Positions 1 to 64,000 of a DNA stretch of 64,000 nt are shown one piece after another. The DNA is from Bacillota bacterium (GTDB taxonomy: Bacteria; Bacillota; Limnochordia; Darwinibacteriales; DTU012). How positions within the stretch are numbered: position 1 is the stretch's first letter; each line of letters opens with the position of its first letter. The stretch is taken from positions 30,771 through 94,770 of the forward strand of contig JAAYNP010000031.1 of the NCBI GenBank assembly GCA_012520795.1. The letters are read 5' to 3'. Position numbers and translations under genes: made by a program. The notes below the pieces were generated by a model, which was given only the letters and a program-made list of their open reading frames with translations, was not told the origin of the DNA and searched no databases.

Positions 1-723
1 TCTCACTTCTTCTACTGGATCACCAGTAAGGGAAACCCGAATTGTATCACCAATTCCTGAGGCTAGTAAAGCGCCAATGCCTGCTGCTGACTTAATGCTG
101 CCAAACCATGGGGTCCCGGCTTCTGTGATCCCTACGTGGAGAGGGTAATCAACCACTTTGGCAATCATCCTGTAAGCCTCCAGGGTGAAAGGGACACTGC
201 TGGCTTTTAACGAAATCACAATGTCCTGAAATCCAAAGTCTTCCAGCATTCTAACCTGCACTAAGGCGCTTTCAACCAATGCTTTCGGGGTGTGCCCATG
301 CTTATCTAAGGCCCAATCCGCCAATGAACCGGCATTGACACCTACCCGAATCGGTATCCCGCAGCTCTTTGCCTCATCAACTATGGCTTTCACTCGTTCG
401 CGAGAGCCGATGTTGCCCGGATTAATCCTGAGCTTGTCAACCCCTTGTTCTATTGCCATCAGAGCTAACCGGTAATCATAGTGGATATCTGCAACGAGTG
501 GTATATTGATTTGGGCCTTAATCTTGCTCAAAACCATGCCTGCTTCCCGATTGGCAACTGCGACACGGACCAACTCGCAACCTGTTTGTTCAAGCCGACG
601 GATCTGGTTGACCGTGGCGGATACATCACGTGTGTCAGTGGTAGCCATGCTTTGGACAGCTATAGGGGCATCCCCGCCGATCGGGATGCTGCCTACTCTG
701 ACTGTTCTGGTTGTTCTGCGCAT
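1..723 (-). CDS. ispG: 4-hydroxy-3-methylbut-2-enyl diphosphate synthase IspG/GcpE (C-terminus cut by window edge)
   Basis: Minus-strand translation from ATG near 723 reads MRRTTRTVRVGSIPIGGDAPIAVQSMATTDTRD..., a typical IspG N-terminus. It lies downstream of rseP/dxr as in Firmicutes. It is absent from the ORF track because it is truncated. Confidence 0.85.
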   Translation of the reverse strand, partial: MRRTTRTVRVGSIPIGGDAPIAVQSMATTDTRDVSATVNQIRRLEQTGCELVRVAVANREAGMVLSKIKAQINIPLVADIHYDYRLALMAIEQGVDKLRINPGNIGSRERVKAIVDEAKSCGIPIRVGVNAGSLADWALDKHGHTPKALVESALVQVRMLEDFGFQDIVISLKASSVPFTLEAYRMIAKVVDYPLHVGITEAGTPWFGSIKSAAGIGALLASGIGDTIRVSLTGDPVEEVR

Positions 724-736
724 GAATCAACTTCCC

Positions 737-1759
737 TTATGAGAACAATTTGGAAAGATCGCTGTAAGTTGCAAATATCATCAGCACTATCAGCAGTGCC
801 AGCCCCACAAACTGGGCAAAACCTCGGTGTTCATCTTTCAACGGACGGCCTCGCACCGCTTCCACAAGAAAGATTGCCAACCAACCACCATCAAGCACCG
901 GAATTGGCAGCAAATTGATCAGGCCCAGATTCACACTGAGCACTGCGGCCAAAAACATCAAGCTCGCCACCCCATGGGCAGCCCAAACGCCAACCATCCG
1001 GTAAATCCCGATGGGGCCGGCAATCTCTGGCTCTACAGCACCTGTAAACATCCCGAGTATGGCTGCAATTGTCTCCTTGGTAAGAAGCAGCACCTGAGTG
1101 AAACCATCACCAACAGCATGCAGCAATGGTGACCGTTCCTTGGCATGCAATCCCACACCGATAATCCCTTTGTCGCCTTCGCTCATGGGAACCACACTCA
1201 GATCAATGATCTCGCCTCCGCGCTTGATGGTCAATGCAAGACTGCGGCCTGGCGATGACTCAATCTCCTCAATCAGGTGATCCAGATCCCTGACTTTGAC
1301 ATCATTGACTTTGATAACCTGATCTTCAAGCCTAAGCCCTGCCTGTTCCGCTGGATACCCTGGCTGCAGGGATACGATTGTCGGCGGTATAACGATTAAT
1401 GCAGCATACAGAGCTAGAATAAGAGCTGCAAGCACAAAATTCATCAAAGGGCCCGATGCGATGATGGCCATTCGCACCAGCAAAGGCTTGTTGTTAAAAT
1501 TGCCGGGATGTTGTTCATCAATGGTATCTCCTTCATCATCTGACTCATCCATCCCTGCAAGCTTCACAAACCCACCTAAAGGCAGCAGCCTTAAGGAGTA
1601 TACTGAAGGCCCAAATTTCCTATGGATCAGCCGTGGCCCAAATCCCAAAGCAAATTCATAGACGAGCACACCGGATAATTTCGCAACAAGAAAGTGGCCT
1701 AGTTCATGGAAGAAAACTATGTTTCCAAAAACAAGGATAAACGCAACTATGGTTGGCAA
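737..1759 (-). CDS. rseP: RIP zinc metalloprotease RseP/RasP (site-2 protease)
   Basis: HELGH zinc motif in first TM helix, PDZ-like middle region and conserved dxr-rseP-ispG synteny. Confidence 0.85.
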   Translation of the reverse strand: MPTIVAFILVFGNIVFFHELGHFLVAKLSGVLVYEFALGFGPRLIHRKFGPSVYSLRLLPLGGFVKLAGMDESDDEGDTIDEQHPGNFNNKPLLVRMAIIASGPLMNFVLAALILALYAALIVIPPTIVSLQPGYPAEQAGLRLEDQVIKVNDVKVRDLDHLIEEIESSPGRSLALTIKRGGEIIDLSVVPMSEGDKGIIGVGLHAKERSPLLHAVGDGFTQVLLLTKETIAAILGMFTGAVEPEIAGPIGIYRMVGVWAAHGVASLMFLAAVLSVNLGLINLLPIPVLDGGWLAIFLVEAVRGRPLKDEHRGFAQFVGLALLIVLMIFATYSDLSKLFS

Positions 1760-1761
1760 CT

Positions 1762-2901
1762 CTACCCCTTCCTTCCTAGTTGTTCCACCAGGGACAACGC
1801 AGTTGCTCTTGCATGTTCATCGGCTGCAGCCAACTGCGCCAAATCAGGATCCAAGACCAACTGATGTTTATCAATCACTTCCTTGACAATCTCCGCTATA
1901 TCGGTAAAAGCAACCCTGCCTTCCAAAAATGAATTCACAGCAACTTCATTGGCTGCGTTTAGAGCGGCGGGCATGCTCCCTCCAGTTTTTCCAGCCGTTA
2001 CCGCAAGTTCCAGACAGGGAAACCGCTCAGGGTTGTATCTCATAAACGTAAGTTCCGGTAAAGAGGCGAGATCAAGTCTGGAAACCAGTGATTTCCCAAT
2101 CTTAGGATAAGTCAGCGCACGCTGAATCGGCAAACGCATATCGGCTACAGCCATCTGCGCCAAAACTGAGCCATCGACAAACCGCACCATTGAGTGGACT
2201 ATACTCTGGGGGTGTATTACCACATCAATCTGATCATAACCGAGAGAGAACAGCCAATGGGCTTCAATAATCTCAAGGCCCTTGTTCATGAGCGTGGCTG
2301 AATCTACAGTAATCTTCCCTCCCATTTGCCACGTAGGATGTTTGAGTGCCTGTTCAACCGTGACTCTGCTCAAATCCTTCGGCTCGTACAAAAACGGCCC
2401 GCCAGAAGCAGTTAGAATTGCTGACTCGACGGTTTCAGAGTTTTTCCCGTCGAGAATCTGCCAGAGTGCACTGTGTTCTGAGTCAATTGGCATAATCTGA
2501 GAACGGTAAGGTGCCAGCAGATGGCCTCCCGCAACCAACGCTTCTTTACTGGCAAGAGCCACCTTTTTACCTGCTTGCAGTGCTCTCAATGTAGGAGCCA
2601 AAGCGGCAAACCCCACTACAGCCACAACCACTATATCCACATTCGGGTCAGCGGCCAATTCCAGCAAACCTGCTTCTCCATGGGCTGTTTTGATGTTAAA
2701 CCTGTTTCCTAATTGCCTGGCGCTGTCCCGATCACTGACTACCACGATCTGAGGTTGACAGTTTTTGATCTGCCGGGCCAAGCCTGCAATATCCCTATAC
2801 GCGCTTAAGCCATAGACTCGATAGCCTGTTAAGTGCTGTATGACCTGAAGCGTTTGAGTGCCAATGGAACCTGTTGAACCTAGTATAGCAACATTAATCA
2901 T
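1762..2901 (-). CDS. dxr: 1-deoxy-D-xylulose 5-phosphate reductoisomerase
   Basis: N-terminus MINVAILGSTGSIGTQTL is the Dxr NADPH-binding motif; 379 aa. Confidence 0.95.
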   Translation of the reverse strand: MINVAILGSTGSIGTQTLQVIQHLTGYRVYGLSAYRDIAGLARQIKNCQPQIVVVSDRDSARQLGNRFNIKTAHGEAGLLELAADPNVDIVVVAVVGFAALAPTLRALQAGKKVALASKEALVAGGHLLAPYRSQIMPIDSEHSALWQILDGKNSETVESAILTASGGPFLYEPKDLSRVTVEQALKHPTWQMGGKITVDSATLMNKGLEIIEAHWLFSLGYDQIDVVIHPQSIVHSMVRFVDGSVLAQMAVADMRLPIQRALTYPKIGKSLVSRLDLASLPELTFMRYNPERFPCLELAVTAGKTGGSMPAALNAANEVAVNSFLEGRVAFTDIAEIVKEVIDKHQLVLDPDLAQLAAADEHARATALSLVEQLGRKG

Positions 2902-2933
2902 TAATCTATTCCTTCCTGCGGCATATTTTAAGC

Positions 2934-3938
2934 CTATGCAGCGTCACTGACAATGAGATAGACCGCCTTGCAGAAAATCATTGCCATTGGGCCCAATAAA
3001 ACCCCGCTGAACCCCATCAGCTTTACACCGATATATACTGCGGCCATTGTCGATAAAGGGTGAAGCCCGATCTCACCGCCTATCAGCTGTGGTTCACTCA
3101 GCTGCCGCACCAACAGCAGAAGCAACCATACAAATCCGATGAAAACTGCCCGTTGAACCAACCCCCGGGCTAGGTTGTAAAGTATAACTGGAATAAATAC
3201 GCCGCTCGGCCCGATCATTGGGAACAGATCCAAAAAACCCGCAATAAAGCCCAACACCCAGGCATATTGGTGATCTACAATCAGAAATCCACTGACAGCA
3301 ATACATATTGATGTCCACATCAGAAACAGCTGTGCCTTGATATACGCAAAAACCCCCTGCAGCAGCGTATGTTTCAATCCAAAAACACTTTTTTGCCATC
3401 TGCGGGGAAGCTGCGAGGCAACAAAGTTAACGATGGCTCTCTTGTCCCTGCTGACAAAGAAGGCAGTCATCGCAGCGATCATCCAGGAAAACAGCAGGGC
3501 TGGAACCCTTTTGACCAGGCTGAACAACTCGCCGATAATCGCAAGGCAGAACTGGCTGATACTGTTGATTGCAGCCGGAATGAGGTTCTGAACAGCACCC
3601 GGCAGCCTGCTGATCAACTGATTGATCCTGGCAAAGTCTTGAAAAGGATCTGCACGAAGCAGCTGAAATGAGTCAAGCAGTTGGCCCAGTTCATACCAAA
3701 AACCAACTACGGCAATTGCGACAAAAAGCAAAAGACCGCCAAATATACAAACCACTAATAACAAGGATGCAATTTGACGTGGACAACCTTTGTGTTCGCA
3801 TGAATCAACCGCCGGATCGATCATGGTGGCAATCAAGATGCCCAGTAAAAACGGAGCAATATAGCCAAACAACAGCTTTACAGCACAAAACCCCACCAGC
3901 GTCACAATAATGAGCAAAACCTTAGGGTTGAGGTTCAT
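2934..3938 (-). CDS. AI-2E family transporter / sporulation integral membrane protein YtvI-like (UPF0118)
   Basis: 334 aa polytopic membrane protein whose overall pattern resembles the PerM/YtvI family. It sits between cdsA and dxr. Confidence 0.55.
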   Translation of the reverse strand: MNLNPKVLLIIVTLVGFCAVKLLFGYIAPFLLGILIATMIDPAVDSCEHKGCPRQIASLLLVVCIFGGLLLFVAIAVVGFWYELGQLLDSFQLLRADPFQDFARINQLISRLPGAVQNLIPAAINSISQFCLAIIGELFSLVKRVPALLFSWMIAAMTAFFVSRDKRAIVNFVASQLPRRWQKSVFGLKHTLLQGVFAYIKAQLFLMWTSICIAVSGFLIVDHQYAWVLGFIAGFLDLFPMIGPSGVFIPVILYNLARGLVQRAVFIGFVWLLLLLVRQLSEPQLIGGEIGLHPLSTMAAVYIGVKLMGFSGVLLGPMAMIFCKAVYLIVSDAA

Positions 3939-3967
3939 ATTGACCTCCCGGCTAATGGGGCCATTTT

Positions 3968-4750
3968 TCAGGACAAGAAAGGCATATATTTCAAGGTCAA
4001 ATACAGCAGTGGTAAGACAAACAACATTGAATCGAACCGGTCAAGAATGCCGCCATGGCCCGGTAAGATATTCCCAGAATCTTTGACAGCTCGTTCCCGC
4101 TTCATTGCTGATTCTACCAAATCTCCCGTTTGGCCGGCTATGGAAAGGCAAACGCCAAGCAGCAAGAGGACAACAGGCTGACGCCCCAGGTATACAGCAA
4201 AAGCAAGAGCTGTCAATCCTGCTGCCGCTACCCCGCCCAACGCCCCTTCCCATGTTTTGTGCGGGCTGATGGCCGGTGCCAGTTTTGTCTTTCCCAACGC
4301 CAGGCCGACAAAATACGCACCGGTGTCTGTGGCCCAGGTAACCCCGATGCCAAACAGTGCCCACCCAAACCCATAATCTGCGTGGACGATCCACAAAAAA
4401 CTGAACAAACCAACAATATAAAAAACTGCAGCCATGTGCCACATTTGACTTAACGGCCTATATGTCGTAAAGGTTGCCCTTGTCAGTAAATAGATCAATT
4501 GGAGCACAAACCAAACCCACAGGAAAGAGCCGTACAATCCATTATATGCCAGATACAACAAGGATAGCCCTGCCGGAATCAGGTAGTCCCAAAAGACTGG
4601 ATTTTCATAAAGCCTGCTGAATTCATACAAGCCTACAACGGCTAAAACCGCCAGTGCGACCTTGAGATAGATGCCTCCGAAGTAAATTACCGCCAAAAAC
4701 ACGGGAATAGTCACCACAGCTGTCCAAATCCTAGCAGTCAACCCCGTCAC
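3968..4750 (-). CDS. cdsA: phosphatidate cytidylyltransferase
   Basis: 260 aa membrane protein with C-terminal CdsA signature (...KTWEGALGG...DRFDS...). uppS-cdsA synteny. Confidence 0.85.
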   Translation of the reverse strand: MTGLTARIWTAVVTIPVFLAVIYFGGIYLKVALAVLAVVGLYEFSRLYENPVFWDYLIPAGLSLLYLAYNGLYGSFLWVWFVLQLIYLLTRATFTTYRPLSQMWHMAAVFYIVGLFSFLWIVHADYGFGWALFGIGVTWATDTGAYFVGLALGKTKLAPAISPHKTWEGALGGVAAAGLTALAFAVYLGRQPVVLLLLGVCLSIAGQTGDLVESAMKRERAVKDSGNILPGHGGILDRFDSMLFVLPLLYLTLKYMPFLS

Positions 4751-4757
4751 CTACCAG

Positions 4758-5465
4758 CTACTTATCTTTGATGCTGCCGTATCGGCGTTCCCGCTGCCTA
4801 AAACTGGCAATGGCTTTTTCAAATTCCTCGATGTCAAAATCCGGCCAAAGTGTATCGGTAAAATACCACTCAGCATAAGCGCCTTGCCACAGCAAAAAGT
4901 TGCTGGCCCGCAATTCCCCACCGGTGCGAATAATCAGATCCGGATCGGCGAAACCTTTGGTAAACAAGTACTGGGCAAAAACATCCTCTGTTATTTCGTC
5001 CACTGTAAACTGCCCTTGTCGAACCGCAGACGCTAAAGCACGAGCAGCATGGACTATTTCCATGCGCCCCCCGTAGTTGAAGGCCACATTTAGGAACAAC
5101 CGGTCGTTGTGCCTGGTGCGTTCTTCCGCCGTTTGACAAATCCGCTGCTGCCTTGGGGACACAGAGGTGACATCACCTAGAATCTTTATCCGCACACCAT
5201 TGGCAATCAATTCATCCAGATCATCTGAAAAAGTCTGCTCCATCAGCTGCATCAAAGATTTCACTTCTCTTACAGGCCGTTTCCAGTTTTCTGTGCTGAA
5301 GGCGTAAACCGTCAAGACCTTAATACCTATGTCCCCGCAACACTTTACAATCCGTTTCAGCGATTTTACACCTTCCTGGTGCCCGTAATAACGGGGCATC
5401 CGCCTTTCCTTGGCCCATCTCCCGTTTCCGTCCATGATGATTGCTATGTGATTGGGAATAGTCAT
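4758..5465 (-). CDS. uppS: undecaprenyl diphosphate synthase (isoprenyl transferase)
   Basis: HIAIIMDGNGRWA motif near N-terminus; 235 aa. Confidence 0.95.
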   Translation of the reverse strand: MTIPNHIAIIMDGNGRWAKERRMPRYYGHQEGVKSLKRIVKCCGDIGIKVLTVYAFSTENWKRPVREVKSLMQLMEQTFSDDLDELIANGVRIKILGDVTSVSPRQQRICQTAEERTRHNDRLFLNVAFNYGGRMEIVHAARALASAVRQGQFTVDEITEDVFAQYLFTKGFADPDLIIRTGGELRASNFLLWQGAYAEWYFTDTLWPDFDIEEFEKAIASFRQRERRYGSIKDK

Positions 5466-5491
5466 CGCGATCCTCCCACAGCCCCGTGGTG

Positions 5492-5709
5492 TTAATCTAC
5501 TGACCAGTCGCAGGTGGCACAGATTAGCTCAAGGCAATCAGAAGCGGAGCGAATTCCAATAATCCGCAATTCGGAGTGATCATCAGCTGTGACTTCTCTT
5601 TTTCCGGGCGGTGCAGTGAGCACAACCTTGTATGGCTGCTCTTCTTCGTATAAGTATTCGGCTGCCTCATCGAGCGGAAATCCGATAATCAACGTCCAAT
5701 CGACAGTGC

Positions 5710-5713
<4 letters not shown>
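5492..5713 (-). CDS. hypothetical small protein (73 aa) between frr and uppS; TTG start overlapping frr stop
   Basis: It fills an otherwise 244 bp frr-uppS gap. An AAGGAG-like motif lies about 11 nt upstream of the TTG. No recognisable family. Confidence 0.25.
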
Positions 5714-7060
<1,347 letters not shown>

Positions 7061-7062
7061 TT

Positions 7063-7089
7063 AAAAAAGGAACACCAAAAAGGTGCTCC
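7063..7089 (-). terminator. rho-independent terminator directly after tsf stop (approx coords)
   Basis: On the minus strand an 8-bp stem (GGAGCACC/GGTGTTCC) with a 5-nt loop is followed by TTTTTT. Confidence 0.5.
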
Positions 7090-7743
7090 TTACTGCTTCA
7101 TCTGCGCCATTACCTCAGCAGCGAAGTCTTCCTGACGTTTCTCGATCCCCTCGCCGCGTTCAAACCTGACAAAGCGGCGAATACTGATGTTTTCGCCGAT
7201 TTTCGATATTTTTTCATGAAGCAGTTGTTGTACTGTAATGTCCGGGTCCTTCACAAACTGCTGCTCTAAGAGACAGGTATCGGCGAAGAATTTCTCGATT
7301 CTACCATCTACAATCTTATCCACAATATGTTCCGGTTTACCTTCATTGAGAGCAGCCGCGGCAAGGATCTCCCTTTCTTTTTTCACTACAGCCTCAGGGA
7401 CATCCTCTCGCGATACATACTCAGGGCTAGAAGCCGCAATGTGCATGGCAATATCCTTCACCAATTGTTTAAACTCTTCCGTTTTGGCAACAAAATCAGT
7501 TTCACAATTGACTTCAACCAAGACGCCAATCCGTCCGCCCATATGCACATAGGCGTCAACCAGGCCTTCAGCTGCGATTCGCCCTGCTTTTTTGGCAGCT
7601 TTGGACAAACCTTGTTCCTTCAAGTAATCAAAGGCAGACTCAAGATCACCATTAGTCTTGACCAGGGCGTTTTTGCAATCCATCATTCCAGCGCCCGATC
7701 TTTGACGCAGTTCTTTGACCATTTCTGCAGTTATCTTTGCCAT
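7090..7743 (-). CDS. tsf: elongation factor Ts
   Basis: 217 aa; [27 protein letters not shown] is the EF-Ts N-terminal UBA-like motif. Confidence 0.95.
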
Positions 7744-7772
7744 CAGAATCCCTCCTTTTGTCTTGCTTTCAT

Positions 7773-7817
7773 AAAAAAAGGGAGCATCACGAGAGTGAAA
7801 CCCCTCAAGCTGCTCCC
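7773..7817 (-). terminator. possible attenuator/partial terminator between rpsB and tsf (approx)
   Basis: GGGAGCA...TGCTCCC stem with an internal small hairpin, followed by a T7 run on the minus strand. The loop is long, so this is weak. Confidence 0.3.
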
Positions 7818-7829
7818 CTCGTGCTAGAC

Positions 7830-8633
7830 TTATTCTTCATCATCGCCTATGTCAGGTTCGTCAAGAACATCATCTGCCATGGGAAGATCATCATCCAGAA
7901 CCTTGGCTTTAGAATCCTCATCAACCGGATCAGCTTCCACCTTGCCTTCCTTTGCCTCAATAACAGCGTTTGCTATGGTCGCGGTCAGCAGTTTCACGGC
8001 TCGGATTGCATCATCATTGCCGGGGATCACATAGTCGATTTCATCAGGATCACAGTTAGTATCCACAATCGCCACGATTGGAATACCCAATTTGCGGGCC
8101 TCAGCCACTGCAATCCGTTCTTTGCGCGGATCAACCACAAACAGCGCTCCAGGCAGTTTTCGCATTTCCCGGATCCCACCAAGGAAGCGGTTTAGTTGAA
8201 ACAGTTCTTTCTCCAGCTTCAGAACTTCCTTCTTGGGCAGTACATCAAAAGAACCGTCTCCTTTCATTCTTTCCAGTTCCTGCAACCGTGAAATGCTGCG
8301 GTTGATGGTTTTGAAGTTGGTCAACATCCCACCAAGCCACCGCTGGTTCACATAGAACATGCCGCAGCGTTCCGCTTCATCCTGGATAGTCTCCTGCGCC
8401 TGTTTCTTTGTGCCTACAAACAGCACAGCCTTCCCATCGGTAACCAAATCACGGATGAAATTGTAGGCTTCCTCTACTTTTTTTACAGTTTTTTGCAGAT
8501 CGATGATATAGATCCCGTTGCGTTCTGTGAAAATGTATGGAGCCATTTTTGGGTTCCAACGCCTGGTTTGATGACCAAAGTGAACGCCAGCCTCCAACAG
8601 ACTTTTCATGGTGATAACGGCCAAGTCGCCCAC
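7830..8633 (-). CDS. rpsB: 30S ribosomal protein S2
   Basis: 267 aa, S2 sequence with an acidic C-terminal tail. Confidence 0.95.
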
Positions 8634-8761
8634 CTCCTCCCTTTTGTTTAGTCCTCCGCAGTTTGCATCTATGGCCGAGACCTGTAAGGCACACCTCGAA
8701 CGATATTCAACTGCGTGTGTTTTGACACCGTTTTAAAGTATAGCACAGATGCCAAGCTTTA

Positions 8762-9148
8762 TCAATGTGTAATTTCGCTATTTTTCAGTTGTCTAATCAA
8801 TTCAACTTCGCCGATACCTAATCCTAGCTTTTGGGCGACCTCAGCTGTATTATATCCTTGATTAAGCAATTCCAGAACCTGCCCGGCTTTGGCCTGGTTG
8901 ATTCGGAAATCGTTTCGCGATGGGCGTAAAACTTGGCGGGCATTCCTCTTCCATTTTTCAATCTCCTGCTGGATTTCTTGCTGTTTCATGATCAACTGGT
9001 CCATGTATTCCTCAAAAAGGGCATCGTAGGCTTTGAATTCAGTTTGAAAATCTGGTTTCACGTCCCGTTCGCCGGTACGATTGTTACTGATCAAAGATAT
9101 CAGCAAGCCACTTGCCAGACCAAGCAAAAAAATCCCTAAGCGGTTCAC
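8762..9148 (-). CDS. hypothetical membrane-anchored protein with C-terminal LuxR/sigma-region-4-like HTH; last gene of the fla/sigD operon (SwrB-position)
   Basis: GTG start preceded by GGAGGA. It has an N-terminal TM helix (LGIFLLGLASGLLISLI), a coiled-coil and a C-terminal VLELLNQGYNTAEVAQKLGLGIGEVELIRQL HTH-like segment. It is translationally coupled to the upstream ORF. Confidence 0.45.
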   Translation of the reverse strand: MNRLGIFLLGLASGLLISLISNNRTGERDVKPDFQTEFKAYDALFEEYMDQLIMKQQEIQQEIEKWKRNARQVLRPSRNDFRINQAKAGQVLELLNQGYNTAEVAQKLGLGIGEVELIRQLKNSEITH

Positions 9149-9163
9149 TGCTGATCCTCCGTC

Positions 9164-9421
9164 CTAGATCTTGATATCCAGCCGGTTACCCGAAGACCTG
9201 TGCCGCTTTTGGCGGGTTTTCTCTTCAGAACTCTTCCTTCGCTGATTGCGCAGGCGATGAGCTCTGGGACTGCGGTTCACCTTTTTTGGCATTGCGGCAT
9301 GCTGCTGTGCCACGACGCTAGCCAGCTTTCCAGCTCCAGTCGGGTCGCCTTCCCGCAGAACTTTCGGGATTTGATCCGTTCTGCCAATCAACACTTGCAT
9401 GTCCGGAAATTTGATTGACAT
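9164..9421 (-). CDS. hypothetical small basic protein (85 aa) coupled to sigD
   Basis: ATG preceded by AAGGAGGG at about 9 nt. The gap after the sigD stop is 24 nt. The C-terminal half is very Arg/Lys-rich. No family recognised. Confidence 0.4.
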   Translation of the reverse strand: MSIKFPDMQVLIGRTDQIPKVLREGDPTGAGKLASVVAQQHAAMPKKVNRSPRAHRLRNQRRKSSEEKTRQKRHRSSGNRLDIKI

Positions 9422-9445
9422 CGGCCGTTCCCTCCTTATCAGTGT

Positions 9446-10207
9446 TTAAACAAACTTAAGTTTTGACCGGAGGGCTCTGATAGCTTGACTGTGAATCTGG
9501 CTGATGCGTGATTCGGATACGGCAAGTATATGGCCAATCTCTTTCAGGGTGAGCCCTTCATGGTAATACAGGGACACTACCAAACGCTGCTTCTCCTCAA
9601 GTTCGTCGACTGCCGCAGCCAGTTCCTGCAGCGTTTCTTGATCAATAAGTTCCTGATCAATAACTGCCTCAGGATCATTGATCGTATCGAGAAGGGTAAT
9701 AGAATCTGCGTCAGAATCGCCCGTCAGATGATCATCCAGGGACAGCAAGGAAATGTTTCTTACTTGATCGAGTGTTTCATAGTATTTCTCCAGGGGCATC
9801 TGGAGCGCAGATGCCACTTCCCGTTCAGTCGGTGTTCGGCCCAGTTCATGTTCCAATTTCATAATTGCCTGATCGATCCTTTTTGCCTTATTCCGGACGC
9901 TTCTCGGTATCCAATCGGTAGAACGCAGCCCGTCGATAATTCCACCGCGAATCCGTACACTGGCATAGGTTTCAAACTTGATATCTCTGTTCAGGTCATA
10001 TTTTTCAATAGCATCAATCAGGCCAAATACGCCATAGCTGATTAAATCGTGAAACTCTACATTATCGGGAAGATGAATAGCAATCCTGCCGGCTATGTAC
10101 TGTACCAGGGGCAGATACTCTTCAATGATCTGCTCTCTTGCGGAAAGATCATTATTAAATTTATACTGCTGCCACAGGTCAGTAAGCTCAACGCTTTCTC
10201 TATCCAT
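9446..10207 (-). CDS. sigD: flagellar sigma factor SigD/FliA (sigma-28)
   Basis: Sigma-70 regions 2 and 4 are present (...EYLPLVQYIAGR..., ...LTLKEIGHILAVSESRISQI...). I prefer the internal start MDRESVELTDLW, which gives 253 aa, because the upstream part overlaps the PilZ gene. It sits at the end of the fla operon. Confidence 0.85.
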   Translation of the reverse strand: MDRESVELTDLWQQYKFNNDLSAREQIIEEYLPLVQYIAGRIAIHLPDNVEFHDLISYGVFGLIDAIEKYDLNRDIKFETYASVRIRGGIIDGLRSTDWIPRSVRNKAKRIDQAIMKLEHELGRTPTEREVASALQMPLEKYYETLDQVRNISLLSLDDHLTGDSDADSITLLDTINDPEAVIDQELIDQETLQELAAAVDELEEKQRLVVSLYYHEGLTLKEIGHILAVSESRISQIHSQAIRALRSKLKFV

Positions 10208-10220
10208 GCCCACCAACTTC

Positions 10221-10868
10221 CTAAGCCTTTTCGTCAATCTTCTTACGATAGATTTCGATCTGGCGTTTATAAACGTATTGAATGATCTCCAGACGAGTGC
10301 GTTCATCAATATTTTCAAATATACAGCCGTACTCAAAACCATATTCGGTCCGGGCCCCACGCAAAATCCTGCAGTATAACCGGATTATCGTCCCTCCAAT
10401 TGGAAGATCTACATAGATCTGTGAACCCAACTCCAGTTCTTCCTGTGTGACACAGAGCAGCCCGCCGCCGCTGATGTCTTTAACGCGGCAGGGAATATCT
10501 CCGTTGTAGGTTGCATCAATATAAACACTGACTCTGACATAATCTCTCAGCTGGATCTTCTGCCATTCAGTCGTTAGGTTTACCAACAAGACAGGGACAT
10601 TATTGTCCCTGAAGCGCCGTTCAACCACGCCGGCAGCTTCATACCGCCCCTGATGAACCACATCATAATTGTAAAACGATATGGTCACCATCGTTTCGCG
10701 CCTGATGGGCACGATATCTCCGTCCACAATCGGAGCCGCTAACAACAAGTAGCCTCGCTCTTCATCCAGGTCTTCAACGCGTGTATGATAGACTCTCCGA
10801 TCTTCACCATCGCCGACGGCTAGTTCAACTCTTTGGTTAGGGCTAATTAGCAAAAGTATTCCTCCCAA
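10221..10868 (-). CDS. PilZ-domain flagellar brake protein (YcgR/MotI-like)
   Basis: PilZ c-di-GMP motifs (...RRE..., DISGGGLL) are present. It lies immediately downstream of flhG. Confidence 0.75.
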   Translation of the reverse strand: MGGILLLISPNQRVELAVGDGEDRRVYHTRVEDLDEERGYLLLAAPIVDGDIVPIRRETMVTISFYNYDVVHQGRYEAAGVVERRFRDNNVPVLLVNLTTEWQKIQLRDYVRVSVYIDATYNGDIPCRVKDISGGGLLCVTQEELELGSQIYVDLPIGGTIIRLYCRILRGARTEYGFEYGCIFENIDERTRLEIIQYVYKRQIEIYRKKIDEKA

Positions 10869-11703
10869 AAGGCATTCTTACATTGGCCGTTACCTGGTTG
10901 GCGCTTAGAAAAGCTTTGGTCAGCAGATTCTCAGCAACACTATACACAGAGCGGCTTGCACTTGATCCCGGATACGCCAAAAGGAAAGCCTGCTGCGCTC
11001 TCACCGCAGATACAACTTTCGGATCAAAAAACACACAGCCCACGTATTTGACTTCGCGCTGCAGGAATCGGCTTGTCATCATGTTGATCTTCTGCCACAC
11101 CAATAATCCTTCATTGGGTGAGCGGACCATATTGGCTAAAATGGTGATCTCTTTTTCCGGCTCCCGCTGCAAAATCGTTTTAATCAGCCCATAAGCGTCA
11201 GCGATACTGCTGGGCTCAGAAGTCGCCACAACCAGCACTTCGCTGACAGCCATGATTACACGGATCACTTTCCGCGCTAAACCGGCACTTGTGTCGACGA
11301 TTAAGAAGTCAAGTTCCCCGTTCAAATGGATTGCAGCGGAAATCAGGCGGTCCAAGCCCATTTGACTAATATTCGCCAGCTCATAGACACCAGAACCTCC
11401 GGCAATTACCTTAAGCCCCAGCGGCCCCTCAATTACGATATCACTTAGTTCTCTTTTTCCATTGACAATATCAAGCAAAGTGTATTTTGGGTAAACACCC
11501 AAGAGCAAATCGGCGTTGGCCAGGCCTAGATCTCCATCGAGCAATGCTACTTTCTGATTCATGTTTATTAGAGCCAAAGCCAAATTAATCGCAATGTTTG
11601 TCTTTCCCACACCGCCTTTACCGCTCGTTACGGCAACAGTGCGGGCAACAGTGCATGGATCTCGATTAACAAGGTCGCGCAGCCGCTGTGCTTGGTCGTT
11701 CAT
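10843..11703 (-). CDS. flhG: flagellar number regulator FlhG (MinD/ParA-type ATPase, YlxH)
   Basis: Deviant Walker A VTSGKGGVGKTNIAINLA; flhF-flhG synteny. Confidence 0.85.
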   Translation of the reverse strand: MNDQAQRLRDLVNRDPCTVARTVAVTSGKGGVGKTNIAINLALALINMNQKVALLDGDLGLANADLLLGVYPKYTLLDIVNGKRELSDIVIEGPLGLKVIAGGSGVYELANISQMGLDRLISAAIHLNGELDFLIVDTSAGLARKVIRVIMAVSEVLVVATSEPSSIADAYGLIKTILQREPEKEITILANMVRSPNEGLLVWQKINMMTSRFLQREVKYVGCVFFDPKVVSAVRAQQAFLLAYPGSSASRSVYSVAENLLTKAFLSANQVTANVRMPFGRNTFAN

Positions 11704-11705
11704 TG

Positions 11706-12314
11706 CTAGCCCCCCAAAACCATACTCGTCAGCTGATCATTTTCTGCAATTTCTATATCATCTGGCACACTTTGCCCATTTGTAATAAAAGCGATCGGCA
11801 CTCGGGCATAATCCGGCGCTTCAACCAAGATACCAAAACTTTGTGTTTCATCAAGTTTGGTGATGATTAGATTATCAATTTCCAGTTCCTTAAACGCATC
11901 AATAATTGCCATCAAATCGTTGCTTTTTGTTGTTGCACTAATCACTAGATACTTCTCCACACTTAGGTCATTAAAAGCCATATTCAACTCTGACATCCGT
12001 TCACGGTTATGATGGCTGCATCCATAAGTATCAATTAGGATTAAGTCCATATCTGCATAAGCATTCAATGCTGAGGCCAATCCACTGCTGGAATAAACGG
12101 CGGTTAGGGGTACATTCATAATATCAGCGTATTTTTTCAGGTGTACCACTGCTGCAATCCGGTAGGTATCCAAAGTGATCAGCCCAACTTTCTTGCGGGC
12201 AATAAGATGGTAATTCGCCGCAAGTTTCGCAATGGTGGTAGTTTTGCCGACACCGGTGGGGCCTATAAATGCCACCACTTTCTGTACTCCAGTAAACTCC
12301 CAGGGTGTATCCAC
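11706..12314 (-). CDS. flhF: flagellar biosynthesis GTPase FlhF, C-terminal NG/GTPase fragment (gene split by frameshift)
   Basis: GTG start. It carries [22 protein letters not shown] and TKLDET SRP-GTPase motifs and the FlhF C-terminus ITNGQSVPDDIEI. The reading frame continues upstream without a stop into the N-fragment region. Confidence 0.7.
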   Translation of the reverse strand: MDTPWEFTGVQKVVAFIGPTGVGKTTTIAKLAANYHLIARKKVGLITLDTYRIAAVVHLKKYADIMNVPLTAVYSSSGLASALNAYADMDLILIDTYGCSHHNRERMSELNMAFNDLSVEKYLVISATTKSNDLMAIIDAFKELEIDNLIITKLDETQSFGILVEAPDYARVPIAFITNGQSVPDDIEIAENDQLTSMVLGG

Positions 12315-12340
12315 CTGTATTAAACTGCTGATCTCAGTTC

Positions 12341-12745
12341 TCAGCTTTTTTTCAACAACTCGGTCTCGTTCCAGTCTTGTTTGGGTACCTGTTGTAAAAC
12401 CGTTTTCACAATTCTAACGGCCAGAGCATGGGACAGATCCTGGCTGGATAACAGTTGATATAGTAACTGGATGGCACTGCTGCTGTCTGCAACGCCCAAA
12501 TCCTGATCCTGAACGGCTGCCGGCTTCTGGTTATGACTAGAAGTAGTGAGAACTTGTTTTCTGCCGGGCTGGGCATTTGGATCAACTGCCCCCAATACCT
12601 CGTACTGCTTCTTGCCGAACAGCCCAAGAAAGCGGCCTTTCTTCACAATTTTGGTCTGCAGGATTATGGCATCGTCCCCAAATTCAGCCTTCATCTTCGT
12701 CACTGCATCTGGCAATGTCTCCCCGCGGAATTTTTTAATCCTCAT
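12341..12745 (-). CDS. flhF: FlhF N-terminal (B-domain) fragment, terminated at an A7 run
   Basis: MRIKKFRGETLPDAVTKMKAEFGDDAIILQTK matches the FlhF N-terminus. It ends LLKKS* at the sense-strand sequence gaaaaaaagc, and the -1 frame reads on into the GTPase fragment. Confidence 0.65.
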   Translation of the reverse strand: MRIKKFRGETLPDAVTKMKAEFGDDAIILQTKIVKKGRFLGLFGKKQYEVLGAVDPNAQPGRKQVLTTSSHNQKPAAVQDQDLGVADSSSAIQLLYQLLSSQDLSHALAVRIVKTVLQQVPKQDWNETELLKKS

Positions 12746-14804
12746 GCGGCCACTTCACCACCCCTACAGTCTGCACCTGGATTTCCGGGACAATTTCGTT
12801 ATATGACAGCACTATCAAACTGGGAAAATTCCTTTCCGTCAAGCGTCTCAGGGCCAGCCTGACCCGTGGAGAGACCAGGATAACAGGCTGGACCAGATTG
12901 TTTGCATCCAGTGCAGACTTGAGTGCGCCAAAAAGACGCTGCAGTATGCGCGGATCTATTGATATGACGTTGCCCCGTTCTGTCTGCTCAATCCCTTCTG
13001 CAATCACCGTCTCCCACTGCGGCTCAAGCGTCAGCACCAATAGAACATCATTTTCCGCATATTGACGGCAAAGCTGTCGTGCCAATGCTTCCCGCACGTA
13101 TTCTGTAAGATAATCCAAATCTTTGCTGACGGGAGCTGCATCAGCCAGTGATTCAAGAATCGTTACCAGGTTGCGGATAGGAACCTGCTCTCGCAGAAGA
13201 GTCTGAAGCACTTTTTGAATCTCGCCGATAGTCATCAGGTTCGGGACCAGTTCATTGATTACAGCTGAATAATCACTCCGCAAGCTGTCAAGCAAGGTTT
13301 GCACCTCTTGCCGGCCCAGCAACTCGTGAGCGTGATTTCGGATAGTCTCCGTCAAATGAGTTGCCAGAACACTTGGTGAATCCACGACAGTGTAGCCGTT
13401 CATTTCCGCCCGTTCTCGGTGTTCTTCAGAGATCCAGAGGGCATCAAGGCCAAATGCAGGTTCTTTTGTAGGTTCACCAGGTACTGGTTCAGTTACATTT
13501 CCCGCGTCCATGGCCAGATAATGGTTGAGCATCAGCTGCCCCCTGCCTACTTCTATTCCTTTGATTTTTATCACATATGAGTTTGGCGGCAGCTGAAGGT
13601 TATCCCGGATTCTGATCACGGGAACAATGATCCCAAGCTCCAAAGCACATTGACGTCTGATCATTGTGATGCGATCGAGCATATCTCCCCCTTGTTCGCT
13701 GTCCACCAAGGGAATCAGGCTGTAACCGATTTCCAATTCGATCATGTCAACCTGCAAGAGCGAAAGGACGCTGTCTGGTTGGCGCCTTTCTTCAAGCTCA
13801 CGCCTGGCTTCATCGGCAATAGCACTTGTCTCGACACTGGCTTGCTCCCGAAAGAGCGCATACCCCAAAAGGCCAAACAAGCCGCTGAGAATAAAAAACG
13901 GAACGAAAGGCAAGCCGGGAACCACCGCAAACACCATCAGGACCCCGCTGGTGATCATTAACGTTTTTGGACTGCTTAACAGCTGAATGTTGAGATCATG
14001 GCCAAGATTGTTTTCGCTGGCAGCCCTGGTGACAATAATTCCGGTGGCGGTACTCACCAGGAGCGCGGGGATTTGTGATACCAATCCGTCACCCACGGTC
14101 AAAAGGGTGTATGTGTTGAGTGCACGCTGGAAATCATAACCGCGGGAGAGGATGCCGATCAACAGCCCGCCTACAAAGTCTATCAAAACGATGATAATCC
14201 CGGCAATGGCGTCGCCTTTGATAAATTTCGACGCACCGTCCATGGCACCGTAAAAGTCTGCTTCCCGTTGGATCTGCACTCGCCTCTGCCTAGCTTCCGC
14301 TTCTGATATCAAGCCGGCATTGAGATCCGCATCAATGCTCATTTGTTTGCCAGGCATTGCGTCAAGAGTGAACCTAGCCGCTACTTCCGCAACCCGTTCC
14401 GAGCCTTTGGTAATAACGATAAACTGAACTATAACCAGAATCAAGAAAATAACAAATCCAACGATATAATTGCCGCCGACTACAAAATCGCCAAACGCAC
14501 TAATGATATTTCCGGCATATGCACGAAGCAGAATTAGGCGGGTGGATGAAACACTCAGTGCAAGCCGAAACAGAGTCAGCAGCAACAAAAGCGTTGGGAA
14601 AATCGAGATTTCGAGTGGCTCCCGGATGTTAATGGACAATAAGAGCACCAGTAATGACAAGCTGATGTTGCATGCAAATAGAATATCCAAAAGGAATGGC
14701 GGTAATGGCAGTACCATCATGATTACAACCATAATCACTGCAATTACCACATAGAGATCCCTGTATTGCCCTAATTTGTGCAAGGGAGCGGTACCATTAA
14801 TCAT
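12735..14804 (-). CDS. flhA: flagellar type III export apparatus protein FlhA
   Basis: 689 aa with an N-terminal 8-TM region and a large cytoplasmic domain with FlhA/LcrD family signatures. Confidence 0.95.
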   Translation of the reverse strand: MINGTAPLHKLGQYRDLYVVIAVIMVVIMMVLPLPPFLLDILFACNISLSLLVLLLSINIREPLEISIFPTLLLLLTLFRLALSVSSTRLILLRAYAGNIISAFGDFVVGGNYIVGFVIFLILVIVQFIVITKGSERVAEVAARFTLDAMPGKQMSIDADLNAGLISEAEARQRRVQIQREADFYGAMDGASKFIKGDAIAGIIIVLIDFVGGLLIGILSRGYDFQRALNTYTLLTVGDGLVSQIPALLVSTATGIIVTRAASENNLGHDLNIQLLSSPKTLMITSGVLMVFAVVPGLPFVPFFILSGLFGLLGYALFREQASVETSAIADEARRELEERRQPDSVLSLLQVDMIELEIGYSLIPLVDSEQGGDMLDRITMIRRQCALELGIIVPVIRIRDNLQLPPNSYVIKIKGIEVGRGQLMLNHYLAMDAGNVTEPVPGEPTKEPAFGLDALWISEEHRERAEMNGYTVVDSPSVLATHLTETIRNHAHELLGRQEVQTLLDSLRSDYSAVINELVPNLMTIGEIQKVLQTLLREQVPIRNLVTILESLADAAPVSKDLDYLTEYVREALARQLCRQYAENDVLLVLTLEPQWETVIAEGIEQTERGNVISIDPRILQRLFGALKSALDANNLVQPVILVSPRVRLALRRLTERNFPSLIVLSYNEIVPEIQVQTVGVVKWPHED

Positions 14805-14826
14805 GTCATACCCTCCAACCCATTAG

Positions 14827-15927
14827 CTACAGTGCTTTCCTCCTGAGCCGGTAGACAAATGCCAACACTTCAGCAACTGCCGCATAGAGCTCTGCAGGAA
14901 TCTGCTGTCCAACCTCGACCGAACGGTATAAAGCACGGGCCAATGGCTGATTCTCCACTAAAGGGACACCATGCTGATTTGCCAGCTCACGAATTTTCTC
15001 AGCGACAATTCCCGCACCTTTGGCTACCACTTCAGGTGCTGACATCCTGTCGGCTTCATACAGTAAAGCAACTGCGATATGAGTAGGGTTTGTGATTATC
15101 ACATCTGCTGTTGGAACTGCCTGCATCATCCGCCTTGATGCGAGTTCCCGCTGTTTCTGGCGGATTCGGGAACGAACCAGGGGATCCCCTTCCAGCTGCT
15201 TGAATTCCTCTTTAACCTCATGCCTGGTCATGCGGATATTTTTCTCGAACTCCCACTTCTGGTAGAAATAGTCTAATACGGCCAAAATCAGCAGAGTAAG
15301 CCCAAGCGCCTGAACAAGGGCAAAAATTGAATTGCCAACAAGCAAGAAGCTGTTGGAGATATCCAGCGCTGCCAGATTGGTTAGCCACGGTAAGCGGTTG
15401 CGAACTTGTGTAAATACAATCCAACCCACTATCACAACCTTGAGAACCGATTTGAGACATTCCACAATGGCCCGTTTGGAAAACAGGCGTTTCATCCCTT
15501 CAAAAGGATTGATCCGGTTTAACTGAGGCTGGATCACGGATGGGTTGAACATCAGCCCTACTTGGAAGTACTGGGCAGCAAAACTGACCAAAAGCAAAAC
15601 CCCAAATATTGGCAAAAGCACAAAGGCAATTTCCCTTAGCGCAACCAAGCAAAAACCATAAGCCATGTCTGCATTGCCATTCCAACTGGCGGCATTTGCC
15701 AGAAAGTGCCGCACAAGGGCATCGAGCCGCTCCACCCCCCCGCTGATGGCAAATTTTATGACGTAGAATCCCACCAGGATTACAAGTGCTGGCCCAATCT
15801 CTCCACTCTTGGCAACTTGGCCTTTCTTGCGTACTTCTTCTCGCTTATGAGGAGTGGCGCTCTCTGTTTTCTCTGCAAAGAGCTGCAAGTCAAATTTGAA
15901 CCTGATCGAATCGAAACAATTTTTCAT
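14827..15927 (-). CDS. flhB: flagellar export apparatus protein FlhB
   Basis: 366 aa; NPTH autocleavage motif (ITNPTHIAVAL). Confidence 0.95.
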   Translation of the reverse strand: MKNCFDSIRFKFDLQLFAEKTESATPHKREEVRKKGQVAKSGEIGPALVILVGFYVIKFAISGGVERLDALVRHFLANAASWNGNADMAYGFCLVALREIAFVLLPIFGVLLLVSFAAQYFQVGLMFNPSVIQPQLNRINPFEGMKRLFSKRAIVECLKSVLKVVIVGWIVFTQVRNRLPWLTNLAALDISNSFLLVGNSIFALVQALGLTLLILAVLDYFYQKWEFEKNIRMTRHEVKEEFKQLEGDPLVRSRIRQKQRELASRRMMQAVPTADVIITNPTHIAVALLYEADRMSAPEVVAKGAGIVAEKIRELANQHGVPLVENQPLARALYRSVEVGQQIPAELYAAVAEVLAFVYRLRRKAL

Positions 15928-15936
15928 GTTGGTCTC

Positions 15937-16710
15937 CTAAGTACCAGACTGGATCAGTCCGTAGATGATCTCCATCAACAATCCGTCATAGGCAAACAAT
16001 TTGGCGACTAGAGCTACAAAAGCTGGAATTGCCAATATGATTACAAACAACCCCAAAAGGTTCTTGATTGGAAATCCAAGCACGAACACATTCATCTGGG
16101 GGACAATCCTCGTAATCACACCTAAACTTACGTCAACAAGGATAATGGTCCCCATGACTGGTGCCGCAATCTGAAGCCCGATCAGGAATAGATTCTTGCC
16201 TAGTTGAGACATGGCCTCAAGAGTAAATTCCAAAGTGAAAAAACTATTAATCGGCAAATACTGGTAACTCTGGCACAGGGCTCTTATAATCCACAGATGA
16301 GCATCGACGGCAAAAAAGATAACCATTGTCAATAAGGAGTAAAACTGCGTGAATACAGGCAGCTGCACCCCTAACTGGGGATCAAAAACGGTTGCCAATC
16401 CAAACCCAATGGGAAAATCCACCAACTGCCCGGAAAACTGGATGCTGGCAAAGACCAGGGTAACAACAAACGCCAACAACAAGCCCACACCAATCTCCTG
16501 GATAACTAACACTACCCAATCAAGACTAAAATCACCCACGTATGTCAGTGGTTGGGCCACCAGTATTGCCATCAAAACTGCAAGCCCGGTTTTGGCCTGT
16601 GCCGGGATCCCTCTTTGCCTAAGTGGGGGTACAGCAAAAATAAACGTTGAAAAACGGATGAATGCCAACAGGTATCCCTCTAAACCCAGCATGGCTCCAA
16701 CCTCGTTCAA
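15937..16710 (-). CDS. fliR: flagellar export apparatus protein FliR
   Basis: 257 aa polytopic protein in fliPQR order. Confidence 0.9.
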   Translation of the reverse strand: MNEVGAMLGLEGYLLAFIRFSTFIFAVPPLRQRGIPAQAKTGLAVLMAILVAQPLTYVGDFSLDWVVLVIQEIGVGLLLAFVVTLVFASIQFSGQLVDFPIGFGLATVFDPQLGVQLPVFTQFYSLLTMVIFFAVDAHLWIIRALCQSYQYLPINSFFTLEFTLEAMSQLGKNLFLIGLQIAAPVMGTIILVDVSLGVITRIVPQMNVFVLGFPIKNLLGLFVIILAIPAFVALVAKLFAYDGLLMEIIYGLIQSGT

Positions 16711-16985
16711 GCTACAAAATTATGCAGGTTTTCCAGAACCTGGCTGCCGAAATTGACCAGCACACGCAGCATCCATGGCCCGAACAACAGTATAGAAGCC
16801 AAAACAGCAATGATTTTTGGTATGAAAGTCAGAGTCTGTTCTTGAATCTGAGTGGTGGCCTGAAAAATACTTACTGTCAAACCCACAATCAACCCCATGC
16901 CCAAAGCAGGCCCGGCAACCAGCAGGACAGTCGTCAGTGCTTGCTTGGCTAAAGCGACGATCTCAACTTCGCTCATCAAGCTCAT
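16707..16985 (-). CDS. fliQ: flagellar export apparatus protein FliQ
   Basis: 92 aa; ...QATTQIQEQTLTFIPKI... FliQ signature. Confidence 0.9.
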   Translation of the reverse strand: MSLMSEVEIVALAKQALTTVLLVAGPALGMGLIVGLTVSIFQATTQIQEQTLTFIPKIIAVLASILLFGPWMLRVLVNFGSQVLENLHNFVA

Positions 16986-16988
16986 CTC

Positions 16989-17630
16989 CTAATTAAAACT
17001 TACCAGCAAAGAACGAACCACCAAATTCCAACCATCCACCAAAACAAATAACAAAATTTTGAACGGAAGCGAAATCATCACCGGCGGCAGCATCATCATT
17101 CCCATGGCCATGAGGATACTGGCCACAATCATATCAATTACCAAAAACGGAATAAAGATCATAAAGCCGATTTGAAATGCTGTTTTCAATTCGGAAATAA
17201 CGAATGCCGGAACCAAGGCAAAGATGCTGACGTCTTCCTTAGTTTCAGGATGGGGTTCACCTCTGGCTTCCAGAAAGATCGCCAGGTCTTTCTCTCGAGT
17301 ATGCTTAAACATGAATTCACGAATCGGCTCCAGGGTTAAGTTGAGTGCCACCTCCAGATCAAGTTCGCCTGCCAAATACGGTGCAATCCCCTGTGTGTAG
17401 GCATCGGCAAATACCGGGGCCATAATAAAAAAAGTCAGAAAAAGCGACAACCCGACAATTACCTGGTTCGGGGGCATCTGATTCGTCGCGATCGCATTGC
17501 GGATGAACGACATCGAAACCACAACACGGGTAAAAGAGGTCATTAAAATGAGAATCGACGGGGCTAGTGTCAATACTGTCAAAGCGATCAGGATTTGTAG
17601 TGCGACTGTTAGATCCTCTGGATTCTCCAA
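16989..17630 (-). CDS. fliP: flagellar export apparatus protein FliP
   Basis: 213 aa; ...ILILMTSFTRVVVSMSFIRNAIATNQMPPNQV... FliP signature. Confidence 0.9.
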   Translation of the reverse strand: MENPEDLTVALQILIALTVLTLAPSILILMTSFTRVVVSMSFIRNAIATNQMPPNQVIVGLSLFLTFFIMAPVFADAYTQGIAPYLAGELDLEVALNLTLEPIREFMFKHTREKDLAIFLEARGEPHPETKEDVSIFALVPAFVISELKTAFQIGFMIFIPFLVIDMIVASILMAMGMMMLPPVMISLPFKILLFVLVDGWNLVVRSLLVSFN

Positions 17631-17659
17631 GATACTTAAGCCAAGATCTGATATGATGG

Positions 17660-17986
17660 TTACTCACCACCTTCCCCTTGAACCGAAGACAATCCTTGAT
17701 CACCTGTTTGGAACACAGCTACGCCTTGCTTGTCGATGATCGTAATCTGTTGGCCGCCGAGCGCAAGCAGGTACCGGTTTTCAGCCCACTCCACGACATA
17801 TAAGAACCGGTTCCCCCCCAGCGGAACCCGTTCCCTTATATGCACTGTACTATGCGCCTTGTGGGCTTTGGCGTACCATCGGGTAACAAAGTACATGATT
17901 GGGATCAGGCAGGCCAGAATAACAACTACTTTAACAAAACCAATCACCATTTCTGAATCAAACAAATCCACCACTGCCACCCCCAC
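17660..17986 (-). CDS. fliO: flagellar biosynthesis protein FliO/FliZ (single-TM)
   Basis: 108 aa with one TM helix, directly upstream of fliP as in B. subtilis fliZ. It is not CheY-like. Confidence 0.55.
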   Translation of the reverse strand: MGVAVVDLFDSEMVIGFVKVVVILACLIPIMYFVTRWYAKAHKAHSTVHIRERVPLGGNRFLYVVEWAENRYLLALGGQQITIIDKQGVAVFQTGDQGLSSVQGEGGE

Positions 17987-18053
17987 CTGTTCCCAGTTTG
18001 CATCCTATTGTATGGTGATAAATTCGATTTTTGTCAAGTTTCTCCTGCACAAT

Positions 18054-19004
18054 TTAGGATTTTATCCGATTGAGGTTGCTGTCAATTTCGAGGATTCTTA
18101 AACCAAGATGATCATCAACGACCATGATCTCGGCACTGGCTATATTCTGATCAAAGACATAGACATCAGCAGGATCTCCGGCGGCTTTTTGGAGAGTGAT
18201 CACATCACCACTCTTAAGTTTCATGATCTCATCAAGGTTCATTGTGGTGGTTCCCAATTCGGCAATCACGGGAATAGTGACATCAGAGACAATTTCCATC
18301 GAGTGTCTCGCGCTTTCGGGCTGATCAACCGTAAGACTGTCAAACTCGAAAGACTCTATTTGGACTACCTTTGGTTTTTTGATATTCACAGCCCGGCGGT
18401 TCCTAACTTGTCTTCCCACTATTGGGCTTTCAGTTTTCTTGTCCATACCCTCAAGAAGTTTGTCCCCCTGCAGCAGCCAAAACAGTTCAACGCTGGATGA
18501 ATTAAAGCAGATATTATAGTGGACGATATGACTTGGGACCGATGACATGGACCCAAGCTGGGCTGGAGGTATTTTGTTCACAGGCAGGATATTGCCGTAG
18601 TGCCAATAGCCGGTCAGCTCAGTCAGGAACTCCGAAACCGTATTCACGAACTCCTCGACCAGCAAATCCACAGCCCTTACCAAATCAACATTGAGGAAAC
18701 CGGCCATCTCTTCTGCATCCCTTGTGTGGATCAATACAAACGAAGTGCTAAATTGGAAATTGACAGGGTATGCATAGATGGCCTCGTCTTCGGCATAAAG
18801 CTTCGTCAAGTGGCCTTGTGTGCGTTCAGCATAAAACCCGTCGATGGAAATGGGCGTGCCAAAAAACTTGATCATGTGCTTTTCCAACAGAAAATTCGCC
18901 CCTTGCAGCAGTTCGGTCAGTTTCTGATCGAACAAAGAATCCATCTGCCGGTTTTGGGCTGATAATGCATTCATTTCCGCCTGCGTAAATTGAAACTCAC
19001 TCAT
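18054..19004 (-). CDS. fliN: flagellar motor switch protein of FliN/FliY type (N-terminal CheY-binding-like peptide + C-terminal FliN/SpoA domain)
   Basis: C-terminus IPVIAELGTTTMNLDEIMKLKSGDVITL...IASAEIMVVDDHLGLRILEI fits the FliN consensus (GEVVVV...GVRI). The N-terminus EFQFTQAEMNAL resembles the LSQxEIDALL peptide. It lacks the FliM GGxG and RxYDF motifs. It is the only C-ring gene between fliL and fliO. Confidence 0.7.
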   Translation of the reverse strand: MSEFQFTQAEMNALSAQNRQMDSLFDQKLTELLQGANFLLEKHMIKFFGTPISIDGFYAERTQGHLTKLYAEDEAIYAYPVNFQFSTSFVLIHTRDAEEMAGFLNVDLVRAVDLLVEEFVNTVSEFLTELTGYWHYGNILPVNKIPPAQLGSMSSVPSHIVHYNICFNSSSVELFWLLQGDKLLEGMDKKTESPIVGRQVRNRRAVNIKKPKVVQIESFEFDSLTVDQPESARHSMEIVSDVTIPVIAELGTTTMNLDEIMKLKSGDVITLQKAAGDPADVYVFDQNIASAEIMVVDDHLGLRILEIDSNLNRIKS

Positions 19005-19016
19005 ATGATTAACCCC

Positions 19017-19475
19017 TTATTGGAATACCAAGTCTATAAAGAAAATATCAGAAACCTTTTCCGTTCCAAACAATTCGTTGATCGCGCCAATCAGTTTGGC
19101 TTTTAACTGTACCAAGCCGTCGGGAGCACTTAAATCTGCCAAGGTACACGTGCGGAGTATTGTAATTATCCGATCCCGGATTTGCGGTTCGCGCCTTTCT
19201 GCCTCTCGCACGTCGCTGTCTTTGGTGAATTCCAATACGATTCCGGTGCGAATAAACCTGATCGAATTCGTTCCGGCCAAATTTACGGTAAATTCACCGA
19301 TTTCATATGTAGGGCCAATATCCCGGGCGCCACCGTCAGCCTTCTCCGCGCCCGTGTTGGGAGTATTGCGGGCTAGCATCATATACGCAGTGAATGCACT
19401 CCCGACTGAAGCTATGATTACCAATGCCAGCGCAACAATTACAAATCTGAAATCAACCTCGACCTTTTTACTCAA
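19017..19475 (-). CDS. fliL: flagellar basal body-associated protein FliL
   Basis: 152 aa with an N-terminal TM helix and the FliL-type periplasmic domain. It sits before the switch gene. Confidence 0.75.
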   Translation of the reverse strand: MSKKVEVDFRFVIVALALVIIASVGSAFTAYMMLARNTPNTGAEKADGGARDIGPTYEIGEFTVNLAGTNSIRFIRTGIVLEFTKDSDVREAERREPQIRDRIITILRTCTLADLSAPDGLVQLKAKLIGAINELFGTEKVSDIFFIDLVFQ

Positions 19476-19481
19476 AGCCCA

Positions 19482-20216
19482 TCACTCCATCTCAGATTTT
19501 GGCTCTTCAGCCCAAAGATCCATCCTCATGATTACAATGTCCACCCTGCGGTTTAAAGCACGGTTTTCCGCAGTATCGTTGGGGGCAACCGGACGATACT
19601 CCCCGTAACCTGCTGCAGACAGCTTGTTAGGATCGAAGCCAAGCTCTTCAACCATATATCGAATTACCCGGGTTGCCCGGTGTGTCGACAGTTCCCAATT
19701 GGAGGGAAACTGCGCAGTCTTGATCGGCCAGTTGTCGGTATGGCCTTCCACTCGGATAGGGTTGGGAATGTCCTTGAGAATTGGGCCAAGTTTGTCAAGA
19801 ATGGCTACAGCTTCTTGCTTAAGGTCTGCCTTTCCCAGATCGAAAAACACCTGGTCTGCAAACCGGACAACCAAACCCCGTTCTTCATGTTCCACCATCA
19901 CGGAGGCGTGCAGCCCTTCCAGATCAATAAACTCTCCTAGAGCCTCCTTAAGCTGCAGTAACTGCTCCAGACTAAGCTCGGAACTTGACGATAACAATCC
20001 AGGGTCGGTTTCTGCAACCAAACCTCCCTGCAACACTCCAAACCCGCCGCGGATGGATTGCATTAATCCATGGAACTTGCCTTCATCCACGTTTGAAATG
20101 CCAAACAACAGCACAAACAATGACAAAAGCAGGGTTACCATGTCTGCATAGGTTGTCATCCACAAGGGTGAACCCGATTGTACAGGTTGGCTTGGCTGCT
20201 TTCTACGCTTGCGCAC
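19482..20216 (-). CDS. motB: flagellar stator protein MotB (OmpA-like)
   Basis: Single TM helix with conserved Asp region (TTYADMVTLLL) and C-terminal OmpA peptidoglycan-binding motif (...NRRVDIVI). Confidence 0.85.
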   Translation of the reverse strand: MRKRRKQPSQPVQSGSPLWMTTYADMVTLLLSLFVLLFGISNVDEGKFHGLMQSIRGGFGVLQGGLVAETDPGLLSSSSELSLEQLLQLKEALGEFIDLEGLHASVMVEHEERGLVVRFADQVFFDLGKADLKQEAVAILDKLGPILKDIPNPIRVEGHTDNWPIKTAQFPSNWELSTHRATRVIRYMVEELGFDPNKLSAAGYGEYRPVAPNDTAENRALNRRVDIVIMRMDLWAEEPKSEME

Positions 20217-21012
20217 CGGTCCTCACTTCCTCAGTCACTTGTTCAATGGCTTCTCCCCGGCTTACCTTACGATAACGAGGCAAGAACGCATTCAGTTTTT
20301 CCTCGATAATCCGCGGGTTTTCCCCAGCGCGAATAGAAAGGATTCCTTCGATCATGATTTCCTTAACCAAGACCTCCTTGTCGTTCTGTAAGCGCAGTCT
20401 GTCGGCAATCGGCAAAAAGACCAGGTTAGCCAAAACTACGCCATACAATGTGGTGATCAGGGCAACTGCCATTCCTACACCAAGATTACGGGCGTCTTCC
20501 ATCTTCTGCAGCATCATGATCAAACCAATCAGTGTTCCAATCATCCCGAACGCAGGGCAATACCCGCCAAGCCGTTCAAAGATCCGCTGGCCAACTGAAT
20601 GGCGTTCCTCCATGTAGCTGAGCTCAATTTCAAGGATGCCCCGGACCAAATCAGGATCGGTACCATCCACCACCAATTGAATGCCTTTCTGCAAAAATGG
20701 TTCATCCAGCTCTTGGGCTCTCTCCTCCAGCGCCAGTAATCCCTCGCGCCGCGAGATTTCGGCAAATCGCACAATGGTGGCAATAATCTCCAGCGGATTC
20801 GGCTCCTTATGGGTCAAGGCCACTTTCAGAACATGCCCAAGACTGGCCAATTCCTTGATGGAGAAGTTAACCATTGTCGCGGCAAAGGAGCCGCCCAGAG
20901 TAATCATAATACTCTGTACATTCCAATAAGCTCCAATGTGGCCGCTTAATGCTATGGAACCAATAATCAAACCGAAACCCAGCACTAGACCTAACAGCAG
21001 CGAAAGATCCAT
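20203..21012 (-). CDS. motA: flagellar stator protein MotA
   Basis: 269 aa four-TM protein with a cytoplasmic loop; MotA/TolQ/ExbB family; overlaps motB start. Confidence 0.85.
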   Translation of the reverse strand: MDLSLLLGLVLGFGLIIGSIALSGHIGAYWNVQSIMITLGGSFAATMVNFSIKELASLGHVLKVALTHKEPNPLEIIATIVRFAEISRREGLLALEERAQELDEPFLQKGIQLVVDGTDPDLVRGILEIELSYMEERHSVGQRIFERLGGYCPAFGMIGTLIGLIMMLQKMEDARNLGVGMAVALITTLYGVVLANLVFLPIADRLRLQNDKEVLVKEIMIEGILSIRAGENPRIIEEKLNAFLPRYRKVSRGEAIEQVTEEVRTGAQA

Positions 21013-21075
21013 TTTCAGACCCCATTTCGTTCATGGTAAGGGGCTCTCCAGCCCCTTACCACTTGTTACAATAGT

Positions 21076-22317
21076 TTATCGTTTCAGGTTTACCAGCTCC
21101 TGCAGCATCTCATCAGCAGAAGTGATGATCCTTGAGTTGGCCTGAAAGCCTCTCTGGGTAATAATCATCTCTGTGAATTCGTTACTTAAATCCACGTTGG
21201 ACATCTCCAGTGAGTTGGACATGATCGCCCCGAACCCTTTGGAATTGGCCGGCCCTCTAACCGCATCGCCTGAAGCAACGGTCGCCTCGAACATTGTGTC
21301 TCCCACCTTGAGGAGACCCGGCGGGTTCTTGAATTGGGCAAGGGCTATTTGCCCCAATTGCCTGATCAAACCATTCGAGTAGCTCCCGATCAGTATTCCG
21401 GAGCGGTCAATGGATACTCCATCCAATTCACCGGGAGGCAATCCATTCTGCCGCAGGACTACAACGGAAGTCTCATCGGCATATTGCCTGACACCGCTGA
21501 AGTCAAGGGTGAACTCGAGATTGGTGTTTTCCACCAAAGGCAGTGCAGCTGCGGGGATCTCCACTTCTACATCTGTTACGGACTGAACTGTGCCATCATC
21601 GTTAAAGGTGATTGTACCACTGCCCCACTCAGTTGACGGATCATCTTCCTCCAACCGGGCGGTCCACTGCCACTCGTTCCCATCATTCTTGGTGAATGTG
21701 ATCAACACCCGATGAGTATCACCATTGGCGTCATACACAGTGGCAATCCGTACAACTTGTCCACCCTCTTCCGTGGCCGATGAGATATTACCGCTGAGAA
21801 CAACTTCGCTCGTAGCCGTTGCATTGATTGAACTCACGCTTTCAGTGATTTCGATTGCCTTCAGTTCAACATCTGTGGAAATGTTCCCGTTTACATCAGC
21901 CAGGTAACCCATTACCGGCAATCCGTTCAGCCTGGATACCAAGGCATTGTTCTCGTCAAACCCAAACATCCCTGCCCTCGTGTAGTACTGCTTCGTGCCA
22001 TCGCTGAGTATGAAGAAACCATTTCCTTCAATGGCCAAATCGGTATCGCTGCTGGATGATTGGGTTCCTCCTTGGGTATGAATTACATCAATTGAACCTA
22101 ATCTAGAGCCTAAGCCAACCTGCTGCGCATTGACAGACCCCCGCCCTCCTTGGGCCGCGGTGGCAGCAGCCAGTGTTTGGTAAAGGGCTTCCTTGAAGGT
22201 TGCCCGTGAATACTTGAAGCCAACAGTATTTACGTTTGCAATATTGTTTCCAATTACATCCATCCGGACTTGATGATTCTGCAATCCGGAAACACCTGCA
22301 AACAACGAACGCATCAT
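21076..22317 (-). CDS. flgE: flagellar hook protein FlgE
   Basis: N-terminus MMRSLFAGVSGLQNHQVRMDVIGNNIANVNTVGFK is the flagellar rod/hook N-terminal motif. The C-terminus ...GFQANSRIITSADEMLQELVNLKR confirms it. Confidence 0.9.
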   Translation of the reverse strand: MMRSLFAGVSGLQNHQVRMDVIGNNIANVNTVGFKYSRATFKEALYQTLAAATAAQGGRGSVNAQQVGLGSRLGSIDVIHTQGGTQSSSSDTDLAIEGNGFFILSDGTKQYYTRAGMFGFDENNALVSRLNGLPVMGYLADVNGNISTDVELKAIEITESVSSINATATSEVVLSGNISSATEEGGQVVRIATVYDANGDTHRVLITFTKNDGNEWQWTARLEEDDPSTEWGSGTITFNDDGTVQSVTDVEVEIPAAALPLVENTNLEFTLDFSGVRQYADETSVVVLRQNGLPPGELDGVSIDRSGILIGSYSNGLIRQLGQIALAQFKNPPGLLKVGDTMFEATVASGDAVRGPANSKGFGAIMSNSLEMSNVDLSNEFTEMIITQRGFQANSRIITSADEMLQELVNLKR

Positions 22318-22390
22318 TTGTGCTTCTACCTCCCTTTAATCCTTACTGCAGTCGGTTAGTAAGGTAAGGGCTCCCTTTGCAGGTCCAGCC

Positions 22391-22780
22391 CTATGATATC
22401 ACCGCACTGTCAATATTGGTAAAGACATTGTCTCTCAGCCTCTCGTGGTTTATGGCTGTAATCACTGTCCTGTTTTTGACACTGACTACGAAAGCCATAT
22501 CACGCATGAGGATCAATGATTCCCTACCACCCTTGGCTTCCACCTTGTCAACTGCTTCTGTAAGCTTTGCCATTTCCGATTCGCTGAGATTGATCCCATT
22601 GGCCGCCATCCTTTTTTGGGCATGAGCGGAAAACTTCAGCCAAGATTGATCCAGCTTCTTTTGTAAAACTTCCTGGAAACTGGCAGCAGCTGCACCGGCT
22701 TTTGGCTTTGCTTGGGGTGGAGCCGGTTTACTTAACGGTATGACAGGGTTTGTATTGGGAATCTGAAATTTAGTTTCCAA
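22391..22780 (-). CDS. flagellar operon protein (TIGR02530-like small protein between flgD and flgE)
   Basis: I prefer a TTG/GTG start near 22780, preceded by GGAGGAGGGG, which gives about 130 aa. The long ATG-start version would overlap flgD by 158 nt. Confidence 0.5.
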   Translation of the reverse strand: METKFQIPNTNPVIPLSKPAPPQAKPKAGAAAASFQEVLQKKLDQSWLKFSAHAQKRMAANGINLSESEMAKLTEAVDKVEAKGGRESLILMRDMAFVVSVKNRTVITAINHERLRDNVFTNIDSAVIS

Positions 22781-23231
22781 CACTAGTCCCCTCCTCCATG
22801 ATGGAGACAATTTCGGAAAAACTGTACAGCTTGCCGTCAACAACGATTTCCGGCCATTCATTCTTAAATTGAATACCGGTAACCTTGCCATACAGGCTTT
22901 CACCTTCAACGGTATAGATTTCAACAACTTTGCCGATCATGGCCGTAGCCTGCCCCAAAGCTGTCAGTTTCTGCTGTGATTCCATCATCATCTTAATCGT
23001 CTCGTTCAAATTCTGCATCTGTTCCAAGCTGCTGAACTGGGCCAGCTGAGCAATGAACTCCTTATCATCTACTGGGCTTGTGGGATCCTGGTAACGCAGT
23101 TGAGTGATGAGCAATTTCAGAAAATCATCTTTACCCAGCGCAACAGCATTAAGTGTCTTGTTGCTGTTACTTACCCCATCCTTGTTCTGGGTGTCATTGG
23201 CCTGATAGGCGTAATTGGTATTTACCTGCAC
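22770..23231 (-). CDS. flgD: flagellar hook assembly/capping protein FlgD
   Basis: ...LGKDDFLKLLITQLRYQDPTSPVDDKEFIAQLAQFSSLEQMQNL is the FlgD signature. Confidence 0.85.
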   Translation of the reverse strand: MQVNTNYAYQANDTQNKDGVSNSNKTLNAVALGKDDFLKLLITQLRYQDPTSPVDDKEFIAQLAQFSSLEQMQNLNETIKMMMESQQKLTALGQATAMIGKVVEIYTVEGESLYGKVTGIQFKNEWPEIVVDGKLYSFSEIVSIMEEGTSVGN

Positions 23232-23245
23232 TCGTCCACCTCCTT

Positions 23246-24994
23246 CTAAGCACGCAAGTCCACCCTGAGGAAGCTGTCGTAATCTGCCCCCAGTTGAAAA
23301 CCAGCTGTCACTTTTGGCTCAAATCGGCTCCTTTGGGAGTGATGCCGCCTTTCACCGTTAAAGCTGGATTGCTTGTCCTGAAAACTACAGCCAACATTCA
23401 CTTCGCCCAGGTTAACTCCCAGATGCTGCATACTAAGGCGTAGTTCCGGAATAGCCGCCTGGATGATTTCTCCCGTAAGAGGATTTTCGGTAGTGAACTC
23501 GGCATTGACCAGCCCGTCTTTGATTGTGAGCATAATCCGGACATCGCCAAGATGCTCCGGCTTCAGCCTAATCTGTACTTGCTGCTGATGGGCGTCAATT
23601 TGAATTCTGACATGTTCTACGATCTGAGTCAAAACCGTTTCCCGCAATAGGCCTATGTTAGAATTGCTCTCAACTGTGCCAGCCTGCCGCGGCTCATTGA
23701 TCTCCTGGCTGGTCAAGATACCCGGACTCTGGTTCAAACCTGTCCCTTCATCAACTCGCCTTTGTTGGAAATTGCTCTGGCGTTGGTTTGGATCATGACT
23801 GTGATTAGTTTCCTGTGTTTCCATCTGCGCAAATTCGATTCCGGAATCGCCTGCCGGCAGCTTCTCGGCCTCCGGCGACAAATCCTCGAGCTGAGACTGC
23901 CCATCGGCCAGATCCAGGCCGGCCTTATTATCACCCTGGCGCTCGGCCTCACTTTTGCCTGTTGTTTGAACCAGCTGAAACCCAATTTCTCGTTCTTGAA
24001 CCATATGCTCAGGTTCAATTCGCGGTGACTCTCGGCCAGCAAAGGTCAATCCGCCTGTTGGCAGTTGATCTGTTTCGAGATCTGGAATACCTGGGTCCAA
24101 CTCATTGTCAGCAATGTCCTCCTGTAACTGACCAGCTTGCTCAATCACTGGTTCAAAACTGCCGATGAAAATTGAGCTATTTTCTCTGCTCAGCGGGATA
24201 TCCTCAAGAAGCTGCTGTTCCTGGCCGTAACGCACCTCAGCGACTTGTGCAGCGATATGGGCAGTTGGTTGCTCAATCTCCAGTGCAGGCCTGTCGAAAG
24301 ACGATACTTCTGGATCCGGCCTGTCCGGTTCCTGGTATTCTGGACTGTTTGTCCGGATGCCAAACAATGGATCCAGTTCGTTCCTTTCCGGCATTAATGC
24401 GAGATCTCCAGTGGGATAGCTGCTGCTGCCGTCATCCAGTGCACCAGCCTGTACCGGTGGCCCCGGCCCGGCCGGATTTGACCCTTGCTCCATCCCGGAT
24501 TGGCCAGTTCCTTCCTGCCGATCGGCACTTGCTGCTTGTTGAGCCTGCCATGCCTTAAAACCCTCAAACAGATTGATGAGTTGTGGTCTCGTTGTGCTCT
24601 CATGCTGCTCTTGAGCAGCTTTAGTAAAAGTCTCCAGCACACTTGCGGTTTCTTGTGCATCCTCACCAATACTGGGACCAGTCTGGGCGGTGCCGCTATA
24701 ATCGACATTCAATGCCAACAGCATCACCAGCTGCTGCAGCAGGGTATCTTCAGCTTTTGGTTCATCCTGGCCAGCCGGCTCAGATTCCTGATCCGTGATC
24801 TTAGCAAGGAAATCCATAACGGTCACTTCTGGTTTCATTGCGTTTGGCAAATTGTTTACCGCCTCAGAAGCTGTCGCTAGTATCTGAGTCAACAGATCCT
24901 GAAAACCTCCGCCTGCTGCCTTGGGATCGGACTGCTCACCGCTACCGGACTGAATCGGATATAGATATCCAATTCCAATTCTTATCCCCCTCAC
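23246..24994 (-). CDS. fliK: flagellar hook-length control protein FliK
   Basis: 582 aa with a low-complexity Q/E/P-rich centre and a C-terminal Flg_hook domain (...LKPEHLGDVRIMLTIKDGLVNAEFTTEN...). Confidence 0.75.
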   Translation of the reverse strand: MRGIRIGIGYLYPIQSGSGEQSDPKAAGGGFQDLLTQILATASEAVNNLPNAMKPEVTVMDFLAKITDQESEPAGQDEPKAEDTLLQQLVMLLALNVDYSGTAQTGPSIGEDAQETASVLETFTKAAQEQHESTTRPQLINLFEGFKAWQAQQAASADRQEGTGQSGMEQGSNPAGPGPPVQAGALDDGSSSYPTGDLALMPERNELDPLFGIRTNSPEYQEPDRPDPEVSSFDRPALEIEQPTAHIAAQVAEVRYGQEQQLLEDIPLSRENSSIFIGSFEPVIEQAGQLQEDIADNELDPGIPDLETDQLPTGGLTFAGRESPRIEPEHMVQEREIGFQLVQTTGKSEAERQGDNKAGLDLADGQSQLEDLSPEAEKLPAGDSGIEFAQMETQETNHSHDPNQRQSNFQQRRVDEGTGLNQSPGILTSQEINEPRQAGTVESNSNIGLLRETVLTQIVEHVRIQIDAHQQQVQIRLKPEHLGDVRIMLTIKDGLVNAEFTTENPLTGEIIQAAIPELRLSMQHLGVNLGEVNVGCSFQDKQSSFNGERRHHSQRSRFEPKVTAGFQLGADYDSFLRVDLRA

Positions 24995-25518
24995 CTCCCT
25001 TCCTGAAATCTTGTACTCAATTCTGCTGCCAAACTCCGGGGCAGGGCAGCTAAAACCAAAGCTGCGGTTTCTTCATCCATTGCCAACAAGACCTCGAGAA
25101 TCAGCTCTTGATCCATTAATTGCAGTATTTCCACAGCTTCTTCAGGCCGCATTTGAGAGTATAATCTGGCCAGATTGGCAGCTGATTGGCTTTTGGCCCG
25201 CTGTTCGTTCAGGGTTTGCTCTTGACGGGCCAGGCTCTGGCTTAACACATGCAGCTGCTGTTCTTTGGCATTCAGGCTCTGGTGCTGCGCTTCAATCTCC
25301 TGATGAATTGCATCAAATTCTGCCTGCTTCTCGGCATGCCAGTCCTGCCATTGCGCACCTACATAATAGGTTTCAACATACGGAGCAAACGCCTGAATAG
25401 ATTGCGCATACTCAATAAGCTTGTCCTGCGGTTGGATCAAACCGGTAATGGTAAGAAGCACAAATGCTATAATTACAGAAATAATCAACGTATAAACTGC
25501 AGCTAACCATCTAACCAC
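24991..25518 (-). CDS. flagellar operon protein with N-terminal TM helix and MgtE-N-like domain (YlxF-like)
   Basis: It lies between fliJ and fliK as ylxF does in B. subtilis. The C-terminus LARLYSQMRPEEAVEILQLMDQELILEVLLAMDEETAALVLAAL resembles the MgtE intracellular N domain. Confidence 0.5.
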   Translation of the reverse strand: MVRWLAAVYTLIISVIIAFVLLTITGLIQPQDKLIEYAQSIQAFAPYVETYYVGAQWQDWHAEKQAEFDAIHQEIEAQHQSLNAKEQQLHVLSQSLARQEQTLNEQRAKSQSAANLARLYSQMRPEEAVEILQLMDQELILEVLLAMDEETAALVLAALPRSLAAELSTRFQEGR

Positions 25519-25529
25519 GGAGATCCCCC

Positions 25530-25955
25530 TTAAACCTGCCCCACATGATTTTTCATATCATCCAGGATGTGCTGTTCCTTACGGAGTTCCTCGTACATAA
25601 ACGCTTCATAATGCCTTGCTTCCAAACGCTCGAGTTTTTCCTTTTCGGTTCTCGCCCGATTCCAGTCCTGACGGGCGGCTGCTTCAACCAAGGCGGCTTC
25701 ATGCACAGCTTCTGCCTGGCGGGTGATCATGCGGTCCAGTTTCGCAAGATACCGATAAGCCCAAGGCCGAATCCGGATATCGGTCAGTTTATGACAATAC
25801 GCTGCTACATCCGCCTCTTCTTCCTTTAGCTGTGCAAGTTTCTGCTGAGCCAGGAGCAAAGCTCTTTGAGCCTGAGCCCACTTTTGTTTCTGGACAGCTT
25901 CCTGGATGATACGAACCTGCTTTACTCTTTGCAGCCGAAACACAAACCTGGCCAT
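25530..25955 (-). CDS. fliJ: flagellar export chaperone FliJ
   Basis: 141 aa coiled-coil protein immediately downstream of fliI. Confidence 0.75.
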   Translation of the reverse strand: MARFVFRLQRVKQVRIIQEAVQKQKWAQAQRALLLAQQKLAQLKEEEADVAAYCHKLTDIRIRPWAYRYLAKLDRMITRQAEAVHEAALVEAAARQDWNRARTEKEKLERLEARHYEAFMYEELRKEQHILDDMKNHVGQV

Positions 25956-25956
25956 A

Positions 25957-27288
25957 TCACTCTTCGCCTTTCTGACTTCCCATTGCCCGCTCCAACAACT
26001 CCAGCGCCTCTGACCAGCTTGACCCTTGGTCTGCCGGCTGCCTTAGGTAATCGTTGATAGCGTCAATATATTGGATGGCATCGTCAATTTGTGGGTTGGC
26101 TCCACTGACATAGGCACCGATATTAATCAGATCTTCGGCTTCCCGATAGGTTGCCAGCCGAGTCTTAAACCTGACTGCCAACTGGTTATGATCTTCATCG
26201 ACTACATCAGGCATTACCCTGCTGACGCTTGCCAGGACATCTATGGCGGGATAATGCTGGGCATTGGACAATCTACGAGACAAGACAATGTGCCCGTCCA
26301 AAATGCTGCGGACTGTATCGGCAATCGGCTCATTGAAGTCATCCCCATCCACCAGGACAGTATAAAACGCTGTAATCGTTCCATTCTGCCCCGGGCCTGT
26401 CCTTTCCATCAGCTTAGGCAAAAGAGCAAAAACCGATGGGGGATAACCACGGGTGGCCGGTGGTTCACCTGATGCCAAACCTACTTCACGTTGAGCAAAT
26501 GCAAACCTGGTCACAGAATCCATCAAAAACAACACATCTTTGCCACAATCCCGGAAATACTCCGCAATAGTAGTAGCAGTTAACGCACCTTTCAACCGGA
26601 TCATGGCCAACTGATCTGAAGTGGCAACGACAACAACCGAGCGTTTCAGGCCTTCCGGCCCAAGATCTGATTCAATAAACTCCCGGACTTCACGGCCCCG
26701 TTCACCAATGAGGCCAATCACGTTTACCTCTGCCGAGGTGTTGCGGGCCATCATTCCCAGCAATGTACTTTTTCCAACACCACTACCGGAAAAAATCCCA
26801 ACCCTTTGACCCTTTCCGCAAGTCAGCAGCCCATCAATAGCCCTCACTCCCACTGAGATAGGCTTGCGGATCATCTGGCGGTGCAAAGGCTGCACACTGC
26901 TGTTGTGCAGTGGGCGGTACTGCTCAACTTCGATAGGGCCTTTTCCATCGATGGGGTTTCCAAATGCATCGAGAACCCTGCCCAAAAGCTTAGGCCCTAC
27001 ACCCACTCGCAGCGGATGCCCCAAACTGCTTACATAACAACCCGGCCCCACTCCTGTCATGTCCGAAAGCGGCATAAGCACTATTGAACGGTCATGAAAC
27101 CCTACTGCTTCGGCATAGACGCGGCTGCCATCTTGCGCGGTGATCACACACAAATCTCCAATATTGGCTGCCGGCCCGTTTGATTCAATCGTCAGCCCGA
27201 CGACTTTGGCAACTTTGCCCGTAGGCTCAAGATCGTTGAAATCATCAATCATACTGAAGTAATGATCAAGGCGTTCCTTACTTAGCAT
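25957..27288 (-). CDS. fliI: flagellum-specific ATPase FliI
   Basis: Walker A GIFSGSGVGKSTLLGMMA; F1-ATPase beta-like protein of 443 aa. Confidence 0.95.
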   Translation of the reverse strand: MLSKERLDHYFSMIDDFNDLEPTGKVAKVVGLTIESNGPAANIGDLCVITAQDGSRVYAEAVGFHDRSIVLMPLSDMTGVGPGCYVSSLGHPLRVGVGPKLLGRVLDAFGNPIDGKGPIEVEQYRPLHNSSVQPLHRQMIRKPISVGVRAIDGLLTCGKGQRVGIFSGSGVGKSTLLGMMARNTSAEVNVIGLIGERGREVREFIESDLGPEGLKRSVVVVATSDQLAMIRLKGALTATTIAEYFRDCGKDVLFLMDSVTRFAFAQREVGLASGEPPATRGYPPSVFALLPKLMERTGPGQNGTITAFYTVLVDGDDFNEPIADTVRSILDGHIVLSRRLSNAQHYPAIDVLASVSRVMPDVVDEDHNQLAVRFKTRLATYREAEDLINIGAYVSGANPQIDDAIQYIDAINDYLRQPADQGSSWSEALELLERAMGSQKGEE

Positions 27289-28048
27289 AGATCTGCTCCT
27301 GCAATTCAGTGCTTAGTTTAGCAAAGCGCTGCTCAAAGCCGGCATCAATAGCGCCATACTCGGTCTCAAGCAGACAATCACCGTCCCGCAAGGCGGGATC
27401 ACTCTCCCAACGGATTTTTCCATTGAATACGTCCGCTAGTGATGCCGCATCCTTAAGCACTTGACAAGTTTGAGGGCTAACGCGGATGATAACCTGCTCA
27501 CAGCCTGACAAACGTTCCAATCCAGCTTTGATGCTGGGCAGCAGCAAAGTTGGATCCGATGCAATTTCTTTCTTAATTATCTTTTCGGCTATGTAGAGGC
27601 TAAGCTTTAGATAGTCTTCCTCCAGCTTTGCAAGGGCAGCGCTGCGTTGCTCTGCAGCACTCTCGGCAATTGCAGCCATACTGTCAAGAAACTGAGCAGC
27701 CTTTTGTTGAATCTCCTGATATCCGGTTTCCCGTCCCTTGTGATATCCCTCGGCAAAACCATCCTGCTGCGCTTTACTGATTACTGCGTCCAGTTCACTT
27801 TCGATTCGGGCTTTCTCTGCCTCAGCCTTGCTGACTATTTCATTGGCTTTGGCCTGGGCTGCTTCAATAATTGCAGCAGCCTTTGCGTTAGCGTCGTCAA
27901 TCAACTGAGTTGCTTGAAAAATGGTGCAATCCGCCTTTTGCGACTCTTTGACCTTAACGTTATCGATTTCAGCTTCCGGCCGAAAGATCTGATCCTGACT
28001 GCTGGGAACCAAAATCTGCAGTTGAGCAGCTTTGATGATCTTAGACAA
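27278..28048 (-). CDS. fliH: flagellar assembly protein FliH
   Basis: 256 aa coiled-coil protein with a C-terminal FliH/YscL-like region, between fliG and fliI. Confidence 0.75.
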   Translation of the reverse strand: MSKIIKAAQLQILVPSSQDQIFRPEAEIDNVKVKESQKADCTIFQATQLIDDANAKAAAIIEAAQAKANEIVSKAEAEKARIESELDAVISKAQQDGFAEGYHKGRETGYQEIQQKAAQFLDSMAAIAESAAEQRSAALAKLEEDYLKLSLYIAEKIIKKEIASDPTLLLPSIKAGLERLSGCEQVIIRVSPQTCQVLKDAASLADVFNGKIRWESDPALRDGDCLLETEYGAIDAGFEQRFAKLSTELQEQIYAK

Positions 28049-29063
28049 TCAGTTCATCCTCCCCACCGCGTGAAATCACCAAATCACCGGCTTCCTCAAG
28101 CCGTCTTACAACAGCGACTATGCGTGTCTGAGCCTCATCGATATCGCGAAGCCTTACCGGCCCCATAAAATCTATGTCTTCTTTGAGAAGAGTGGCTGCT
28201 CTCTTGGACATATTGCGATAGATCCGATCCGAAACTTCTTCAGAAGCGGTCTTCAATGCCAGAGCCAAATCCTTTGATTCCACTTCTCTAATAATAAGCT
28301 GAATGGCACGGTCGTCGAGATTGATGATATCTTCAAAGACAAACATCCTTTTGCGGATTTCTTCAGCCAATTCAGGATCGTCCTCTTCCAGCGCTTCCAT
28401 GATTGTCTTTTCCGTGCTCCGATCAACATGATTGAGAATCTCTACAGCGGCATCAATTCCGCCTGCGACTGTGTAATCATGTACTTCATACGCTGATAAT
28501 CTCTGTTCGAGGGTGCTTTCAATATCTTCCAACACCTCCGGCGTGGTTCTATCCAGCGTTGCCAAACGCTTGGCCACATCGACCTGCCGCTCCGGAGGGA
28601 GTGCCGACAGTACCAAGCTTGCTTGCTCGGGCTTCAAGTATGCCAAAACCAAGGCAATGGTCTGAGGGTGCTCATTCTGAATGAAATTCAGAATCTGGGT
28701 AGGTTCTGTTTTACGGGCAAAATCAAACGGCCTTACCTGAAGCGTAGCCGTAAGCCTTTCTATGATTACACGAGCTCTTTCTTTACCCAGAGCCGCTTCC
28801 AGAACTTCTCTGGCATAGGCAATTCCACCTTGTTCTATGTACTCTTGCGCCTGCATCATTCCGTCAAATTCGTTTAACACACGCTCACGGGCCTCCGGTT
28901 CGATCCTGCGCATACTAGCTATTTGCAGAGTGAGATCCTCAATCTCCTCATCCGACAAATGCTTGAACACTTGAGCAGAAGCCTCAGGGCCTAGTGCAAT
29001 CAATAGAATGGCAGCTTTTTCTTTACCAGTCAATCTTCCCTTCAATTCAGCCCATCTCCTCAT
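28041..29063 (-). CDS. fliG: flagellar motor switch protein FliG
   Basis: 340 aa; FliG N, middle and C domains are present (...EIEDLTLQIA..., ...MFVFEDIINLDDRAIQLIIREV...). Confidence 0.95.
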   Translation of the reverse strand: MRRWAELKGRLTGKEKAAILLIALGPEASAQVFKHLSDEEIEDLTLQIASMRRIEPEARERVLNEFDGMMQAQEYIEQGGIAYAREVLEAALGKERARVIIERLTATLQVRPFDFARKTEPTQILNFIQNEHPQTIALVLAYLKPEQASLVLSALPPERQVDVAKRLATLDRTTPEVLEDIESTLEQRLSAYEVHDYTVAGGIDAAVEILNHVDRSTEKTIMEALEEDDPELAEEIRKRMFVFEDIINLDDRAIQLIIREVESKDLALALKTASEEVSDRIYRNMSKRAATLLKEDIDFMGPVRLRDIDEAQTRIVAVVRRLEEAGDLVISRGGEDELIV

Positions 29064-30559
29064 TCTTCTAATAGCCAGCTTTTGAGCATTTGAGCAAACT
29101 CTTTTGGTCTTTCAGCAGAATAGCGTTTCAAGCGCTGGATAACATCAAGCCTGGCGGCATCTTCAGGAGACATTTCTTCTTCGGCACCGACAGCTATCTC
29201 AATACCCGGCTCAATTTCAAGAGTGGTTTTCTGTCTGGTTTTGCGCACCAGCACACTAACAATCAAAACCAGTATCAAACCGGTGATAATCATAAACAGC
29301 CATATCGGCGAAAACCCTGAAGGAATTGACTCATCGCTTGCCACAAAGGTAAAGTCTGATTGAAATGGCATTGCTGAAATTGAGATGTGATCACCGCGAT
29401 CAAAATTGAGGCCCAAGGCACCAACAACAGATGCCTCAACCGCATCCAATTCTGATTGGCCAACGTCCCCGTCAATCCAGATGGAGACACTGATCTGTTC
29501 GACACCTCCCGGAGGAGTCATCTGGTGAATCTCCGTACGATTCAATTCATAGTTGACGGTTGACTCTTGACGGTAAGCACCCATCTCTTCCGGATCAAGT
29601 TCTACATAACCGGGAATATTTGCACTAACACCGGGAACGCCAAAAGCTGCCACATTATCGGTATAGAATTCACTGAAGGATTGCTGGCTGCGGACTAACC
29701 CTCCATCACGGCTGGGCGCAGAATAGATCTCCTGATACTGTTCCACAGTGTCAAAGTCAAGCTGGACACTGACCAAACAGACAACTTTGCCATATCCATA
29801 TACCCTTTCCAGCATCGCCCGCAGGTTTGCCGCCAGACGCTGCTCATACATGACAGTCAATTCCAGGCGCTGGCTGACTGCACTGCCGTCAAAACCGTCA
29901 ACACTGGCGTGATCGTTTAAGATCGTGCCGCTGGTGTCCATGATGGTAATATTCTCAGGTGCCAGGCGCTCCACACTGGTGGCCAAAAGGTGTGTGATCC
30001 CACGGACTTGCTGCTGGGACAAAACGGCACCAGGTTTTAGGCGGAGCAATACCGATGCCGTCGAGGGCTGTGTATCCCTAATAAAAAGGCTGTTCGGGGG
30101 AATTACCAAATGTACCCGGGCATCTTCAACTTCATCCAGTGAACGAATCGTCCGCGTCAGTTCCCCCTCAAGGGCAATGCGGTAGCGAAGCTGGCGGTCT
30201 GCTTCGGTTTCACCGAGCCTGGTGGTATTGAAGGTTTCAAAGCCAACCACACCGCCCGCGGGCAATCCCTGTGCCGCTAAAGTAAGCCGGGTTTGATAGA
30301 CTCTGTCAGCCGGAACCAAAATCGAACTGCCGTTGTCAGCCAAGCGGTAAGGAATGTTGTTTTCACTCAAGGCTGTGGTTATGCTTGCCGCATCACTAAG
30401 ATCAAGATTGGTGTACAGCGGTTGATAGTCGTCGCCGGAAAAAATGGCAATCAGCGATAACGCGAGAAAAACGATACCGGCAGCGACACCGCCTGCAATA
30501 CGTGTTCGTACTGATAATTTGTTCCAGGTTTCTTTTAATGAGGTGAATAAAGTCTCCAT
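29060..30559 (-). CDS. fliF: flagellar MS-ring protein FliF
   Basis: 499 aa with two TM helices flanking a large periplasmic domain; FliF family. Confidence 0.9.
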   Translation of the reverse strand: METLFTSLKETWNKLSVRTRIAGGVAAGIVFLALSLIAIFSGDDYQPLYTNLDLSDAASITTALSENNIPYRLADNGSSILVPADRVYQTRLTLAAQGLPAGGVVGFETFNTTRLGETEADRQLRYRIALEGELTRTIRSLDEVEDARVHLVIPPNSLFIRDTQPSTASVLLRLKPGAVLSQQQVRGITHLLATSVERLAPENITIMDTSGTILNDHASVDGFDGSAVSQRLELTVMYEQRLAANLRAMLERVYGYGKVVCLVSVQLDFDTVEQYQEIYSAPSRDGGLVRSQQSFSEFYTDNVAAFGVPGVSANIPGYVELDPEEMGAYRQESTVNYELNRTEIHQMTPPGGVEQISVSIWIDGDVGQSELDAVEASVVGALGLNFDRGDHISISAMPFQSDFTFVASDESIPSGFSPIWLFMIITGLILVLIVSVLVRKTRQKTTLEIEPGIEIAVGAEEEMSPEDAARLDVIQRLKRYSAERPKEFAQMLKSWLLEE

Positions 30560-30595
30560 ACGAATCTCCCTATGCTCTAAAGTACATAAGTTTTC

Positions 30596-30880
30596 TTAGA
30601 CTTGCATCCTCATAATTTCCTGATAAGCCTCAATGATCTTTTTCCTGATTGCTATGGTAAGCTGCAGTGCCAGATTGGCCTTCTCGGCAATAATGACTGC
30701 ATTATGAATGTCAATTTCTCCCTTTGCCAACAACAAGCCAGCTTGTTCTGCCTGATTAAGCTGATCGTTTACCGACACCAACGCAGACTTGATCAGTTCG
30801 CCAAAACCCGGTTGGTCAAGCTTCCTCGCAGATGACTTGGGCATTTGACTGATGCGGCCGACCTCACTCTCAATCCTCAC
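30596..30880 (-). CDS. fliE: flagellar hook-basal body protein FliE
   Basis: 94 aa; the C-terminus ...NAVIIAEKANLALQLTIAIRKKIIEAYQEIMRMQV is a FliE signature. Confidence 0.85.
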   Translation of the reverse strand: MRIESEVGRISQMPKSSARKLDQPGFGELIKSALVSVNDQLNQAEQAGLLLAKGEIDIHNAVIIAEKANLALQLTIAIRKKIIEAYQEIMRMQV

Positions 30881-30897
30881 TTGTCATACCCCCTCCC

Positions 30898-31326
30898 CTA
30901 CCCGCGCCCGATGTCAAGGGCTTTCATAGCCATCGATTTTGCGGCATTGATGGCTGTGATATTGGCTTCGTACGCTCTGGTGGCACTGATCAGGTCCACC
31001 ATTTCTGAAATCACATTCACATTGGGCATTTGCACGTAACCGTCACTGTCTGCATCCGGATGCTGTGGATCGTATACCAACCTTGGCGCAGATGGGTCTT
31101 CGACAATTCCCGCAACCCTAACGCCGCCGCCAATCTTGAATCGCTGCCGGCGATCGGGTTCCACAGAAGAAAAGACTACCATCTGCCTGCGATACGGACC
31201 GCCTTGCTCTGTACGGACTGTGTTGGCATTTGCCAAATTATTGGCTATGGTATCCATACGAACTCGCTCTGCAGTCAAACCAGAACCACTGATTCTAAAT
31301 GAATCAAACAGACCCATACCTGTCAT
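30898..31326 (-). CDS. flgC: flagellar basal-body rod protein FlgC
   Basis: 142 aa; the rod N-terminal motif and the C-terminus ...ATRAYEANITAINAAKSMAMKALDIGRG are FlgC signatures. Confidence 0.95.
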   Translation of the reverse strand: MTGMGLFDSFRISGSGLTAERVRMDTIANNLANANTVRTEQGGPYRRQMVVFSSVEPDRRQRFKIGGGVRVAGIVEDPSAPRLVYDPQHPDADSDGYVQMPNVNVISEMVDLISATRAYEANITAINAAKSMAMKALDIGRG

Positions 31327-31712
31327 CTCCCTTCTCCGATTACGAGTCTCAAGTAACCCAAGTTTCTGCTGATGACATCGGCCATCGCCTGGTAATGCAG
31401 CTGATTTTCCAAAAGCATGACCATTTCCCGGTCAACATCGACATTGCTGCCATCATTACGAATAGAAGTGGAATTGTCCTGAACAATCCGGAGCCCTCCA
31501 CTGCGCCTCCGGGTTACGGCAATGTGTCTCGGATGGGTTGCAGCAATGGGCATGGATGAGGATTGCTGAAAGAGGTTCGAAAAATCTACATCACTGCGTT
31601 GAAAATGTGGTGTGTTGGCATTCGCAAGGTTATTGCTTAAGACCTTGTGACGTAAATTGGCTGCGTCCAGGCCATTGGTGACCAGATCAACAAACTTGAA
31701 CATAACCTTCAT
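31323..31712 (-). CDS. flgB: flagellar basal-body rod protein FlgB
   Basis: 129 aa, first gene of the fla operon, preceded by GGAGGA. Confidence 0.9.
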   Translation of the reverse strand: MKVMFKFVDLVTNGLDAANLRHKVLSNNLANANTPHFQRSDVDFSNLFQQSSSMPIAATHPRHIAVTRRRSGGLRIVQDNSTSIRNDGSNVDVDREMVMLLENQLHYQAMADVISRNLGYLRLVIGEGR

Positions 31713-31794
31713 CCTCCAACAAAATGGATATTTATGGCATATAGTTCTACAATTGCATCAAGAATCCTTTAAAAACGCGAACAATTATTATTAC

Positions 31795-31840
31795 AAGATC
31801 AAAAAAAAGAGCCGCACAAAATTGGGCTGCTCCACTCAAA
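31795..31840 (-). terminator. probable intrinsic terminator after codY followed by the flgB promoter region (approx)
   Basis: On the minus strand a GC-rich stem (GAGCAGCC...GCGGCTC) is followed by a T8 run about 40 nt after the codY stop. An AT-rich segment with weak -35/-10 candidates follows before the flgB RBS. Confidence 0.45.
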
Positions 31841-31868
31841 CAGGTGCTCTGTCGTATCCAAAAAGGTA

Positions 31869-32648
31869 CTAACGGGCCCGATGTTTGGCTAGCTCTTCCA
31901 GGAAATACTCATTGAGTACCCGAATATATGTCCCTTTCATGCCGAGCGATCTGGACTCGATCGCTCCCGCACTTTCCAGTTTGCGCAATGCATTAACGAT
32001 CACTGAACGGGTTATCCCTACACTGTCCGCAATTTTGCTCGCTACCAAAAGACCCTCTTCACCGTCAAGTTCGTCAAAAATGTGTTCAACTGCTTCTTGC
32101 TCTGAAAACGACAAGGTGCCAATTGCAATCTGGCAAGCTGCTTTCTTGCGAACTTCGTCCTCAATCTGATCTGATCTTGCCCTGACGATTTCCATTCCTA
32201 CAACAGTTGCGCCGTATTCCGCAAGGATCAAATCATCATCGGAAAATTCGCTGTCCAGTTTAGCCAGGATCAGAGTCCCCAGCCGCTCGCTGCCGCCGGC
32301 AAGCGGTACGATGGTGATGGTTTTATCAGCAAAAGGGCTGATTGCTTCCGAGGTATGGACAACTTGCTGCCCTTTTTGATTGGCGCTGGTTACATCAACT
32401 TTAAGCAATTCCTGATTGTAATCAGAAGCCAAAGTGCCAATAGCGAGCATTTCATCTTCCATGACACTGGTTCCATGCGGCTCATAGACGGCGGAACCTA
32501 ACAGCTTGCCTTTTCTGTCAAAAACATAAACATTCGTTTCAACGGCATCAGACAGCACTTCAGCTATATGATTGAGATCCACCTCATAACCTACAGATTG
32601 TTGAATAGATCTACTGATCATTCTGGTTTTCTCCAATAAATTAGTCAT
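31869..32648 (-). CDS. codY: GTP-sensing pleiotropic repressor CodY
   Basis: 259 aa with an N-terminal GAF-like domain and the C-terminal winged HTH ASKIADSVGITRSVIVNALRKLESAGAIESRSLGMKGTYI. hslU-codY synteny. Confidence 0.95.
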   Translation of the reverse strand: MTNLLEKTRMISRSIQQSVGYEVDLNHIAEVLSDAVETNVYVFDRKGKLLGSAVYEPHGTSVMEDEMLAIGTLASDYNQELLKVDVTSANQKGQQVVHTSEAISPFADKTITIVPLAGGSERLGTLILAKLDSEFSDDDLILAEYGATVVGMEIVRARSDQIEDEVRKKAACQIAIGTLSFSEQEAVEHIFDELDGEEGLLVASKIADSVGITRSVIVNALRKLESAGAIESRSLGMKGTYIRVLNEYFLEELAKHRAR

Positions 32649-32683
32649 GTCAAAACAACCTCCAATTTTGATTTCGAATTTTG

Positions 32684-34078
32684 CTACAGAATATACCTAC
32701 TTAAATCCCTGTCAGCTACAATTGGGCCAAGCTCTCTGTGGATATATTCCTGGTCAATCACAACGCTTCTGGGAGTTTGATCCGCTTCAAACATCAAGCT
32801 TTCCAGCAAGCGTTCCATGATCGTATGTAATCTGCGCGCACCAATATCTTCCGTATTCCCATTGACTTCCTCTGCAAACTGGGCTATTGCATCAATGCCA
32901 TCGCTGGTGAATTCCAGCTCGACACTTTCGGTTTTCAGTAATGCAGAATACTGTTTAATTAGTGCATTCTCCGGCTCAGTCAGAATCCGTTTGAAATCCT
33001 CCCGTTTCAAACTGGACAGTTCAACCCTGATTGGGAACCTCCCCTGCAGTTCCGGAATCAAATCTGACGGCTTGGCGATATGAAATGCCCCCGCTGCAAT
33101 AAAGAGAATGTGATCGGTTCTAACGGGCCCGTATTTTGTCATTACCGTTCCACCTTCAACAATGGGTAGAATATCCCGCTGCACACCCTCTCGGGAAACA
33201 TCAGGGCCCATTTGACTGGATTTCCCTGCAATTTTGTCAATTTCATCAATAAATACGATGCCCATCTGTTCACACCTGGTAACGGCTTCAGCAGCAATTG
33301 AGTCAATATCGATCAGCTTATCCGCTTCCTCTTGAGTGAGAATCCTCAATGCTTCTTTTACAGTTGTACGCCGTCTGTGCCTCCGTTTCGGCAGCATACC
33401 GCCGAGAGCGTCCTGAATACTCATGGTCAAGTCTTCCATTCCCATACTGGAAAAGACTTCAAAGAATTGGCCGGGCTGGTCTTCCACTTCAATCTCAACC
33501 ATAGTATTGTCCAATTCTCCTAGTTCTAGAAGCTTGCGGTAACGCAGCCGTTCATTCTTCAACTCCTGAAGCCTTTCCTCAGATATTTCAGCCAGATCAC
33601 CCGCAGGCTGGCGCTGGCCCATACCAAACATCACCCCGAAGGGATTGGCACGTTTCTCACTTCCCGGTATAGGTACCAGGATACTAAGAATCCGTTCTTT
33701 AGCGGCAGCCCGTGCCCTATTCTCAACCGCTGTGAATTTCTCAGCTTTAACCATCCTGATTGCTGATTCGACCAAATCGCGCACGATGGACTCCACATCT
33801 CTGCCGACATATCCGACCTCAGTGAACTTAGTAGCTTCAACCTTGATAAACGGTGCGTTCGCCAGCTTCGCCAAACGCCTGGCAATCTCAGTCTTGCCTA
33901 CGCCGGTAGGGCCGATCATCAGAATGTTTTTTGGGATGATTTCATCACGGAGTTCATCCGGCAGCCTGCTGCGGCGATACCGGTTGCGCAAGGCAATTGC
34001 TACAGCCCTCTTTGCTTCTTCCTGTCCTACTATATACTTGTCGAGGTGCTCGACAATTTCCTTAGGAGTCAACTCCAT
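32684..34078 (-). CDS. hslU: ATP-dependent protease ATPase subunit HslU (ClpY)
   Basis: [23 protein letters not shown] followed by Walker [16 protein letters not shown]. The track's upstream start at 34117 would overlap hslV more, so I prefer the start at 34078. Confidence 0.93.
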
Positions 34079-34637
34079 CACCGGCTGCCTCCTTCTCGCT
34101 TGTGAGTTCCACAACATAGATTTGATCGTTTGTATAAACGCAGATACCGGCTGCTATTCCCAACGCCTCTCTGGCTATTTCTGCGGCCGGTAGACCAGAA
34201 TACGCCAGCAGCGCTTTTGCAGCCGCCAAAGCATAACCGCCGCCTGAACCAATGGCAATCACATCCTGATCAGGTTCGATGATATCCCCAGAACCGGAAA
34301 TGAGCAGGATTTTTTCCGCATCGGCAGCGATAATCAAGGCCTCAAGATTGCGAATAGCCCGGTCAGTACGCCATTCTTTGACCAATTCCACCGCTGCCCT
34401 TTCCAAATGCCCGTGAAATTCCTCCAGCTTGCCTTCAAACCTTTGAAACAAAGTAAAGGCATCTGCGGCCGCTCCCGCGAACCCTACCAGGACAGAGTTG
34501 TTGTACAGCTTGCGTATCTTTTTCGCCCGATGCTTGATTATTGTGTTTTCACCGAATGTAACTTGCCCGTCGCCGGCCATGGCAGTTTTCCCATCTCTGC
34601 GTACGGCAATAATGGTTGTGGCTTTAAATGGTTCCAT
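34062..34637 (-). CDS. hslV: ATP-dependent protease subunit HslV (ClpQ)
   Basis: [29 protein letters not shown] with the N-terminal Thr nucleophile; 191 aa. Confidence 0.95.
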
Positions 34638-34661
34638 TCTTCCCCTCCTCTATGCGCCGCG

Positions 34662-35546
34662 TTACGCCCGGGGGTGGGCGCGGTTATAGACTGATTTCAG
34701 TTTGCTTTGGCTTATTCGCGTGTAAATTTGGGTAGTAGACAGATTGACATGTCCCAATAATTCCTGAACCACCCGCAAGTCTGCCCCGGCATCAATCAGG
34801 TGAGTCGCAAAACTGTGCCGCAAGCTGTGAGGAGAAATCATTTTTGAGATTGCGCATTGATCAATATGTTTGTTTAAGAGATACTGGACTCCTCTTGGAG
34901 TCAGGCGTCTGCCCCGATGGTTGACAAACAGTGCATTTTCACCTGATTTACACAATTGTGGCCGCGCTTCAGCAAGATAAGACCCAATTGCTGCCACAGC
35001 ATATTCACCAAGCGGGACGATCCTCTCCCTGCGCCCTTTCCCATAGACACGGACATAACCCATGTCCAAATCCACTCCGTCAACGTTCAAACCTACCAAC
35101 TCACTGAGGCGGATTCCTGTGGCGTAAAGCAGCTCGAAAATCGCCCGGTCCCTCATTCCCAAAGGCGTGGACGGATCAATGCTGGACAGCAGCAGATCAG
35201 TTTCATCCACGGTCAGGATCTGAGGCAGCCGCTTGCCTTGCTTGGGAATCCGGATAGACTGCGTGGGATCGGCCTTGATATAGCCGAATCTTTTCAAAAA
35301 ACCGTAAAAGCTTCGCAGTGCGGCCAAATTCCGCGCGACACTTGTGCTTTTCAACCCTTTGCGGTGCAAAACGGCCAAGTAGTCCCGAATCAAGTGGCGG
35401 TCCACTTCCGTAAGGCACTTTTGCCAATACTGGCTTACAAAGTCTGAAAACGCTGTGAGGTCGCGCTGGTATGCCATGAGGGTATTATCAGACAAATTCC
35501 GCTGGACGCGCAGATATTGAAAGTAACGATCCAGAAGCTGTTTCAT
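34662..35546 (-). CDS. xerC: tyrosine recombinase XerC (CodV)
   Basis: C-terminal catalytic R...HxxR...Y motifs (...HSLRHSFATHL...LGHVNLSTTQIYT). It is upstream of hslV as codV is in Bacillus. I prefer the start at MKQLLDRYF. Confidence 0.85.
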   Translation of the reverse strand: MKQLLDRYFQYLRVQRNLSDNTLMAYQRDLTAFSDFVSQYWQKCLTEVDRHLIRDYLAVLHRKGLKSTSVARNLAALRSFYGFLKRFGYIKADPTQSIRIPKQGKRLPQILTVDETDLLLSSIDPSTPLGMRDRAIFELLYATGIRLSELVGLNVDGVDLDMGYVRVYGKGRRERIVPLGEYAVAAIGSYLAEARPQLCKSGENALFVNHRGRRLTPRGVQYLLNKHIDQCAISKMISPHSLRHSFATHLIDAGADLRVVQELLGHVNLSTTQIYTRISQSKLKSVYNRAHPRA

Positions 35547-35557
35547 CTTTTCTACCC

Positions 35558-37624
35558 CTATTCTCCGTCTTTTCCCGGGCATGCTTTGTTGCTGCAGACA
35601 GGTCTTGACTTCCTTGTCTTGATGACAAGGTTATGGCCACAGCTGGGGCACTTTTCTTGAACCGGCCTGTACCAGCTTGTAAACTCACAATCGGGATAGT
35701 TCGAGCACCCATAGAATACTCTGCCCTTTTTGGTTCTGCGTTCGACGATCTCACCATCTTTGCAGTAAGAGCAAGGTATTCCGATTGTCTTCAGCAGCGG
35801 CTTCGTGTTTTTGCATTCCGGGTAGTTCGGGCAAGCCAGAAACTTGCCAAACCTTCCATGCTTCACCACCATATAACTGCCGCACTTGTCGCACTGTTGA
35901 TCTGAAACCTCGTCCGGCAAATCAATTTTTTCCAAATTGCGGTTTGCTTTGTCCAACAGCTGCACGAATTCTTGGTAGAAGTGATCGATCACTTCGATCC
36001 ATTCCGCCCGGCCTGCCTCGATTTCATCAAGTTTTTGCTCCATCGATGCCGTGAAGTCCACGTCAATCAACTCTGCAAAGTTTTCTTTCAGAATGTCGAT
36101 GACCACTCTACCCAGTTCCGTGGGGACAAAACGCTTTTCCGTAAGCACGACATAGCCTCGGTGCTGGATTGTATCAATGGTTGGGGCAAAAGTACTGGGC
36201 CTGCCAATACCCTTTTCTTCCAACGCTTTAACGAGCATCGCCTCGGTATACCGGGGAGGCGGCTGTGTAAAGTGCTGGTTTAACTGCAGTTCTTGACAGG
36301 CAACGGCTTCGCCTTCAGCCAATTCAGGCAGCATGCCTGTCTGTTCTTCCTTATCATCACTACCTTCGATATAAATCTTGATAAAACCGGGAAACTTTAG
36401 CTGCGATCCTGTTGCCCTAAAAGTGTAGCCGTCCACCTGAATATCTGCTGAAACACTGTCTATGACAGCAGATTCCGTTTGGCTGGCAACAAAACGTTCC
36501 CATATTAAACGGTACAATCTCAGCTGATCCCGGTTAAGATAGGTTTTCAAACTGTCAGGTGTCCGCCACACATCAGTAGGCCGAATCGCCTCATGTGCAT
36601 CCTGGGCCTGTGACTTGGACTTGTAAAAATTGGGTTTTGCAGGGACATATGGTTTGCCATATATCTCTTCAATCAGCCGCCTGGCCTCGTTCAGCGCCTC
36701 GTCAGCCACTCGGACAGCGTCGGTGCGCATGTATGTAATTAACCCGACTGTGCCTTCTTTTCCAATGTCAAGGCCTTCATAAAGTTGTTGGGCAAGCCTC
36801 ATCGTCTTCCTAGGTGCAAAGTTCAGCTTCCGTGCAGCTTCCTGCTGCAGCGTACTGGTGGTAAACGGTGGTGAGGGATGCCGTTTTCGATCTTTACGGG
36901 AAACCTTGGTCACCACCCAAGGCAGCCCTTCGATGTCTTCTCTAACCCTTACGGCATCTGCTTCGGTCTTGAGCTCAATCTTTTTGTTGTTCCATTTGAC
37001 TAGTTTTGCTTCGAACTTGGATCCGGCCAAAGTTTGGAGCACACCAATGACTGACCAGTATTCCTCTGGTACAAAACCCTCGATTTCCGCTTCCCGATCA
37101 CAGATTAACCGGACGGCGACTGATTGCACGCGGCCGGCACTAAGGCCTCGCTTTACTTTGGCCCACAACAGTGGAGAAAGTTTATAGCCGACAATTCTGT
37201 CCAAAACCCGCCTTCCCTGCTGCGCTGCTACCAGATTCTCAGAAATATGGCGGGGATTTTTGATTGCATTGACCACTGCCTGCTTGGTTATCTCTCTGAA
37301 CTCGACCCGGCATTTCTCGCCGTCAAGTTCCAAAGCCTGAGCCACATGCCAGGCTATCGCTTCGCCCTCTCGATCCGGGTCAGTTGCCAAAAGGACACGA
37401 GCGCTTTTTTTTGCAGTCTTCTTTAACTCCTGCAGGATACTCCCTTTGCCCCGGATTGTAATATACTTTGGCTCATAATTGTTTTCGACATCTACACCAA
37501 ATTGACTGCGGGGCAAATCCCTAAGATGCCCCATGGTTGCCTTGACTGTGTATCTACTGCCCAAAAACCTCTTGATGGTTCTTGCCTTGGCCGGTGATTC
37601 AACTATGACCAGGGATGTTGCCAC
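35558..37624 (-). CDS. topA: DNA topoisomerase I
   Basis: 688 aa with GTG start, an N-terminal TOPRIM domain (LVIVESPAKARTI) and C-terminal Cys4 zinc ribbons. Confidence 0.95.
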   Translation of the reverse strand: MATSLVIVESPAKARTIKRFLGSRYTVKATMGHLRDLPRSQFGVDVENNYEPKYITIRGKGSILQELKKTAKKSARVLLATDPDREGEAIAWHVAQALELDGEKCRVEFREITKQAVVNAIKNPRHISENLVAAQQGRRVLDRIVGYKLSPLLWAKVKRGLSAGRVQSVAVRLICDREAEIEGFVPEEYWSVIGVLQTLAGSKFEAKLVKWNNKKIELKTEADAVRVREDIEGLPWVVTKVSRKDRKRHPSPPFTTSTLQQEAARKLNFAPRKTMRLAQQLYEGLDIGKEGTVGLITYMRTDAVRVADEALNEARRLIEEIYGKPYVPAKPNFYKSKSQAQDAHEAIRPTDVWRTPDSLKTYLNRDQLRLYRLIWERFVASQTESAVIDSVSADIQVDGYTFRATGSQLKFPGFIKIYIEGSDDKEEQTGMLPELAEGEAVACQELQLNQHFTQPPPRYTEAMLVKALEEKGIGRPSTFAPTIDTIQHRGYVVLTEKRFVPTELGRVVIDILKENFAELIDVDFTASMEQKLDEIEAGRAEWIEVIDHFYQEFVQLLDKANRNLEKIDLPDEVSDQQCDKCGSYMVVKHGRFGKFLACPNYPECKNTKPLLKTIGIPCSYCKDGEIVERRTKKGRVFYGCSNYPDCEFTSWYRPVQEKCPSCGHNLVIKTRKSRPVCSNKACPGKDGE

Positions 37625-37675
37625 GTCTTCACCTCCTACTTCTATGGTTGCCGAGGGATACCATGATTCTATACT

Positions 37676-37704
37676 ATTGTAGTAGTTTTATTTTGATAAT
37701 GCAA
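37676..37704 (-). promoter_or_regulatory. candidate sigma-A promoter for topA (approx)
   Basis: Minus strand TTGCAT-17nt-TACAAT lies about 45 nt upstream of the topA GTG, just downstream of the dprA stop. Confidence 0.35.
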
Positions 37705-37711
37705 ATCTTTG

Positions 37712-38767
37712 TTATAGTCTATGATTGCACCCTTGCTCTGATACACCTTCGATTTCCATCAATGTAATTGTGTTCTGCACCTGCTGGATCGGCAGGCCTG
37801 TCAATTCAACGATCCTCTGAGCTGAGTATCCTTGCAGGTAATATTTAAACACAAGTTGATCAGCATGGTCAAGATAATCCGCAATTCCTGTGGAGATTTC
37901 GGGAAAAGCAGTGAGGATGTCTTCCGGTGAATCTGCCAGGCCTGCGCCCTGCTTGATCAGTGCGTGAGTGCCTTTTCTGAGGGGATGGGCAATGTCGCCG
38001 GGGATTGCCCACACATCACGGCCGAGTTCCAGTCCTGCATCCACCGTCGACAGCGTTCCAGACTTCTGCCCTGCCTCCACAACCAGAATTGCCTTGGCAA
38101 GAGCAGCAATCACACGGTTGCGCAGAGGGAAAAGGCCGGGTGTGGTCCGGCTGCGGCTGGAAAATTCCGTAATAATACAGCCGCATGCCGCTATTTCCTG
38201 TGCAAGCCTGCGGTTTTCGGTAGGGTAAACGACATTGATCGGAGTGGCCATTACTGCAACTGTAGAGCCGTTGGCAGCCAAGGCACCGAGGTGCGCATGG
38301 GTGTCTATCCCCTGGGCCAACCCGCTGATTATCGGCAGCCCGTGACTGGCCAGCCTGTAGGCAAAGTTGTAGGCTTGGGTTTTGCCGGTTCGCGTAGCCT
38401 TACGAGAACCGATAACGGCTACCCCAGGTTGTGTAGGGAGTTTCCCTTGAATATACAGGACCAGAGGGGGATTGCTCAAATTGCGCAGACACTGGGGATA
38501 ATCTGTTTTATCAAGGATCGTAACTACTCTTGCTGAGTGGCTCTCAGCCCATTTTCGCTCTTGGATTGGATCGATATGTCCCCTTTGGTCCACAAACTGC
38601 CCTGCCAGTTTGGTTCCAATACCCCCAACCTGAATCAATTCCTTGTAGGGCGCATGCCATGCCTTTTCCAAGCTGCCAAAAGCTGCAACCAATGCTGTAA
38701 GCCTTCTTGAGCCGATCCCCTCTACCATGTTAAAGGCGACCAGGTAATCCTGCAGTTCCCAGTTCAC
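37712..38767 (-). CDS. dprA: DNA processing protein DprA (Smf)
   Basis: 351 aa Rossmann-like DprA domain (...VIGSRKATRTGKTQAYNFAYRLA...GIDTHAHLGAL...); dprA-topA synteny. Confidence 0.85.
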   Translation of the reverse strand: MNWELQDYLVAFNMVEGIGSRRLTALVAAFGSLEKAWHAPYKELIQVGGIGTKLAGQFVDQRGHIDPIQERKWAESHSARVVTILDKTDYPQCLRNLSNPPLVLYIQGKLPTQPGVAVIGSRKATRTGKTQAYNFAYRLASHGLPIISGLAQGIDTHAHLGALAANGSTVAVMATPINVVYPTENRRLAQEIAACGCIITEFSSRSRTTPGLFPLRNRVIAALAKAILVVEAGQKSGTLSTVDAGLELGRDVWAIPGDIAHPLRKGTHALIKQGAGLADSPEDILTAFPEISTGIADYLDHADQLVFKYYLQGYSAQRIVELTGLPIQQVQNTITLMEIEGVSEQGCNHRL

Positions 38768-38794
38768 CTCGGCTCCCTCCCTTCAATATTTCAT

Positions 38795-39031
38795 TCAATC
38801 ATCATCCTTGCCTAAAGACTGTTCAACAAGATTGTCCAAGATTTCCCGCAGTTCTTCCTCCCATTTCAATTGGTAAATCCTCAAATCAAGTTCATGGACA
38901 ATTGCCCCGGAGTTGCAGTTAGTACACACAATTCCGTAATTGACATCTTTATGGGCCCGGATGCTGTGTGGTGTATCTACGCCACAGATTGGACAATTGA
39001 ATATCCGTGTACTACCGATCTCAAAATCCAT
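38795..39031 (-). CDS. hypothetical zinc-ribbon protein (78 aa, CPIC...CTNC)
   Basis: Two CxxC pairs and an acidic C-terminus. It lies between dprA and the divergent comM. No family assigned. Confidence 0.4.
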   Translation of the reverse strand: MDFEIGSTRIFNCPICGVDTPHSIRAHKDVNYGIVCTNCNSGAIVHELDLRIYQLKWEEELREILDNLVEQSLGKDDD

Positions 39032-39153
39032 TCTGAACTCCTTCCCGTAAGGTCTCTCTGTTAGGATTCCATTTTCCCAGTACTTCTATGTTTGTGCAGG
39101 AATTTTCCTAATTTCGGAGTATTCCTAATATTAGGAGTTTAAAAGGAGGTTCA

Positions 39154-40614
39154 GTGATGATCAAAGTTTCCAGCGCTGCTGTTATTGGTATTGAAGCAGC
39201 TGCAGTTGATGTGGAAGTCGATATACGCCCGGGTCTGCCTGGATTTGAAATCGTTGGCCTGGCAGGCCAGGCTGTCAAGGAAAGCCGCGAGCGGGTCCGC
39301 TCAGCCCTTAAAAACTCTGGTTTCAACTACCCACTGCAGAAAATAGTGGTCAATCTGGCACCTGCTGATTTGAAAAAGAACGGCACCCTTTATGACCTGC
39401 CAATCGCTCTGGGAATTCTGGCAGGTATGGGCTGTATTTCCACAGAGCAGTTAAAGCGTTACGTCATTGTTGGAGAGCTATCTCTCAATGGCGAACTGAG
39501 GGGTGTCCCTGGCATGATCAGCATCGCTGAACTTGCGGCTCGGAATGGAAAACTGCTCCTGATCCCAGAGGATAACGGCCCTGAAGCAGCGGAAGTCACC
39601 AGGCGAGCCTACGCATTAAAGAGCTTAGCCATGGCATACGGCCTTTTATCCAATAATATCAATATTCTGCCAATTAAGCAACCAAAATTTTCCCCTCAGA
39701 AAACCAAACCTTTGCACCATACCATCATCAAAGGCCAAACCATTGCCAAGCGGATGTTGACAATAGCCGCCGCAGGACATCACCACGCATTATTGATCGG
39801 CCCTCCCGGTACAGGCAAAACCTTGCTGGCCCAGTCGGTGCATGGTTTACTGCCGCCGTTGACTCGGAGAGAAGCACTGGAAACGACGAAAATCTTCAGC
39901 TGCGCGGGCCTGCTGCCGCCCAGTTCGGGATTAGTGGCCTCTCGGCCACTGCGCATACCCCACCACAATATTACCAAAGCTGGACTATTAGGCGGCGGCA
40001 GCCAGATTAGGCCAGGTGAGGTTTCTCTTGCCCACAATGGTATTTTGATCCTGAATGAGCTGCTGGAATTCCGTCATGATGTACTCCAGGGTTTACGTGA
40101 ACCTCTTGAGTCACGGCAGATTACGATTGTCAGGGCTCACGAACGAATCAGTTATCCAACGAATTTTTTGTTGATCGCCACGACCAATGCCTGCCCTTGT
40201 GGATACCTTGGTGATCCGCATCATGAATGCCGCTGCACCCTCTCGGAAATCCGCAAGTATCAAAAGAAACTGATTGGGCCTTTGCTGGATAGGATTGATT
40301 TGTTTGCATTTCTGGAACCGGTGACAGCTGAGGATTACCAACATGAACCGGAACCGATCAAGGTTGATGCCAGCTTGTGCCACCGCAACGGCCTGCTGTC
40401 GGATGAAGAGGTGCAAGCACTTAAGCTTGCCCCAAACGTGCAGATTCTCCTTAAGAAGGCTTTTCAGAAACTAAAGCTGTCAGGCCGCGGATATTACAAG
40501 ACAATTCGGATAGCGAAGACCGTCGCCGAACTCGAAGGTAAAACAGAGATCCAACCTCAGCATGTAGCGGAAGCCCTGCGCTATCGCTGGGAGGCAGCAA
40601 GTATTTGGACCTAA
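39154..40614 (+). CDS. comM: Mg-chelatase-like AAA+ protein ComM/YifB
   Basis: The N-terminal Lon-like domain (VIGIEAAAVDVEVDIRPGLPGFEIVGLAGQAVKESRERVRSALKNSGF) is followed by AAA+ Walker A LLIGPPGTGKTLLAQ. AAGGAGG RBS. It is on the plus strand. Confidence 0.85.
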   Translation: MMIKVSSAAVIGIEAAAVDVEVDIRPGLPGFEIVGLAGQAVKESRERVRSALKNSGFNYPLQKIVVNLAPADLKKNGTLYDLPIALGILAGMGCISTEQLKRYVIVGELSLNGELRGVPGMISIAELAARNGKLLLIPEDNGPEAAEVTRRAYALKSLAMAYGLLSNNINILPIKQPKFSPQKTKPLHHTIIKGQTIAKRMLTIAAAGHHHALLIGPPGTGKTLLAQSVHGLLPPLTRREALETTKIFSCAGLLPPSSGLVASRPLRIPHHNITKAGLLGGGSQIRPGEVSLAHNGILILNELLEFRHDVLQGLREPLESRQITIVRAHERISYPTNFLLIATTNACPCGYLGDPHHECRCTLSEIRKYQKKLIGPLLDRIDLFAFLEPVTAEDYQHEPEPIKVDASLCHRNGLLSDEEVQALKLAPNVQILLKKAFQKLKLSGRGYYKTIRIAKTVAELEGKTEIQPQHVAEALRYRWEAASIWT

Positions 40615-41081
40615 TCATCCGGCCCCCACGCAAAGTCCTGTTTGACAATTTTCAAGACCAAAGAAGTGCCAGTGCTTAAGATCCACGGAATGTTGTTCAA
40701 TTTGGTGATTAAAAACTCCAACAAAGCATCATTGCTGGGAACTACGATTTCAATAATAACATCATACATTCCCGTGGCAACTGCAACATAACGGACTTCA
40801 GGCATTTTCTTCAAACGTTCAATGGTGTCATCAATCCGGCGCCGTTCAACGTTCAGTCCGACAATAGCCACAGTCTGCATGCCTACCTTTAGGGGATCAG
40901 TCACCCCAACTATTTCCAGCACCTTTTCATCAAGTAAGCGGGCAACCCTGCGGCGGATGGTTCCTTCGGCGAGGCCTAATTGGTTGGCAATCGTCAAAAA
41001 TGGTACGCGGCCATCGTTTTGGAGCAAATCAATAATCTTACGATCAATTTCATCGATTTCAACTCTTGGCACCGACTTCAC
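40611..41081 (-). CDS. Lrp/AsnC family transcriptional regulator
   Basis: 156 aa with the N-terminal HTH IDRKIIDLLQNDGRVPFLTIANQLGLAEGTIRRRV and a C-terminal RAM domain. Its stop overlaps the comM stop (convergent). Confidence 0.85.
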   Translation of the reverse strand: MKSVPRVEIDEIDRKIIDLLQNDGRVPFLTIANQLGLAEGTIRRRVARLLDEKVLEIVGVTDPLKVGMQTVAIVGLNVERRRIDDTIERLKKMPEVRYVAVATGMYDVIIEIVVPSNDALLEFLITKLNNIPWILSTGTSLVLKIVKQDFAWGPDD

Positions 41082-41550
41082 CCCCTGAGTTTACGGCTTG
41101 ATCGAAGGGACTCCAATGATAGATCTGCTTATGGATTTCAAGCACAATCGAGGTTTCAGTACTATGTACGCCGGGTATTTGCCCAAGCTGTTTGTTCAGC
41201 AGTTGGATCAGGCGCTCACGATCGGGCAGTACAGCCATGGCCACCACATCATAGGAACCGGTAGTGATTACAAGGTAGCGAATATCTTTTATACTCTTAA
41301 GCTCTTTTATTACAGATTCAAGCCGGCGCCTCTCAACCTTAAGCCAAATGAAAGCCACTGTATCCAGGCCAACTTTAAGCGGATCAGTAACGCCGATGAT
41401 TTGTAAGATCTGGTTTTCGTCCAGTTTGCGTACACGCTTGCGAATGGTTCCTTCGGAAACATTGAACTTATTGGCCAGGGCAACATAACTCACCCTGCCG
41501 TCAGCACGCAGATGCTGCAGGATCTTCCGATCCAGATCATCTATCTGCAA
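41059..41550 (-). CDS. Lrp/AsnC family transcriptional regulator (second, tandem paralog)
   Basis: I prefer a TTG start after AAGGAGGG, which gives a product beginning QIDDLDRKILQHLRADGRVSYVALANKFNVSEGTIRKRV. The upstream part of the track ORF lacks Lrp homology. Confidence 0.8.
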   Translation of the reverse strand: MQIDDLDRKILQHLRADGRVSYVALANKFNVSEGTIRKRVRKLDENQILQIIGVTDPLKVGLDTVAFIWLKVERRRLESVIKELKSIKDIRYLVITTGSYDVVAMAVLPDRERLIQLLNKQLGQIPGVHSTETSIVLEIHKQIYHWSPFDQAVNSGGEVGAKS

Positions 41551-41694
41551 ACGTATTCCCTCCTTTATCGCACGGAGTAATCCTGATTTTGCGATTCCTT
41601 TTAATGAATTCCACGAAAATCGTAGTATCCCTGTTGGAAAAAAGCAGGTGACAAGAAAAATTCCGGTGAGTATTGTATAGTGGAGGTGAATAAC

Positions 41695-42057
41695 ATGAAC
41701 GACGATCTTAACCTGTTGGCCAGGTTGATTCATGCTGAGGCTGAAGGCGAGCCTTTTATCGGCAAGGTGGCAGTCGGTGCGGTAATAATGAATCGTCTTA
41801 AGGATCCGCGCTTTCCCAATACTATATCTGAGATCATTTTTCAACCGCAGCAGTTCTCACCAGTAAGTGACGGCAGGTTATTCAGGATCACTAATGCCGA
41901 TCAGGACTGTATTAAAGCAGCTGAAATGGCAATGTCCGGTGCAGATCCCACAGGTGGAGCTCTCTTCTTCTACAATCCGAGTAAAGTCAGCCCGACCAAC
42001 TGGATCCGCACTCGTGAAATAGTCTATCTTATCGGCGATCATCTTTTTTGTATCTAG
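41695..42057 (+). CDS. cell wall hydrolase, SleB/CwlJ catalytic-domain family
   Basis: LARLIHAEAEGEPFIGKVAVGAVIMNRL...PRFPNTISEIIFQPQQF is the Hydrolase_2 signature. I prefer the ATG after GGAGGTG, giving 120 aa with no signal peptide. Confidence 0.7.
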   Translation: MNDDLNLLARLIHAEAEGEPFIGKVAVGAVIMNRLKDPRFPNTISEIIFQPQQFSPVSDGRLFRITNADQDCIKAAEMAMSGADPTGGALFFYNPSKVSPTNWIRTREIVYLIGDHLFCI

Positions 42058-42063
42058 CTAAAG

Positions 42064-42089
42064 AGAAGGACCGAATTAGAGGTCCTTCT
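42064..42089. terminator. perfect 9-bp hairpin between convergent sleB-like and dacF-like genes (bidirectional terminator candidate)
   Basis: AGAAGGACC-gaattaga-GGTCCTTCT. The dacF-like stop codon sits in the 3' arm. The flanking U-tracts are weak. Confidence 0.45.
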
Positions 42090-43240
42090 TATGCAGATCC
42101 AAACAACTTTCTAAACAATAAAACGATCGAATCGATGAGTACTGTAAACCAACTGCCCCGTTCAACCGAGCCCGCGGCCAATAAGGGTGTTTCCTTCGAC
42201 ACTTCCCCATCCAAGTAAACCGTAAGCGTACCGACTTCCTCTCCAGCGGCAATCGGAGCTTGAAGCACATGCTGGGACACCTCAACACTGAGCCTGTCCC
42301 GGTTCCCCCTGACCACGCTTACCCGTGCATCATTCGTGGTCAGATCCACATAGTCACTCCGCCCTTTATAAACCCGGGCTTGCCGTATGGGCAGCAACTG
42401 GTCGACACTCACTGATTCAAAACTGCGAAACCCATAATCCAGGGCTTTAGCCGCCTCCTGTTCACGTTTTGCTTCACTGGCAGCTCCCAGGATAACAACC
42501 ACGAGCCGTCTGCCATCCTTTTGAGCCGTTGCCACCAGATTATACCCTGCTTGGCTCAGATGGCCGGTTTTCAGTCCGTCAGCCCCTTCATAACTCCGCA
42601 GCAAACCATTGCGGTTCCCCTGCACAATTGGATTCCTGCTGGAACGGGGTTGGTAGGCGAAAGAAAGCTGGCTGTGGTACTGCAAAGCCTGAGGATGTGC
42701 CGACAAATAATACTTGACCAGTTTTGCAAAATCAATGGCGGTGATCCGGTTTTCATCAGATAACCCGTGTACATCAACAAAATGGAGATTGAGGCCCAGC
42801 TCTCCAGCTTTGTTATTCATCCACTGGACAAACAATTCCTCAGTCCCGGCCAAGGCTTCAGCAATGGCTACGCACGCATCATTACCGGAGACAACCGCTG
42901 TGCCGCGAATTAGATCTTCAAATGTGACCTTGTCACCGACTTCCAAAAACATCTGGGAGCCACCAATTTGCCATGCCCGTTCGCTCACTGTCACTTCGCT
43001 GTTAAGATCAATCTTTTCAGCTGCAATCCGATCAAAAGCTACGAACAACGTCATTACCTTCACCAGGCTGGCAGGAATCCAAGGTGTATCCGCTGCTTGG
43101 GCAAACAGAACTTGATCCGAATCAAAGTCATATAAAAGCCCGACTTGAGCATCAACCGCAAAATTCTGTGCAAACGCTGGGCTGATCCAGCCTGCAATCA
43201 AAACTACTGCAATCACTAGTGAGACTAATCTGGATTTCAT
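42089..43240 (-). CDS. D-alanyl-D-alanine carboxypeptidase (PBP5/DacB/DacF family)
   Basis: Signal peptide, then SLVKVMT (SxxK), SGN and KTG motifs. I prefer the start at MKSRLVSLVIAVV. Confidence 0.85.
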   Translation of the reverse strand: MKSRLVSLVIAVVLIAGWISPAFAQNFAVDAQVGLLYDFDSDQVLFAQAADTPWIPASLVKVMTLFVAFDRIAAEKIDLNSEVTVSERAWQIGGSQMFLEVGDKVTFEDLIRGTAVVSGNDACVAIAEALAGTEELFVQWMNNKAGELGLNLHFVDVHGLSDENRITAIDFAKLVKYYLSAHPQALQYHSQLSFAYQPRSSRNPIVQGNRNGLLRSYEGADGLKTGHLSQAGYNLVATAQKDGRRLVVVILGAASEAKREQEAAKALDYGFRSFESVSVDQLLPIRQARVYKGRSDYVDLTTNDARVSVVRGNRDRLSVEVSQHVLQAPIAAGEEVGTLTVYLDGEVSKETPLLAAGSVERGSWFTVLIDSIVLLFRKLFGSA

Positions 43241-43572
43241 GAAAATGCTCCCTTCACCCAATAGATTTCTGTTTCCAAAATGCCTAGCACGTCAAAGCGG
43301 CATACTGGTTCGTAACCTAACTGAGCTATGTATCGCTGCGCCATCTGCTTGATTTTCCTCTGTTTATGCCAATTTACAGCTTCCAAAGGATTCCCGTATC
43401 GATCAGTACTGCGGTATTTGACCTCCACAAAGACCAAGACATCTTGGTCCTGCATAATTAAATCAATTTCCCCGTATTCAGTATGGAAGTTTTGCGCCTT
43501 TGTGATTAAACCTTGCTCTTCCAAATAAACACGGGCAATTTCTTCACCAAGACAACCTTTGGATTTCTTCAC
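43237..43572 (-). CDS. yraN: YraN family (UPF0102) endonuclease
   Basis: 111 aa; ...GEIDLIMQDQDVLVFVEVKYR... PD-(D/E)xK motif. It is next to rnhB, as is common. Confidence 0.8.
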   Translation of the reverse strand: MKKSKGCLGEEIARVYLEEQGLITKAQNFHTEYGEIDLIMQDQDVLVFVEVKYRSTDRYGNPLEAVNWHKQRKIKQMAQRYIAQLGYEPVCRFDVLGILETEIYWVKGAFS

Positions 43573-44630
43573 GGCAGGCTCCTGATAATTCTCAAAGAGT
43601 GTTCATTCATCAAGTTCACTTCCCGGGGCAATTGATACTTGCTACCATCAGCCCGGAAAAGCAGGCGTACAACAGGACGTTCGCGCTCCGCGGCATTGAC
43701 ATCAACCACGACGCCGATCTCAGCATTGCTGAGCAGGACCCGGGCCCCTATGGGGTAGGGCGCTACTGAACTAATCAAAAGATCAGCCACTGCGGCGTTA
43801 AACTGTATTTCCCGCAATTGCCTGATCACACGTAGGGCCTGAAAAGGCATCATTCCTTGGCGGTAGACTCTGGCAGAAGTCATTGCATCATAAGCGTCGG
43901 CCACGGCAACAATCTTGGCAAACAAGTATATCTGTTCGTCCAGTAGCTCTCGGGGATATCCCTTTCCATTAGGTTGTTCGTGGTGTTGATAGGCGATATG
44001 GGCGCTTAATAGAGGGATGCCATGATTGTTCCTTAATATGTTCCAACCATTGACCGTGTGCTTTTTGACCAAATCGAATTCATTCTGGGTCAGAGGCCCC
44101 TGTTTCTGCAATATTTGCGTTGGAATGCAGATTTTGCCTATATCATGCAGAATGGAGCCAATGGCAAGTTCCCGTAATTCCAGCTCATTAAGGCTGCATT
44201 TAATCCCGATAATAATGGATAAAATGCAGACATTAACACAGTGGGCAAATATTGTTCCGTCGAATGTGCGAATGTCAGTCAAGTTGATCAGGACATTGGG
44301 ATTGGCAGTGACTTCATCGATGATGGCAGTTACACTATCAGTGAGGTACCCCATATCAAAAGTCTTCCCCAGTTCGATTGATTCAAACACGTTCCTGACG
44401 TGGCCAATCACATTTTGACGGGTCCTTTGAGTAACGACTTCTGGAATTTCCACTTCTTCATCGTGATCCGTTAAGATAAAGGCACCTGGGACACCGTTGC
44501 TGTACAAGCGTGCGATATAGCTCTCATTGAGGATAACACCACTGTTGAGCAACACTTGGCCATCCTCACCGTAAATCGGACGAGCCACACACATACCAGG
44601 CTGCAGTTCCTTGTTCGACACATATTTCAT
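43569..44630 (-). CDS. HD-GYP domain phosphodiesterase (c-di-GMP)
   Basis: HDIGK metal-binding motif and NGKGYP (GYP) motif; 353 aa. Confidence 0.8.
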   Translation of the reverse strand: MKYVSNKELQPGMCVARPIYGEDGQVLLNSGVILNESYIARLYSNGVPGAFILTDHDEEVEIPEVVTQRTRQNVIGHVRNVFESIELGKTFDMGYLTDSVTAIIDEVTANPNVLINLTDIRTFDGTIFAHCVNVCILSIIIGIKCSLNELELRELAIGSILHDIGKICIPTQILQKQGPLTQNEFDLVKKHTVNGWNILRNNHGIPLLSAHIAYQHHEQPNGKGYPRELLDEQIYLFAKIVAVADAYDAMTSARVYRQGMMPFQALRVIRQLREIQFNAAVADLLISSVAPYPIGARVLLSNAEIGVVVDVNAAERERPVVRLLFRADGSKYQLPREVNLMNEHSLRIIRSLP

Positions 44631-45235
44631 GAAATCAGGCCTCCCTTGACTCGGGCAAAGGAATGTCTATGGATTGGAGACGGTCCGTATCGACCTAAGG
44701 CTTCGATATGGCTTTTTGTAGGATAGCCTTTGTGCTTGGCAAATCCATACTGGGGGTAATAACGATCGTAGTGTTCCATCAACGAGTCCCGGTAAACTTT
44801 GGCAATGATGCTGGCGGCTGCGACCAAATAACAGCTTGCGTCTGCCTTGACAACTTCTGACTGCGCAATATCCAGATGGGGTATGGGCTGGTTGCCATCA
44901 ACAATACAATAATCAATCTTGATCTGCTTGGCCAACTCCGTTACTGCCCGGCGCATTGCCAGAAAGGTAGCTTGCAGGATGTTAAGCTTGTCGATCTCGC
45001 CGGAGGTTGCTGTACCAATGCCAACGGTGCCAACCTCCAAAATCTCCTGGTATAATCTAGTCCGCTGCCTGGCGCTTAATCGCTTCGAATCTTTGATCTC
45101 AGTTATTTGAGCTCCTGTTGGCATAACTACAGCCGCTGCAACAACCGGGCCCGCCAATGGCCCCCTCCCCGCCTCATCTACTCCAGCGATCCGATGGAAG
45201 CCCTTACTCAATAGTTCTCTTTCAAGATCCCTCAT
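44627..45235 (-). CDS. rnhB: ribonuclease HII
   Basis: AGVDEAGRGPLAGPVV catalytic motif; 202 aa. Confidence 0.95.
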   Translation of the reverse strand: MRDLERELLSKGFHRIAGVDEAGRGPLAGPVVAAAVVMPTGAQITEIKDSKRLSARQRTRLYQEILEVGTVGIGTATSGEIDKLNILQATFLAMRRAVTELAKQIKIDYCIVDGNQPIPHLDIAQSEVVKADASCYLVAAASIIAKVYRDSLMEHYDRYYPQYGFAKHKGYPTKSHIEALGRYGPSPIHRHSFARVKGGLIS

Positions 45236-46061
45236 TCAGGTCATTCCTTTGTGGTAATTCAAGTGTGATTGGTCCGATCAAGCCCTGACGAAAATCCTTG
45301 AGGATCAATCGTGCAGTCTGCAATCGGTTAATCTCGCCTCCACTCAACAAACAACCACGCTGGACACCAATTACAGAAAACACCTGATCAATGTCTGCGG
45401 CCGGATCCTCTAAATTGTATCGTCTCTCGAGCAGGTGCGGATATTCTTTCTGCAAAAACCTCAACAGCCAATATGTAATCTCTTCAGAGTCGAAAACTTC
45501 TTCCTTAATGGCTGCTACAGCAGCGAGTCTTCTTGCAGTTTCTTGGTCCTCAAGTTTAGGCCGTAACAGGCCTGGAGTATCTAACAGCTTAAACCCCCTT
45601 GCGCTGATCCACTGCTTGCCTTTAGTCACACCCGGCTTTGCTCCCACTTTGGCGCAGCTTCGGCCTGCTAAACGGTTGATCAACGTAGACTTGCCAACGT
45701 TAGGTATTCCCACTACCAAGACTCGTGGTTCACGTTTCTGTCTTGTCAGATATTTTCTTATTTCTTTGCGCAAAACATAAATTCCTTTTCCATTTAGCAG
45801 TTCAAGCAAAACTACATCTTCCTGCTGCAATTCCCAATACTGAAGCCAAACCTGTGTACGGGCTGGATCAGCAAGATCACATTTTGTCACGGCCAAAATT
45901 CGAGGTTTGCGGTAAATTTCGAGAATGTCCGGATTACGGGCACTGTGGGGGACACGGGCATCGGTTACCTCTATGACGACGTCAATCTGTTTCATAAGTT
46001 CCTGAATCTGGCGTTTCGCCTTGGCCATGTGCCCGGGATACCATTGAATGTTCATGAACAA
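45222..46061 (-). CDS. rbgA: ribosome biogenesis GTPase A (YlqF/RbgA)
   Basis: Circularly permuted GTPase (...AVTKCDLAD... then GIPNVGKSTLINRL). Confidence 0.9.
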   Translation of the reverse strand: MFMNIQWYPGHMAKAKRQIQELMKQIDVVIEVTDARVPHSARNPDILEIYRKPRILAVTKCDLADPARTQVWLQYWELQQEDVVLLELLNGKGIYVLRKEIRKYLTRQKREPRVLVVGIPNVGKSTLINRLAGRSCAKVGAKPGVTKGKQWISARGFKLLDTPGLLRPKLEDQETARRLAAVAAIKEEVFDSEEITYWLLRFLQKEYPHLLERRYNLEDPAADIDQVFSVIGVQRGCLLSGGEINRLQTARLILKDFRQGLIGPITLELPQRNDLNEGS

Positions 46062-46070
46062 CCTCCGTTT

Positions 46071-46643
46071 TCACCTTTCGTGTTTCAGCGAATCAGGTAC
46101 GCTGATTATTCCAATCGCATTCAAAGGCCAATACGCAAAAACCGCTCTCCCCACCAAGTGATTCCTGGGCACAAATCCGACATCAGGGTACCGGCTGTCA
46201 TCACTGTTAAGCCTGTTGTCACCCAACACGAAATAGCTGTCGGGAGGAACTATTATGGGGCCGTAATTGCGGGTAAACGCCCCGTGGGTGGGCCCGTTAA
46301 TGTAGTTTTCGACCAACGCCCGTCCATTGCGGTAGACGATGCCGCCTTCGATGAGGATTTCATCACCCGGAATGCCGATCACCCTTTTTATAAACATCCG
46401 GTTCACATCAGTAGGATAGCGAAAAACAACAACATCGCCAACCTTTGGACTGCTAAAGCGGTATGATAGTTTATCTACAATCAGCCGCTGCCCATCATGG
46501 AGTGTCGGCTCCATTGATGAACCTTCCACACGAAATGACTGAGCGATGAACGTAATTATGAATAAAGCCAAAAGGACTGCAATCACAAAAGCTTCCACAT
46601 ATTCCCGAATCTCAGCTCTTGTCATCATCGCACCCCATCTCAA
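46071..46643 (-). CDS. lepB: signal peptidase I
   Basis: SSMEPTL (Ser nucleophile) and GDNRLNSDDSR motifs. TTG start per track. Confidence 0.9.
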   Translation of the reverse strand: MRWGAMMTRAEIREYVEAFVIAVLLALFIITFIAQSFRVEGSSMEPTLHDGQRLIVDKLSYRFSSPKVGDVVVFRYPTDVNRMFIKRVIGIPGDEILIEGGIVYRNGRALVENYINGPTHGAFTRNYGPIIVPPDSYFVLGDNRLNSDDSRYPDVGFVPRNHLVGRAVFAYWPLNAIGIISVPDSLKHER

Positions 46644-46659
46644 AAGTATCGCTTAATTC

Positions 46660-46692
46660 AAAAAAGGATAGGGAGTGTTTGGACTCACTCCC
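46660..46692 (-). terminator. rho-independent terminator after rplS (approx)
   Basis: On the minus strand GGGAGTG-agtccaaa-CACTCCC is followed by tatccTTTTTT, just after the rplS stop. Confidence 0.55.
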
Positions 46693-46699
46693 CAACATC

Positions 46700-47047
46700 C
46701 TAGGAAAAACTCCGTTCTTTGATCCGGGCGGCTTTACCAGAGCGTTCCCGCAGATAATACAAGCGGGCGCGGCGTACTCTGCCGCGGCGGATTACCTCTA
46801 TTCTGGCGACCCGCGGCGAGTGGAGTGGAAAAGTCCTTTCCACGCCAACACCCTGAGTCACTTTTCTTACAGTAAACATCTCGTTGATCCCTGATCCCAT
46901 CCGGCGCAGCACCACGCCTTCGAAGACTTGAATCCGTTCATTTGGTCCCTCAACAACCTTGGCATGGACTCGAACTGTGTCTCCCGGCCGAAAATCCGGA
47001 AGCTCCTGCTTCAGCTGTTCTTTTTCAAGTGTTTCTATCAGATTCAC
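46700..47047 (-). CDS. rplS: 50S ribosomal protein L19
   Basis: 115 aa, L19 sequence; trmD-rplS synteny. Confidence 0.95.
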
Positions 47048-47052
47048 ATCGA

Positions 47053-47796
47053 TTACCTCCTTTCATCGCATTCCTCAAGCATTACCTCTTGCAGCAGATG
47101 CTGCTCTTCTTCAGTAAGCGGCCGTTTCTTCAGCAAATCGGGGCGCCTGGTCAAAGTTATGCGCAATGCTTCCTTGAGACGCCATTTCCGGATTAACTCA
47201 TGGTTCCCACTTAACAAGACCTGGGGTACCTTTCGGCCCCTATACTGAGATGGCCGGGTATATTGGGGATACTCTAACAACCCATTGACAAATGAATCCT
47301 CACAGGCGGAGGCTTGATCACCCAATACCCCGGGTATCAAACGGGCGATGGCATCAACAACTACCATAGCCGGGAGTTCACCACCGGTGAGGACGTAATC
47401 TCCAATCGAGATTTCATCATCAACCCAACCATCGCGAATGCGCTGATCAATACCCTCGTAATGTCCGCATAGCAATACCAGGCTCTGCTCCTTGGCAAGG
47501 CTTTCTGCTTTGGCTTGATCAAATACTGTACCTTGGGGTGTCAGATAGATCACTTTTCCAGGGTTGAACTCTTTGACATGCTCAATACAGGCCACAGCCA
47601 CATCCGGTTTCATTACCATTCCGGGGCCACCGCCATAGGGTATATCATCAACGCTGCGGTGCTTATCCTCGGCGAAGCCGCGAATGTTCCAAACATGGAT
47701 TGAGAGCAAATTGTTCGCCTGTGCTCTTCCGAGAATGCTGCTGTCCAAAACTTCGCCAAACATTCCCGGAAACAGAGTCAAGATATCTATTCGCAT
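47053..47796 (-). CDS. trmD: tRNA (guanine37-N1)-methyltransferase
   Basis: [13 protein letters not shown]... is the TrmD N-terminus, so I prefer the internal Met start. Confidence 0.95.
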
Positions 47797-47807
47797 GATT
47801 TCAATCC

Positions 47808-48341
47808 TCAATCGATTAATCCCTCAAGCAGATTTACTGATACAGTTTGTGTATCCAGATTGATATCCAGCACTACAGAATCAATTACAGGAATCAGAAT
47901 CTGACGCTGCCTGGTAATACCGGGATTTGGATTGACCACATAGACATCATTGGCGCCTGTTTGAATCACATCAGCGATAACACCCAAATCCAAGCCGTCT
48001 GTTGTAACCACTCTCAACCCAATCAATTCGAAAATATAATGGCGCCCTGGAGGCAGCGGCACTACATCGCGGTAATCCACTTTGATCCGCATTCCCTTAA
48101 GAGTTTCCGCCTGCTCAATAGTGTCAATGCCTTGCAGCTTAAGCAAGACAAACCCCTTGTGCAAACGGCACTCTTCAATTTTTATCTGCAAACAGGGTTC
48201 TGAATCCGCCTTGCGGAAAAGCAGTACATGATCCATGCCCAAGAACCGGTCGGGAAACTCTGTCTGCGGGATTGCCCGTACCTCGCCTTTGCTGCCGTGC
48301 GCAGCAACAACTTCACCGATGAGGACCCATCGCACTTTCAT
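47808..48341 (-). CDS. rimM: 16S rRNA processing protein RimM
   Basis: 177 aa with an N-terminal beta-barrel and a C-terminal PRC barrel; rimM-trmD synteny. Confidence 0.9.
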   Translation of the reverse strand: MKVRWVLIGEVVAAHGSKGEVRAIPQTEFPDRFLGMDHVLLFRKADSEPCLQIKIEECRLHKGFVLLKLQGIDTIEQAETLKGMRIKVDYRDVVPLPPGRHYIFELIGLRVVTTDGLDLGVIADVIQTGANDVYVVNPNPGITRQRQILIPVIDSVVLDINLDTQTVSVNLLEGLID

Positions 48342-48571
48342 TATTCTACAACATCAACCCGGATCCTGATTCCTTCCTTAACAGCTGCAGCCTTCGCAAC
48401 AGTACGGATCGCTTTGATGATCCTGCCCTGTTTGCCGATTACTCTACCAATATCACTATCTGCAGTTTGGATTTGATAAATTGTTTCACCATCAGACTCG
48501 ACAGCAGAGACTGTTACTTCATCTGCATTTTCCACCAGAGACTTAGTCATGAATTCTAGTAATTCCTTCAA
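48341..48571 (-). CDS. ylqC: KH-domain RNA-binding protein YlqC (UPF0109)
   Basis: ...IGRVIGKQGRIIKAIRTV... KH motif. I prefer the TTG start after AGGAGG (product LKELLEFMTKSL...). The track's upstream Met extension translates a tandem DNA repeat. Confidence 0.8.
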   Translation of the reverse strand: MKELLEFMTKSLVENADEVTVSAVESDGETIYQIQTADSDIGRVIGKQGRIIKAIRTVAKAAAVKEGIRIRVDVVE

Positions 48572-48593
48572 AGTATTGCCTCCTATCCTAAAT

Positions 48594-48619
48594 GTTAATA
48601 GTGTTAATAGTGTTAACAG
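48594..48619. repeat. short tandem repeat, about 2.9 copies of a 9-mer (GTTAATAGT) in the rpsP-ylqC spacer (approx)
   Basis: gttaatagt gttaatagt gttaacag is read directly from the sequence. Confidence 0.4.
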
Positions 48620-48630
48620 CTTCAATCAGC

Positions 48631-48879
48631 CTAATCCAGTACACCGCTTTTTTTCAAAAGGGCTCTGGCTGTGTCAGAAGGTTGAGCGCCCTTTTTCAGC
48701 CAGCTCAGCGCTTTTTCCTTATCAATTTCTATTTGGGCGGGATCGGTAATGGGATTGTAGTATCCCAGGGTATCGATGAACCTGCCGTCCCGTGCTGCCC
48801 TAGCGTCAGCCACAACCAATCTGTAAAACGGACGTTTCTTTGCCCCCATCCTTTTTAGCCTGATTCTAACTGCCATCAT
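48631..48879 (-). CDS. rpsP: 30S ribosomal protein S16
   Basis: 82 aa; [35 protein letters not shown] is the S16 signature. Confidence 0.95.
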
Positions 48880-48929
48880 GTCACCTCCTCTACTTGCCCC
48901 ATCATCTATATCACTCTTGCCTGAGAGAG

Positions 48930-50270
48930 TTAGCGAAACAGATTGAATCCGCCCTTGCCTTTTCTCCCTCTTTTTTCCATTTCGGAAAACTGCTTCATCA
49001 TCTGCCGCGTCTGGTTGAACTGCTTAAGCAAACGATTTACTTCCTGCACTCTGGTACCTGAACCCGCCGCTATCCTGCGCTTGCGCGAACCACCGATGAT
49101 GTCAGGATTGCGCCTTTCTTCGACAGTCATGGAACTTATAATTGCTTCAATCCGCTTTAGGTGGCTGTCATCCACTGCCAGGTCGCGCATCTGGTTTGAT
49201 CTGCCCATTCCCGGGATCATTCCCAACAGTTGGTCCAATGGCCCCATCTTTTTAATCTGCGCCAACTGTTCCCGGAAATCCTCCAAGGTAAATGCATCTC
49301 TCCGCATTTTTTCCGTTAGTTCTTTGGCTCTCTGCTCACTAAATGTGGCCTCAGCTTTTTCGATCAGGCTCAAGACATCGCCCATCCCCAAAATGCGTGA
49401 CGCCATCCGGTCCGGGTGAAACACCTCCAACCCGTCCATTTTCTCACTCATGGCGGCAAACTTGATCGGCTTGCCGGTTACTGCCTTAATGGATAAGGCT
49501 GCGCCGCCACGGGCGTCTCCATCGAGTTTGGTGAGAATCACACCATCGATGCCAAGCTGCTGATCAAAGCCGGCCGCAACGTTAACTGCTTCCTGCCCTG
49601 TCATGGAATCGACAACCAGCAGAATTTCATGAGGATTTACACTGTTTTTGATCTCTTCCAGCTCATGCATCAGTTCTGGATCAATGTGCAGCCGTCCCGC
49701 AGTATCGATGATCAGAATGTCATTGCCGTGAACACTGCCATGTGCAACTGCGGCTTTGGCAATGTCCACCGGTTTGTTCTCCCCCATGCTGAATACCGGT
49801 ACATTCACTTGCTCGCCAACTACCATCAATTGCTTAATCGCCGCAGGGCGGTAAATATCAGCTGCTGCCAATAATGGGCGGTGTCCCTTGTTCTTAAAAT
49901 GCAGCGCCAGCTTGCCGCTGGTTGTCGTCTTGCCTGACCCCTGCAATCCCACCATCATGATCACTGTGGGAGGCTTTGACGCCAGGCTGATTCTGCTTTG
50001 GGCCCCACCCATCAAGCTGGTCAGCTCTTCATTGACGATCTTAACCACCTGCTGCCCTGGGGAGAGGCTCGCCAAGACCTGATGACCTACTGCCCGTTCC
50101 TTTATTTTGGCAATAAAGTCCTTCACAACCAGATAATTGACGTCCGCTTCCAATAAAGCCAGCCTAACTTCTCGCAGGGCCTCATCAACATCCTTTTCAG
50201 TCAGTTTGCCCCTTGCCCTGAGCTTGCGGAATGTTTCCTGCAGGCGGCTGGATAAGGTTGAAAAAGGCAT
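48930..50270 (-). CDS. ffh: signal recognition particle protein Ffh
   Basis: 446 aa; NG domain with [10 protein letters not shown] and a Met-rich C-terminal M domain. Confidence 0.95.
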
Positions 50271-50281
50271 TGTATCGCCTC

Positions 50282-50647
50282 CTAGACTTCAGAACGAATT
50301 TGGTGAATCAACTGTTCAATCTCTTCGAGGACTAGAATCAATGCAGTTGTATCTCGGGCAGCAATCAACCTGCGTGAATCTGCGACACGAGTTTCCATTT
50401 CAGCCAGGAGTTTATGCCCAGTGAGGTGCTTGCTGATTAAGCCTAATTTCTGCTCGTACTCCTCCAGAACAACAGCAGCCCGTTTCACGATATCCCAGAC
50501 CGCTTGGCGCGAAATCCGCAATTGCTCGGCAATTTCACCCAGGCTCAAATCCTGGCCATAGTACATTTCGTAAATATCCCGCTGCCTGGCGGTCAACAAC
50601 GGGCCGTAAAAATCGTACATTAAGGCTTTCCGCACTGCATCTTCCAT
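50282..50647 (-). CDS. ylxM: UPF0122 HTH protein YlxM
   Basis: 121 aa; it precedes ffh as in B. subtilis and has a sigma-region-4-like HTH (LSLGEIAEQLRISRQAVWD). Confidence 0.85.
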   Translation of the reverse strand: MEDAVRKALMYDFYGPLLTARQRDIYEMYYGQDLSLGEIAEQLRISRQAVWDIVKRAAVVLEEYEQKLGLISKHLTGHKLLAEMETRVADSRRLIAARDTTALILVLEEIEQLIHQIRSEV

Positions 50648-50685
50648 AATAATACCCCTGTTAAGTATATTAACTTTACAGAGGT

Positions 50686-50714
50686 AGTATACACGATTAT
50701 GCCATTGCTGTCAA
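50686..50714 (-). promoter_or_regulatory. near-consensus sigma-A promoter for ylxM-ffh-rpsP... operon (approx)
   Basis: Minus strand TTGACA-17nt-TATACT lies about 35 nt upstream of the ylxM ATG. Confidence 0.5.
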
Positions 50715-50758
50715 GCGTTTTTCCTTGCCAACCAACGCTGTGACAAGCCTGATGTTTC

Positions 50759-51811
50759 CTAATTGAACAGAGCATCTGTAAAACTGGCGGGATCGAAATC
50801 CTGCAGGTCCCACATCTGCTCTCCGACACCAATCAGCTTCACGGGAAGTCTCAGCTCGTTGGCAAGCGCCAAAATAATTCCACCTTTCGCTGTACCATCA
50901 AGCTTCGTCAATACGATACCGGTCAGGGGTACTGCCTCTTTGAAAAGTTTTGCCTGTGACAGAGCATTTTGCCCTGTTGTGGCATCCACAACCAGCAGCA
51001 CTTCATCCAACTCACGGCCAAGTTCCCTCTTTGCGACACGGTACACTTTGCCCAACTCGACCATGAGGTTAGCCTTGGTATGCAAACGCCCGGCGGTGTC
51101 AACAATCAGGAACTCAGCCTGGCGAGCTTTTGCCGCAGCCACAGAATCAAAGGCAACCGCACTCGGGTCCGAACCCTCCTGGTGGGCAATCAAGTCTGCC
51201 CCCACCCGGTCAGCCCACACTCTCAACTGATCAACCGCCGCCGCTCGAAATGTATCACCGGCGCCCAAGACCACTTTGGCATGGCCCTGTTTAAAACGGT
51301 AGGCCAGTTTGCCGATTGTGGTAGTCTTGCCGACACCATTGACACCTACAACCATGATTACGGCCGGAGTATGATCAGGCAAAGCCAAAGGCCGGTGATC
51401 CCGGGACAGTAAAGCCGTGATTTCTGCTCTCAAGAGTTCACGGACCTGGCTGCTATCAGTAATCCGCTCCGTTTCCACCTTCTGTCTGATTCGACCGATC
51501 AATTCCAGGGTAGTAGTTACACCTACGTCAGCTTGAATCAAGATCTCTTCAAGCTCATCGAAGAGACTGTCATCTATATTCCGGCCCGTCAATAATTGGC
51601 CAATCCGATCAACAAACCCAGTGCGCGTTTTAGCCAAGCCCTGCTTCAAACGGGCAAACAATCCTGCTTGCGTAGGAACATCAACAGAATTATCTGCGGG
51701 TATTTCTGTTTTATTGGCAGTTTCCCTGTCACTACCCTCCTGGGCTGTTACACCCTGCGCGGTTCCTTTTTCGTCGCGCTTGTTCCTGGAAAACAACTTG
51801 CGTAACATCAC
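50759..51811 (-). CDS. ftsY: signal recognition particle receptor FtsY
   Basis: 350 aa; NG domain GVNGVGKTTTIGKLA; smc-ftsY synteny. Confidence 0.95.
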   Translation of the reverse strand: MMLRKLFSRNKRDEKGTAQGVTAQEGSDRETANKTEIPADNSVDVPTQAGLFARLKQGLAKTRTGFVDRIGQLLTGRNIDDSLFDELEEILIQADVGVTTTLELIGRIRQKVETERITDSSQVRELLRAEITALLSRDHRPLALPDHTPAVIMVVGVNGVGKTTTIGKLAYRFKQGHAKVVLGAGDTFRAAAVDQLRVWADRVGADLIAHQEGSDPSAVAFDSVAAAKARQAEFLIVDTAGRLHTKANLMVELGKVYRVAKRELGRELDEVLLVVDATTGQNALSQAKLFKEAVPLTGIVLTKLDGTAKGGIILALANELRLPVKLIGVGEQMWDLQDFDPASFTDALFN

Positions 51812-51822
51812 TTAATCGACTC

Positions 51823-54800
51823 CTATTCCTCTGATAATTGCACCGATATTAATTGGGAAGTTGCATCGTCAGCCATGGTAACGCCATAAAGGCGATCCGC
51901 TACTTCCATCGTACCTGGGCGGTGTGTAATCACCAAAAATTGCGCAGCCTGAGCGAGAAACCGCATCTGTTCTGCAAACCGCCTTAAATTAACCTCGTCC
52001 AAGCTGGCGTCAATCTCATCAAGTACAACAAATGGAGTTGGCTTTACTTTTCTAATTGCCAATAATAGTGCTATAGCCGTCAAAGCCCTTTCTCCCCCGG
52101 ATAACAACAGGAGGTTTTGCGGCTTTTTCCCCGGTGGCTGTGCAATAATATCGACACCACTGTCCAGGATGCTGTCGGGATCCGTAAGTTCCAAATCGGC
52201 TTTACCGCCTTTGAACAGCTGTTTGAACATCAATTGAAACTCCTGCCGCAGTTTCTGGTAAGTTTCCAAGAGACGTTCGGCACTGGTAGCATCGATCTCA
52301 GCAATAGTCTGATGCAGTGTTTCTTTCGCTTGGATCAAGTCATCGTATTGAGTCTGTAAAAAGAACACCCTTTCCTTCACAGCCTCATAATCCTGAAGGG
52401 CTGCAAGATTGACTACGCCAAGCTCCCGAATGGAGTTCTTCAGGCGGATTTCCATCGCCTGCAGTTCTTCCAGGCTTGATCTCGGTTCCCGGGCAGCAAC
52501 ATCGCTCCGATCCAGTTGTCTTTCCAGCAATTCTTCATCTATACGCCTTAGCTCCAGTTCAATGCGGTCCAGCTCAAGGCGATGGTTGTAGATTTTTTTG
52601 TCAATGCGCCTAATACGCGACTGCAGGGACTTCAACTGCTGGTTATATTGTTTTGTCTTTTCCTGAAGCCCCAAACGGGCTTCCTTACAGGCAGCTATCT
52701 GCTCCATTAATCTTTGTTTTCCTTCTCGGAGCTTTACTTGCCGTTCCTGATATTCAGCCGCTTCGATACGCAGCCGGGACTGCTGCGATTGAAGTTCGGC
52801 AACAGCCTGGTCAATTTCAGCGATGGCATTCTGGTCCGTACGGACCTGCTCCGTCACGGCCCGTTTTTGGGCCTCAAGCTGCTTTACTTCAGCCGCCGCG
52901 CCAGTCAAGGCAACTTTTGAGTTGGTTAGTGCCGTCGATTCCTGCTCCAATTCTTGGTCAAGAATTGCAATGGCCTGCTCCAAACCGTGAATCTGTTCAC
53001 GTTTGCTGGCTTCTGCCTGCTCCATAGAGGCAATGCTGTCACTTGCAGCCGCAGCCTGTTGTTCCAGTTCCCTGATGGTGGCCAGATGATCCTCTACCTG
53101 CTTATGCCTGGCATCCAGAAGCTGGGTAAGGTGCTGATGTTCTGCTTGATGTTTTGCCAATTCTGATGCGGCGGCTTTGATCTCCAGCCTGATTTGATAA
53201 AGCCTTGCTTGGGTTTGCACCTGTTGATCCTTTGTTCGGGAAAGCTCCTCTTCCAGGCTGGCCTTCGCTTCAATGAGAATTTCAATTCGGCTGCGGAGTT
53301 CTTCCTGGTTCTGTTCCAGGCGGGCAATTTCATTCTTGCGGGCCAGCAATCCTGAAGACTTTTGGCTGATACTGCCTCCAGTCAGAGAACCGCTGGGCAT
53401 CACAACCTCTCCTGCCAGGGTGACTATCCGGTTGAAGCTTTTCAGCTTACGCTGCATGTTAAGTGCGGCATCCAAATCCTTCACTACCACAATTCTACCC
53501 AGCAGCGCTGACAGGGCAGGTGTGTATATTGGGTCGAATTGCACGAGATCCAATGCCGGGCCTATACAATCTTCATCTTGCCAAAATCGCTGATAATCCT
53601 TGGGAAACTGGCTTCCTTTGATATTGCTCAAAGGCAAAAAAGTACAGCGGCCAGCTTGGTGCCTTTTCAACCACTCAATCGCCAATTTCGCATCTTTTTC
53701 ATCTGGGGTGATCAGATACTGCAGCCCGGAGCCTAGGGCAACTTCAATCGCAGTTTCCAAACCTTGAGGGACGCAAATCACATCCGCAACTGTACCCAGG
53801 ATCCGGAAGTCTGCTTCGCCGGCCTGCATCAAACGCCGCACACTAGTACTATAACCTTCGTATTCCTTCTCCAACTCCCTTAATGCCTGGAGCCGGCTGA
53901 CAGTGCGTCCGAACTGGCCGGTATGTTCCTTCTCTTGACGGGCCACCTGTTCCAGTTCCTGCACAATCCTATCGTATTCCCTGTCCGATTCCAACAGCTG
54001 CTGTTCGGACTCCGACTCCTGCCGGCGCAAGGATTTCTGGTTTTTGACCAGTTCTGCATTCAGGCGGCGCTGCTCTTCCAATGCTTGTTCAAGCTGCTGA
54101 GCTTCCTCACTGATAAACTGAATCTGCTGCTTAAGCTGCTGCATCTGCTGCTGATAGCTGAGACCATAATTCCGGGCATCTGCCAACTCGCGGACAAACT
54201 CGATAAAAGCGCTTTTTTCCAGCTCGAGCTGCTGACGCTGCTGCTGCAAAGCTTCCCTTTTCCGGCTTAAGGTTTGCTCAGCATCGGATACACTTTCTTC
54301 CAGCTTATGGTATTGCTCATGTTTAAGACTTAATACATCGCCTAGTTCTTTCAGCTGGACTTCGAGGTTCCTGATCTGTTCGATGTGACTGTCTTTTGCC
54401 TTAAGGCGCAGTTCCTGGCTAAGCTGGTTGTGTGCCAATCGTTCTTCAATCAGCCCCGCTGCCTGCATTGCCTGGTTTATCTGCTCATTTAAACCAGCAA
54501 GCTCATCCTGGAGTAGTTCGATAGTGTATTCAAGCTGGGACAGCTGTTCCTGATCAGTCAAGGAAGCCTGTTCCACGCCTTGGTACTCAGCGGTCAACCG
54601 TTCAGCATCGTTCTCACATGTATGCAAAGCCTCGGCGTGTTGCTGCTGTTTGCGGCTTAACTCGCCGAGTTTAAGTGCGATTTTGTCGAGAACAACCCTC
54701 TCCAGTTCAGCAGAGAGGTTCTGATATTCTCTTGCTTTTTTGGCCTGAGTTTCCAAAGGCACCAACTGCTCTTTTAGTTCAGATAAAAGATCTGATACGC

Positions 54801-55368
54801 GTACCAAATCGAATTCTGTTTGAGCGATTTTTTTCTGGGCCTGTTCCTTGCGCTGGCGGTACTTGATGATGCCAGCGGTTTCCTCCAGAATGAAACGCCT
54901 GTCCAGTGGATTGATACTCAGAATTGCATCAACCTGGCCCTGCCCGATAATGGCATAGCCTTCCCGGCCCAAACCTGTGTCAGTAAACAAGTCTTGAATA
55001 TCACGCAAACGGCAGGGCTGGCGGTTGATCAGAAAATCACTTTCGCCTGAACGGTAAACCCGCCTGGTAATTGTGACTTCACTATAATCAACGGGAAGAA
55101 ACCCATCACTGTTATCCAAAGTTAGCTGCACTTCAGCCATGCCGAGAGGCTTCTTGCCATCGCTTCCCGCAAAAATCACGTCCTCCAGCTTGGCTCCCCG
55201 CAGGCTTTTGATACTCTGCTCGCCCAATACCCACCGGATGGCATCGTAAATGTTGCTTTTGCCTGCGCCATTCGGCCCGACAATGGCGGTGATCCCCTCG
55301 TCGAAATCCAGTACAACTTTATTTGCAAAAGACTTGAATCCAACCAGCTCCAACCGCTTGAGACGCAT
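51823..55368 (-). CDS. smc: chromosome segregation protein SMC
   Basis: 1181 aa; N-terminal Walker A GPNGAGKSNI, long coiled coils with a hinge, and the C-terminal LSGGE signature. Confidence 0.95.
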   Translation of the reverse strand: MRLKRLELVGFKSFANKVVLDFDEGITAIVGPNGAGKSNIYDAIRWVLGEQSIKSLRGAKLEDVIFAGSDGKKPLGMAEVQLTLDNSDGFLPVDYSEVTITRRVYRSGESDFLINRQPCRLRDIQDLFTDTGLGREGYAIIGQGQVDAILSINPLDRRFILEETAGIIKYRQRKEQAQKKIAQTEFDLVRVSDLLSELKEQLVPLETQAKKAREYQNLSAELERVVLDKIALKLGELSRKQQQHAEALHTCENDAERLTAEYQGVEQASLTDQEQLSQLEYTIELLQDELAGLNEQINQAMQAAGLIEERLAHNQLSQELRLKAKDSHIEQIRNLEVQLKELGDVLSLKHEQYHKLEESVSDAEQTLSRKREALQQQRQQLELEKSAFIEFVRELADARNYGLSYQQQMQQLKQQIQFISEEAQQLEQALEEQRRLNAELVKNQKSLRRQESESEQQLLESDREYDRIVQELEQVARQEKEHTGQFGRTVSRLQALRELEKEYEGYSTSVRRLMQAGEADFRILGTVADVICVPQGLETAIEVALGSGLQYLITPDEKDAKLAIEWLKRHQAGRCTFLPLSNIKGSQFPKDYQRFWQDEDCIGPALDLVQFDPIYTPALSALLGRIVVVKDLDAALNMQRKLKSFNRIVTLAGEVVMPSGSLTGGSISQKSSGLLARKNEIARLEQNQEELRSRIEILIEAKASLEEELSRTKDQQVQTQARLYQIRLEIKAAASELAKHQAEHQHLTQLLDARHKQVEDHLATIRELEQQAAAASDSIASMEQAEASKREQIHGLEQAIAILDQELEQESTALTNSKVALTGAAAEVKQLEAQKRAVTEQVRTDQNAIAEIDQAVAELQSQQSRLRIEAAEYQERQVKLREGKQRLMEQIAACKEARLGLQEKTKQYNQQLKSLQSRIRRIDKKIYNHRLELDRIELELRRIDEELLERQLDRSDVAAREPRSSLEELQAMEIRLKNSIRELGVVNLAALQDYEAVKERVFFLQTQYDDLIQAKETLHQTIAEIDATSAERLLETYQKLRQEFQLMFKQLFKGGKADLELTDPDSILDSGVDIIAQPPGKKPQNLLLLSGGERALTAIALLLAIRKVKPTPFVVLDEIDASLDEVNLRRFAEQMRFLAQAAQFLVITHRPGTMEVADRLYGVTMADDATSQLISVQLSEE

Positions 55369-55446
55369 GATAACCTCCAGTGAAGTAAATTGATCGCCTT
55401 AAATATTGTACCATAAACTGCTCAATATTTGATAAAAACTGGAGGA

Positions 55447-56151
55447 TTACCCCCCCAGTTTTAGATATAAATCCTTCCGCTTGCGGACCACCAACGGTAC
55501 CTGCGGGCTTAACAACGAACCGTATTCAGAAATCAACCTGCGCAGTTTAGTTTTTACCCTTGTACGGGCATTGTCGATCACTTTTGCCCCCACCCCGATC
55601 GTTTCCTCAATCTCACCGCTGGTATAACCACTCAAGAGCATCATAATCACAGAGTACTCCAACAGGGATAGATGATTGACCAGGAGCCGGTTAAGATACT
55701 GGGAGACGAATTTCTCTTCGATCATCCGTTCCGGATCGATCGTCGAATCTCCAGCGCTCACCAGATCAAGCACAATCCTGGAATCGTCTCCACCAAGCTG
55801 CGCCTGCAGCGACAGCGCCTCGTTCAGTGCCTTGTGTTTGTTGCCGTTGGTCTGTTTGATTACATTATAGATTTTGCGAATGATGCAAATGTAGGCAAAT
55901 GAACTGAACTTGACATCATACTGATCCGGTTTATACTCATCAATGGCACTCAGCAAGCCGATAACCCCTTCTTGAAGCAAGTCATCAAAGTCAAGGAAAC
56001 TGGCGTAGAAATTACGGACAATGTGCTTAACCATGGGTACATACTTGAGCACCAGTTTCTCTTTAGCATCCTGGTCACCTAAACGAATTCTGGCAATCAG
56101 GTTGAAATCTCTTTGCTGATTTAGATCGCCACGGCGTTGAGCCCTCTCCAT
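55447..56151 (-). CDS. sigma-70 family sigma factor, SigH-like subgroup
   Basis: Region 2 (DLLQEGVIGLLSAIDEYKPDQ...FSSFAYICIIRKI) and region 4 (LSGYTSGEIEETIGVGAKVIDNARTRVKTKL) align closely to B. subtilis SigH. I prefer the start at the second Met (MERAQRRGD), which is preceded by GGGGGAGGAG. Confidence 0.75.
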   Translation of the reverse strand: MERAQRRGDLNQQRDFNLIARIRLGDQDAKEKLVLKYVPMVKHIVRNFYASFLDFDDLLQEGVIGLLSAIDEYKPDQYDVKFSSFAYICIIRKIYNVIKQTNGNKHKALNEALSLQAQLGGDDSRIVLDLVSAGDSTIDPERMIEEKFVSQYLNRLLVNHLSLLEYSVIMMLLSGYTSGEIEETIGVGAKVIDNARTRVKTKLRRLISEYGSLLSPQVPLVVRKRKDLYLKLGG

Positions 56152-56399
56152 TGTTTCTCCTCCCCCGGCTGTTGATGGCATGTCTGTCAGCGTTTCAGTA
56201 TTATCTATATGAGGAGAAACTCCGTATATGCCTAATTTTGCTGTGCTGCTTGCACCAGTTTTCCATAATTCATGGAAATTTCGGTGGTGGCAGCCTTATC
56301 TGTACAAATATATCCATGTTTTATGTAAAGGTATTCCACCTTAAGATCATAATTTTACATTTAACATGGGCCGTGGCTCATAGATTGGTGGGGAATGCG

Positions 56400-56975
56400 T
56401 TGCAGCTCAATGAAACCCTTGCATATATGGCAGCACTTATCCGGGAAAATCCGAGCATCACAGTTCGGGAAATCGCCAATCATCTTAAGTTTGCCGATAA
56501 CAAATCGGTTTACTATTGGCTAAGTAAGGCAAACTACCAGGGCATTGGTGATTTTAAACAGGCGGTCTTGAAAGAACATGCCGACCGCCTTGACGGTTTG
56601 TCAGTACTGCAGAACGGGGTCACCAAGTTTCTGGTCAAAGTCCCGGTAAAGCCATGGAACCAAAAAAAGACAGATCCGGCACAAACCTGGGTTTACTTGT
56701 TTTATGAAGCCCCCAATCCGGAAGGGTTGTTTGCGGTTAATGTCGAAACCAACGAATTCAGCCCATGGTTTATCGAGGGGGACTTGATTGTTGTTAATTC
56801 CGCAATTGGCAAAGTTGGCTCCGGTTGGGTTTTGTTGAAAAAAGGCCGGGCATATCTGATTGGGCGGCGCTATGCCGGCAGCAGGCTTTTGCATGTCAAT
56901 ACTCTCAACCCCATCCCCCGCACCGGCCTTACAGAAATAGGAGAGATTGTCCAACTCTGGCGCATTTGGTCTTAG
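56400..56975 (+). CDS. hypothetical LexA-fold protein: N-terminal winged HTH + C-terminal S24-like beta domain apparently lacking Ser/Lys dyad
   Basis: It is divergent from the sigma gene. I prefer a TTG start after GGTGGGG, giving a product MQLNETLAYMAALIRENPSITVREIANHLKFADNKSVYYWLSKANYQG... The C-terminal part is LexA/S24-like in pattern. The track ORF upstream of about 56400 translates AT-rich promoter DNA. Confidence 0.45.
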   Translation: MQLNETLAYMAALIRENPSITVREIANHLKFADNKSVYYWLSKANYQGIGDFKQAVLKEHADRLDGLSVLQNGVTKFLVKVPVKPWNQKKTDPAQTWVYLFYEAPNPEGLFAVNVETNEFSPWFIEGDLIVVNSAIGKVGSGWVLLKKGRAYLIGRRYAGSRLLHVNTLNPIPRTGLTEIGEIVQLWRIWS

Positions 56976-57670
56976 GACTGAAAGTCAAGGTTGACCAAAG
57001 CTTCCCTGGCTGCATTTTGAGCAGCTTCTTTTTTTGTCCTCCCTGTACCCCTACCCAAGACTTTGTTTTTGAATACGACCTCGATCACGAATTCTTTGGC
57101 ATGATCCGGACCATGTTCGCGTGTCGTGTGATACGTTGGCAAATCCTGCCCGTACTGTTGCAAGCGTTCCTGCAGAGTGCTCTTGGCATCGATAATCGGC
57201 AGCTGCTCCTCCAAATCTTTCCCCTCCAACCATGACAGGTGCCTGAGGATTATGGGCCTTGCCGCATCCAGGCCAGAGTCAAGGTAAACCGCGCCGATCA
57301 CTGCCTCATAGACGTCACACAGAAGCGAATCCCTCTCAAACGCACGGGTGGCGGCTGCGCTTTTGGCAACTCGTAAATATTTGTCCAATCCAAGCGTACG
57401 GGCATGGGAAGCCAAGGTGGGCTGGCTGACCAAGAATGCCCTGATTTTTGCAAGCCTGCCTTCTTCAAAACCTAGATACTGATGATACAAATGATCACTG
57501 ACTATAATCTGCAGGACGGCATCCCCAAGAAACTCCAGCCGTTCGTTGTTCTTCTGCGGCTCTCCCGGACAAAGTGATTTGTGGGTTAATGCCAGCTTCA
57601 GCAGAGTCCGGTCCTTAAACCGGTAGTCCAGGTTATTCTCGAGTTCGGATAAGGAATACTCCTTATTCAT
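56972..57670 (-). CDS. rnc: ribonuclease III
   Basis: ERLEFLGDAVL catalytic signature and a C-terminal dsRBD. I prefer the start at MNKEYSLSELE. Confidence 0.9.
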   Translation of the reverse strand: MNKEYSLSELENNLDYRFKDRTLLKLALTHKSLCPGEPQKNNERLEFLGDAVLQIIVSDHLYHQYLGFEEGRLAKIRAFLVSQPTLASHARTLGLDKYLRVAKSAAATRAFERDSLLCDVYEAVIGAVYLDSGLDAARPIILRHLSWLEGKDLEEQLPIIDAKSTLQERLQQYGQDLPTYHTTREHGPDHAKEFVIEVVFKNKVLGRGTGRTKKEAAQNAAREALVNLDFQS

Positions 57671-58910
57671 TGGAACTACCCCACCGCCGCATTGCCAGTA
57701 CCGCATTATGGCCGCCAAAACCAAATGAGTTGTTTATTGCCACTTCCAGATCAACCTTGCGCGCTTGATTGGGAACATAATCAAGATCGCAATCTGGATC
57801 AGGGTATTCATAATTATAAGTACCGGGAATGGTTTGATGTTTCAGGGCGAGGGCACAGATTCCTGCTTCCAACGCTCCTGACGCCCCCAGGAGATGCCCT
57901 GTCAACGATTTTGTACTGCTGACCGGAATTTGATACGCCCGCTCACCAAAAACCTTCTTGATTGCCAAGGTTTCATAGTAGTCGTTGTACCTGGTGCCGG
58001 TACCATGGGCGTTGATATAACCCACATCATTGACAGTGATTCGTGCATCCGCCAAGGCTTCCTTGATTGCCCGCTGAGCCCCTTCATGTTCCGGTGCAGG
58101 CGAAGTGATGTGATAAGCATCGCCGCTGACGCCATAGCCAATTATTTCGCAGTAGATGTCTGCACTGCGGGCCTGAGCATTGCCCAATTCTTCCAGCACT
58201 AATACACAGGCCCCTTCGCCCATTACAAAGCCGTCCCTCTGCTGATCAAACGGTCGGCTGGCCCGCTCAGGTTCATCATTGCGGGCCGACAAAGCCCTAG
58301 CGGCAATGAATCCAGCCATGGACAAAGGGGTGACTCCTGCTTCCGCTCCTCCAGCCAGCATTGCATCAGCATTACCGCGGGCGATTATTCTATAGGCATC
58401 ACCAATGGAATGGGTCCCTGAGGCACAGGCAGTAACTGTACAAGAATTCGGGCCTTTGGCTCCAGTGATTATTGCCGTCTGCCCGCTGGCCATATCGGGA
58501 ATCAACATGGGTACCAGAAAAGGGCTCACTTTGCCTACGCCTTTCTCCCTTAGAACCTGTGCCTGCTTTTCAATAGTGCTTACGCCGCCGATCCCTGAAC
58601 CAATCAACACACCTATGCGAGGCGCATTTGCCCCTGTGATCTTTAGTCTGGCATCACTCAAGCTCTGTACGGCTGCAGCAACCGCATATTGACAGAACAG
58701 GTCCATCCGCCTGATTTCTTTCGGCTCAAGATACTCGGCAGGGTCAAAATCCTTTACCTCGGCAGCAATCTGGACTGGGTAATCGGACGCATCAAAACGC
58801 GTTACCCTCCCGACACCACTGACACCTTTAAGCAGATTCTCCCATAGTTGATCTTTTTTCCCCAAAGGAGAGATGACGCCTATTCCCGTCACAACGACTC
58901 TCCGTTCCAT
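57663..58910 (-). CDS. fabF: 3-oxoacyl-ACP synthase II
   Basis: 415 aa KAS II with active-site Cys region (...TACASGTHSIG...) and the His-His motifs. Confidence 0.95.
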   Translation of the reverse strand: MERRVVVTGIGVISPLGKKDQLWENLLKGVSGVGRVTRFDASDYPVQIAAEVKDFDPAEYLEPKEIRRMDLFCQYAVAAAVQSLSDARLKITGANAPRIGVLIGSGIGGVSTIEKQAQVLREKGVGKVSPFLVPMLIPDMASGQTAIITGAKGPNSCTVTACASGTHSIGDAYRIIARGNADAMLAGGAEAGVTPLSMAGFIAARALSARNDEPERASRPFDQQRDGFVMGEGACVLVLEELGNAQARSADIYCEIIGYGVSGDAYHITSPAPEHEGAQRAIKEALADARITVNDVGYINAHGTGTRYNDYYETLAIKKVFGERAYQIPVSSTKSLTGHLLGASGALEAGICALALKHQTIPGTYNYEYPDPDCDLDYVPNQARKVDLEVAINNSFGFGGHNAVLAMRRWGSSNE

Positions 58911-58931
58911 GATTCCACCTCACAGGATATG

Positions 58932-58963
58932 AAAAATGAGACCCTAGCTTACCTAGGGGTCTC
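58932..58963 (-). terminator. rho-independent terminator/attenuator after acpP (approx)
   Basis: On the minus strand a stem of about 10 bp (GAGACCCCTAG/CTAGGGTCTC, one bulge) is followed by ATTTTTC, between acpP and fabF. Confidence 0.5.
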
Positions 58964-58971
58964 AATCTGTA

Positions 58972-59205
58972 CTAGCTTGTATGATTCTTGATATATTTGA
59001 CAGCGTCGGCAACAGTATTTATGGTTTCGGCATCTTCATCCGGAATTTTAATGTCAAATTCCTCCTCAAAAGCCATCACCAACTCCACAACATCCAAGGA
59101 GTCGGCGCCAAGATCATCCTGAAACGATGCTTCCAGCGTCACCTCCTCAGGTTTCGCCCCTAACTGCTCAACCAAAATGTCTCTGATCCTGTCTAGAACT
59201 TCCAC
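58972..59205 (-). CDS. acpP: acyl carrier protein
   Basis: 77 aa; [12 protein letters not shown] phosphopantetheine attachment site. Confidence 0.95.
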
Positions 59206-59232
59206 TTGAAGTCACCTCCTTGCGCCAACTGA

Positions 59233-59964
59233 TTATATTACAAGGCCGCCGTCTACATGGAAGACTTGGCCTGTAATGTACTGATTTGCATCGGATGCCA
59301 AAAAATACACCAGTTCTGCCACATCATCCACACGGCCGATCCGGCCGAGGGGAATTAGATTCACAATGGACTGCTTCTGCTGTTCATTCATCACTCGAGT
59401 CATATCAGTATCAATATACCCGGGAGCTACGGCATTTACTAATATCTGCCGCGATGCCACCTCTTTGGCTAACGACTTGGTCAATCCGATAATACCAGCT
59501 TTTGCCGCCGAGTAGTTAACCTGCCCCGGATTTCCCGCCACGCCCACAACAGATGCAATATTGACGATACGTCCAGAGCGCTGTTTCAGCATCTGGCGGA
59601 TGACAGCTCGGCAAACATAAAATGTACCGGTCAAATTCACCTGCAGCACCTGCTCCCAGTCCTCATCGCTCATGCGCATCAGCAGATTGTCTCTGGTGAT
59701 CCCGGCGTTGTTCACAACCACATCGATTCTGCCAAACCGTTCTACAACTCTATTAACAAGTTCGTTAACCTGCGTTGGATCACTCACATCTGCCTTTACC
59801 GGCATAATTCTGGAATGGGCATACTCGGTTATAAGATTTTCACTGCGGGCGCATGCCGCCACATTCATCCCAGCCTGCGCCAACCGCATGGCGATGGCTT
59901 TGCCAATGCCCCGAGAAGCGCCAGTAACGACAGCCGTTTTCGCCTGTTGACTCAAAGCATCCAC
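59233..59964 (-). CDS. fabG: 3-oxoacyl-ACP reductase
   Basis: 243 aa SDR with TGASRGIGKAIA and the catalytic YSAAK motif. Confidence 0.95.
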   Translation of the reverse strand: MDALSQQAKTAVVTGASRGIGKAIAMRLAQAGMNVAACARSENLITEYAHSRIMPVKADVSDPTQVNELVNRVVERFGRIDVVVNNAGITRDNLLMRMSDEDWEQVLQVNLTGTFYVCRAVIRQMLKQRSGRIVNIASVVGVAGNPGQVNYSAAKAGIIGLTKSLAKEVASRQILVNAVAPGYIDTDMTRVMNEQQKQSIVNLIPLGRIGRVDDVAELVYFLASDANQYITGQVFHVDGGLVI

Positions 59965-59968
59965 CTCT

Positions 59969-60838
59969 TTAAGGATAGGAAATCACTTCCATGGTCTTAG
60001 CAATCCGTCTGGTAAGGCCTGTCAAAACTTTTCCAGGGCCAATCTCGACCAACTTGGCTACCCCCAAGCGTTCTATGGCGTGAATGTTATTAATCCACTG
60101 CACCGAACTGGTAATCTGACCGACCAGTTCCATTTTAACCTGTTCGCTGCCAGTAATCAAGCCGCTGTTTATATTACTGATCACCGGAACTTTTGGATCG
60201 GAAAAGGAAAAATCCTTAAGGTATGCCTCAAACCCTTCAGCGGCTTCCTGCATCAAGGGAGAATGAAACGGTCCGCTGACCTTCAAACGGACAACTCTTC
60301 TGGCTCCTCGCTGTACCGAAAGATCGCATGCGTAGTCAATTGCTTCCACTTCACCACTTAGCACACACTGCTCGGGACTGTTATAATTGGCAATGGTAAT
60401 CGAACCGCAGGCGGCTGCCTGCGCTGCAATACTCTCAACAACAGTACAATCCAAACCCAACACAGCCACCATCTTGCCAACCTTGGCACAAGCAGCCATC
60501 AGTTCTCCGCGCTTGGCGGTTATTCGTACACCATCGTCAAACCCAATCGCACCAGACGCTATCAATGCCGTAACTTCACCAAGGCTGTGTCCGAGCAGCA
60601 CTTGCGGTGTTACCGTTTTGCTGAGGATTGCCCAATGGCTGATACAGGTGACCATTATCGCAACTTGAGCGAACCGAGTGTTGGAAAGCTGTTCTATTGG
60701 GCCGCTTTGGCACAGCTCCAGCAGGTTATACCCCAAGATCTCGCTTGCCCTGTCAAAATACTCACACCGGGTGGCGTTCAGTTCTCCCGCCATGCCGATA
60801 TGCTGTACACCTTGGCCGGGAAATGCAGCTGCAATCAT
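59969..60838 (-). CDS. fabD: malonyl CoA-ACP transacylase
   Basis: GHSLGE active-site motif; 289 aa. Confidence 0.95.
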   Translation of the reverse strand: MIAAAFPGQGVQHIGMAGELNATRCEYFDRASEILGYNLLELCQSGPIEQLSNTRFAQVAIMVTCISHWAILSKTVTPQVLLGHSLGEVTALIASGAIGFDDGVRITAKRGELMAACAKVGKMVAVLGLDCTVVESIAAQAAACGSITIANYNSPEQCVLSGEVEAIDYACDLSVQRGARRVVRLKVSGPFHSPLMQEAAEGFEAYLKDFSFSDPKVPVISNINSGLITGSEQVKMELVGQITSSVQWINNIHAIERLGVAKLVEIGPGKVLTGLTRRIAKTMEVISYP

Positions 60839-61830
60839 TTACTGTATCCCCCCCAGCGTAAAACCGCCGAACCCCAGGTCAATCCGGCACCAAACCCTAC
60901 CAGCAAGATCAGAGCGCCCTCTTCAGCCAAGCCAGCTTCGGCCAATTCCGCCAGGGCAATGGGCACACTCGCTGCAGAAGTGTTCCCGTAACGATCAACA
61001 TTGATATAGACTCTGCCCGGTTCAATGCCCAGACGCTGCGCCGCAGCCTCGATAATCCGCACATTGGCTTGGTGCGGTACGAACCAGCGGACAGCATCTG
61101 CAGTGATTCCAGCTTTGTTCAAAACGCGTTCTGCGGACTCGCAAACAATCCGCACCGCAAATTTGTACACTTCACGGCCATACATCCTCACGTAGTGCTG
61201 CTTGGCTTCGATGCTTGCGATTTGGGCCGGGATCCGGGACCCGCCGGCGGGAACATGCAGAAGCATTGCGCCGGACCCGTCCGCACCTATTTCCGAAGCC
61301 ACAAAGCCGTATTCCGGCTTCACAGGGCCCAAAACAACAGCACCCGCCCCATCACCGAAAAGAACACATGTGGAGCGATCTTCATAATCTATGAGCCGGC
61401 TGATGACATCAACACCAATCACCAACACTCTCTTGTATCCCAGCGCCATCATGGCCTGCCCGATTTCGATCCCGTACATAAACCCTGAACAGGCAGCGGA
61501 AACATCAAACGCTGCGGCATTCCGTGCGTTTAGTCTATCCTGAATTATGCACGCAGTTGCGGGAAACGGCATGTCCGGCGTAGTAGTGGCCACAATGATC
61601 AGATCGATTTCAGCTGCCGGCACCTTAGCATCGGCCAAAGCCTGCAGGGCAGCCGCGTAGCCTAGATCAGACGCGGCCGTCTCCGGCTCAGCGATGTAAC
61701 GCTGTTTGATGCCAGTCCGGGTTGTAATCCATTGATCGCTGGTATCTACCAAAGATTCCAGATCTTTGTTCGTCAATACTCTCCCGGGCACTGCCTTGCC
61801 TAATCCATAGATTCCCACATTGCTAGCCAC
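60835..61830 (-). CDS. fabH: 3-oxoacyl-ACP synthase III
   Basis: 331 aa KAS III with active-site Cys in the AACSGF context. Confidence 0.95.
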   Translation of the reverse strand: MASNVGIYGLGKAVPGRVLTNKDLESLVDTSDQWITTRTGIKQRYIAEPETAASDLGYAAALQALADAKVPAAEIDLIIVATTTPDMPFPATACIIQDRLNARNAAAFDVSAACSGFMYGIEIGQAMMALGYKRVLVIGVDVISRLIDYEDRSTCVLFGDGAGAVVLGPVKPEYGFVASEIGADGSGAMLLHVPAGGSRIPAQIASIEAKQHYVRMYGREVYKFAVRIVCESAERVLNKAGITADAVRWFVPHQANVRIIEAAAQRLGIEPGRVYINVDRYGNTSAASVPIALAELAEAGLAEEGALILLVGFGAGLTWGSAVLRWGGYSK

Positions 61831-62827
61831 TTATTTCACCTGCAATCAGTTCTGCTATTGATTCCACCACTTGGCTGGCAGCCGCTTCTCTGGCCACGCG
61901 AATGGCGTTGTGAATAGCCTTGGCGTTCGAACTTCCATGGGCAATAATTACAGTTCCCTTGACTCCCAGAAGCGGTGCCCCTCCATATTCTGCATAATCC
62001 ATTTTCTTTTTGATCTTGTCAAATCCTGGGCGCAATGCCAGGGCTGCCAGCTTACGCGGCCAAGATGCCGTCAGTTCCTGTTTTAACATTGTAAACAACC
62101 CGGTTCCCAGACCTTCCCCGAATTTGAGAACGATATTGCCTACGAATCCGTCGCAAACAACAACATCCACTGTTCCACCGGAGATATCTCTTCCTTCGAC
62201 GTTGCCGATGAAGTTGATCTTTGCGTTGCTCAAAAGTTGATAAGCTTTTTGGGCAGCATCATTGCCTTTTGACGGTTCTTCCCCGATATTCAGCAGCCCG
62301 ACTCGGGGATCCGGCCTACCCAGGACCCGCTCAGCATAGATGGACCCCATGTGAGCGAATTGAGCCAATTGACTGGGACGGCAGTCCACATTGGCGCCCA
62401 CGTCAACCATGAGACAGACTCCTTTGACAGTGGGCATCAGTGTGGTAATCGCTGGCCGTTCGATACCTTTAATTCTGCCGATTGTAAACAATGCGGAAGC
62501 CATACAAGCTCCCGTATTGCCTGCACTGACCATTCCCAAAGCCTTCCCTTCTTTGACAAGGCGGGCAGCCGCATTCAAGGAAGAGTCTTTCTTGGTCCGC
62601 ACCGCATCGATAGGCGCTTCTTCCATCCCAATCCGCTCAGGCGCATGGATAATCTCGATCAAATTGCTGCCCGGTTTACCGGCAATCATCGGTGCAAGAT
62701 CTTGTTGGTCACCTGTGAGGATTATCGGGATTTGATCCTCGCTTGCTGCCAAAAGACATCCGGCAACAATTTGCTCAGGGGCAAAATCTCCTCCGAAACC
62801 ATCGACTGCAATCTTAATGGGAATCAC
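61823..62827 (-). CDS. plsX: phosphate acyltransferase PlsX
   Basis: MIPIKIAVDGFGGDFAPEQIVAGC is the PlsX N-terminus; 334 aa. Confidence 0.95.
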   Translation of the reverse strand: MIPIKIAVDGFGGDFAPEQIVAGCLLAASEDQIPIILTGDQQDLAPMIAGKPGSNLIEIIHAPERIGMEEAPIDAVRTKKDSSLNAAARLVKEGKALGMVSAGNTGACMASALFTIGRIKGIERPAITTLMPTVKGVCLMVDVGANVDCRPSQLAQFAHMGSIYAERVLGRPDPRVGLLNIGEEPSKGNDAAQKAYQLLSNAKINFIGNVEGRDISGGTVDVVVCDGFVGNIVLKFGEGLGTGLFTMLKQELTASWPRKLAALALRPGFDKIKKKMDYAEYGGAPLLGVKGTVIIAHGSSNAKAIHNAIRVAREAAASQVVESIAELIAGEISG

Positions 62828-63384
62828 CCTCCTTTTTTGAGCGCAACAACCACAAACTCGCCTTCAAAGACCTTCATTTGGTCTACCCGGCTCTCAACTG
62901 TAATAGTATGGCGCGATCCTGTCTTGTCCTTCAGTATCGCCTTGGCGATGATCCGTTTGTTGCTTTTTACAGGATGGAGAAATCGAACTTTTGCGGAAGC
63001 CGTCAAGGCAATTTCTGCATCTACCAGCGCGACTGCCAGTGAGTTTGCTTGAGCAAACAAGTAATGGCCTCTAAGGACATCTGTGCGTTTAAAAGTCATC
63101 TCATTAGTGGTGGTCAATACAGACAGAGCTTCCTGCCCTATACTTAGGTCAATTAGCTCGCCAATCACCTCATGGCCTTCTAAGGCGCGCAGCTTCGCAT
63201 AGTTTTCTTCCGCCACAGCCTTAATCCGTTCCCGCAGCTCGGGAATACCAAGAGCCATCCGGTCCAAGCGTACAGTCGCTACACTGACCTGAAACCGCCG
63301 AGCAATCAGCCGGTCAGTGAGAAACGGTTCCTCATCGAGGAGGGCTTTGAGTTGTCTGCGCCGCTCTATACGCTTGGATGTCAT
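62824..63384 (-). CDS. fapR: fatty acid/phospholipid synthesis repressor FapR
   Basis: 186 aa with an N-terminal HTH (LTDRLIARRFQVSVATVRLD) and a C-terminal hot-dog thioesterase-like domain. It is the first gene of the fapR-plsX-fab operon. Confidence 0.9.
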   Translation of the reverse strand: MTSKRIERRRQLKALLDEEPFLTDRLIARRFQVSVATVRLDRMALGIPELRERIKAVAEENYAKLRALEGHEVIGELIDLSIGQEALSVLTTTNEMTFKRTDVLRGHYLFAQANSLAVALVDAEIALTASAKVRFLHPVKSNKRIIAKAILKDKTGSRHTITVESRVDQMKVFEGEFVVVALKKGG

Positions 63385-63399
63385 TCTTTTGACCTCCTA

Positions 63400-63416
63400 T
63401 TAACACCTGGTGTTAA
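63400..63416. promoter_or_regulatory. FapR operator: perfect 17-bp palindrome TTAACACCTGGTGTTAA
   Basis: It matches the B. subtilis FapR box pattern TTAGTACCTGGTACTAA (TTAnnACCTGGTnnTAA). It lies about 15 nt upstream of the fapR start and RBS (AGGAGG). Confidence 0.6.
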
Positions 63417-63456
63417 TATGATCTCAGTATAAGTGAACTTACAGTTTTTGTAAAGC

Positions 63457-63488
63457 AAAAAAAATGATAGAGAATTGCTCCCTATCAT
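63457..63488 (-). terminator. rho-independent terminator after rpmF (approx)
   Basis: On the minus strand a 7-8 bp stem (AATGATAG...CTATCAT) is followed by a T8 run, just downstream of the rpmF stop. Confidence 0.55.
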
Positions 63489-63502
63489 CATTGATGTACC
63501 GC

Positions 63503-63688
63503 CTATTCAGCTTTCTTCACTTCCATAACCTTACGACCCTTATAGTAACCGCACTTGGAACAGATTCGGTGCGGCAGTTTAGGTTCGTGGCACTGAGGAC
63601 ACTCCATCACGCTTGCCGCTTTCAGTTTCCAGTGTGTCCGCCGGCTCCGCCCTTTAGCTTTGGAAACTTTTCGCTTAGGCACGGCCAT
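63503..63688 (-). CDS. rpmF: 50S ribosomal protein L32
   Basis: MAVPKRKVSKAKGRSRRTHWK with a CxxC...CxxC zinc ribbon. I prefer the start at MAVPKR. Confidence 0.9.
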   Translation of the reverse strand: MAVPKRKVSKAKGRSRRTHWKLKAASVMECPQCHEPKLPHRICSKCGYYKGRKVMEVKKAE

Positions 63689-63723
63689 ATGCTTCATCCC
63701 CCTCTCATGCTGTCAATAATTGT

Positions 63724-64000
63724 TCATTGATCCTTTAGCAAATCAGCCAGCACCGCCAGGCGAGGATCTGGCTGAACTGGATCGCACTGACATCCCTTTT
63801 CATTTAACACCTGGCCACATGCAGGGCAAATTCCCTTGCAATCCGTACGGCAAACTGCCTTCATGGGTATCTCCAGGATCACTGATTCGGTAATCAACCC
63901 CGATATGTCCAGGTAATCTCCTTGGAATGTAGGCACTTCATCTTGTAATTGACTGGTTCCTTCGCCTTCAACTGTCTGCCCCTGCGGCAAATACTCATCG
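63724..64000 (-). CDS. yceD: YceD/DUF177 family protein (23S rRNA accumulation), N-terminus beyond window end
   Basis: The C-terminal CxxC...CxxC region (CKGICPACGQVLNEKGCQC) and the position upstream of rpmF fit YceD. It is partial at the window edge. Confidence 0.7.
   Translation of the reverse strand, partial: DEYLPQGQTVEGEGTSQLQDEVPTFQGDYLDISGLITESVILEIPMKAVCRTDCKGICPACGQVLNEKGCQCDPVQPDPRLAVLADLLKDQ

What the first reader, a model, noticed from the sequence alone, without database searches (positions are those of the whole stretch)
8762..9421. Two uncharacterised small ORFs translationally coupled to the end of the sigD operon
Immediately after sigD (24-nt gap containing AAGGAGGG) lies an 85-aa ORF whose C-terminal half is extremely basic (many R/K). 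After a further 15-nt gap with GGAGGA comes a 128-aa ORF with one N-terminal TM helix, a coiled coil and a C-terminal segment resembling a LuxR/sigma-region-4 HTH (VLELLNQGYNTAEVAQKLGLGIGEVELIRQL). Their position corresponds to swrB in B. subtilis, but neither looks like SwrB or FlgM. A membrane-tethered HTH protein co-transcribed with the flagellar sigma factor is a plausible undescribed regulator or anti-sigma-like partner of late flagellar gene expression.
Basis: partly seen in the sequence, partly recalled or inferred. Interest (0 to 1): 0.5.

Follow-up and report, generated by a model that had tools for sequence, protein, structure and literature searches.

The report
SwrB homologue plus unknown small flagellar protein

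Summary
Both ORFs exist exactly as described, on the minus strand: sigD 9446..10207, an 85-aa ORF ("X") 9164..9421 and a 128-aa ORF 8762..9148. The gaps are 24 nt and 15 nt, each holding a Shine-Dalgarno sequence.

- It passes Pfam DUF6115, the family that public annotation assigns to Bacillus subtilis SwrB.
- It matches a Bacillaceae SwrB profile (hhalign 94.7%).
- It has the same architecture: an N-terminal transmembrane helix, a long helix and a three-helix C-terminal domain.
- It sits in the same place as B. subtilis swrB: sigD-swrB-rpsB-tsf-pyrH-frr-uppS-cdsA.

It is therefore a new member of a known kind, a flagellar type III export activator, and not an anti-sigma factor.

X is genuinely uncharacterised, with no Pfam, NCBIfam or PDB match. 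It is under purifying selection. It lies in the flagellar operon just after sigD in all 38 distinct loci examined, which are mostly Limnochordia MAGs.

All 38 sequences share an N-terminal MSIKFPDxQVLxxR motif, a basic and probably disordered middle, and a C-terminal hD(I/V/L)(R/K)x pentapeptide. FliK proteins were the only other ORFs ending the same way, and in Salmonella FliK those last five residues are needed for export switching. An action at the export gate is my leading hypothesis for X, and it is untested.

The parts
9446..10207 (-). sigD/fliA, the flagellar sigma-28 gene (253 aa). The true start is ATG 10207, not the GTG at 10360 that the ORF listing reports.
   Evidence: NCBIfam TIGR02479 FliA_WhiG scores 268.7 bits (cut-off 189.6), and Pfam Sigma70 regions r2, r3 and r4 all match. 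Homologues are 253 aa.
9430..9437 (-). Shine-Dalgarno AAGGAGGG inside the 24-nt gap between sigD and X.
   Evidence: Read directly from the sequence. A GGAGG-type motif occupies the same gap in most of the related loci.
9164..9421 (-). X, an 85-aa protein of an undescribed family. It has a conserved N-terminal motif, a basic and probably disordered middle, and a conserved C-terminal pentapeptide.
   Evidence: No Pfam, NCBIfam or PDB match. It has 19 word-indexed homologues. A full HMMER scan of 1.84 billion cluster representatives found only 15. A genome scan found 31 species-level loci. Window X against six relatives gives pS 0.59-1.00 and pN 0.14-0.37. AlphaFold2 gives pLDDT 63 and pTM 0.23.
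9380..9421 (-). N-terminal motif of X, residues 1-14 (MSIKFPDMQVLIGR). The family pattern is M-S-I-K-F-P-D-[MLF]-Q-V-L-x-x-R.
   Evidence: It is nearly invariant in alignments A1 and A7. A loosened version of the pattern is present in 38 of 38 distinct sequences. Variation sits at the third codon position, so the constraint is on the amino acids.
9167..9181 (-). C-terminal pentapeptide of X, LDIKI. The family pattern is [LIVF]-D-[IVL]-[RKL]-[AIVG] at the very end of the protein, and the commonest form is IDLRA.
   Evidence: Present in 38 of 38 distinct sequences. Of 354 six-frame ORFs in the window, only X and FliK end this way.
9155..9160 (-). Shine-Dalgarno GGAGGA inside the 15-nt gap between X and the SwrB-like gene.
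   Evidence: Read directly from the sequence. In relatives this gap is -4 to 27 nt and usually holds a GGAGG-like motif.
8762..9148 (-). SwrB-family gene (128 aa, GTG start), a member of Pfam DUF6115.
   Evidence: Pfam PF19610 scores 37.7 bits against a cut-off of 27. hhalign against Bacillaceae SwrB gives 94.7% probability. An HMM built only from Bacillaceae SwrB scores it 31.9 bits. The surrounding gene order matches B. subtilis.
9071..9142 (-). Predicted N-terminal transmembrane helix of the SwrB-like protein (residues 3-26).
   Evidence: The Kyte-Doolittle 19-residue mean peaks at 1.98 from residue 4. AlphaFold2 predicts a helix at residues 3-26.
8768..8896 (-). Conserved three-helix, HTH-like C-terminal domain of the SwrB-like protein (residues 85-127: ...QVLELLNQGYNTAEVAQKLGLGIGEVELIRQL...).
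   Evidence: This is the region aligned to SwrB residues 121-160. Window L117 lies in the column of SwrB L155, where L155P impairs SwrB function (bioRxiv 10.1101/2021.04.30.442225). Foldseek places it on LuxR/NarL and resolvase HTH domains at about 1 A, without significant E-values.
8737..8765 (-). Sigma-70-type promoter-like site (TTGATA, 17-nt spacer, TATACT with an upstream TG). It overlaps the stop codon of the SwrB-like gene and is probably the rpsB promoter.
   Evidence: Consensus scan only. No terminator-like hairpin lies on the minus strand between 8762 and rpsB.
23246..24994 (-). fliK, the hook-length control gene of the same operon. Its protein ends ...FLRVDLRA, the same class of C-terminal pentapeptide as X. 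The N-terminal start is uncertain.
   Evidence: It matches the Salmonella FliK T3S4 domain in PDB entry 2RRL at E 7e-7. The C-terminus was read and the motif was counted.

Best explanation
The two ORFs are the last two genes of the early flagellar (fla/che-type) operon of an uncultured Limnochordia-type Bacillota bacterium.

**The 128-aa gene.** It is the positional and sequence counterpart of Bacillus subtilis swrB. SwrB is a single-pass membrane protein whose bulk faces the cytoplasm. It raises the probability that a newly built basal body becomes competent for type III export of rod and hook subunits. Hook completion then relieves FlgM inhibition of SigD, so SwrB raises SigD-dependent late gene expression only indirectly. 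The HTH-like C-terminal domain is the conserved core of the family and is more likely a protein-binding module than a DNA-binding one.

**The 85-aa gene X.** It encodes a lineage-restricted, basic and probably disordered protein, made next to SigD and SwrB. I propose that X also acts at the export gate. Its strictly conserved C-terminal pentapeptide (hD[IVL][RK]x) is of the same type as the C-terminal pentapeptide of FliK. In Salmonella FliK those last five residues, at the end of a disordered tail, are needed for the FliK-FlhB-dependent switch of export specificity. X would dock its tail on the same receptor site as FliK, and its invariant N-terminal 14 residues would bind a second partner.

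**What is shown and what is inferred.**
- Shown: both genes are real and conserved; the 128-aa protein belongs to the family; the gene order matches B. subtilis; X and FliK share the motif.
- Inferred: the SwrB function is transferred from B. subtilis; the whole mechanism of X is inferred.
For: **The 128-aa protein is a SwrB-family protein.**
- Pfam DUF6115 scores 37.7 bits against a cut-off of 27.
- Proteins that NCBI and UniRef name 'swarming motility protein SwrB' carry PF19610, and some are also named 'DUF6115 domain-containing protein'.
- BLASTP against SwrB P0031 gives 38% identity over 39 residues, E 2e-7.
- hhalign of the window clade against 17 Bacillaceae SwrB proteins gives 94.7% probability and E 5.6e-8.
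- An HMM built only from Bacillaceae SwrB scores the window protein 31.9 bits.
- The predicted architecture is the same: transmembrane helix, long helix, three-helix C-terminus.
- The gene order is the same. B. subtilis has sigD-swrB-rpsB-tsf-pyrH-frr-uppS-cdsA. The window has sigD-X-swrB-like-rpsB-tsf-pyrH-frr-(73-aa ORF)-uppS-cdsA.

**What SwrB does.**
- Its C-terminal domain is cytoplasmic (bioRxiv 10.1101/2021.04.30.442225).
- The relative FlgW of Campylobacter jejuni binds FliO (PMC4073491). FlgW and SwrB are listed as one component in PMC9321776.

**X is a real flagellar-operon gene.**
- The substitution pattern is that of a coding sequence under purifying selection.
- X lies in the flagellar operon just after sigD in all 38 distinct loci. 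In L038 a FapA gene comes between sigD and X.
- The arrangement persists as SigD identity falls to 47% and X identity to 28%.

**X and FliK share a C-terminal motif.**
- All 38 distinct X sequences end in the motif, most often IDLRA.
- The window's own FliK ends VDLRA.
- E. coli and Klebsiella FliK end VDIFA.
- Four of five complete FliK tails recovered from metagenomes end VDYLA, IDYLG, IDYFA and LDYLV; the fifth, L043, ends VNYLA.
- In the window, 2 of 354 six-frame ORFs end with the motif: FliK and X. Among 471 unique ORFs of at least 120 aa from all loci, 7 do: six FliK and one extended reading of X, and no other protein.
- In Salmonella FliK, residues 353-405 are disordered and the last five residues are important for export switching. 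FliK's C-terminal domain binds the cytoplasmic domain of FlhB (PMC10965912).
Against: **SwrB part.**
- Significant sequence similarity to Bacillus SwrB is limited to about 40 C-terminal residues.
- B. subtilis SwrB itself scores 26.1 bits, just under the cut-off of my Pfam copy.
- His13 in the SwrB transmembrane helix, needed for punctate localisation, is not conserved. The MAFFT alignment places it opposite window G10.
- Of the juxtamembrane residues L48, F51 and L53, only two have hydrophobic or aromatic counterparts, and that part of the alignment has no statistical support.
- The acidic linker of about 60 residues in Bacillus SwrB is missing.
- No function was tested here.

**X part.**
- The FliK resemblance is a five-residue linear motif found after the fact.
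- X has no other similarity to FliK and no T3S4 domain.
- One metagenomic FliK tail, L043, ends VNYLA, with N where the motif has the otherwise invariant D.
- I could read the FliK C-terminus of only one X-bearing genome, the window itself, so co-variation is untested.
- No interaction could be modelled.
- The AlphaFold2 model of X has low confidence. That fits a disordered protein but does not prove one.
Confidence: 0.6

Rival explanations
1. X is a SigD-binding protein, either a FlgM-like anti-sigma factor or a sigma chaperone. It would be made next to SigD from the adjacent cistron and hold SigD inactive or stable until the basal body is complete.
For: X lies 0-28 nt downstream of sigD in most loci. 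In the Tepidanaerobacteraceae locus L038 it stays in the sigD operon although no SwrB-like gene is adjacent. Its size (81-106 aa) and predicted disorder resemble what is established for FlgM. Anti-sigma genes often sit next to their sigma gene.
Against: None of 20 family members matches Pfam FlgM or any anti-sigma family at E up to 1. The conserved parts of X are the extreme N- and C-termini, not a C-terminal helical sigma-binding region as in FlgM. In L038 a 496-aa FapA gene separates sigD from X. Whether these genomes carry a canonical flgM elsewhere could not be checked.
Confidence: 0.15
2. X is a dedicated partner of the SwrB-like protein. It would bind the cytoplasmic helix or HTH-like domain of SwrB as an adaptor or regulator, and the pair would work as one two-component export activator.
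For: X is immediately followed by a DUF6115 gene in every locus long enough to show it except L038. The gaps are -4 to 27 nt, and in L014 and L040 the two genes overlap by 4 nt. The window-clade SwrB lacks the roughly 60-residue linker of Bacillus SwrB, and a separate polypeptide could stand in for it.
Against: L038 has X after sigD and FapA with no DUF6115 gene in the locus. Bacillus SwrB works without any X, because sigD and swrB are adjacent with a 28-nt gap. The Bacillus linker is acidic and X is basic, so the two are not equivalent. No interaction evidence exists.
Confidence: 0.15
3. The 128-aa protein is a membrane-tethered DNA-binding transcription regulator, or an anti-sigma-like factor, whose LuxR or sigma-region-4-type HTH acts directly on late flagellar promoters or on SigD.
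For: The C-terminal three helices superpose on LuxR/NarL/GerE, resolvase and sigma-region-4 HTH domains at about 1 A. Sub-threshold Pfam matches to GerE, HTH_23 and HTH_7 appear for the window protein and for SwrB.
Against: All HTH matches are below the curated cut-offs (GerE scores 12.3 bits against 23.5), and no Foldseek E-value is below 0.1. The protein belongs to the SwrB family. Genetics in B. subtilis places SwrB upstream of FliF, FliP and FlhA in hook secretion. SwrB increases flagellar number post-transcriptionally (bioRxiv 10.1101/2021.04.30.442225), and its effect on sigma-D-dependent expression is attributed to hook completion antagonising FlgM (PMC4526659).
Confidence: 0.07
4. One or both ORFs are spurious, meaning chance open frames in the sigD-rpsB spacer.
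For: Both are short, X has no database family, and its AlphaFold2 model has low confidence.
Against: For X, window-to-relative comparisons give pS 0.59-1.00 against pN 0.14-0.37, and variation in codons 2-20 sits at the third position. Both ORFs keep the same order, with Shine-Dalgarno motifs, in dozens of species-level genomes. The 128-aa ORF passes a curated Pfam threshold.
Confidence: 0.02

Closest known systems
SwrB (YlxL) of Bacillus subtilis, the flagellar type III export activator
   Same: Both are the last gene of the fla/che operon, after sigD and before rpsB-tsf-pyrH-frr. Both have an N-terminal single transmembrane helix, a long juxtamembrane helix, and a conserved C-terminal domain with the pattern 'QG..s..EIA.kL..G..E(I/V)EL'. 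That domain contains the Leu, SwrB L155, whose change to Pro impairs function. Both are assigned to Pfam DUF6115.
   Different: The window protein is 128 aa against 167 aa, because the poorly conserved acidic linker is absent. His13 in the transmembrane helix is not conserved. Significant similarity is limited to about 40 residues. A conserved extra gene, X, lies between sigD and the swrB homologue. [quoted passage not shown]
FlgW (CJJ81176_0198) of Campylobacter jejuni, and the DUF2802 proteins of proteobacterial flagellar clusters
   Same: The literature describes FlgW as a distant relative of SwrB and lists the two as one component (2021 preprint; PMC9321776). FlgW is needed for normal flagellar assembly and co-purifies with FliO (PMC4073491). 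The window protein and its clade give sub-threshold DUF2802 matches over the same C-terminal domain: 20.6 bits for the window protein and up to 29.3 bits for relatives, against a cut-off of 33.5.
   Different: All DUF2802 scores are below the cut-off. I did not have the FlgW sequence, so no direct comparison was made. The genomic setting differs.
The C-terminal tail of the hook-length control protein FliK
   Same: Both have a disordered region ending in a terminal pentapeptide of the form h-D-hydrophobic-x-small. X ends LDIKI, IDLRA or LDIRA. The window's FliK ends VDLRA, E. coli FliK ends VDIFA, and four other Firmicutes-type FliK tails end (V/I/L)DY(L/F)(A/G/V). In Salmonella the last five FliK residues are important for export switching (PMC10965912).
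   Different: X has no T3S4 (Flg_hook) domain and no long ruler region, and it shows no detectable homology to FliK outside the pentapeptide. It is 85 aa against 375-587 aa. One metagenomic FliK tail ends VNYLA rather than with the D form. The resemblance is a short linear motif and does not make X a family member.
FlgM, the anti-sigma-28 factor
   Same: X is a small protein of about 90 aa, probably disordered, encoded with flagellar genes and functionally linked to sigma-28. The comparison with FlgM's own properties rests on established knowledge.
   Different: No member of the X family matches Pfam FlgM. Conservation in X lies at the two termini, whereas the sigma-binding region of FlgM is its C-terminal half (established knowledge).
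Flk (RflH) of Salmonella
   Same: Flk is a single-pass membrane protein that regulates the flagellar export apparatus. The SwrB authors name it as a functional analogue of SwrB (2021 preprint).
   Different: No sequence relationship was tested or claimed. It is an analogy only.

Membership tests
SwrB / Pfam DUF6115 (PF19610) | Profile match at or above the curated Pfam gathering score | tested here: met
   The window 128-aa protein scores 37.7 bits against a cut-off of 27, aligning residues 49-120 to profile positions 61-132 of 134. The founder, B. subtilis SwrB, scores only 26.1 bits in this Pfam copy. It is listed under PF19610.6 in the precomputed column, and some SwrB orthologues are also named DUF6115 by NCBI and UniRef.
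SwrB / Pfam DUF6115 (PF19610) | Direct similarity to experimentally studied B. subtilis SwrB | tested here: met
   BLASTP gives 38% identity over 39 residues, E 2e-7. hhalign gives 94.7% probability and E 5.6e-8 over 40 columns. A Bacillaceae-only HMM scores it 31.9 bits. Only the C-terminal domain is matched.
SwrB / Pfam DUF6115 (PF19610) | Single N-terminal transmembrane helix with the bulk of the protein on the C-terminal side | tested here: met
   The Kyte-Doolittle mean is 1.98 over residues 4-22 and there is no second hydrophobic segment. AlphaFold2 predicts a helix at 3-26. Orientation (C-terminus inside the cell) is inferred from SwrB and was not tested.
SwrB / Pfam DUF6115 (PF19610) | Position as the terminal gene of the fla/che operon, after sigD and before rpsB | tested here: met
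   The window order was read, and the B. subtilis locus L050. The one difference is that X is inserted between sigD and the swrB homologue.
SwrB / Pfam DUF6115 (PF19610) | Functionally important residues of B. subtilis SwrB: H13, L48, F51, L53 and L155 | tested here: inconclusive
   L155 corresponds to window L117, in a column invariant among the 17 Bacillaceae SwrB sequences and nearly invariant in the combined alignment A6. In the MAFFT alignment A6, H13 falls opposite G10 (not conserved), L48 opposite F45, F51 opposite Y48 and L53 opposite D50. That region has no statistical support.
SwrB / Pfam DUF6115 (PF19610) | Activity: increases hook number and activates flagellar type III export | not testable with these tools
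   This needs genetics, either complementation of B. subtilis swrB or deletion in a relative.
LuxR/GerE-type or sigma-region-4 HTH transcription factors | Profile match to a DNA-binding HTH family at its curated threshold | tested here: not met
   GerE scores 12.3 bits (cut-off 23.5), HTH_23 scores 12.6 (24.6) and HTH_68 scores 11.6 (27). The fold resembles these domains at about 1 A RMSD, but every Foldseek E-value is 0.1 or higher.
FlgM anti-sigma-28 factor (for X) | Match to the FlgM family profile | tested here: not met
   The window X has no Pfam or NCBIfam match at E up to 1. None of 20 family members matches FlgM or any anti-sigma family.
FliK hook-length control protein (for X) | T3S4 / Flg_hook C-terminal domain | tested here: not met
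   No Pfam match of any kind. The X profile scores non-significantly against seven FliK proteins.
FliK hook-length control protein (for X) | Disordered C-terminal tail ending in an h-D-hydrophobic-x-[A/G/V/I] pentapeptide | tested here: met
   All 38 distinct X sequences end this way. So do 7 of the 8 complete FliK C-termini read; L043 ends VNYLA. No other protein does among 354 window ORFs and 471 background ORFs. This is a shared short motif and does not make X a FliK family member.

The most novel reading that the evidence does not exclude
[quoted passage not shown] It would be a small disordered protein that uses a FliK-type C-terminal pentapeptide to engage the same receptor site as FliK, on the cytoplasmic domain of FlhB or FlhA. 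It would thereby set or time export competence or the switch to late substrates, working with SwrB. If so, the FliK tail is a portable short linear motif used by more than one protein, and SigD activity in these bacteria is tuned by a gene adjacent to sigD acting through the secretion checkpoint.
Probability: 0.2. Interest if true: 0.65.

Novelty: new variant of a known kind. Interest (0 to 1): 0.4.

Why it matters
**SwrB.** The SwrB papers describe the protein as confined to Bacillus. Here a clear family member occupies the identical chromosomal slot in a deeply branching Bacillota class. Comparison with it shows which part of SwrB is conserved: the transmembrane helix, the juxtamembrane helix and the HTH-like C-terminal domain that contains L155. 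The long linker is dispensable. This gives SwrB studies a minimal natural variant to work with.

**X.** It is a compact and strongly constrained new small-protein family that is always found in flagellar operons. Its terminal motif, shared with FliK, yields a cheap and specific test: delete five residues and measure hook length, FlgM secretion and FlhB binding. If the hypothesis holds, it would add a new player to the long-studied substrate-specificity switch. If it fails, X is still an unannotated flagellar gene worth naming in Limnochordia, which are abundant in anaerobic digesters.

Tried and rejected
**Searches that found nothing.**
- The window X had no Pfam or NCBIfam match, and neither its 20-member family (Pfam) nor the family profile (PDB sequences) matched anything meaningful.
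- A full HMMER scan of 1.84 billion cluster representatives with the X profile found only 15 representatives. The family is narrow or diverges too fast to follow.
- The X profile against seven FliK proteins showed no similarity beyond the terminal pentapeptide.
- Rfam found nothing at gathering thresholds over the whole window, and nothing at E up to 1 over 8500-9600. An RNA element therefore does not explain the conservation.
- A sigma-28 promoter consensus search (TAAA-N15-GCCGATA, one mismatch) found nothing near 8700-10300.
- Literature searches for DUF6115, for the peptide MSIKFPD and for VDIFA returned nothing.

**Things I could not do.**
- The Foldseek afdb50 library was not available.
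- Whether X-bearing genomes have a canonical flgM could not be checked.
- FliK C-termini of other X-bearing genomes could not be read. FliK lies about 13.8 kb from X, beyond the 10-kb flank limit.
- The metagenome scan for FliK returned only seven distant loci. One of them had an implausible short tail (L049) and one did not end in the motif (L048).

**Ideas considered by eye and dropped.**
- Resemblance of X residues 16-23 (DQIPKVLR) to the FlhG 'DQAxxLR' activator motif. The spacing is off by one residue, and the stretch is not conserved in distant members.
- Resemblance of 'MQVLIGR' to the first strand of CsrA. There is no profile support.

**One caveat about method.** All later comparisons use database sequences P0025-P0139.
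Full report
**1.

All the genes concerned lie on the minus strand. sigD ends at 9446. A 24-nt gap containing AAGGAGGG precedes an ATG-initiated 85-aa ORF at 9164..9421, which I call X. A 15-nt gap containing GGAGGA precedes a GTG-initiated 128-aa ORF at 8762..9148.

The ORF listing reports sigD from a GTG at 10360. All homologues are 253 aa, which places the real start at ATG 10207, just after the stop of an upstream PilZ/YcgR-type gene.

The second half of X has 16 K/R in 43 residues and a pI of 12. The 128-aa protein has one hydrophobic segment at residues 4-22.

**2. Setting.**

The window reproduces the B. subtilis chromosome region around the fla/che operon. The gene names below, other than those scanned, were assigned by reading the translations and not by profile search.
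- A codY-like gene is followed by flgB, flgC, fliE, fliF, fliG, fliH, fliI, fliJ, fliK, flgD, flgE, motA, motB, fliL and fliM/Y.
- Then come fliO, fliP, fliQ, fliR, flhB, flhA, flhF, flhG, a PilZ gene and sigD.
- Then come X, the 128-aa gene, rpsB, tsf, pyrH, frr, uppS and cdsA.

A look-up of genuine B. subtilis SwrB gives cheA-cheW-cheC-cheD-sigD-swrB-rpsB-tsf-pyrH-frr-uppS-cdsA, with sigD and swrB 28 nt apart. The 128-aa gene therefore occupies exactly the swrB slot.

The closest database relatives are labelled Limnochordia or unclassified Bacillota or Firmicutes MAGs. Judging by their isolate names, many come from anaerobic digesters.

**3. The 128-aa protein is a SwrB-family protein.**
- It passes Pfam DUF6115 at 37.7 bits against a cut-off of 27. 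It also gives weaker hits to DUF2802 and to several HTH families.
- A profile search retrieved proteins that NCBI and UniRef name 'swarming motility protein SwrB'. All of those shown carry PF19610 in the precomputed column, and some are also named 'DUF6115 domain-containing protein'. All later tests use the retrieved database sequences.
- BLASTP against SwrB P0031 gives 38% identity over 39 residues, E 2e-7.
- hhalign of the window clade (5 sequences) against 17 Bacillaceae SwrB sequences gives probability 94.7% and E 5.6e-8 over 40 columns.
- An HMM built only from the Bacillaceae sequences scores the window protein 31.9 bits.
- B. subtilis SwrB itself scores 26.1 bits in my Pfam copy, just below the cut-off, although it aligns to positions 13-131 of the 134-position model. 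The window protein is therefore a more typical DUF6115 member than the founder.

The AlphaFold2 model (pLDDT 74.6) shows a transmembrane helix at 3-26, a long helix at 34-74 and a three-helix C-terminal unit at 85-127. Foldseek places that unit on LuxR/NarL/GerE, resolvase and sigma-region-4 HTH domains at about 1 A RMSD, but with E-values of 0.1 or higher. It does not show a DNA-binding role.

The shared C-terminal block includes the Leu that corresponds to SwrB L155. The L155P change impairs SwrB function (bioRxiv 10.1101/2021.04.30.442225).

The differences are these.
- There is no equivalent of the poorly conserved linker of about 60 residues.
- His13 is not conserved.
- The juxtamembrane alignment is uncertain.

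**4. What SwrB is known to do (literature).**
- SwrB is a single-pass membrane protein. [quoted passage not shown]
- Suppressors of a swrB mutation raise FliP levels or alter FliG. FliF, FliP and FlhA act downstream of SwrB.
- Reduced sigma-D-dependent expression in swrB mutants follows from failure to complete hooks and thereby antagonise FlgM (PMC4526659).
- The C-terminal bulk of the protein is cytoplasmic. SwrB forms puncta fewer in number than basal bodies (2021 preprint).
- FlgW of C. jejuni is described as a distant relative and binds FliO (PMC4073491; FlgW and SwrB are listed together in PMC9321776). A FliO-like ORF lies upstream of fliP in the window at 17660..17986.
- The 2015 paper states that SwrB is conserved only in the genus Bacillus. 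The present locus, like the Pfam family, shows a much wider distribution.

**5. X is a real gene of an undescribed family.**

No Pfam, NCBIfam or PDB sequence match exists for X or for its family. The word-indexed search gave 19 homologues down to 44% identity. An exhaustive HMMER scan of 1.84 billion cluster representatives gave only 15 at E up to 1e-3, including diverged members at about 25-33% identity. A scan of 185,579 species genomes found 31 loci, all MAGs.

The coding signature is clear.
- Window X against six relatives gives pS 0.59-1.00 and pN 0.14-0.37.
- In codons 2-20 the second codon position varies 0.06 and the third 0.52.
- The extreme N-terminal conservation is therefore a constraint on the protein and not on the nucleotide sequence.

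The gene order is conserved.
- Every locus long enough to show it has sigD, X and a DUF6115 gene in that order, except L038. The gaps are mostly 0-28 nt and -4 to 27 nt, with Shine-Dalgarno motifs.
- In L040 the trio persists although rpsB is no longer downstream.
- In the Tepidanaerobacteraceae MAG L038, X follows sigD and a FapA (DUF342) gene, and no DUF6115 gene is present.
- Identity to the window across these loci falls to 47% for SigD, 28% for X and about 27% for the SwrB-like protein.

AlphaFold2 gives pLDDT 63 and pTM 0.23 for X, which fits a largely disordered protein.

All 38 distinct sequences have three features.
- The N-terminal motif M-S-I-K-F-P-D-[MLF]-Q-V-L-x-x-R, counted with a loosened form of the pattern.
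- A K/R-rich middle (31% K+R).
- A terminal pentapeptide [LIVF]-D-[IVL]-[RKL]-[AIVG], most often IDLRA.

**6. The FliK lead.**

While surveying the operon I saw that the window's FliK ends ...FLRVDLRA. Its identity as FliK is supported by a match to PDB entry 2RRL at E 7e-7.
- Of 354 six-frame ORFs of at least 50 aa in the window, only FliK and X end with the X-family pattern, whose per-position frequency is 1.2e-4.
- E. coli K-12 and Klebsiella FliK end GVDIFA.
- Five further complete FliK tails from metagenomes end VNYLA, VDYLA, IDYLG, IDYFA and LDYLV.
- With the generalised motif hD[LIVYF]x[AGVI] at the C-terminus, 7 of 471 unique background ORFs of at least 120 aa match. Six are FliK and one is an extended reading of X. 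No other protein matches.
- In Salmonella FliK, residues 353-405 are disordered and the last five residues are important for the export-specificity switch. FliK's C-terminal domain binds the cytoplasmic domain of FlhB (PMC10965912).
- X has no other similarity to FliK.

X therefore resembles a FliK tail without the ruler and without the T3S4 domain. From this I derive the working model that X engages the export gate. The model rests on a post-hoc five-residue motif and on no interaction data, so I give it about 0.2-0.25. The rivals are SigD binding and SwrB binding, at about 0.15 each.

**7. Verdict.**

The 'membrane-tethered HTH regulator' is a SwrB homologue. That makes it a new member of a known kind, and it corrects the literature's view that SwrB is restricted to Bacillus.

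X is a conserved, unannotated flagellar-operon gene with an unusual and testable motif. Taken together, the locus is a new variant of the known sigD-swrB operon end. Interest is moderate.

No evidence supports a direct anti-sigma role for either protein.

**8. Limits.**
- All functional statements about the 128-aa protein are transferred from B. subtilis.
- All hosts are uncultured.
- Expression was not examined.
- 'Translational coupling' is not demonstrated.
- flhF in this window is frameshifted. This particular genome copy may carry an assembly error or a defective flagellar locus.

Noticed in passing
window 11706..12745 (-), junction near 12340: flhF is split over two reading frames. The 347-aa FlhF of relative L001 aligns residues 1-152 in frame -3 and residues 131-347 in frame -2. 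The junction contains an A7 homopolymer (GTTGAAAAAAAGCT). This is either a sequencing or assembly indel or a genuine frameshift that would inactivate flhF.
   Followed up: partly
window 5492..5713 (-): A 73-aa ORF lies between frr and uppS and overlaps the frr stop by 4 nt. An ORF of 72-76 aa with no Pfam hit sits at the same place in L001, L003, L005 and L037. It is absent from the B. subtilis locus L050. This is a second clade-specific small gene of unknown function.
   Followed up: no
window 23246..24994 (-), last five codons 23249..23263: FliK of this operon ends in VDLRA. FliK proteins from E. coli, Klebsiella and four of five metagenomic Firmicutes-type loci end in the related h-D-hydrophobic-x-[A/G/V] pentapeptide, and the fifth ends VNYLA. 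No other ORF in the background sets does, apart from X.
   Followed up: yes
window 10221..10868 (-): A PilZ/YcgR-type gene (PilZNR plus PilZ domains) sits between flhG and sigD. B. subtilis has cheB-cheA-cheW-cheC-cheD there. The same arrangement is conserved in most of the related loci looked up (L001-L005, L037), but L039 and L040 have no PilZ gene.
   Followed up: no
window 8634..8765 (-): A promoter-like site (TTGATA, 17-nt spacer, TATACT with an upstream TG) overlaps the stop codon of the SwrB-like gene. It is followed by a leader of about 100 nt before rpsB. No terminator-like hairpin separates the flagellar operon from rpsB, and the leader has no Rfam match.
   Followed up: partly
L038 2499..4288: In a Tepidanaerobacteraceae MAG the diverged X homologue (95 aa, MSMRPVDLQVIVPR...HIDVRI) follows sigD and a 496-aa FapA/DUF342 gene. 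There is no DUF6115 gene, and the next genes are Rrf2-iscS-nifU. X is therefore tied to the end of the sigD operon rather than strictly to SwrB.
   Followed up: partly
window 1..64000: No Rfam family reaches its gathering score anywhere in the 64-kb window, even though it contains rpsB, rplS, rpsP, ffh and other genes that carry known leaders in some Firmicutes.
   Followed up: no
window 17660..17986 (-): A 108-aa ORF with one hydrophobic segment lies immediately upstream of fliP and is probably FliO (FliZ). FliO is the protein reported to bind the SwrB relative FlgW. The greedy ORF picker missed it in favour of a longer antisense ORF.
   Followed up: no

Follow-up and report, generated by a model that had tools for sequence, protein, structure and literature searches.

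A probable one-nucleotide deletion allele of flhF at a coding poly-A run in digester populations of an uncultured Bacillota species

Frameshifts in motility genes caused by length changes of short coding homopolymers are known mainly from Campylobacter, Helicobacter, and Bacillus subtilis. In B. subtilis, the regulator gene swrA carries an A8/A9 tract at nucleotides 20-27; its OFF form is an insertion (A9), its switching is known to be reversible, with rates measured at 1e-4 to 1e-5, and among natural and laboratory strains the gene is frameshifted in 15.5% of 388 genomes (PMC12501158). Campylobacter coli flhA changes from T8 to T7 at 3e-4, with the 8-to-7 deletion as the frequent direction (PMC2831843), and phase variation of flagellar genes is likewise described for the C-tract of Helicobacter pylori fliP and the poly-A/T tracts of Campylobacter jejuni flgR and flgS (PMC2831843, PMC4811654), the latter species reportedly having no functional mismatch repair (PMC4811654).

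The locus described here lies in a stretch of 64,000 nucleotides (hereafter the window) from an uncultured, 49%-GC Bacillota species of anaerobic digesters, which one record assigns to Limnochordia; an identification as Candidatus Darwinibacter was rejected, its FlhF being only 46% identical and its GC content 59%. Like swrA, the flhF of this species serves motility in a member of the Bacillota and has a run of eight A in its coding sequence, where a change of one nucleotide leads to a premature stop, and frameshifts are common in both genes; unlike swrA, it encodes a flagellar-placement GTPase, its tract lies in mid-gene (codons 132-134), and its OFF form is a deletion (A7). With flhA, flgR, flgS, and fliP it shares the shut-off of a flagellar gene by a one-nucleotide change in a short coding homopolymer, but those genes belong to host-associated Campylobacterota. 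Because the event falls into this well-known class, it implies no new mechanism; it adds an environmental Bacillota case to the class, and our literature search brought up no account of such a switch in flhF itself. The features of the locus are listed in Table 1.

Table 1. Features of the flhF region, in coordinates of the window.
Feature	Position	Strand	Basis or remark
Whole flhF locus, frameshifted allele	11706..12745	-	repaired translation is FlhF
Truncated flhF frame, 134 aa	12341..12745	-	ORF translation, TIGR03499 match
A7 homopolymer (T7 on + strand)	12346..12352	-	one A fewer than in the intact A8 allele; position of the deletion
Premature TGA from the frameshift	12341..12343	-	...AAA AAA AGC TGA
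flhF remainder, -1 frame: end of N domain and SRP-type G domain	11706..12411	-	PF00448 match
Codon GTA (Val201; Glu201Val) in DTYRIAAV-V-HL, G2-region motif	12144..12146	-	GAA (Glu) in other contigs
flhA, 689 aa, intact	12735..14804	-	upstream, overlaps the flhF start; PF00771 FHIPEP in identical loci
flhG, MinD/ParA-type ATPase, 286 aa, intact	10843..11703	-	ParA/CbiA families; begins 2 nt past the flhF stop

The first-pass annotation of the window had reported an ORF for an FlhF N terminus, and both its coordinates and its sequence check out. The translated product (MRIKKF...NETELLKKS*) comprises the B domain, a disordered linker, N-domain helices 1 and 2, and about a third of helix 3 before it ends in Ser-TGA; the first A of the A7 run is also the first base of codon 132, which gives TTG AAA AAA AGC TGA in the zero frame. 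Relative to this frame the GTPase is encoded in the -1 (=+2) frame, which is open from 20 codons before the run and crosses the junction (...VVEKKLRTEISSLIQVDTPWEF...) free of stops, as had been claimed. The separate GTG-start ORF reported for the GTPase (11706..12314, - strand) was also recovered mechanically; it encodes 202 aa with SRP-type GTPase motifs including ITNGQSVPDDIEI. Gene callers start it either at the GTG at 12314 (202 aa) or at a GTG 12 codons further on (190 aa), a disagreement that argues against a real independent start, and no convincing ribosome-binding site was seen by eye before the GTG at 12314. Insertion of one A into the run in silico yielded a repaired protein of 346 aa, close to the 340 aa or so estimated earlier, and exactly this protein (P0126) is present in other assemblies; its junction peptide reads ...DWNETELLKKKLR... 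in place of the ...ELLKKS C terminus of the truncated form. The earlier placement of the break at the A-run is borne out as well, the length of the run being the sole frame difference from the conspecific A8 contigs. In the public MAG the split products are on record as NLL88074.1 and NLL88073.1, both labelled "hypothetical proteins"; they would be better annotated as halves of one disrupted flhF and the gene labelled as frameshifted, and since the frameshift appears real it should not be silently "repaired."

The gene order around the break is flhA (FHIPEP), flhF, flhG (ParA/MinD-type), a PilZ protein, and a sigma-28-like factor, within a long flagellar operon. Beside the A7 flhF, neither flhG nor any other part of the operon is disrupted, and the exact flhG protein was found in contigs with either flhF allele. 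The mechanical ORFs for the PilZ-domain protein and the sigma-28-like factor (10221-10868 and 9446-10360, - strand) overlap by 140 nt; because gene callers set the start of the sigma-28-like factor further in (253 aa), we regard this overlap as a start-codon artefact of the ORF list.

FlhF is a B-N-G GTPase of the SRP family, represented by the B. subtilis structure 2PX0, and the repaired protein is typical of it in length and in its position between flhA and flhG in the flagellar operon. It scored 207.9 bits against the TIGR03499 FlhF profile, above the curated equivalog cut-off of 174.15, whereas the separate halves scored 61 and 138.4 bits, both below that value. The N-terminal part aligned with TIGR03499 positions 1-76 (E 1.8e-16) and the C-terminal part with positions 2-195 of the 196 in PF00448, the SRP54 GTPase (E 2e-40); the P-loop, DTxR, and TKxD motifs of an SRP54-type G domain are all present, the last as TKLD in the translation. 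Aligned to 2PX0 with an E value of 2e-36, the repaired protein was 99% identical to an intact conspecific protein (P0001) and 100% identical to P0126. The window allele, by contrast with 2PX0, does not encode a single B-N-G polypeptide, its chain being cut within the N domain. In an AF2 model of P0001 (mean pLDDT 87.6), a small beta unit at the N terminus is followed by a disordered linker, by the three helices of the N domain, and by the G domain. The frameshift maps near position 119 in P0001 numbering (133 in the full protein), in the middle of the final N-domain helix (114-128, pLDDT ~96-97), which would leave the N domain incomplete in both fragments. The best 120 homologues, 327-468 aa in length, are without exception single in-frame proteins that extend across the junction; the first-pass annotation had named orthologues with the N-terminal part and the GTPase as naturally separate genes as an argument against a split gene, and there were none among the 120. 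We conclude from these comparisons of sequence that the window carries a disrupted allele of a true flhF.

Conspecific contigs (at least 99.9% nucleotide identity over 4-12.7 kb, from many digester metagenomes) were collected by means of the neighboring flhG protein and the exact split and intact flhF products, duplicate records were removed, and all tract lengths were read from assembled consensus contigs. The allele counts come from the exact-protein index because junction scans of metagenome contigs gave no conspecifics: a scan for the junction with a variable gap had no match, and a protein-based scan returned only a sister species at ~76% identity. A scan of genome contigs likewise found only the sister species and distant FlhFs. 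The index contained 8 contigs with the 134-aa fragment and 13 plus 19 with the two intact forms. After de-duplication, A8, encoding the intact 346-aa FlhF, was found in 21 samples, and A7, encoding the split form, in the window and in six contigs from five samples (ERZ773356, SRR3184553, SRR5185879, SRR5185872, and JGI 3300059485) that may be partly related, their accession numbers suggesting shared projects. For SRR3184553, A7 was present in both the Logan (L016) and the MEGAHIT (L049) assemblies. Both tract lengths occurred within what appear to be the same projects (SRR5185736 versus SRR5185872/79 and Ga0499516 versus Ga0499530); a literature search for a publication on PRJNA311379 found none. 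Over as much as 12.7 kb the tract was the sole indel between A7 contigs and clean A8 contigs, and no A9, A10, or alternative-start A7 product is on record.

Two further candidate alleles were rejected. A third tract length, A6 (P0132), comes from a contig (L048) with two other 1-nt deletions, one of them in another A-run, and a second frameshift allele (P0130) comes from a contig at 1.5x coverage (L060) in which flhA is fragmented too. In the conspecific contigs L010 (ERZ2647956, 3.6x coverage), L031, and L060 (both at about 1-1.5x), the genes fliA, flhA, and flhG are broken up by several indels of 1 nt, including one in L010 at the equivalent of window position 9902; these indels look like assembly errors, and the three contigs exemplify error-prone assembly as opposed to the clean A7 contigs. 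Despite their other frameshifts, all three contigs carry A8 at the flhF tract.

Homopolymers elsewhere served as controls. Within the shared 14 kb, no other homopolymer of at least 6 nt that was recovered in the clean contigs varied in length. A coding A8 in the essential gene topA (37405-37412) was 8 in 10/10 contigs, a small control in which 0/10 against ~18-22% A7 is only marginally significant alone. An intergenic T8 between codY and flgB (31801-31808, sense/- strand) has eight T in the window and in five contigs but nine in L051 and L054. A hairpin-like GAGCAGCC...GCGGCTC, recognized by eye, precedes this run, which resembles the U-tract of a codY terminator upstream of the flagellar operon, at a site where a simple terminator scan made no call. 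Length changes are thus seen where selection allows them and are absent where they would be lethal, a pattern that fits real mutations better than sequencing noise. Every homopolymer of at least 5 nt in the 64-kb window was also screened for sites that would fuse two long frames. Ten sites were flagged, two of them antisense to the coding strand, and the remaining ones other than flhF look like ordinary gene junctions, as checked by ORF translation for ffh/next gene and fliK/flgD and assigned by eye for pyrH/frr, flhF/flhG, and fapR/plsX; the flhF tract is the only one in this screen that splits a gene. The window contains three other A8 runs, one of them coding.

In the sister species (76-79% protein identity) flhF is in frame and the tract region has an A8-equivalent length, but the sequences there are interrupted (AAAAGGATG, AAAATGAAG, and ATCCAAAAA), so the unbroken A8 run is specific to the present species. 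Judged from these alignments, A8 is the ancestral in-frame state and A7 a derived 1-nt deletion. The first-pass annotation had recommended an alignment of close relatives to see whether they carry A8; A8 was indeed present, but as a coexisting allele, and its presence does not prove an error in the window.

We consider it highly probable that A7 flhF is a genuine mutant allele that arose by an A8-to-A7 deletion and coexists with A8 in digester populations. A real inactivating mutation had been one of the options listed at first, and it is favored by the recurrence of A7, the indel-free contigs, and the homopolymer controls, inactivation itself being the presumed consequence. In the normal gene, three lysine codons following a G (TTG AAA AAA AAG) form the unbroken A8, from which replication slippage, the usual cause of such losses, would have dropped one A. 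The loss shifts the frame after Lys133 and brings translation to a stop at Ser134-TGA inside the last N-domain helix, giving a 134-aa fragment with the B domain and a partial N domain, and the GTPase domain would lack a proper start signal, leaving functional FlhF absent or present in trace amounts at most. The predicted fold suggests that the A7 allele is null or a strong hypomorph, and it may affect flagellar number or placement; translational coupling into flhG may also be weaker. Mutants of flhF in peritrichous B. subtilis stay motile, so the phenotype of flhF loss could be mild. As the assembled form, A7 is probably the majority allele in at least five samples, and a majority in several reactors would mean that it drifted or was selected to high frequency there. 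The locus would then represent a common, putative loss-of-function allele of a flagellar-placement gene in natural digester populations of one species. The frequency of A7 is compatible with mixed reactors in which correct flagellation is selected against or makes no difference, and the A7/A8 site could serve as a simple marker for loss of normal flagellation in time-series digester metagenomes.

The first-pass annotation had also offered a homopolymer miscall, in which the true sequence is A8 and A7 a sequencing or assembly error, and slippage, programmed or transcriptional, as explanations of the break. Homopolymers are classic sites of indel errors, error-prone conspecific contigs exist (A6 plus two indels in L048; L010, L031, and L060 at low coverage), and a platform-specific systematic error is conceivable, the tract lengths having come from consensus contigs. 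A miscall is nevertheless improbable, given that at least five samples, and for one run two assemblers, yielded the identical A7, that the contigs concerned never have a further indel, that the low-coverage, error-prone contigs show A8 at the flhF site, that the topA A8 and all other coding runs of at least 6 nt are constant, and that the window holds no second homopolymer-split gene. It is still harder to accept that the A7 form is functional and supplies full-length FlhF by dnaX-like -1 ribosomal frameshifting or by transcriptional slippage, an option we regard as very improbable. The A7 run with its following G does contain the string AAAAAAG, which had been likened to the dnaX slippery site (A AAA AAG), a -1 shift or an extra A in the mRNA would restore the intact protein (...ELLKKKLRTE...), and runs of this kind are known to permit some slippage that is low in level and not programmed (PMC5009743). 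In the zero frame AAA AAA AGC, however, AAAAAAG starts at the second codon position, which puts A AAA AAG out of phase for a tandem slip; the in-phase heptamer at the tract is G AAA AAA, which does not have the X XXY YYZ form of a dnaX-type site. Unlike dnaX, the flhF site also lacks a downstream hairpin signal, a Shine-Dalgarno-like element, and a conserved out-of-frame layout: the predicted folding energy of the 83-nt segment that begins with the tract is -15.6 kcal/mol, no better than the -15.45 +/- 2.78 of shuffled sequences (z = -0.05), with only a 5-bp hairpin in the prediction, no upstream Shine-Dalgarno-like element was seen when the sequence was read by eye, and no Rfam family reached its gathering score anywhere in the 64-kb window, despite the presence of genes for ribosomal proteins and translation (rpsB, tsf, frr, ffh, and rpmF). 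The in-frame A8 is the majority as well as the ancestral form, and the sister species and 120/120 homologues are in frame. As for transcription, indel bypass by Escherichia coli RNA polymerase is reported to require a run of at least 7 T, or a longer one of A, and A7 would stand at or below that threshold (PMC6260861). Runs of 9 are the usual case of bacterial transcriptional slippage (PMC5009743), and the present locus has neither the long A/T run (typically at least 9) nor the conserved out-of-frame downstream ORF expected of one, the run being A7 and the arrangement unconserved. Slippage may yield a trace of full-length FlhF, but this would amount to leakage and not a programme. Equally hard to sustain, and in our judgment the most doubtful reading, is a two-piece FlhF whose N-terminal fragment and GTPase are made separately and cooperate. 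Both ORFs are long and were called as genes (NLL88074.1 and NLL88073.1), and a GGAG was seen by eye ~8 nt before the second candidate GTG. Against this, 0/120 orthologues are split, the cut falls within a confidently predicted N-domain helix so that both pieces have an incomplete N domain, and the start of the second ORF is disputed among gene callers (202 or 190 aa).

An extension of the deletion-allele explanation, which we advance only tentatively, is that the A8 run acts as a contingency locus, a reversible ON/OFF switch for FlhF favored by selection, with which populations would change the placement or number of their flagella by A8-A7 slippage in the manner of swrA, flhA, fliP, and flgR/flgS. 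Two features usual in phase variation are present, namely a coding homopolymer of at least ~7 nt that sets the frame (A7/A8 at codons 132-134) and an ON/OFF length polymorphism within the species (A8 in 21 samples, A7 in 5 plus the window). The unbroken run was found only in the present species, the OFF form makes up ~18% of the indexed contigs, near the 15.5% of swrA (PMC12501158), A7 is associated with both alleles of the SNP at 12145 and with several flanking SNP backgrounds, and A7 and A8 occur within apparently the same projects. On the other hand, there are two states only, with no A9/A10 product on record; the tract lies in mid-gene and not at the 5' end; no reversion was observed among the consensus contigs; and an A8 is unremarkable here, with three others in the window, one of them coding. 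The combination of A7/A8 with the SNP at 12145 was considered as a four-gamete proof of recurrent mutation and was dropped: the ordinary SNP pair 14887/12145 shows all four combinations as well, and SRR3184553 gives Val or Glu depending on the assembler, so that the occurrence of A7 on several backgrounds can be due to recombination or chimeric consensus, with no need for recurrent mutation. That the species-specific A8 is a contingency tract of a free-living digester bacterium, with FlhF switching reversibly and the OFF form rising repeatedly to majority in stirred reactors, we put forward with somewhat greater reserve. If true, no flhF before this one would have been phase-variable, and motility phase variation would have been observed directly in environmental metagenomes and not in a pathogen.

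Apart from the tract, the G domain of the conspecific FlhF proteins shows variation in its G2-region motif (Table 1). Val201 is encoded in the window and in 19 indexed intact contigs and Glu201 in 13 contigs, with Val occurring together with both A7 and A8. Among the 120 homologues this position is E in 91, D in 20, Q in 7, and L in 2, and never V. The adjacent residue is His202 (12141-12143, - strand) in all conspecific contigs, whereas 113/120 homologues have Gln there (DTYRIAAVEQL), which we take to be the Gln that contacts nucleotide in Ffh/FtsY. The GTPase of the present species may be atypical or under relaxed constraint.

Follow-up and report, generated by a model that had tools for sequence, protein, structure and literature searches.

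A fast-evolving, sequence-orphan switch protein in a reduced flagellar operon of uncultured Bacillota

In a deep lineage of uncultured Bacillota, a single gene lies exactly where canonical Firmicute flagellar (fla) operons carry fliM and fliY. Its product, referred to here as X, is a 316-aa switch-class protein encoded between fliL and fliO (18054–19004). X has the three-module architecture common to FliM and FliY, yet, judged by its sequence, it fails the tests for membership of both families. It is best explained as a lineage-specific, fast-evolving FliY-class C-ring protein, in a main fla operon that has lost fliM, cheY, flbD and the che genes. X belongs to a rare branch of CheC/FliM-fold switch proteins, orphan in sequence and not described before, that is tied to this reduced operon. 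The flagellar features given with coordinates below lie on the minus strand of the window, by which we mean the whole 64-kb stretch of DNA analysed.

The fla operon and its missing genes

Pfam matches confirm the operon genes flgB, flgC, fliE, fliF, fliG, fliH, fliI, fliJ, an MgtE_N/ylxF-like gene, fliK, flgD, a Flagellar_put gene, flgE, motA, motB, fliL, fliO, fliP, flhF, flhG, a PilZNR+PilZ gene and sigD. The genes fliQ, fliR, flhB and flhA were assigned via identical ORF sizes and precomputed Pfam matches in syntenic relatives. Together, these assignments bear out the gene names that an earlier note on the same DNA had given to the operon. The canonical fliG (28041–29063) encodes FliG_N, FliG_M and FliG_C domains (E ~1e-38 to 1e-47) and an EHPQ(T)...R motif. 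Upstream, the operon is flanked by xerC-hslV-hslU-codY and downstream by DUF6115-rpsB-tsf-pyrH-frr-uppS-cdsA-dxr-rseP, both in Bacillus-like synteny, and the remainder of the 64 kb is housekeeping. The flhF gene of the window is frameshifted, with the break at an A7 run; the flhF genes of relatives lack this break.

The X gene, defined from the ORF listing, has FliMN_C as its sole Pfam match. fliL (19017–19475; PF03748, E = 7e-21) ends 12 nt upstream of it, and fliO (17660–17986; PF04347, E = 3e-7) follows after a spacer of 67 nt (17987–18053, measured on the sequence) that corresponds to the cheY slot of canonical operons. The flbD slot is likewise reduced to a spacer, of 63 nt (21013–21075), with flgE ending at 21076 and motA starting at 21012 according to the ORF coordinates. 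The earlier note had described a single switch-type gene between fliL and fliO, with no room for fliM, cheY or flbD, and this picture holds, as does its figure for the flgE/motA gap. It had put the gap between the switch gene and fliO at 68 bp, one nucleotide too long. It had also placed a PilZ gene between flhG (10843–11703, encoding a MinD/ParA-type ATPase with ParA and CbiA matches) and sigD. The gene found there (10221–10868) is YcgR-like, with PilZNR and PilZ domains (PF12945 and PF07238), and occupies the position where Bacillus and clostridial operons carry che genes.

No fliM, cheY, flbD, cheA, cheB, cheW, cheC or cheD was found in the 64-kb window, and the relevant gaps are too small. 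A contig of a different sample, which encodes a protein identical to the last one at the right end of the window, extends the view by 10 kb on that side; this stretch is housekeeping, with recG, fakA and fab genes only, and has no fliM or che gene. fliM is also absent from the ~10 kb flanking the relatives' loci. The fla operon lacks genes for the distal rod, hook junction, filament and cap too, so further flagellar loci must exist.

X is confined to few known sequences. Eight full-length homologues, with 42–100% identity, were found in a word-indexed collection of 5.8 billion proteins, where a query with the C-terminal 111 aa gave two matches only. An exhaustive HMM search of 1.84 billion representative proteins with a profile of X residues 1–205 recovered 23 clusters, in which every complete member is 300–329 aa long. 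All of these matches belong to the same family, and no canonical FliM or FliY is among them. The named sources are all metagenome-assembled genomes of uncultured Bacillota/Firmicutes or Clostridia, and the proteins carry the database labels ‘hypothetical’ or ‘FliN’.

The earlier note had proposed a comparison of synteny with related genomes, and the same single-gene layout was found in ten of the ten relatives for which context was fetched (roughly 25–73% identity). In each of them the local order is motA-motB-fliL-X and then fliO, which on the longer contigs is followed by fliP-Q-R-flhB-A-F-G-pilZ-sigD-(86 aa)-DUF6115-rpsB. Since all ten share this arrangement, it is neither a product of chance nor an assembly artefact. 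By comparison, two canonical Firmicute loci (L016 and L017) have the order flbD-fliL-fliM-fliY, and L016 also encodes a 120-aa response regulator in the cheY slot, giving cheY-fliO. flbD is present in both comparators and absent from every X-family locus that covers its slot. One 81-aa ‘FliN’ (P0030), considered as a possible separate fliN gene, was rejected as an artefact of an N run in DGEU01000041.

Architecture of X

The N-terminus of X reads MSEFQFTQAEMNALS, a variant EIDAL peptide similar to MGDSILSQAEIDALL of E. coli FliM. The peptide spans codons 5–15 (QFTQAEMNALS; 18960–18992) in alignments A1 and A3 and in a comparison with E. coli FliM and Firmicute FliM and FliY. Distant members of the family have the canonical peptide SILSQAEIDALL, and both this and FTQAEMNALS of X agree with the FliM-type pattern LSQxEIDALL. 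A CheY-binding-like peptide had been proposed in the earlier note, and its resemblance to the E. coli FliM peptide supports that description. The EIDAL motif of FliM and FliY is the docking site of CheY-P and FlhG. The peptide need not imply CheY, because FlhG is encoded in this operon and is a possible partner; its targets are FliY in B. subtilis and, in monotrichous species, the N-terminus of FliM (PMC12826062). The tether from the peptide to the middle domain is much shorter in X than in the canonical Firmicute FliM and FliY comparators.

At the other end of the protein, codons 239–307 (18084–18290) encode a SpoA domain that matches PF01052 (E = 1e-20; score 73.8 bits, cut-off 23.8), as do 24 of 24 family members. 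Its score against TIGR02480 (fliN) is 75.8 bits, just under the equivalog cut-off of 84, whereas TIGR01397, the FliM model, gives 33.5 bits over its C-terminal part. In BLASTP, the best matches are a FliY C-terminal piece (38% identity) and E. coli FliN (32%), and FliM C-termini match less well. These comparisons place the domain with the FliN/FliY type rather than the FliM_C type, in agreement with the earlier note. A disordered, basic and poorly conserved linker (codons 189–238; 18291–18440) precedes it, with only 10–27% identity within the lineage.

The earlier note had thus recognised both terminal parts of X, but its picture of a peptide joined to a FliN domain was incomplete, as a folded domain lies between them (codons 22–188; 18441–18941). 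In the AlphaFold2 model, this middle domain has a pLDDT of ~64–89, mostly above 75; it is followed by the disordered linker (pLDDT below 50 over residues 189–240) and the SpoA domain. Residues ~22–190 are confidently modelled as a domain of the FliM/FliY/CheC (CheC/CheX/FliM) type, and Foldseek aligns X over its full length to Salmonella FliM. The statement that FliM is not encoded here consequently stands at the level of sequence families, and not beyond it, given a middle domain with the FliM/FliY/CheC fold.

In sequence, the similarity of the middle domain is unrecognisable. Searches of X, its N-terminal 234 residues and 24 family members against Pfam and NCBIfam gave FliMN_C as the only match at E ≤ 10. 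No member of the 24 matched PF02154 (FliM), PF04509 (CheC) or PF13690 over the middle domain at this threshold, and the N-terminal profile had no match at E ≤ 10 among PDB sequences. NF005995 (FliY) covers only residues 205–314 of X (66 bits; cut-off 218) and TIGR01397 only residues 237–305 (33.5 bits; cut-off 219.6). No profile thus assigns X confidently to FliM; the earlier note had named such an assignment, with a separate fliN/fliY elsewhere, as the outcome that would make the locus ordinary.

Profile–profile comparisons used a FliM alignment (E. coli, two Firmicute loci, and T. maritima and H. pylori PDB chains) and a FliY alignment of 120 matches to the T. maritima FliY middle domain. 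With the N-terminal and middle parts of the family together, hhalign gave probabilities of 93% for FliM, covering FliM 1–224, and 97% for FliY. These values are due to the shared N-terminal peptide, as the signal vanishes once the peptide is removed: the middle domain alone scored 1–3% against FliM_M, in the wrong register, and 9–25% against FliY_M (E = 7.6e-4), in the correct register. FliM_M and FliY_M align with each other at 97.7%, which places the X middle domain farther from FliM and from FliY than these are from each other. When family alignment A3 was compared with E. coli FliM as a single sequence, the SpoA part alone was aligned.

Functional motifs of the fold are likewise reduced. 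In an alignment with T. maritima FliY and CheC, site 1 of the CheC signature [DS]x3Ex2Nx22P is absent from the X family, and of site 2 only a fragment, E118xxN121, is seen, in the six closest members only. The middle domain is therefore predicted to be phosphatase-dead. The GGXG loop of FliM and FliY, which in FliM binds FliG, is shortened to LN in the close clade (FLN-VDL in X), while distant members still read GG, GS or GT there; YDFxRP is missing as well, as the earlier note had pointed out for the sequence hallmarks of FliM. Taken together, the FliY_M profile signal and the FliN-type C-terminus lean weakly towards a FliY-class origin.

X may also supply a second product. A candidate internal start (18387–18404) consists of AGGA at 18401–18404 and, after 11 nt, a GTG at codon 206 (18387–18389), from which a FliN-sized product of 111 aa is predicted. 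Since a scan of the single gene for Shine-Dalgarno motifs and start codons returned too many chance sites, sites were ranked across the alignment instead. The codon-206 column holds ATG in seven of eight close homologues and GTG (Val) in the window, making a start codon in eight of nine close-clade genes, and is also Met in P0010 and P0011; distant members do not keep the Met. In the close-clade alignment, no internal Shine-Dalgarno-like signal of the gene is stronger than the one directly upstream of this column, where six of the eight closest homologues have a motif like AGGAG or AGGA at the long spacing of 10–11 nt. The signal is absent in P0007, P0008, P0010 and distant members. Only four internal columns, this one included, conserve a start codon, from which p is estimated at ~0.05, on few independent lineages.

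Products of this size have been described or proposed elsewhere. The C-terminal products of Spa33, YscQ and SsaQ are comparable (PMC4832279), as is FliN* of T. maritima (FliY residues 235–343), for which McDowell et al. proposed a start at an internal GTG after a purine-rich stretch. Use of the start at codon 206 is possible but less likely than not, and would be compatible with both of the main readings discussed below. It could also be a relic of a gene fusion, retaining the start of an ancestral fliN.

Evolutionary rates and the composition of the C-ring

For the X gene, dN is well below dS, with dS saturated in most pairs and segments, and the gene is on this basis functional. Within X, dN is lowest in the N-peptide and the SpoA domain. 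The middle domain, by contrast, evolves faster than any other folded element of the operon. Between the window and the relatives L004 and L012, it is 43% and 19% identical, respectively, compared with 71% and 53% for the X SpoA domain, 63% and 45% for FliL, 70% and 57% for MotA, and 80% and 72% for FliP. The FliG middle domain is 89% identical between the window and L004. FliG as a whole is 85–95% identical within the lineage and retains the EHPQ(T)...R motif (NEHPQT in sequence), which corresponds to the EHPQR motif through which the FliG middle domain binds FliM. A near-invariant FliG_M beside a fast-drifting X_M suggests that the partner of FliG_M is probably something else, and something conserved.

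This rate discordance, the missing GGXG and the near-universality of FliM lead us to favour, tentatively, a reading with X as a FliY-class subunit devoid of phosphatase activity and with a canonical fliM at another place in the genome. To our knowledge, FliM and FliN (or FliY) are universal core parts of bacterial flagella. We consider it slightly the likelier case that fliM is found with cheY and the che genes in another flagellar or chemotaxis locus. The SpoA domain of X would then form the C-ring base, with the N-terminal peptide as a dock for CheY-P and/or FlhG and the middle domain kept as a loosely constrained structural module. Further flagellar loci are needed in any case, as noted above, and a precedent for displaced switch genes exists in C. 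difficile, where fliM and fliN(Y) follow fliA-flgG, outside the fliL-fliO slot, and an additional fliN paralogue lies elsewhere (PMC10889297, Table 1).

Several observations weigh against a fliM elsewhere. The window, the 10 kb past one of its ends and the ~10-kb flanks of the relatives hold none. In Firmicutes, fliM and fliY/fliN usually stay together, and it would be unusual for fliM to move alone while a FliY-like gene stayed behind. A dead middle domain under purifying selection needs a function, for which FliG binding would be the obvious candidate. Moreover, that cheY, flbD and the che genes are all missing together fits a general streamlining.

These points raise the prospect of a minimal C-ring, in which X is the only protein of the FliM/FliN class and acts as a functional hybrid of the two. 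Such a ring has a considerable, if lesser, probability. Its middle domain would bind FliG and its SpoA domain would form the base ring, while the ~111-aa product from codon 205–206 may supply free FliN-like subunits, as in SctQ. If the che genes and switching were lost, this would account for a middle domain under relaxed constraint, and the EIDAL peptide would be kept for FlhG-driven assembly. A single gene that stays exactly at the fliM-fliY slot throughout a deep lineage, possesses all three FliM modules and retains a catalytically dead middle domain is what this reading leads one to expect, as is the accompanying loss of cheY, flbD and che genes, and the FlhG encoded in the operon makes the peptide explicable without CheY. 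It sits poorly, however, with the status of FliM as a conserved core gene of flagellated bacteria, with the contrast between near-invariant FliG_M and drifting X_M, and with the lack of GGXG. The free FliN-like subunits are a further difficulty: the internal Met is not kept in distant members, and the Shine-Dalgarno sequence is of moderate support, with a spacing of 10–11 nt. A literature search found no report of Firmicutes that lack fliM. The fully specified version, in which full-length X forms a FliM-like wall and the 111-aa product serves as FliN, so that one gene provides the C-ring below FliG, is unlikely. Such a ring would make a flagellar counterpart to the injectisome SctQ, and its motor may have lost CheY-driven switching.

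X could instead be a very diverged fliM orthologue, in which an in-frame fliM-fliY deletion fused the N-terminal and middle parts of FliM to a SpoA domain of the FliN type, with a separate fliN or fliY elsewhere. Its position directly downstream of fliL, the full-length Foldseek alignment to Salmonella FliM, an SLFD motif at the position of the FliM YDF and the 93% hhalign probability over FliM 1–224 would all agree with this. That hhalign signal is nevertheless gone without the shared N-peptide, the C-terminal domain is of the FliN/FliY type, the tether is much shorter than in canonical Firmicute FliM or FliY, and the evolutionary rate of X is unlike that of FliM, all of which makes this origin quite improbable. 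Least probable by far is a decaying flagellar system in which X is the remnant of a degraded fliM-fliY pair: flhF is frameshifted and several accessory genes are missing, but every other flagellar ORF is intact and canonical, the flhF break is a feature of the window and not of its relatives, and the layout with an intact X has been kept throughout a deep lineage with dN well below dS.

Known switch proteins and significance

Among characterised proteins, X is most readily compared with FliY, the switch phosphatase of B. subtilis and T. maritima (PDB 4HYN for the middle domain), with which it shares module order, operon position and the type of SpoA domain. The X middle domain differs in matching none of PF04509, PF13690 and NF005995, and in an ExxN/P signature that is missing or fragmentary. 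X is also shorter, with a shorter tether, and has no fliM upstream and no cheY downstream. Its middle domain evolves several times faster; canonical FliY middle domains remain 45–53% identical between Thermotoga and Firmicutes. With FliM (PDB 7DM9, 4GC8, 3SOH and 8UMD), X has the fold in common, but it matches PF02154/TIGR01397 nowhere outside the SpoA part, lacks GGXG and YDFxRP, and has a SpoA domain of the FliN type. The structural comparison proposed in the earlier note thus relates the middle domain to FliM, FliY and CheC, while its non-membership at the sequence level stands.

The SctQ proteins of injectisomes (Spa33, YscQ and SpaO) show how the FliM-like and FliN-like parts of a cytoplasmic ring can come from one gene. 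Internal initiation in SctQ gives a SpoA product of the C-terminal part (PMC4832279), and X has a candidate start at the equivalent place, predicted from sequence and conserved in the close clade. Unlike X, SctQ has two tandem SpoA domains and neither a CheC-fold domain nor an EIDAL peptide, and X sits in a bona fide flagellar operon. The FliY of Helicobacter and Campylobacter is, like X, of FliN type and extended by an additional region at the N-terminus; these bacteria also encode separate FliM and FliN (PMC8809382, PMC12826062).

For annotation, the labels ‘hypothetical’ and ‘FliN’ overlook the folded middle domain of the X family. If X is a strongly remodelled FliY paralogue, it shows how fast a C-ring domain drifts after the loss of phosphatase activity. 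If it instead forms a one-gene FliM/FliN ring, it would connect flagellar C-rings to the injectisome SctQ and provide a test of models of C-ring assembly.

Divergence of the switch protein's middle domain

Within the operon, the fastest-evolving folded element is the middle domain of the lone switch-class protein (316 aa), which has a FliM/FliY/CheC fold and is encoded at window 18441-18941. This was found by comparing the window with two relatives' loci that carry orthologues of the protein, L004 and L012. In these comparisons, identity is only 19-43% in the middle domain, versus 72-80% for FliP and 89% for FliG_M, with FliG (window 28041-29063) being near-invariant within the lineage.

Split and truncated switch-gene calls

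The gene calls of both canonical Firmicute comparator loci divide fliY (L016 2593-3755; L017 5001-6156) into a CheC-part ORF and a separate FliN-part ORF of 71-99 aa. The two parts share a 37-nt overlap in L016, while the FliN part lies ~160 nt downstream of the CheC part in L017. This two-ORF form probably reflects selection bias, as the search that yielded both loci used the middle domain only as its query and its best-ranked matches were truncated FliY calls. An 81-aa 'FliN-only' public-database protein (P0030) was rejected as an artefact and represents no separate FliN: a run of N within the orthologue of the switch protein in L014 (9193-10246; DGEU01000041.1, GCA_002386125.1) cuts the gene call.

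Gene boundaries elsewhere in the operon

Relatives' gene calls, at 248-253 aa for sigD and 128-132 aa for the Flagellar_put gene, are shorter than the mechanical ORFs of the window, which span 304 aa for sigD (window 9446-10360, minus strand) and 178 aa for the Flagellar_put gene (window 22391-22927, minus strand). The true starts of both probably lie inside these ORFs, that of sigD likely near MDRESVE at ~10207, and with internal starts the two genes no longer seem to overlap pilZ and flgD. Between sigD and the DUF6115 gene lies an 85-aa ORF (window 9164-9421, minus strand) with no Pfam match; it is kept at the same position, at 82-86 aa, in every relative whose locus extends there.

In the window, flhF (11706-12745, minus strand) occupies two reading frames of 134 and 202 aa, interrupted at an A7 run (GTTGTTGAAAAAAAGCTGA) near 12341-12356. 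Relatives with a gap-free, complete gene call carry flhF as one ORF of 331-358 aa. The split is probably a homopolymer error of sequencing or assembly, or else a recent frameshift.

A constant PilZ gene

A YcgR-like PilZNR+PilZ gene (window 10221-10868, minus strand) is a constant operon member, present in every relative whose locus extends there. Its fixed presence in a lineage whose main operon lacks che genes suggests c-di-GMP braking of the motor.

Follow-up and report, generated by a model that had tools for sequence, protein, structure and literature searches.

A SigH-family sigma factor gene and a divergently transcribed regulator gene occupy the interval between smc and rnc in the 64-kb stretch of DNA that we analysed as a whole (the window). 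From comparative sequence, the two genes appear to form a conserved, vertically inherited regulatory module of deep-branching Bacillota. The sigma factor carries an unusual C-terminal tail, and the regulator combines a helix-turn-helix (HTH) domain with an S24-type fold from which the catalytic dyad has been lost. With moderate confidence, we propose that the sigma factor transcribes the gene of a CI-like, non-cleavable, dimeric autoregulator and that both act in a transition-state or sporulation module.

Gene order and conservation between smc and rnc

A preliminary description of the window had placed a 234-aa sigma factor ORF and a divergent 191-aa ORF between smc and rnc, and had read the pair as an accessory insertion. 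Gene calls confirmed both ORFs (Table 1). As had been assumed, smc and rnc are otherwise neighbours in Bacillota, and the HTH gene is the lone plus-strand gene from 40614 to the window end. The sigma ORF spans 55447-56181, within which an ATG is the best start; the HTH gene starts with a homology-supported TTG that is preceded by the conserved ribosome binding site (RBS) GGTGGG. In Limnochordia loci with gene calls, the HTH gene and rnc overlap by 4-10 nt. From fapR to the fla operon, the genes of the window follow the B. subtilis order. Scanning the window for Rfam families and tRNAs gave no matches.

Table 1. Coordinates of genes and predicted elements around the sigma factor and HTH genes
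Feature	Position	Strand	Details or basis
smc	51823-55368	-	flank of sigma gene
Terminator-like hairpin and T-run over the sigma stop codon, before smc	55441-55455	-	consensus scan only
SigH-family sigma gene	55447-56151	-	234 aa; ATG start at 56151; RBS GGGGGAGGAG
Sigma C-terminal extension, residues 209-234, EYGSLLSPQVPLVVRKRKDLYLKLGG, past region 4.2	55450-55527	-	family conservation
Divergent control region, 248 bp, with blocks conserved across species	56152-56399	.	37-spacer alignment, composition, inverted repeats
Inverted repeat in sigma leader: GUUUCUCCUC (56211-56220) perfectly complementary to RBS GAGGAGAAAC (56153-56162)	56153-56220	-	
Sigma-proximal conserved block: CATATAGATAAT and upstream TTAGGCATATA (AGG..AT box)	56197-56235	-	candidate promoter or leader of the sigma gene
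Distal operator-like palindrome CCATAATTCATGG (motif CCATRNNTTATGK)	56263-56275	.	comparative motif evidence
Proximal operator-like motif CCATGTTTTATGT against the -35 box, centre ~-41 from the predicted start	56314-56326	+	comparative motif evidence
Predicted sigmaH-type promoter of the HTH gene: -35 GTAAAGGTATT (56325-56335), 14-nt spacer, -10 TAATT (56350-56354)	56325-56354	+	conservation, C. difficile match
HTH / S24-fold pseudo-peptidase regulator gene	56400-56975	+	191 aa
rnc	56972-57724	-	flank of HTH gene
Convergent overlap of HTH and rnc stop codons	56972-56975	.	gene calls
Terminator-like hairpin and T-run of the HTH transcript, antisense within the rnc 3' end	57008-57036	+	consensus scan only

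The reading as an accessory insertion, in the sense of a module that varies among relatives and was acquired recently, did not survive a synteny check over +/-10 kb of related loci. All 43 sigma-bearing relative loci (32 of 37 species-level genome loci and 11 metagenome loci, L001-L007 and L045-L048) showed the same order, smc<-sigma<- ->HTH<-rnc. Across these loci identity is higher for the sigma factor (61-86%) than for smc (35-72%, from partial alignments), rnc (47-77%) or the HTH protein (38-78%). Identity of tail-bearing sigma factors drops to 42-58% in distant organisms, where that of rnc is ~39%. The host group consists of Limnochordia-type organisms, which are mostly known as anaerobic-digester MAGs.

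More distant lineages have the HTH gene in the interval from smc (or ftsY) to rnc, either by itself, next to spoVS, or together with the sigma gene and spoVS. The order sigma<-spoVS<- ->HTH<-rnc was found in three other lineages, and spoVS<- ->HTH in the Symbiobacterium-like loci L039 and L040 and in L049. Since distant lineages place the HTH gene at this site without the sigma gene, its presence there is, judging by gene order, older than the pairing. Several lineages have the HTH gene without an adjacent sigma gene, so the partnership of the two proteins need not be obligate. The HTH-adjacent spoVS genes carry canonical promoters (AGGAATTTT-N12-GAAT). SigH dependence of spoVS has been reported for C. 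difficile (PMC7438776) and for B. thuringiensis (PMC8510167).

The divergent control region

The divergent spacer is of the length and AT-richness first described (~250 bp; ~42% GC versus ~50% in the flanks), and it holds four inverted-repeat pairs rather than the two counted then. Upstream of the HTH gene, GTAAAGG(T/A/G) was present in 53 of 54 loci; in the exception, L053, the called start is apparently wrong. The promoter consensus is GTAAAGGT(T/A)TT-N14-(G/T)AAT with an AGG-to-xAAT offset fixed at 22, and the -10 box of the window's own subclade is TAAT or TAAA, not GAAT. SigH-dependent promoters of C. difficile share the -35 box and the spacing, for example those of spoVS (AATAAAGGTTTT) and CD0572 (GATAAAGGTATTT...AGAAT; PMC7438776, Table 3). 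Transcription of the HTH gene is predicted to start at ~56361, ~7 nt past position 56354.

Of the 37 spacers, 36 keep a distance of 50-53 bp between two 13-bp CCATRNNTTATGK motifs, although the intervening sequence is not conserved. In 549 kb, the pattern CCAT[AG]NNN[TC]ATG[GT] occurred 92 times, 90 times within spacers and twice elsewhere. The pair is conserved only in Limnochordia and partly in Symbiobacterium-like loci; none was seen in L049-L054. Within the window, neither the promoter box nor the operator motif recurred more often than expected by chance. None of the 37 spacers contained the LexA/SOS box GAAC-N4-GTTC, and Spo0A boxes, Firmicute LexA boxes and AbrB TGGNA repeats were absent from the spacers as well. 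We assign the CCAT..ATGG motifs to the HTH protein below, but some other transcription factor could be their binder.

On the sigma side of the spacer, CATATAGATAAT is the counterpart of an GCATATAYATGGACTAG block that is invariant in the other clade. The spacer of this sigma-proximal palindrome is one base shorter than in the two operators, so that control of the sigma gene by the HTH protein is suggested only tentatively. An AGGAAT...GCATATA sequence upstream of the sigma gene has the same AGG-to-xxAT offset as the HTH promoter. The inverted repeat in the sigma leader shows four compensatory changes versus L001-type sequences, and duplex energies are favourable in most loci. However, the z-score of the window leader is only -1.06, and RNAalifold on 20 sequences of the larger clade gave no consensus helix in the sigma leader. 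We treat the putative RBS-sequestering helix as a lead for the window's subclade only; if real, it would put the sigma transcription start further upstream than the AGGAAT...GCATATA reading implies.

The sigma factor and its C-terminal tail

The SigH-like assignment given in the preliminary description holds: the sigma factor is a SigH-family member, and the motifs quoted then align to B. subtilis SigH. The protein (100% identical to P0042) matched Pfam Sigma70_r2 (1.2e-13, 51 bits versus a cut-off of 24) and gave no match to the Pfam region 4 (r4) model. Region 4 is covered by the full-length alignment to the SigH models (profile positions 11-212 of 218); in the alignment to B. subtilis SigH, IDNARTRVKTKL pairs with IDNALQRVKRKL, and the AF2 model has helices at 140-210. 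Region 2 and the region 4 HTH of the sigma-70 family are both in place. SigH-type segments include QEG.IGL, FSSFAYICI.R (F..FA..CI.R), KH..LN and IDNA.TRVK.KL (IDNA..RVK.KL).

Over its full length, the protein matches SigH (Spo0H) of Bacillus and Clostridioides better than any other family, and the five top NCBIfam models (E values of 1e-29 to 1e-34) all belong to the SigH group, three of them being named SigH. Two features of the locus are SigH-like as well: the conserved promoter adjoining the sigma gene, which this sigma factor may read, is of the AGGAWWT / GAAT type, with a TAAAGGWWTT -35 box, an xAAT -10 box and SigH spacing, and the module is linked to spoVS, a SigH-regulon gene. Yet the protein scored below every SigH equivalog cut-off (NF006148, 118.4 versus 208 bits; TIGR02859, 113.7 versus 294.8 bits). 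It also differs in its position between smc and rnc, divergent to a regulator gene, whereas the canonical place of sigH is upstream of rpmG-secE-nusG. Furthermore, it adds a tail of ~25 aa that B. subtilis SigH does not have and that is nearly invariant throughout the family, even in members with 42-58% overall identity.

This sigma factor may nevertheless be the lineage's ordinary SigH (Spo0H), moved away from rpmG-secE-nusG, with the HTH protein a SigH-regulon factor that happens to be encoded next door and has no dedicated partnership with it. We regard this as a real possibility, if not a probable one. Besides the five SigH-group matches, it would be in keeping with the 35% identity to B. 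subtilis SigH (over 202 aa), which is not far under the 42-58% among tail-bearing sigma factors at ~39% rnc identity, and with the sigmaH-type promoter that the HTH gene retains even in lineages where no sigma gene adjoins. However, the SigH proteins of B. subtilis and C. difficile share 63% identity (PMC7438776, Table 1), and sub-cut-off scores recur in three other sigma factors of the family, four lineages giving 118-121 bits against the required 208-295. The nearly invariant tail likewise sets the family apart from canonical SigH. In addition, the divergent arrangement, present in every Limnochordia locus, and the operator geometry kept across Limnochordia argue for functional coupling of the two genes. 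In the literature we found no per-genome SigH call for Limnochordia. The ordinary-SigH reading and our main model agree on promoter use and differ on the specific feedback pairing.

The HTH regulator and a proposed circuit

In the second protein, a wingless four-helix HTH occupies residues 1-62, and a beta domain of the LexA/lambda CI fold residues ~66-191. The S24-like C-terminal region proposed earlier is thus borne out, with the S24 beta-fold in place, but the LexA-like winged HTH proposed for the N-terminus is not; LexA_DNA_bind (PF01726) did not match the protein. Its N-terminal domain is neither the winged helix of LexA nor of the Xre type found in CI/Cro. The most invariant part of the protein is this HTH domain, not the cleft, and it contains the near-invariant motif PSITVREIA..L.FAD.KSVYYWL.K. 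Searches of Pfam, NCBIfam and PHROGs with the window protein matched no family, and the ~120 clusters at 50% identity that make up its relatives have no Pfam or NCBIfam model of their own. The protein belongs to no described family, and neither its own family nor that of the sigma factor is characterised.

The protein is not a canonical LexA with an intact Ser/Lys dyad; the substitutions first noted in the window hold for the whole family. At the position aligned with cI Ser149, the window protein has Glu (TNEF) and other members have E/N/D/T/Q; at that of cI Lys192 it has Arg (GRRY; family consensus RRxY), and Lys is not conserved there. The C-terminal domain contained neither a Ser nor a Lys shared by all of the members compared (36 close and 24 distant). 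The linker (residues ~58-75) has no conserved Ala-Gly (or Cys-Gly) cleavage site and varies in length and sequence. Given E/N/D for Ser, Arg for Lys and the lack of a conserved Ala-Gly site, RecA-type induction is not expected. S. pyogenes SipA (rank 8) also keeps the S24/S26 beta-fold without the nucleophile/base dyad, indicating that this fold can be reused for non-proteolytic roles; unlike the HTH protein, SipA has no DNA-binding domain and works in pilus assembly, and it is not known to be functionally linked to the HTH protein.

The former cleft invites a different assignment, in which the protein is an anti-sigma factor or co-factor that docks the sigma tail instead of, or besides, binding DNA. 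In its favour, the nearly invariant tail is peculiar to this sigma family and located past region 4.2, and close linkage of the two genes recurs in five lineages. We consider such docking unlikely, because an anti-sigma gene usually shares a transcript with its sigma gene, unlike the divergent HTH gene, because the HTH protein occurs in lineages without an adjacent sigma gene, and because the HTH domain rather than the cleft is invariant. Improbable, too, is an elaborate combination in which the sigma factor would be a second, tail-bearing SigH paralogue with its tail captured by the pseudo-peptidase cleft, and the HTH protein would serve as CI-like repressor and sigma-docking partner at once, giving a bistable switch to sporulation or stationary phase in Limnochordia. 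Finally, a prophage or mobile-element remnant (a CI-type repressor and a phage-type sigma factor that entered the smc-rnc interval) might explain the CI-like fold, the match of a distant HTH family member to PHROG 4 "transcriptional repressor", the matches of the sigma factor to PHROG sigma-factor families and a GC content slightly under that of the flanks, but we rejected it as effectively refuted by synteny, since the site is a fixed core-genome position in dozens of species of several classes with vertical-looking divergence, flanking phage or integrase genes are absent, the window HTH protein has no PHROG match and the sigma factor is more conserved than its housekeeping neighbours.

In the autoregulatory model that we favour, the minus-strand sigma factor would have kept the SigH-type DNA-reading regions and gained the C-terminal tail. 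RNA polymerase with this sigma factor, or with a SigH of the same specificity, would initiate the HTH gene at TAAAGGTWTT-N14-xAAT. The product would be a dimeric DNA-binding regulator like lambda CI or LexA, built from the HTH and the S24-fold dimerisation domain; as the dyad is lost, RecA-type self-cleavage could not switch it off. Its operators would be the two CCATRNNTTATGK motifs at ~-41 and ~-92 relative to the HTH promoter, which are separated by five helical turns; by binding there, the protein would autoregulate its gene as CI does at PRM, with either sign possible. The protein may also act on the palindromic block before the sigma gene and so close a feedback loop.

Several palindromic sites with integral helical-turn spacing in a divergent promoter region recall lambda CI and LexA, and a promoter-proximal site centred near -41/-42 against the -35 box recalls OR2 at PRM. 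Unlike these systems, the HTH gene is a chromosomal core gene with a sigmaH-type promoter and no SOS box. From its gene neighbourhood, namely the recurrent linkage to spoVS, we would place the module in a transition-state or sporulation-initiation circuit.

Nearly all that is known of how sporulation initiation is controlled comes from Bacillus and Clostridioides, and to our knowledge Limnochordia and their neighbours are uncultured and their regulation is unstudied. Among them are the MBA03/Darwinibacteriales organisms, which are abundant in biogas reactors (PMC12663870). The locus provides a lineage-wide SigH-type sigma factor with a new, nearly invariant tail, an uncharacterised family of predicted non-cleavable LexA/CI-fold regulators, and a compact control region in which candidate promoter and operators stand out from comparative sequence. 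It would make a case for modelling the HTH domain as a protein family of its own and for deciding if the name SigH suits these sigma factors. The model makes concrete predictions: transcription of the HTH gene would start near 56361, the regulator would leave a footprint on the two 13-bp sites, and it would not cleave itself.

Gene content and inheritance of the smc–rnc locus

The pair studied here lies within a minus-strand run of housekeeping genes (ffh, ylxM, ftsY, smc, the pair, rnc, fabF, acpP, fabG, fabD, fabH, plsX and fapR). The preliminary description started from the premise that smc and rnc are normally neighbours. This is sound: the order across the 64 kb follows that in B. subtilis, whose rnc and smc lie side by side on the chromosome. 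Here two genes, one per strand, separate them, encoding a SigH-family sigma factor and a divergent helix-turn-helix (HTH) protein. The best start of the sigma gene has the RBS GGGGGAGGAG upstream, while that of the HTH gene is backed by homologues beginning with MQLNETLAYMAAL and by a conserved upstream GGTGGG RBS. As had been noted, the HTH gene is the sole plus-strand gene, which holds from 40614 to the window end. The listed rnc frame overlaps fabF by 62 nt; its true start is probably ATG 57670 (MNKEYSL...), since rnc homologues measure 227–228 aa.

Features of the locus and of related loci (window positions unless a related locus, L-number, is named)
Feature	Position	Strand	Remarks
smc	51823–55368	minus	
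Sigma gene	55447–56151	minus	best start ATG 56151; 234 aa
Sigma C-terminal extension	55450–55527		residues 209–234
Sigma leader	56153–56220	minus	
Counterpart of sigma-proximal block	about 56180–56215		
Distal operator-like motif	56263–56275		near-perfect palindrome, 50–53 bp upstream of proximal copy
Proximal operator-like motif	56314–56326		end is the GT of GTAAAGG; centre about -41 from predicted transcription start
HTH gene	56400–56975	plus	start TTG 56400; 191 aa
Bidirectional hairpin	56671–56694	both	T-runs on both strands
rnc, as listed	56972–57724	minus	start TTG 57724
Terminator-like hairpin	57008–57036		
rnc/fabF overlap	57663–57724		
spoVS, L039	3539–3952		
spoVS, L049	5441–5701		
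spoVS, L050	1095–1355		
spoVS, L052	3707–3985		
spoVS, L053	4574–4834		
Additional frame, L052	4079–4753	minus	224 aa

Scanning species-representative genomes yielded 37 loci, each from uncultured Bacillota (with labels including Limnochordia bacterium, Ca. Darwinibacter acetoxidans, Ca. Fermentithermobacillaceae, "Peptococcaceae bacterium 1109" and Symbiobacterium sp.), and 11 metagenome loci (L001–L007, L045–L048) were reached via the proteins P0005, P0035, P0036, P0118 and P0159. The order smc and sigma on one strand, then the divergent HTH gene and convergent rnc, was found in 32 of the 37 species-level loci (Limnochordia-type) and in all 11 metagenome loci. Identities across Limnochordia-type loci are 61–86% for sigma, 47–77% for rnc, 35–72% for smc (partial alignments) and 38–78% for the HTH protein. 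In other lineages the HTH gene still adjoins rnc and its divergent neighbour varies: spoVS (L039/L040, L049), sigma followed by spoVS (L050, L052, L053) or nothing (L041–L043, L054); in L051 the context is unrelated. Where present, spoVS diverges from the HTH gene and separates it from sigma (or smc/ftsY), and spoVS-adjacent sigmas bear the same C-terminal tail as the window's. One lineage (L052) has an additional frame between spoVS and the HTH gene, without a Pfam match.

Sigma, spoVS and the HTH gene form an old, vertically inherited neighbourhood that Limnochordia reduced to sigma and HTH, with spoVS gone. The mild GC dip of the spacer region and the absence of mobile-element genes at the locus agree with this and not with a recent insertion. 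The pair is not the accessory insertion first proposed; it is neither recent nor variable, being present in all Limnochordia-type loci, and the HTH gene keeps its rnc site elsewhere.

The HTH gene and rnc converge; in the window and in each of the five Limnochordia loci for which gene calls exist (L001, L004, L006, L045, L047), their stop codons overlap by 4–10 nt. The only terminator-like hairpin of the HTH transcript lies within the rnc coding region, so that the HTH and rnc mRNAs must overlap as antisense RNA. Such an overlap would be a natural substrate for RNase III, itself encoded by rnc. The bidirectional hairpin within the HTH coding region could, on the antisense strand, terminate rnc read-through; since the peptide stretch encoded there varies, conservation of this hairpin is unlikely.

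Sigma factor and HTH protein

The sigma factor matches Sigma70_r2 (Pfam), and its top five NCBIfam matches are all SigH-group models, three of them named SigH (E 1e-29 to 1e-34, full length). Its score of 118 bits is well under the SigH equivalog cut-offs (208–295), and three further family members likewise match SigH-group models below the cut-offs. The best solved relative, 3mzy, is annotated "sigma-H factor"; PGAP gives the sigma a generic name, IMG the label "sporulation-specific sigma factor". Identity to B. subtilis SigH is 35% over 202 residues, and both share the segments QEG.IGL, F..FA..CI.R, KH..LN and IDNA..RVK.KL. For comparison, the SigH proteins of B. subtilis and C. difficile share 63% identity (PMC7438776 Table 1). 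Beyond region 4.2 the family carries an extension, EYGSLLSPxVPxxVR(K/R)R(E/K)DLYL, which B. subtilis SigH lacks and which is nearly invariant even in members with only 42–58% overall identity. In the AlphaFold model, the sigma-2 and sigma-4 domains are ordinary; the tail's first ten residues reach a pLDDT of about 85 and its remainder is poor.

For the HTH protein of the window, no family match was obtained in Pfam, NCBIfam or PHROGs. A word-indexed search returned 41 relatives, every one named "hypothetical", and an exhaustive profile search gave 123 clusters at 50% identity, mostly of 180–210 aa. Across this family "hypothetical" is the usual annotation, S24 family peptidase or LexA being assigned to a few distant members; distant members also exceed the Pfam Peptidase_S24 threshold. 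The AlphaFold model (pLDDT 86.8) shows a beta domain preceded by four N-terminal helices, and the family profile matches lambda cI (E 3e-6), LexA (4e-4) and UmuD (4e-3). Model and matches confirm the suggested LexA/CI (S24) fold of the C-terminal domain. The substitution of the catalytic Ser/Lys dyad, suspected in the window protein, extends to the whole family: in the HMM alignment, cI Ser149 (GNSM) falls on Glu (TNEF) in the window protein and on E/N/D/T in others, cI Lys192 falls on Arg (GRRY; family consensus RRxY), and the beta domain has no invariant Ser or Lys across aligned members. Nor is there a conserved Ala-Gly in the linker of these members. The N-terminus, first read as a LexA-like winged HTH, is instead a distinct helical HTH with its own motif, nearly invariant throughout the family: PSITVREIA..L.(F/Y)(A/S)(D/E).KS(V/I)YYWL.K...GI..F(K/R)..VL.

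Conserved elements of the spacer

In the alignment of 37 spacers, blocks stay fixed amid randomised surroundings. The predicted HTH promoter reads GTAAAGGT(T/A)TT, 14 nt, then TGAAT or GGAAT, with TAAT(T) instead in the window's subclade; the start codon follows after 35–60 nt in most loci and after up to ~125 nt in L030–L032 and L038. Of 54 loci, 53 have GTAAAGG upstream of the HTH gene, those without sigma included, and the motif is nearly absent elsewhere in 453 kb; in the sole exception, L053, the called start looks wrong. By its sequence, this promoter is of the SigH type. The AGG-to-GAAT offset equals the 22–23 nt of C. difficile SigH-dependent promoters, such as those of spoVS (AATAAAGGTTTTCTTAAAACGATTATAGAAG), CD0572 (GATAAAGGTATTTGGAAAAGTATGAAGAAT) and frr (AATAAAGGTATTT...AGAAT; PMC7438776 Table 3). 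In L039, L049 and L050, the spoVS genes adjoining the HTH gene have textbook AGGAATTTT-N12-GAAT promoters (for example GGAGGAATTTTCAGGGAAGTGACGAATAA), and spoVS is SigH-dependent in C. difficile (PMC7438776) and in B. thuringiensis (PMC8510167).

The spacers also hold two copies of a 13-bp operator-like motif, CCATRNNTTATGK. Their 50–53-bp spacing is kept in 36 of 37 spacers, the sequence between them being unconserved, and 90 of the 92 matches in 549 kb lie in these spacers.

No non-coding element of the locus is better conserved than GCATATAYATGGACTAG-N4/5-GCCTGGAC, which lies 25–60 nt before the sigma start (L006, L014–L038, L044). It is essentially invariant in the larger clade (19 of 20 species; L026 deviates in the downstream half), where neighbouring proteins are only 40–70% identical. 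AGGMAT precedes it at the same 22-nt offset as in the HTH promoter, and its palindrome resembles the operator-like motif with a spacer one base shorter. This block may be a promoter, a 5' UTR/leader element or an operator/binding site. In the sigma leader of the window, GUUUCUCCUC is fully complementary to the RBS GAGGAGAAAC, which lies 48 nt downstream; in L001-type relatives the two read CUUUUCCUUC/GGAGGAAAAG, a difference of four compensatory changes. Translational control by such anti-RBS pairing stays a lead, since RNAalifold recovered no consensus helix across the larger clade and a z-score of only -1.06 was obtained.

Proposed regulation and alternatives

The simplest account using all the evidence is a sigma-and-regulator module, to which, taken as a whole, we give an even chance. 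Demonstrated are the identities of the genes, the fold, the missing dyad, the synteny and the geometry of the motifs; which protein binds which DNA, and which sigma reads the promoter, are predictions. The HTH gene would be transcribed by a SigH-type holoenzyme, most economically one built with the neighbouring sigma, which has a SigH-like -35-reading helix. By analogy with LexA and CI, the HTH protein would dimerise via its S24-fold domain, and the dimer, we infer, would occupy the two predicted operators on the same DNA face. The proximal operator would touch the -35 box where, at OR2, CI makes its contact with sigma region 4. The outcome would be autoregulation of either sign, possibly with feedback on sigma via the third palindrome. 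Having lost the dyad, the regulator could not be inactivated by RecA-stimulated autoproteolysis; any signal input would have to arrive otherwise.

Alternatively, an ordinary SigH may have been relocated beside an incidental HTH neighbour. This is plausible in that tail-bearing sigmas themselves fall to 42–58% identity where rnc has ~39%, and we regard it as possible, if doubtful. A sigma-docking or anti-sigma role of the HTH protein, acting via the sigma tail, seems improbable. A prophage remnant is refuted by synteny and hardly credible.

For the sigma-and-regulator module, the linkage to spoVS together with the SigH-type promoters would place it where cells enter stationary phase or sporulation. 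Each of the two proteins falls within a known superfamily, in a subfamily hitherto undescribed; a literature search found no paper on either. The finding would gain significance if the sigma factor is a second SigH paralogue, or if its tail docks into the pseudo-peptidase.
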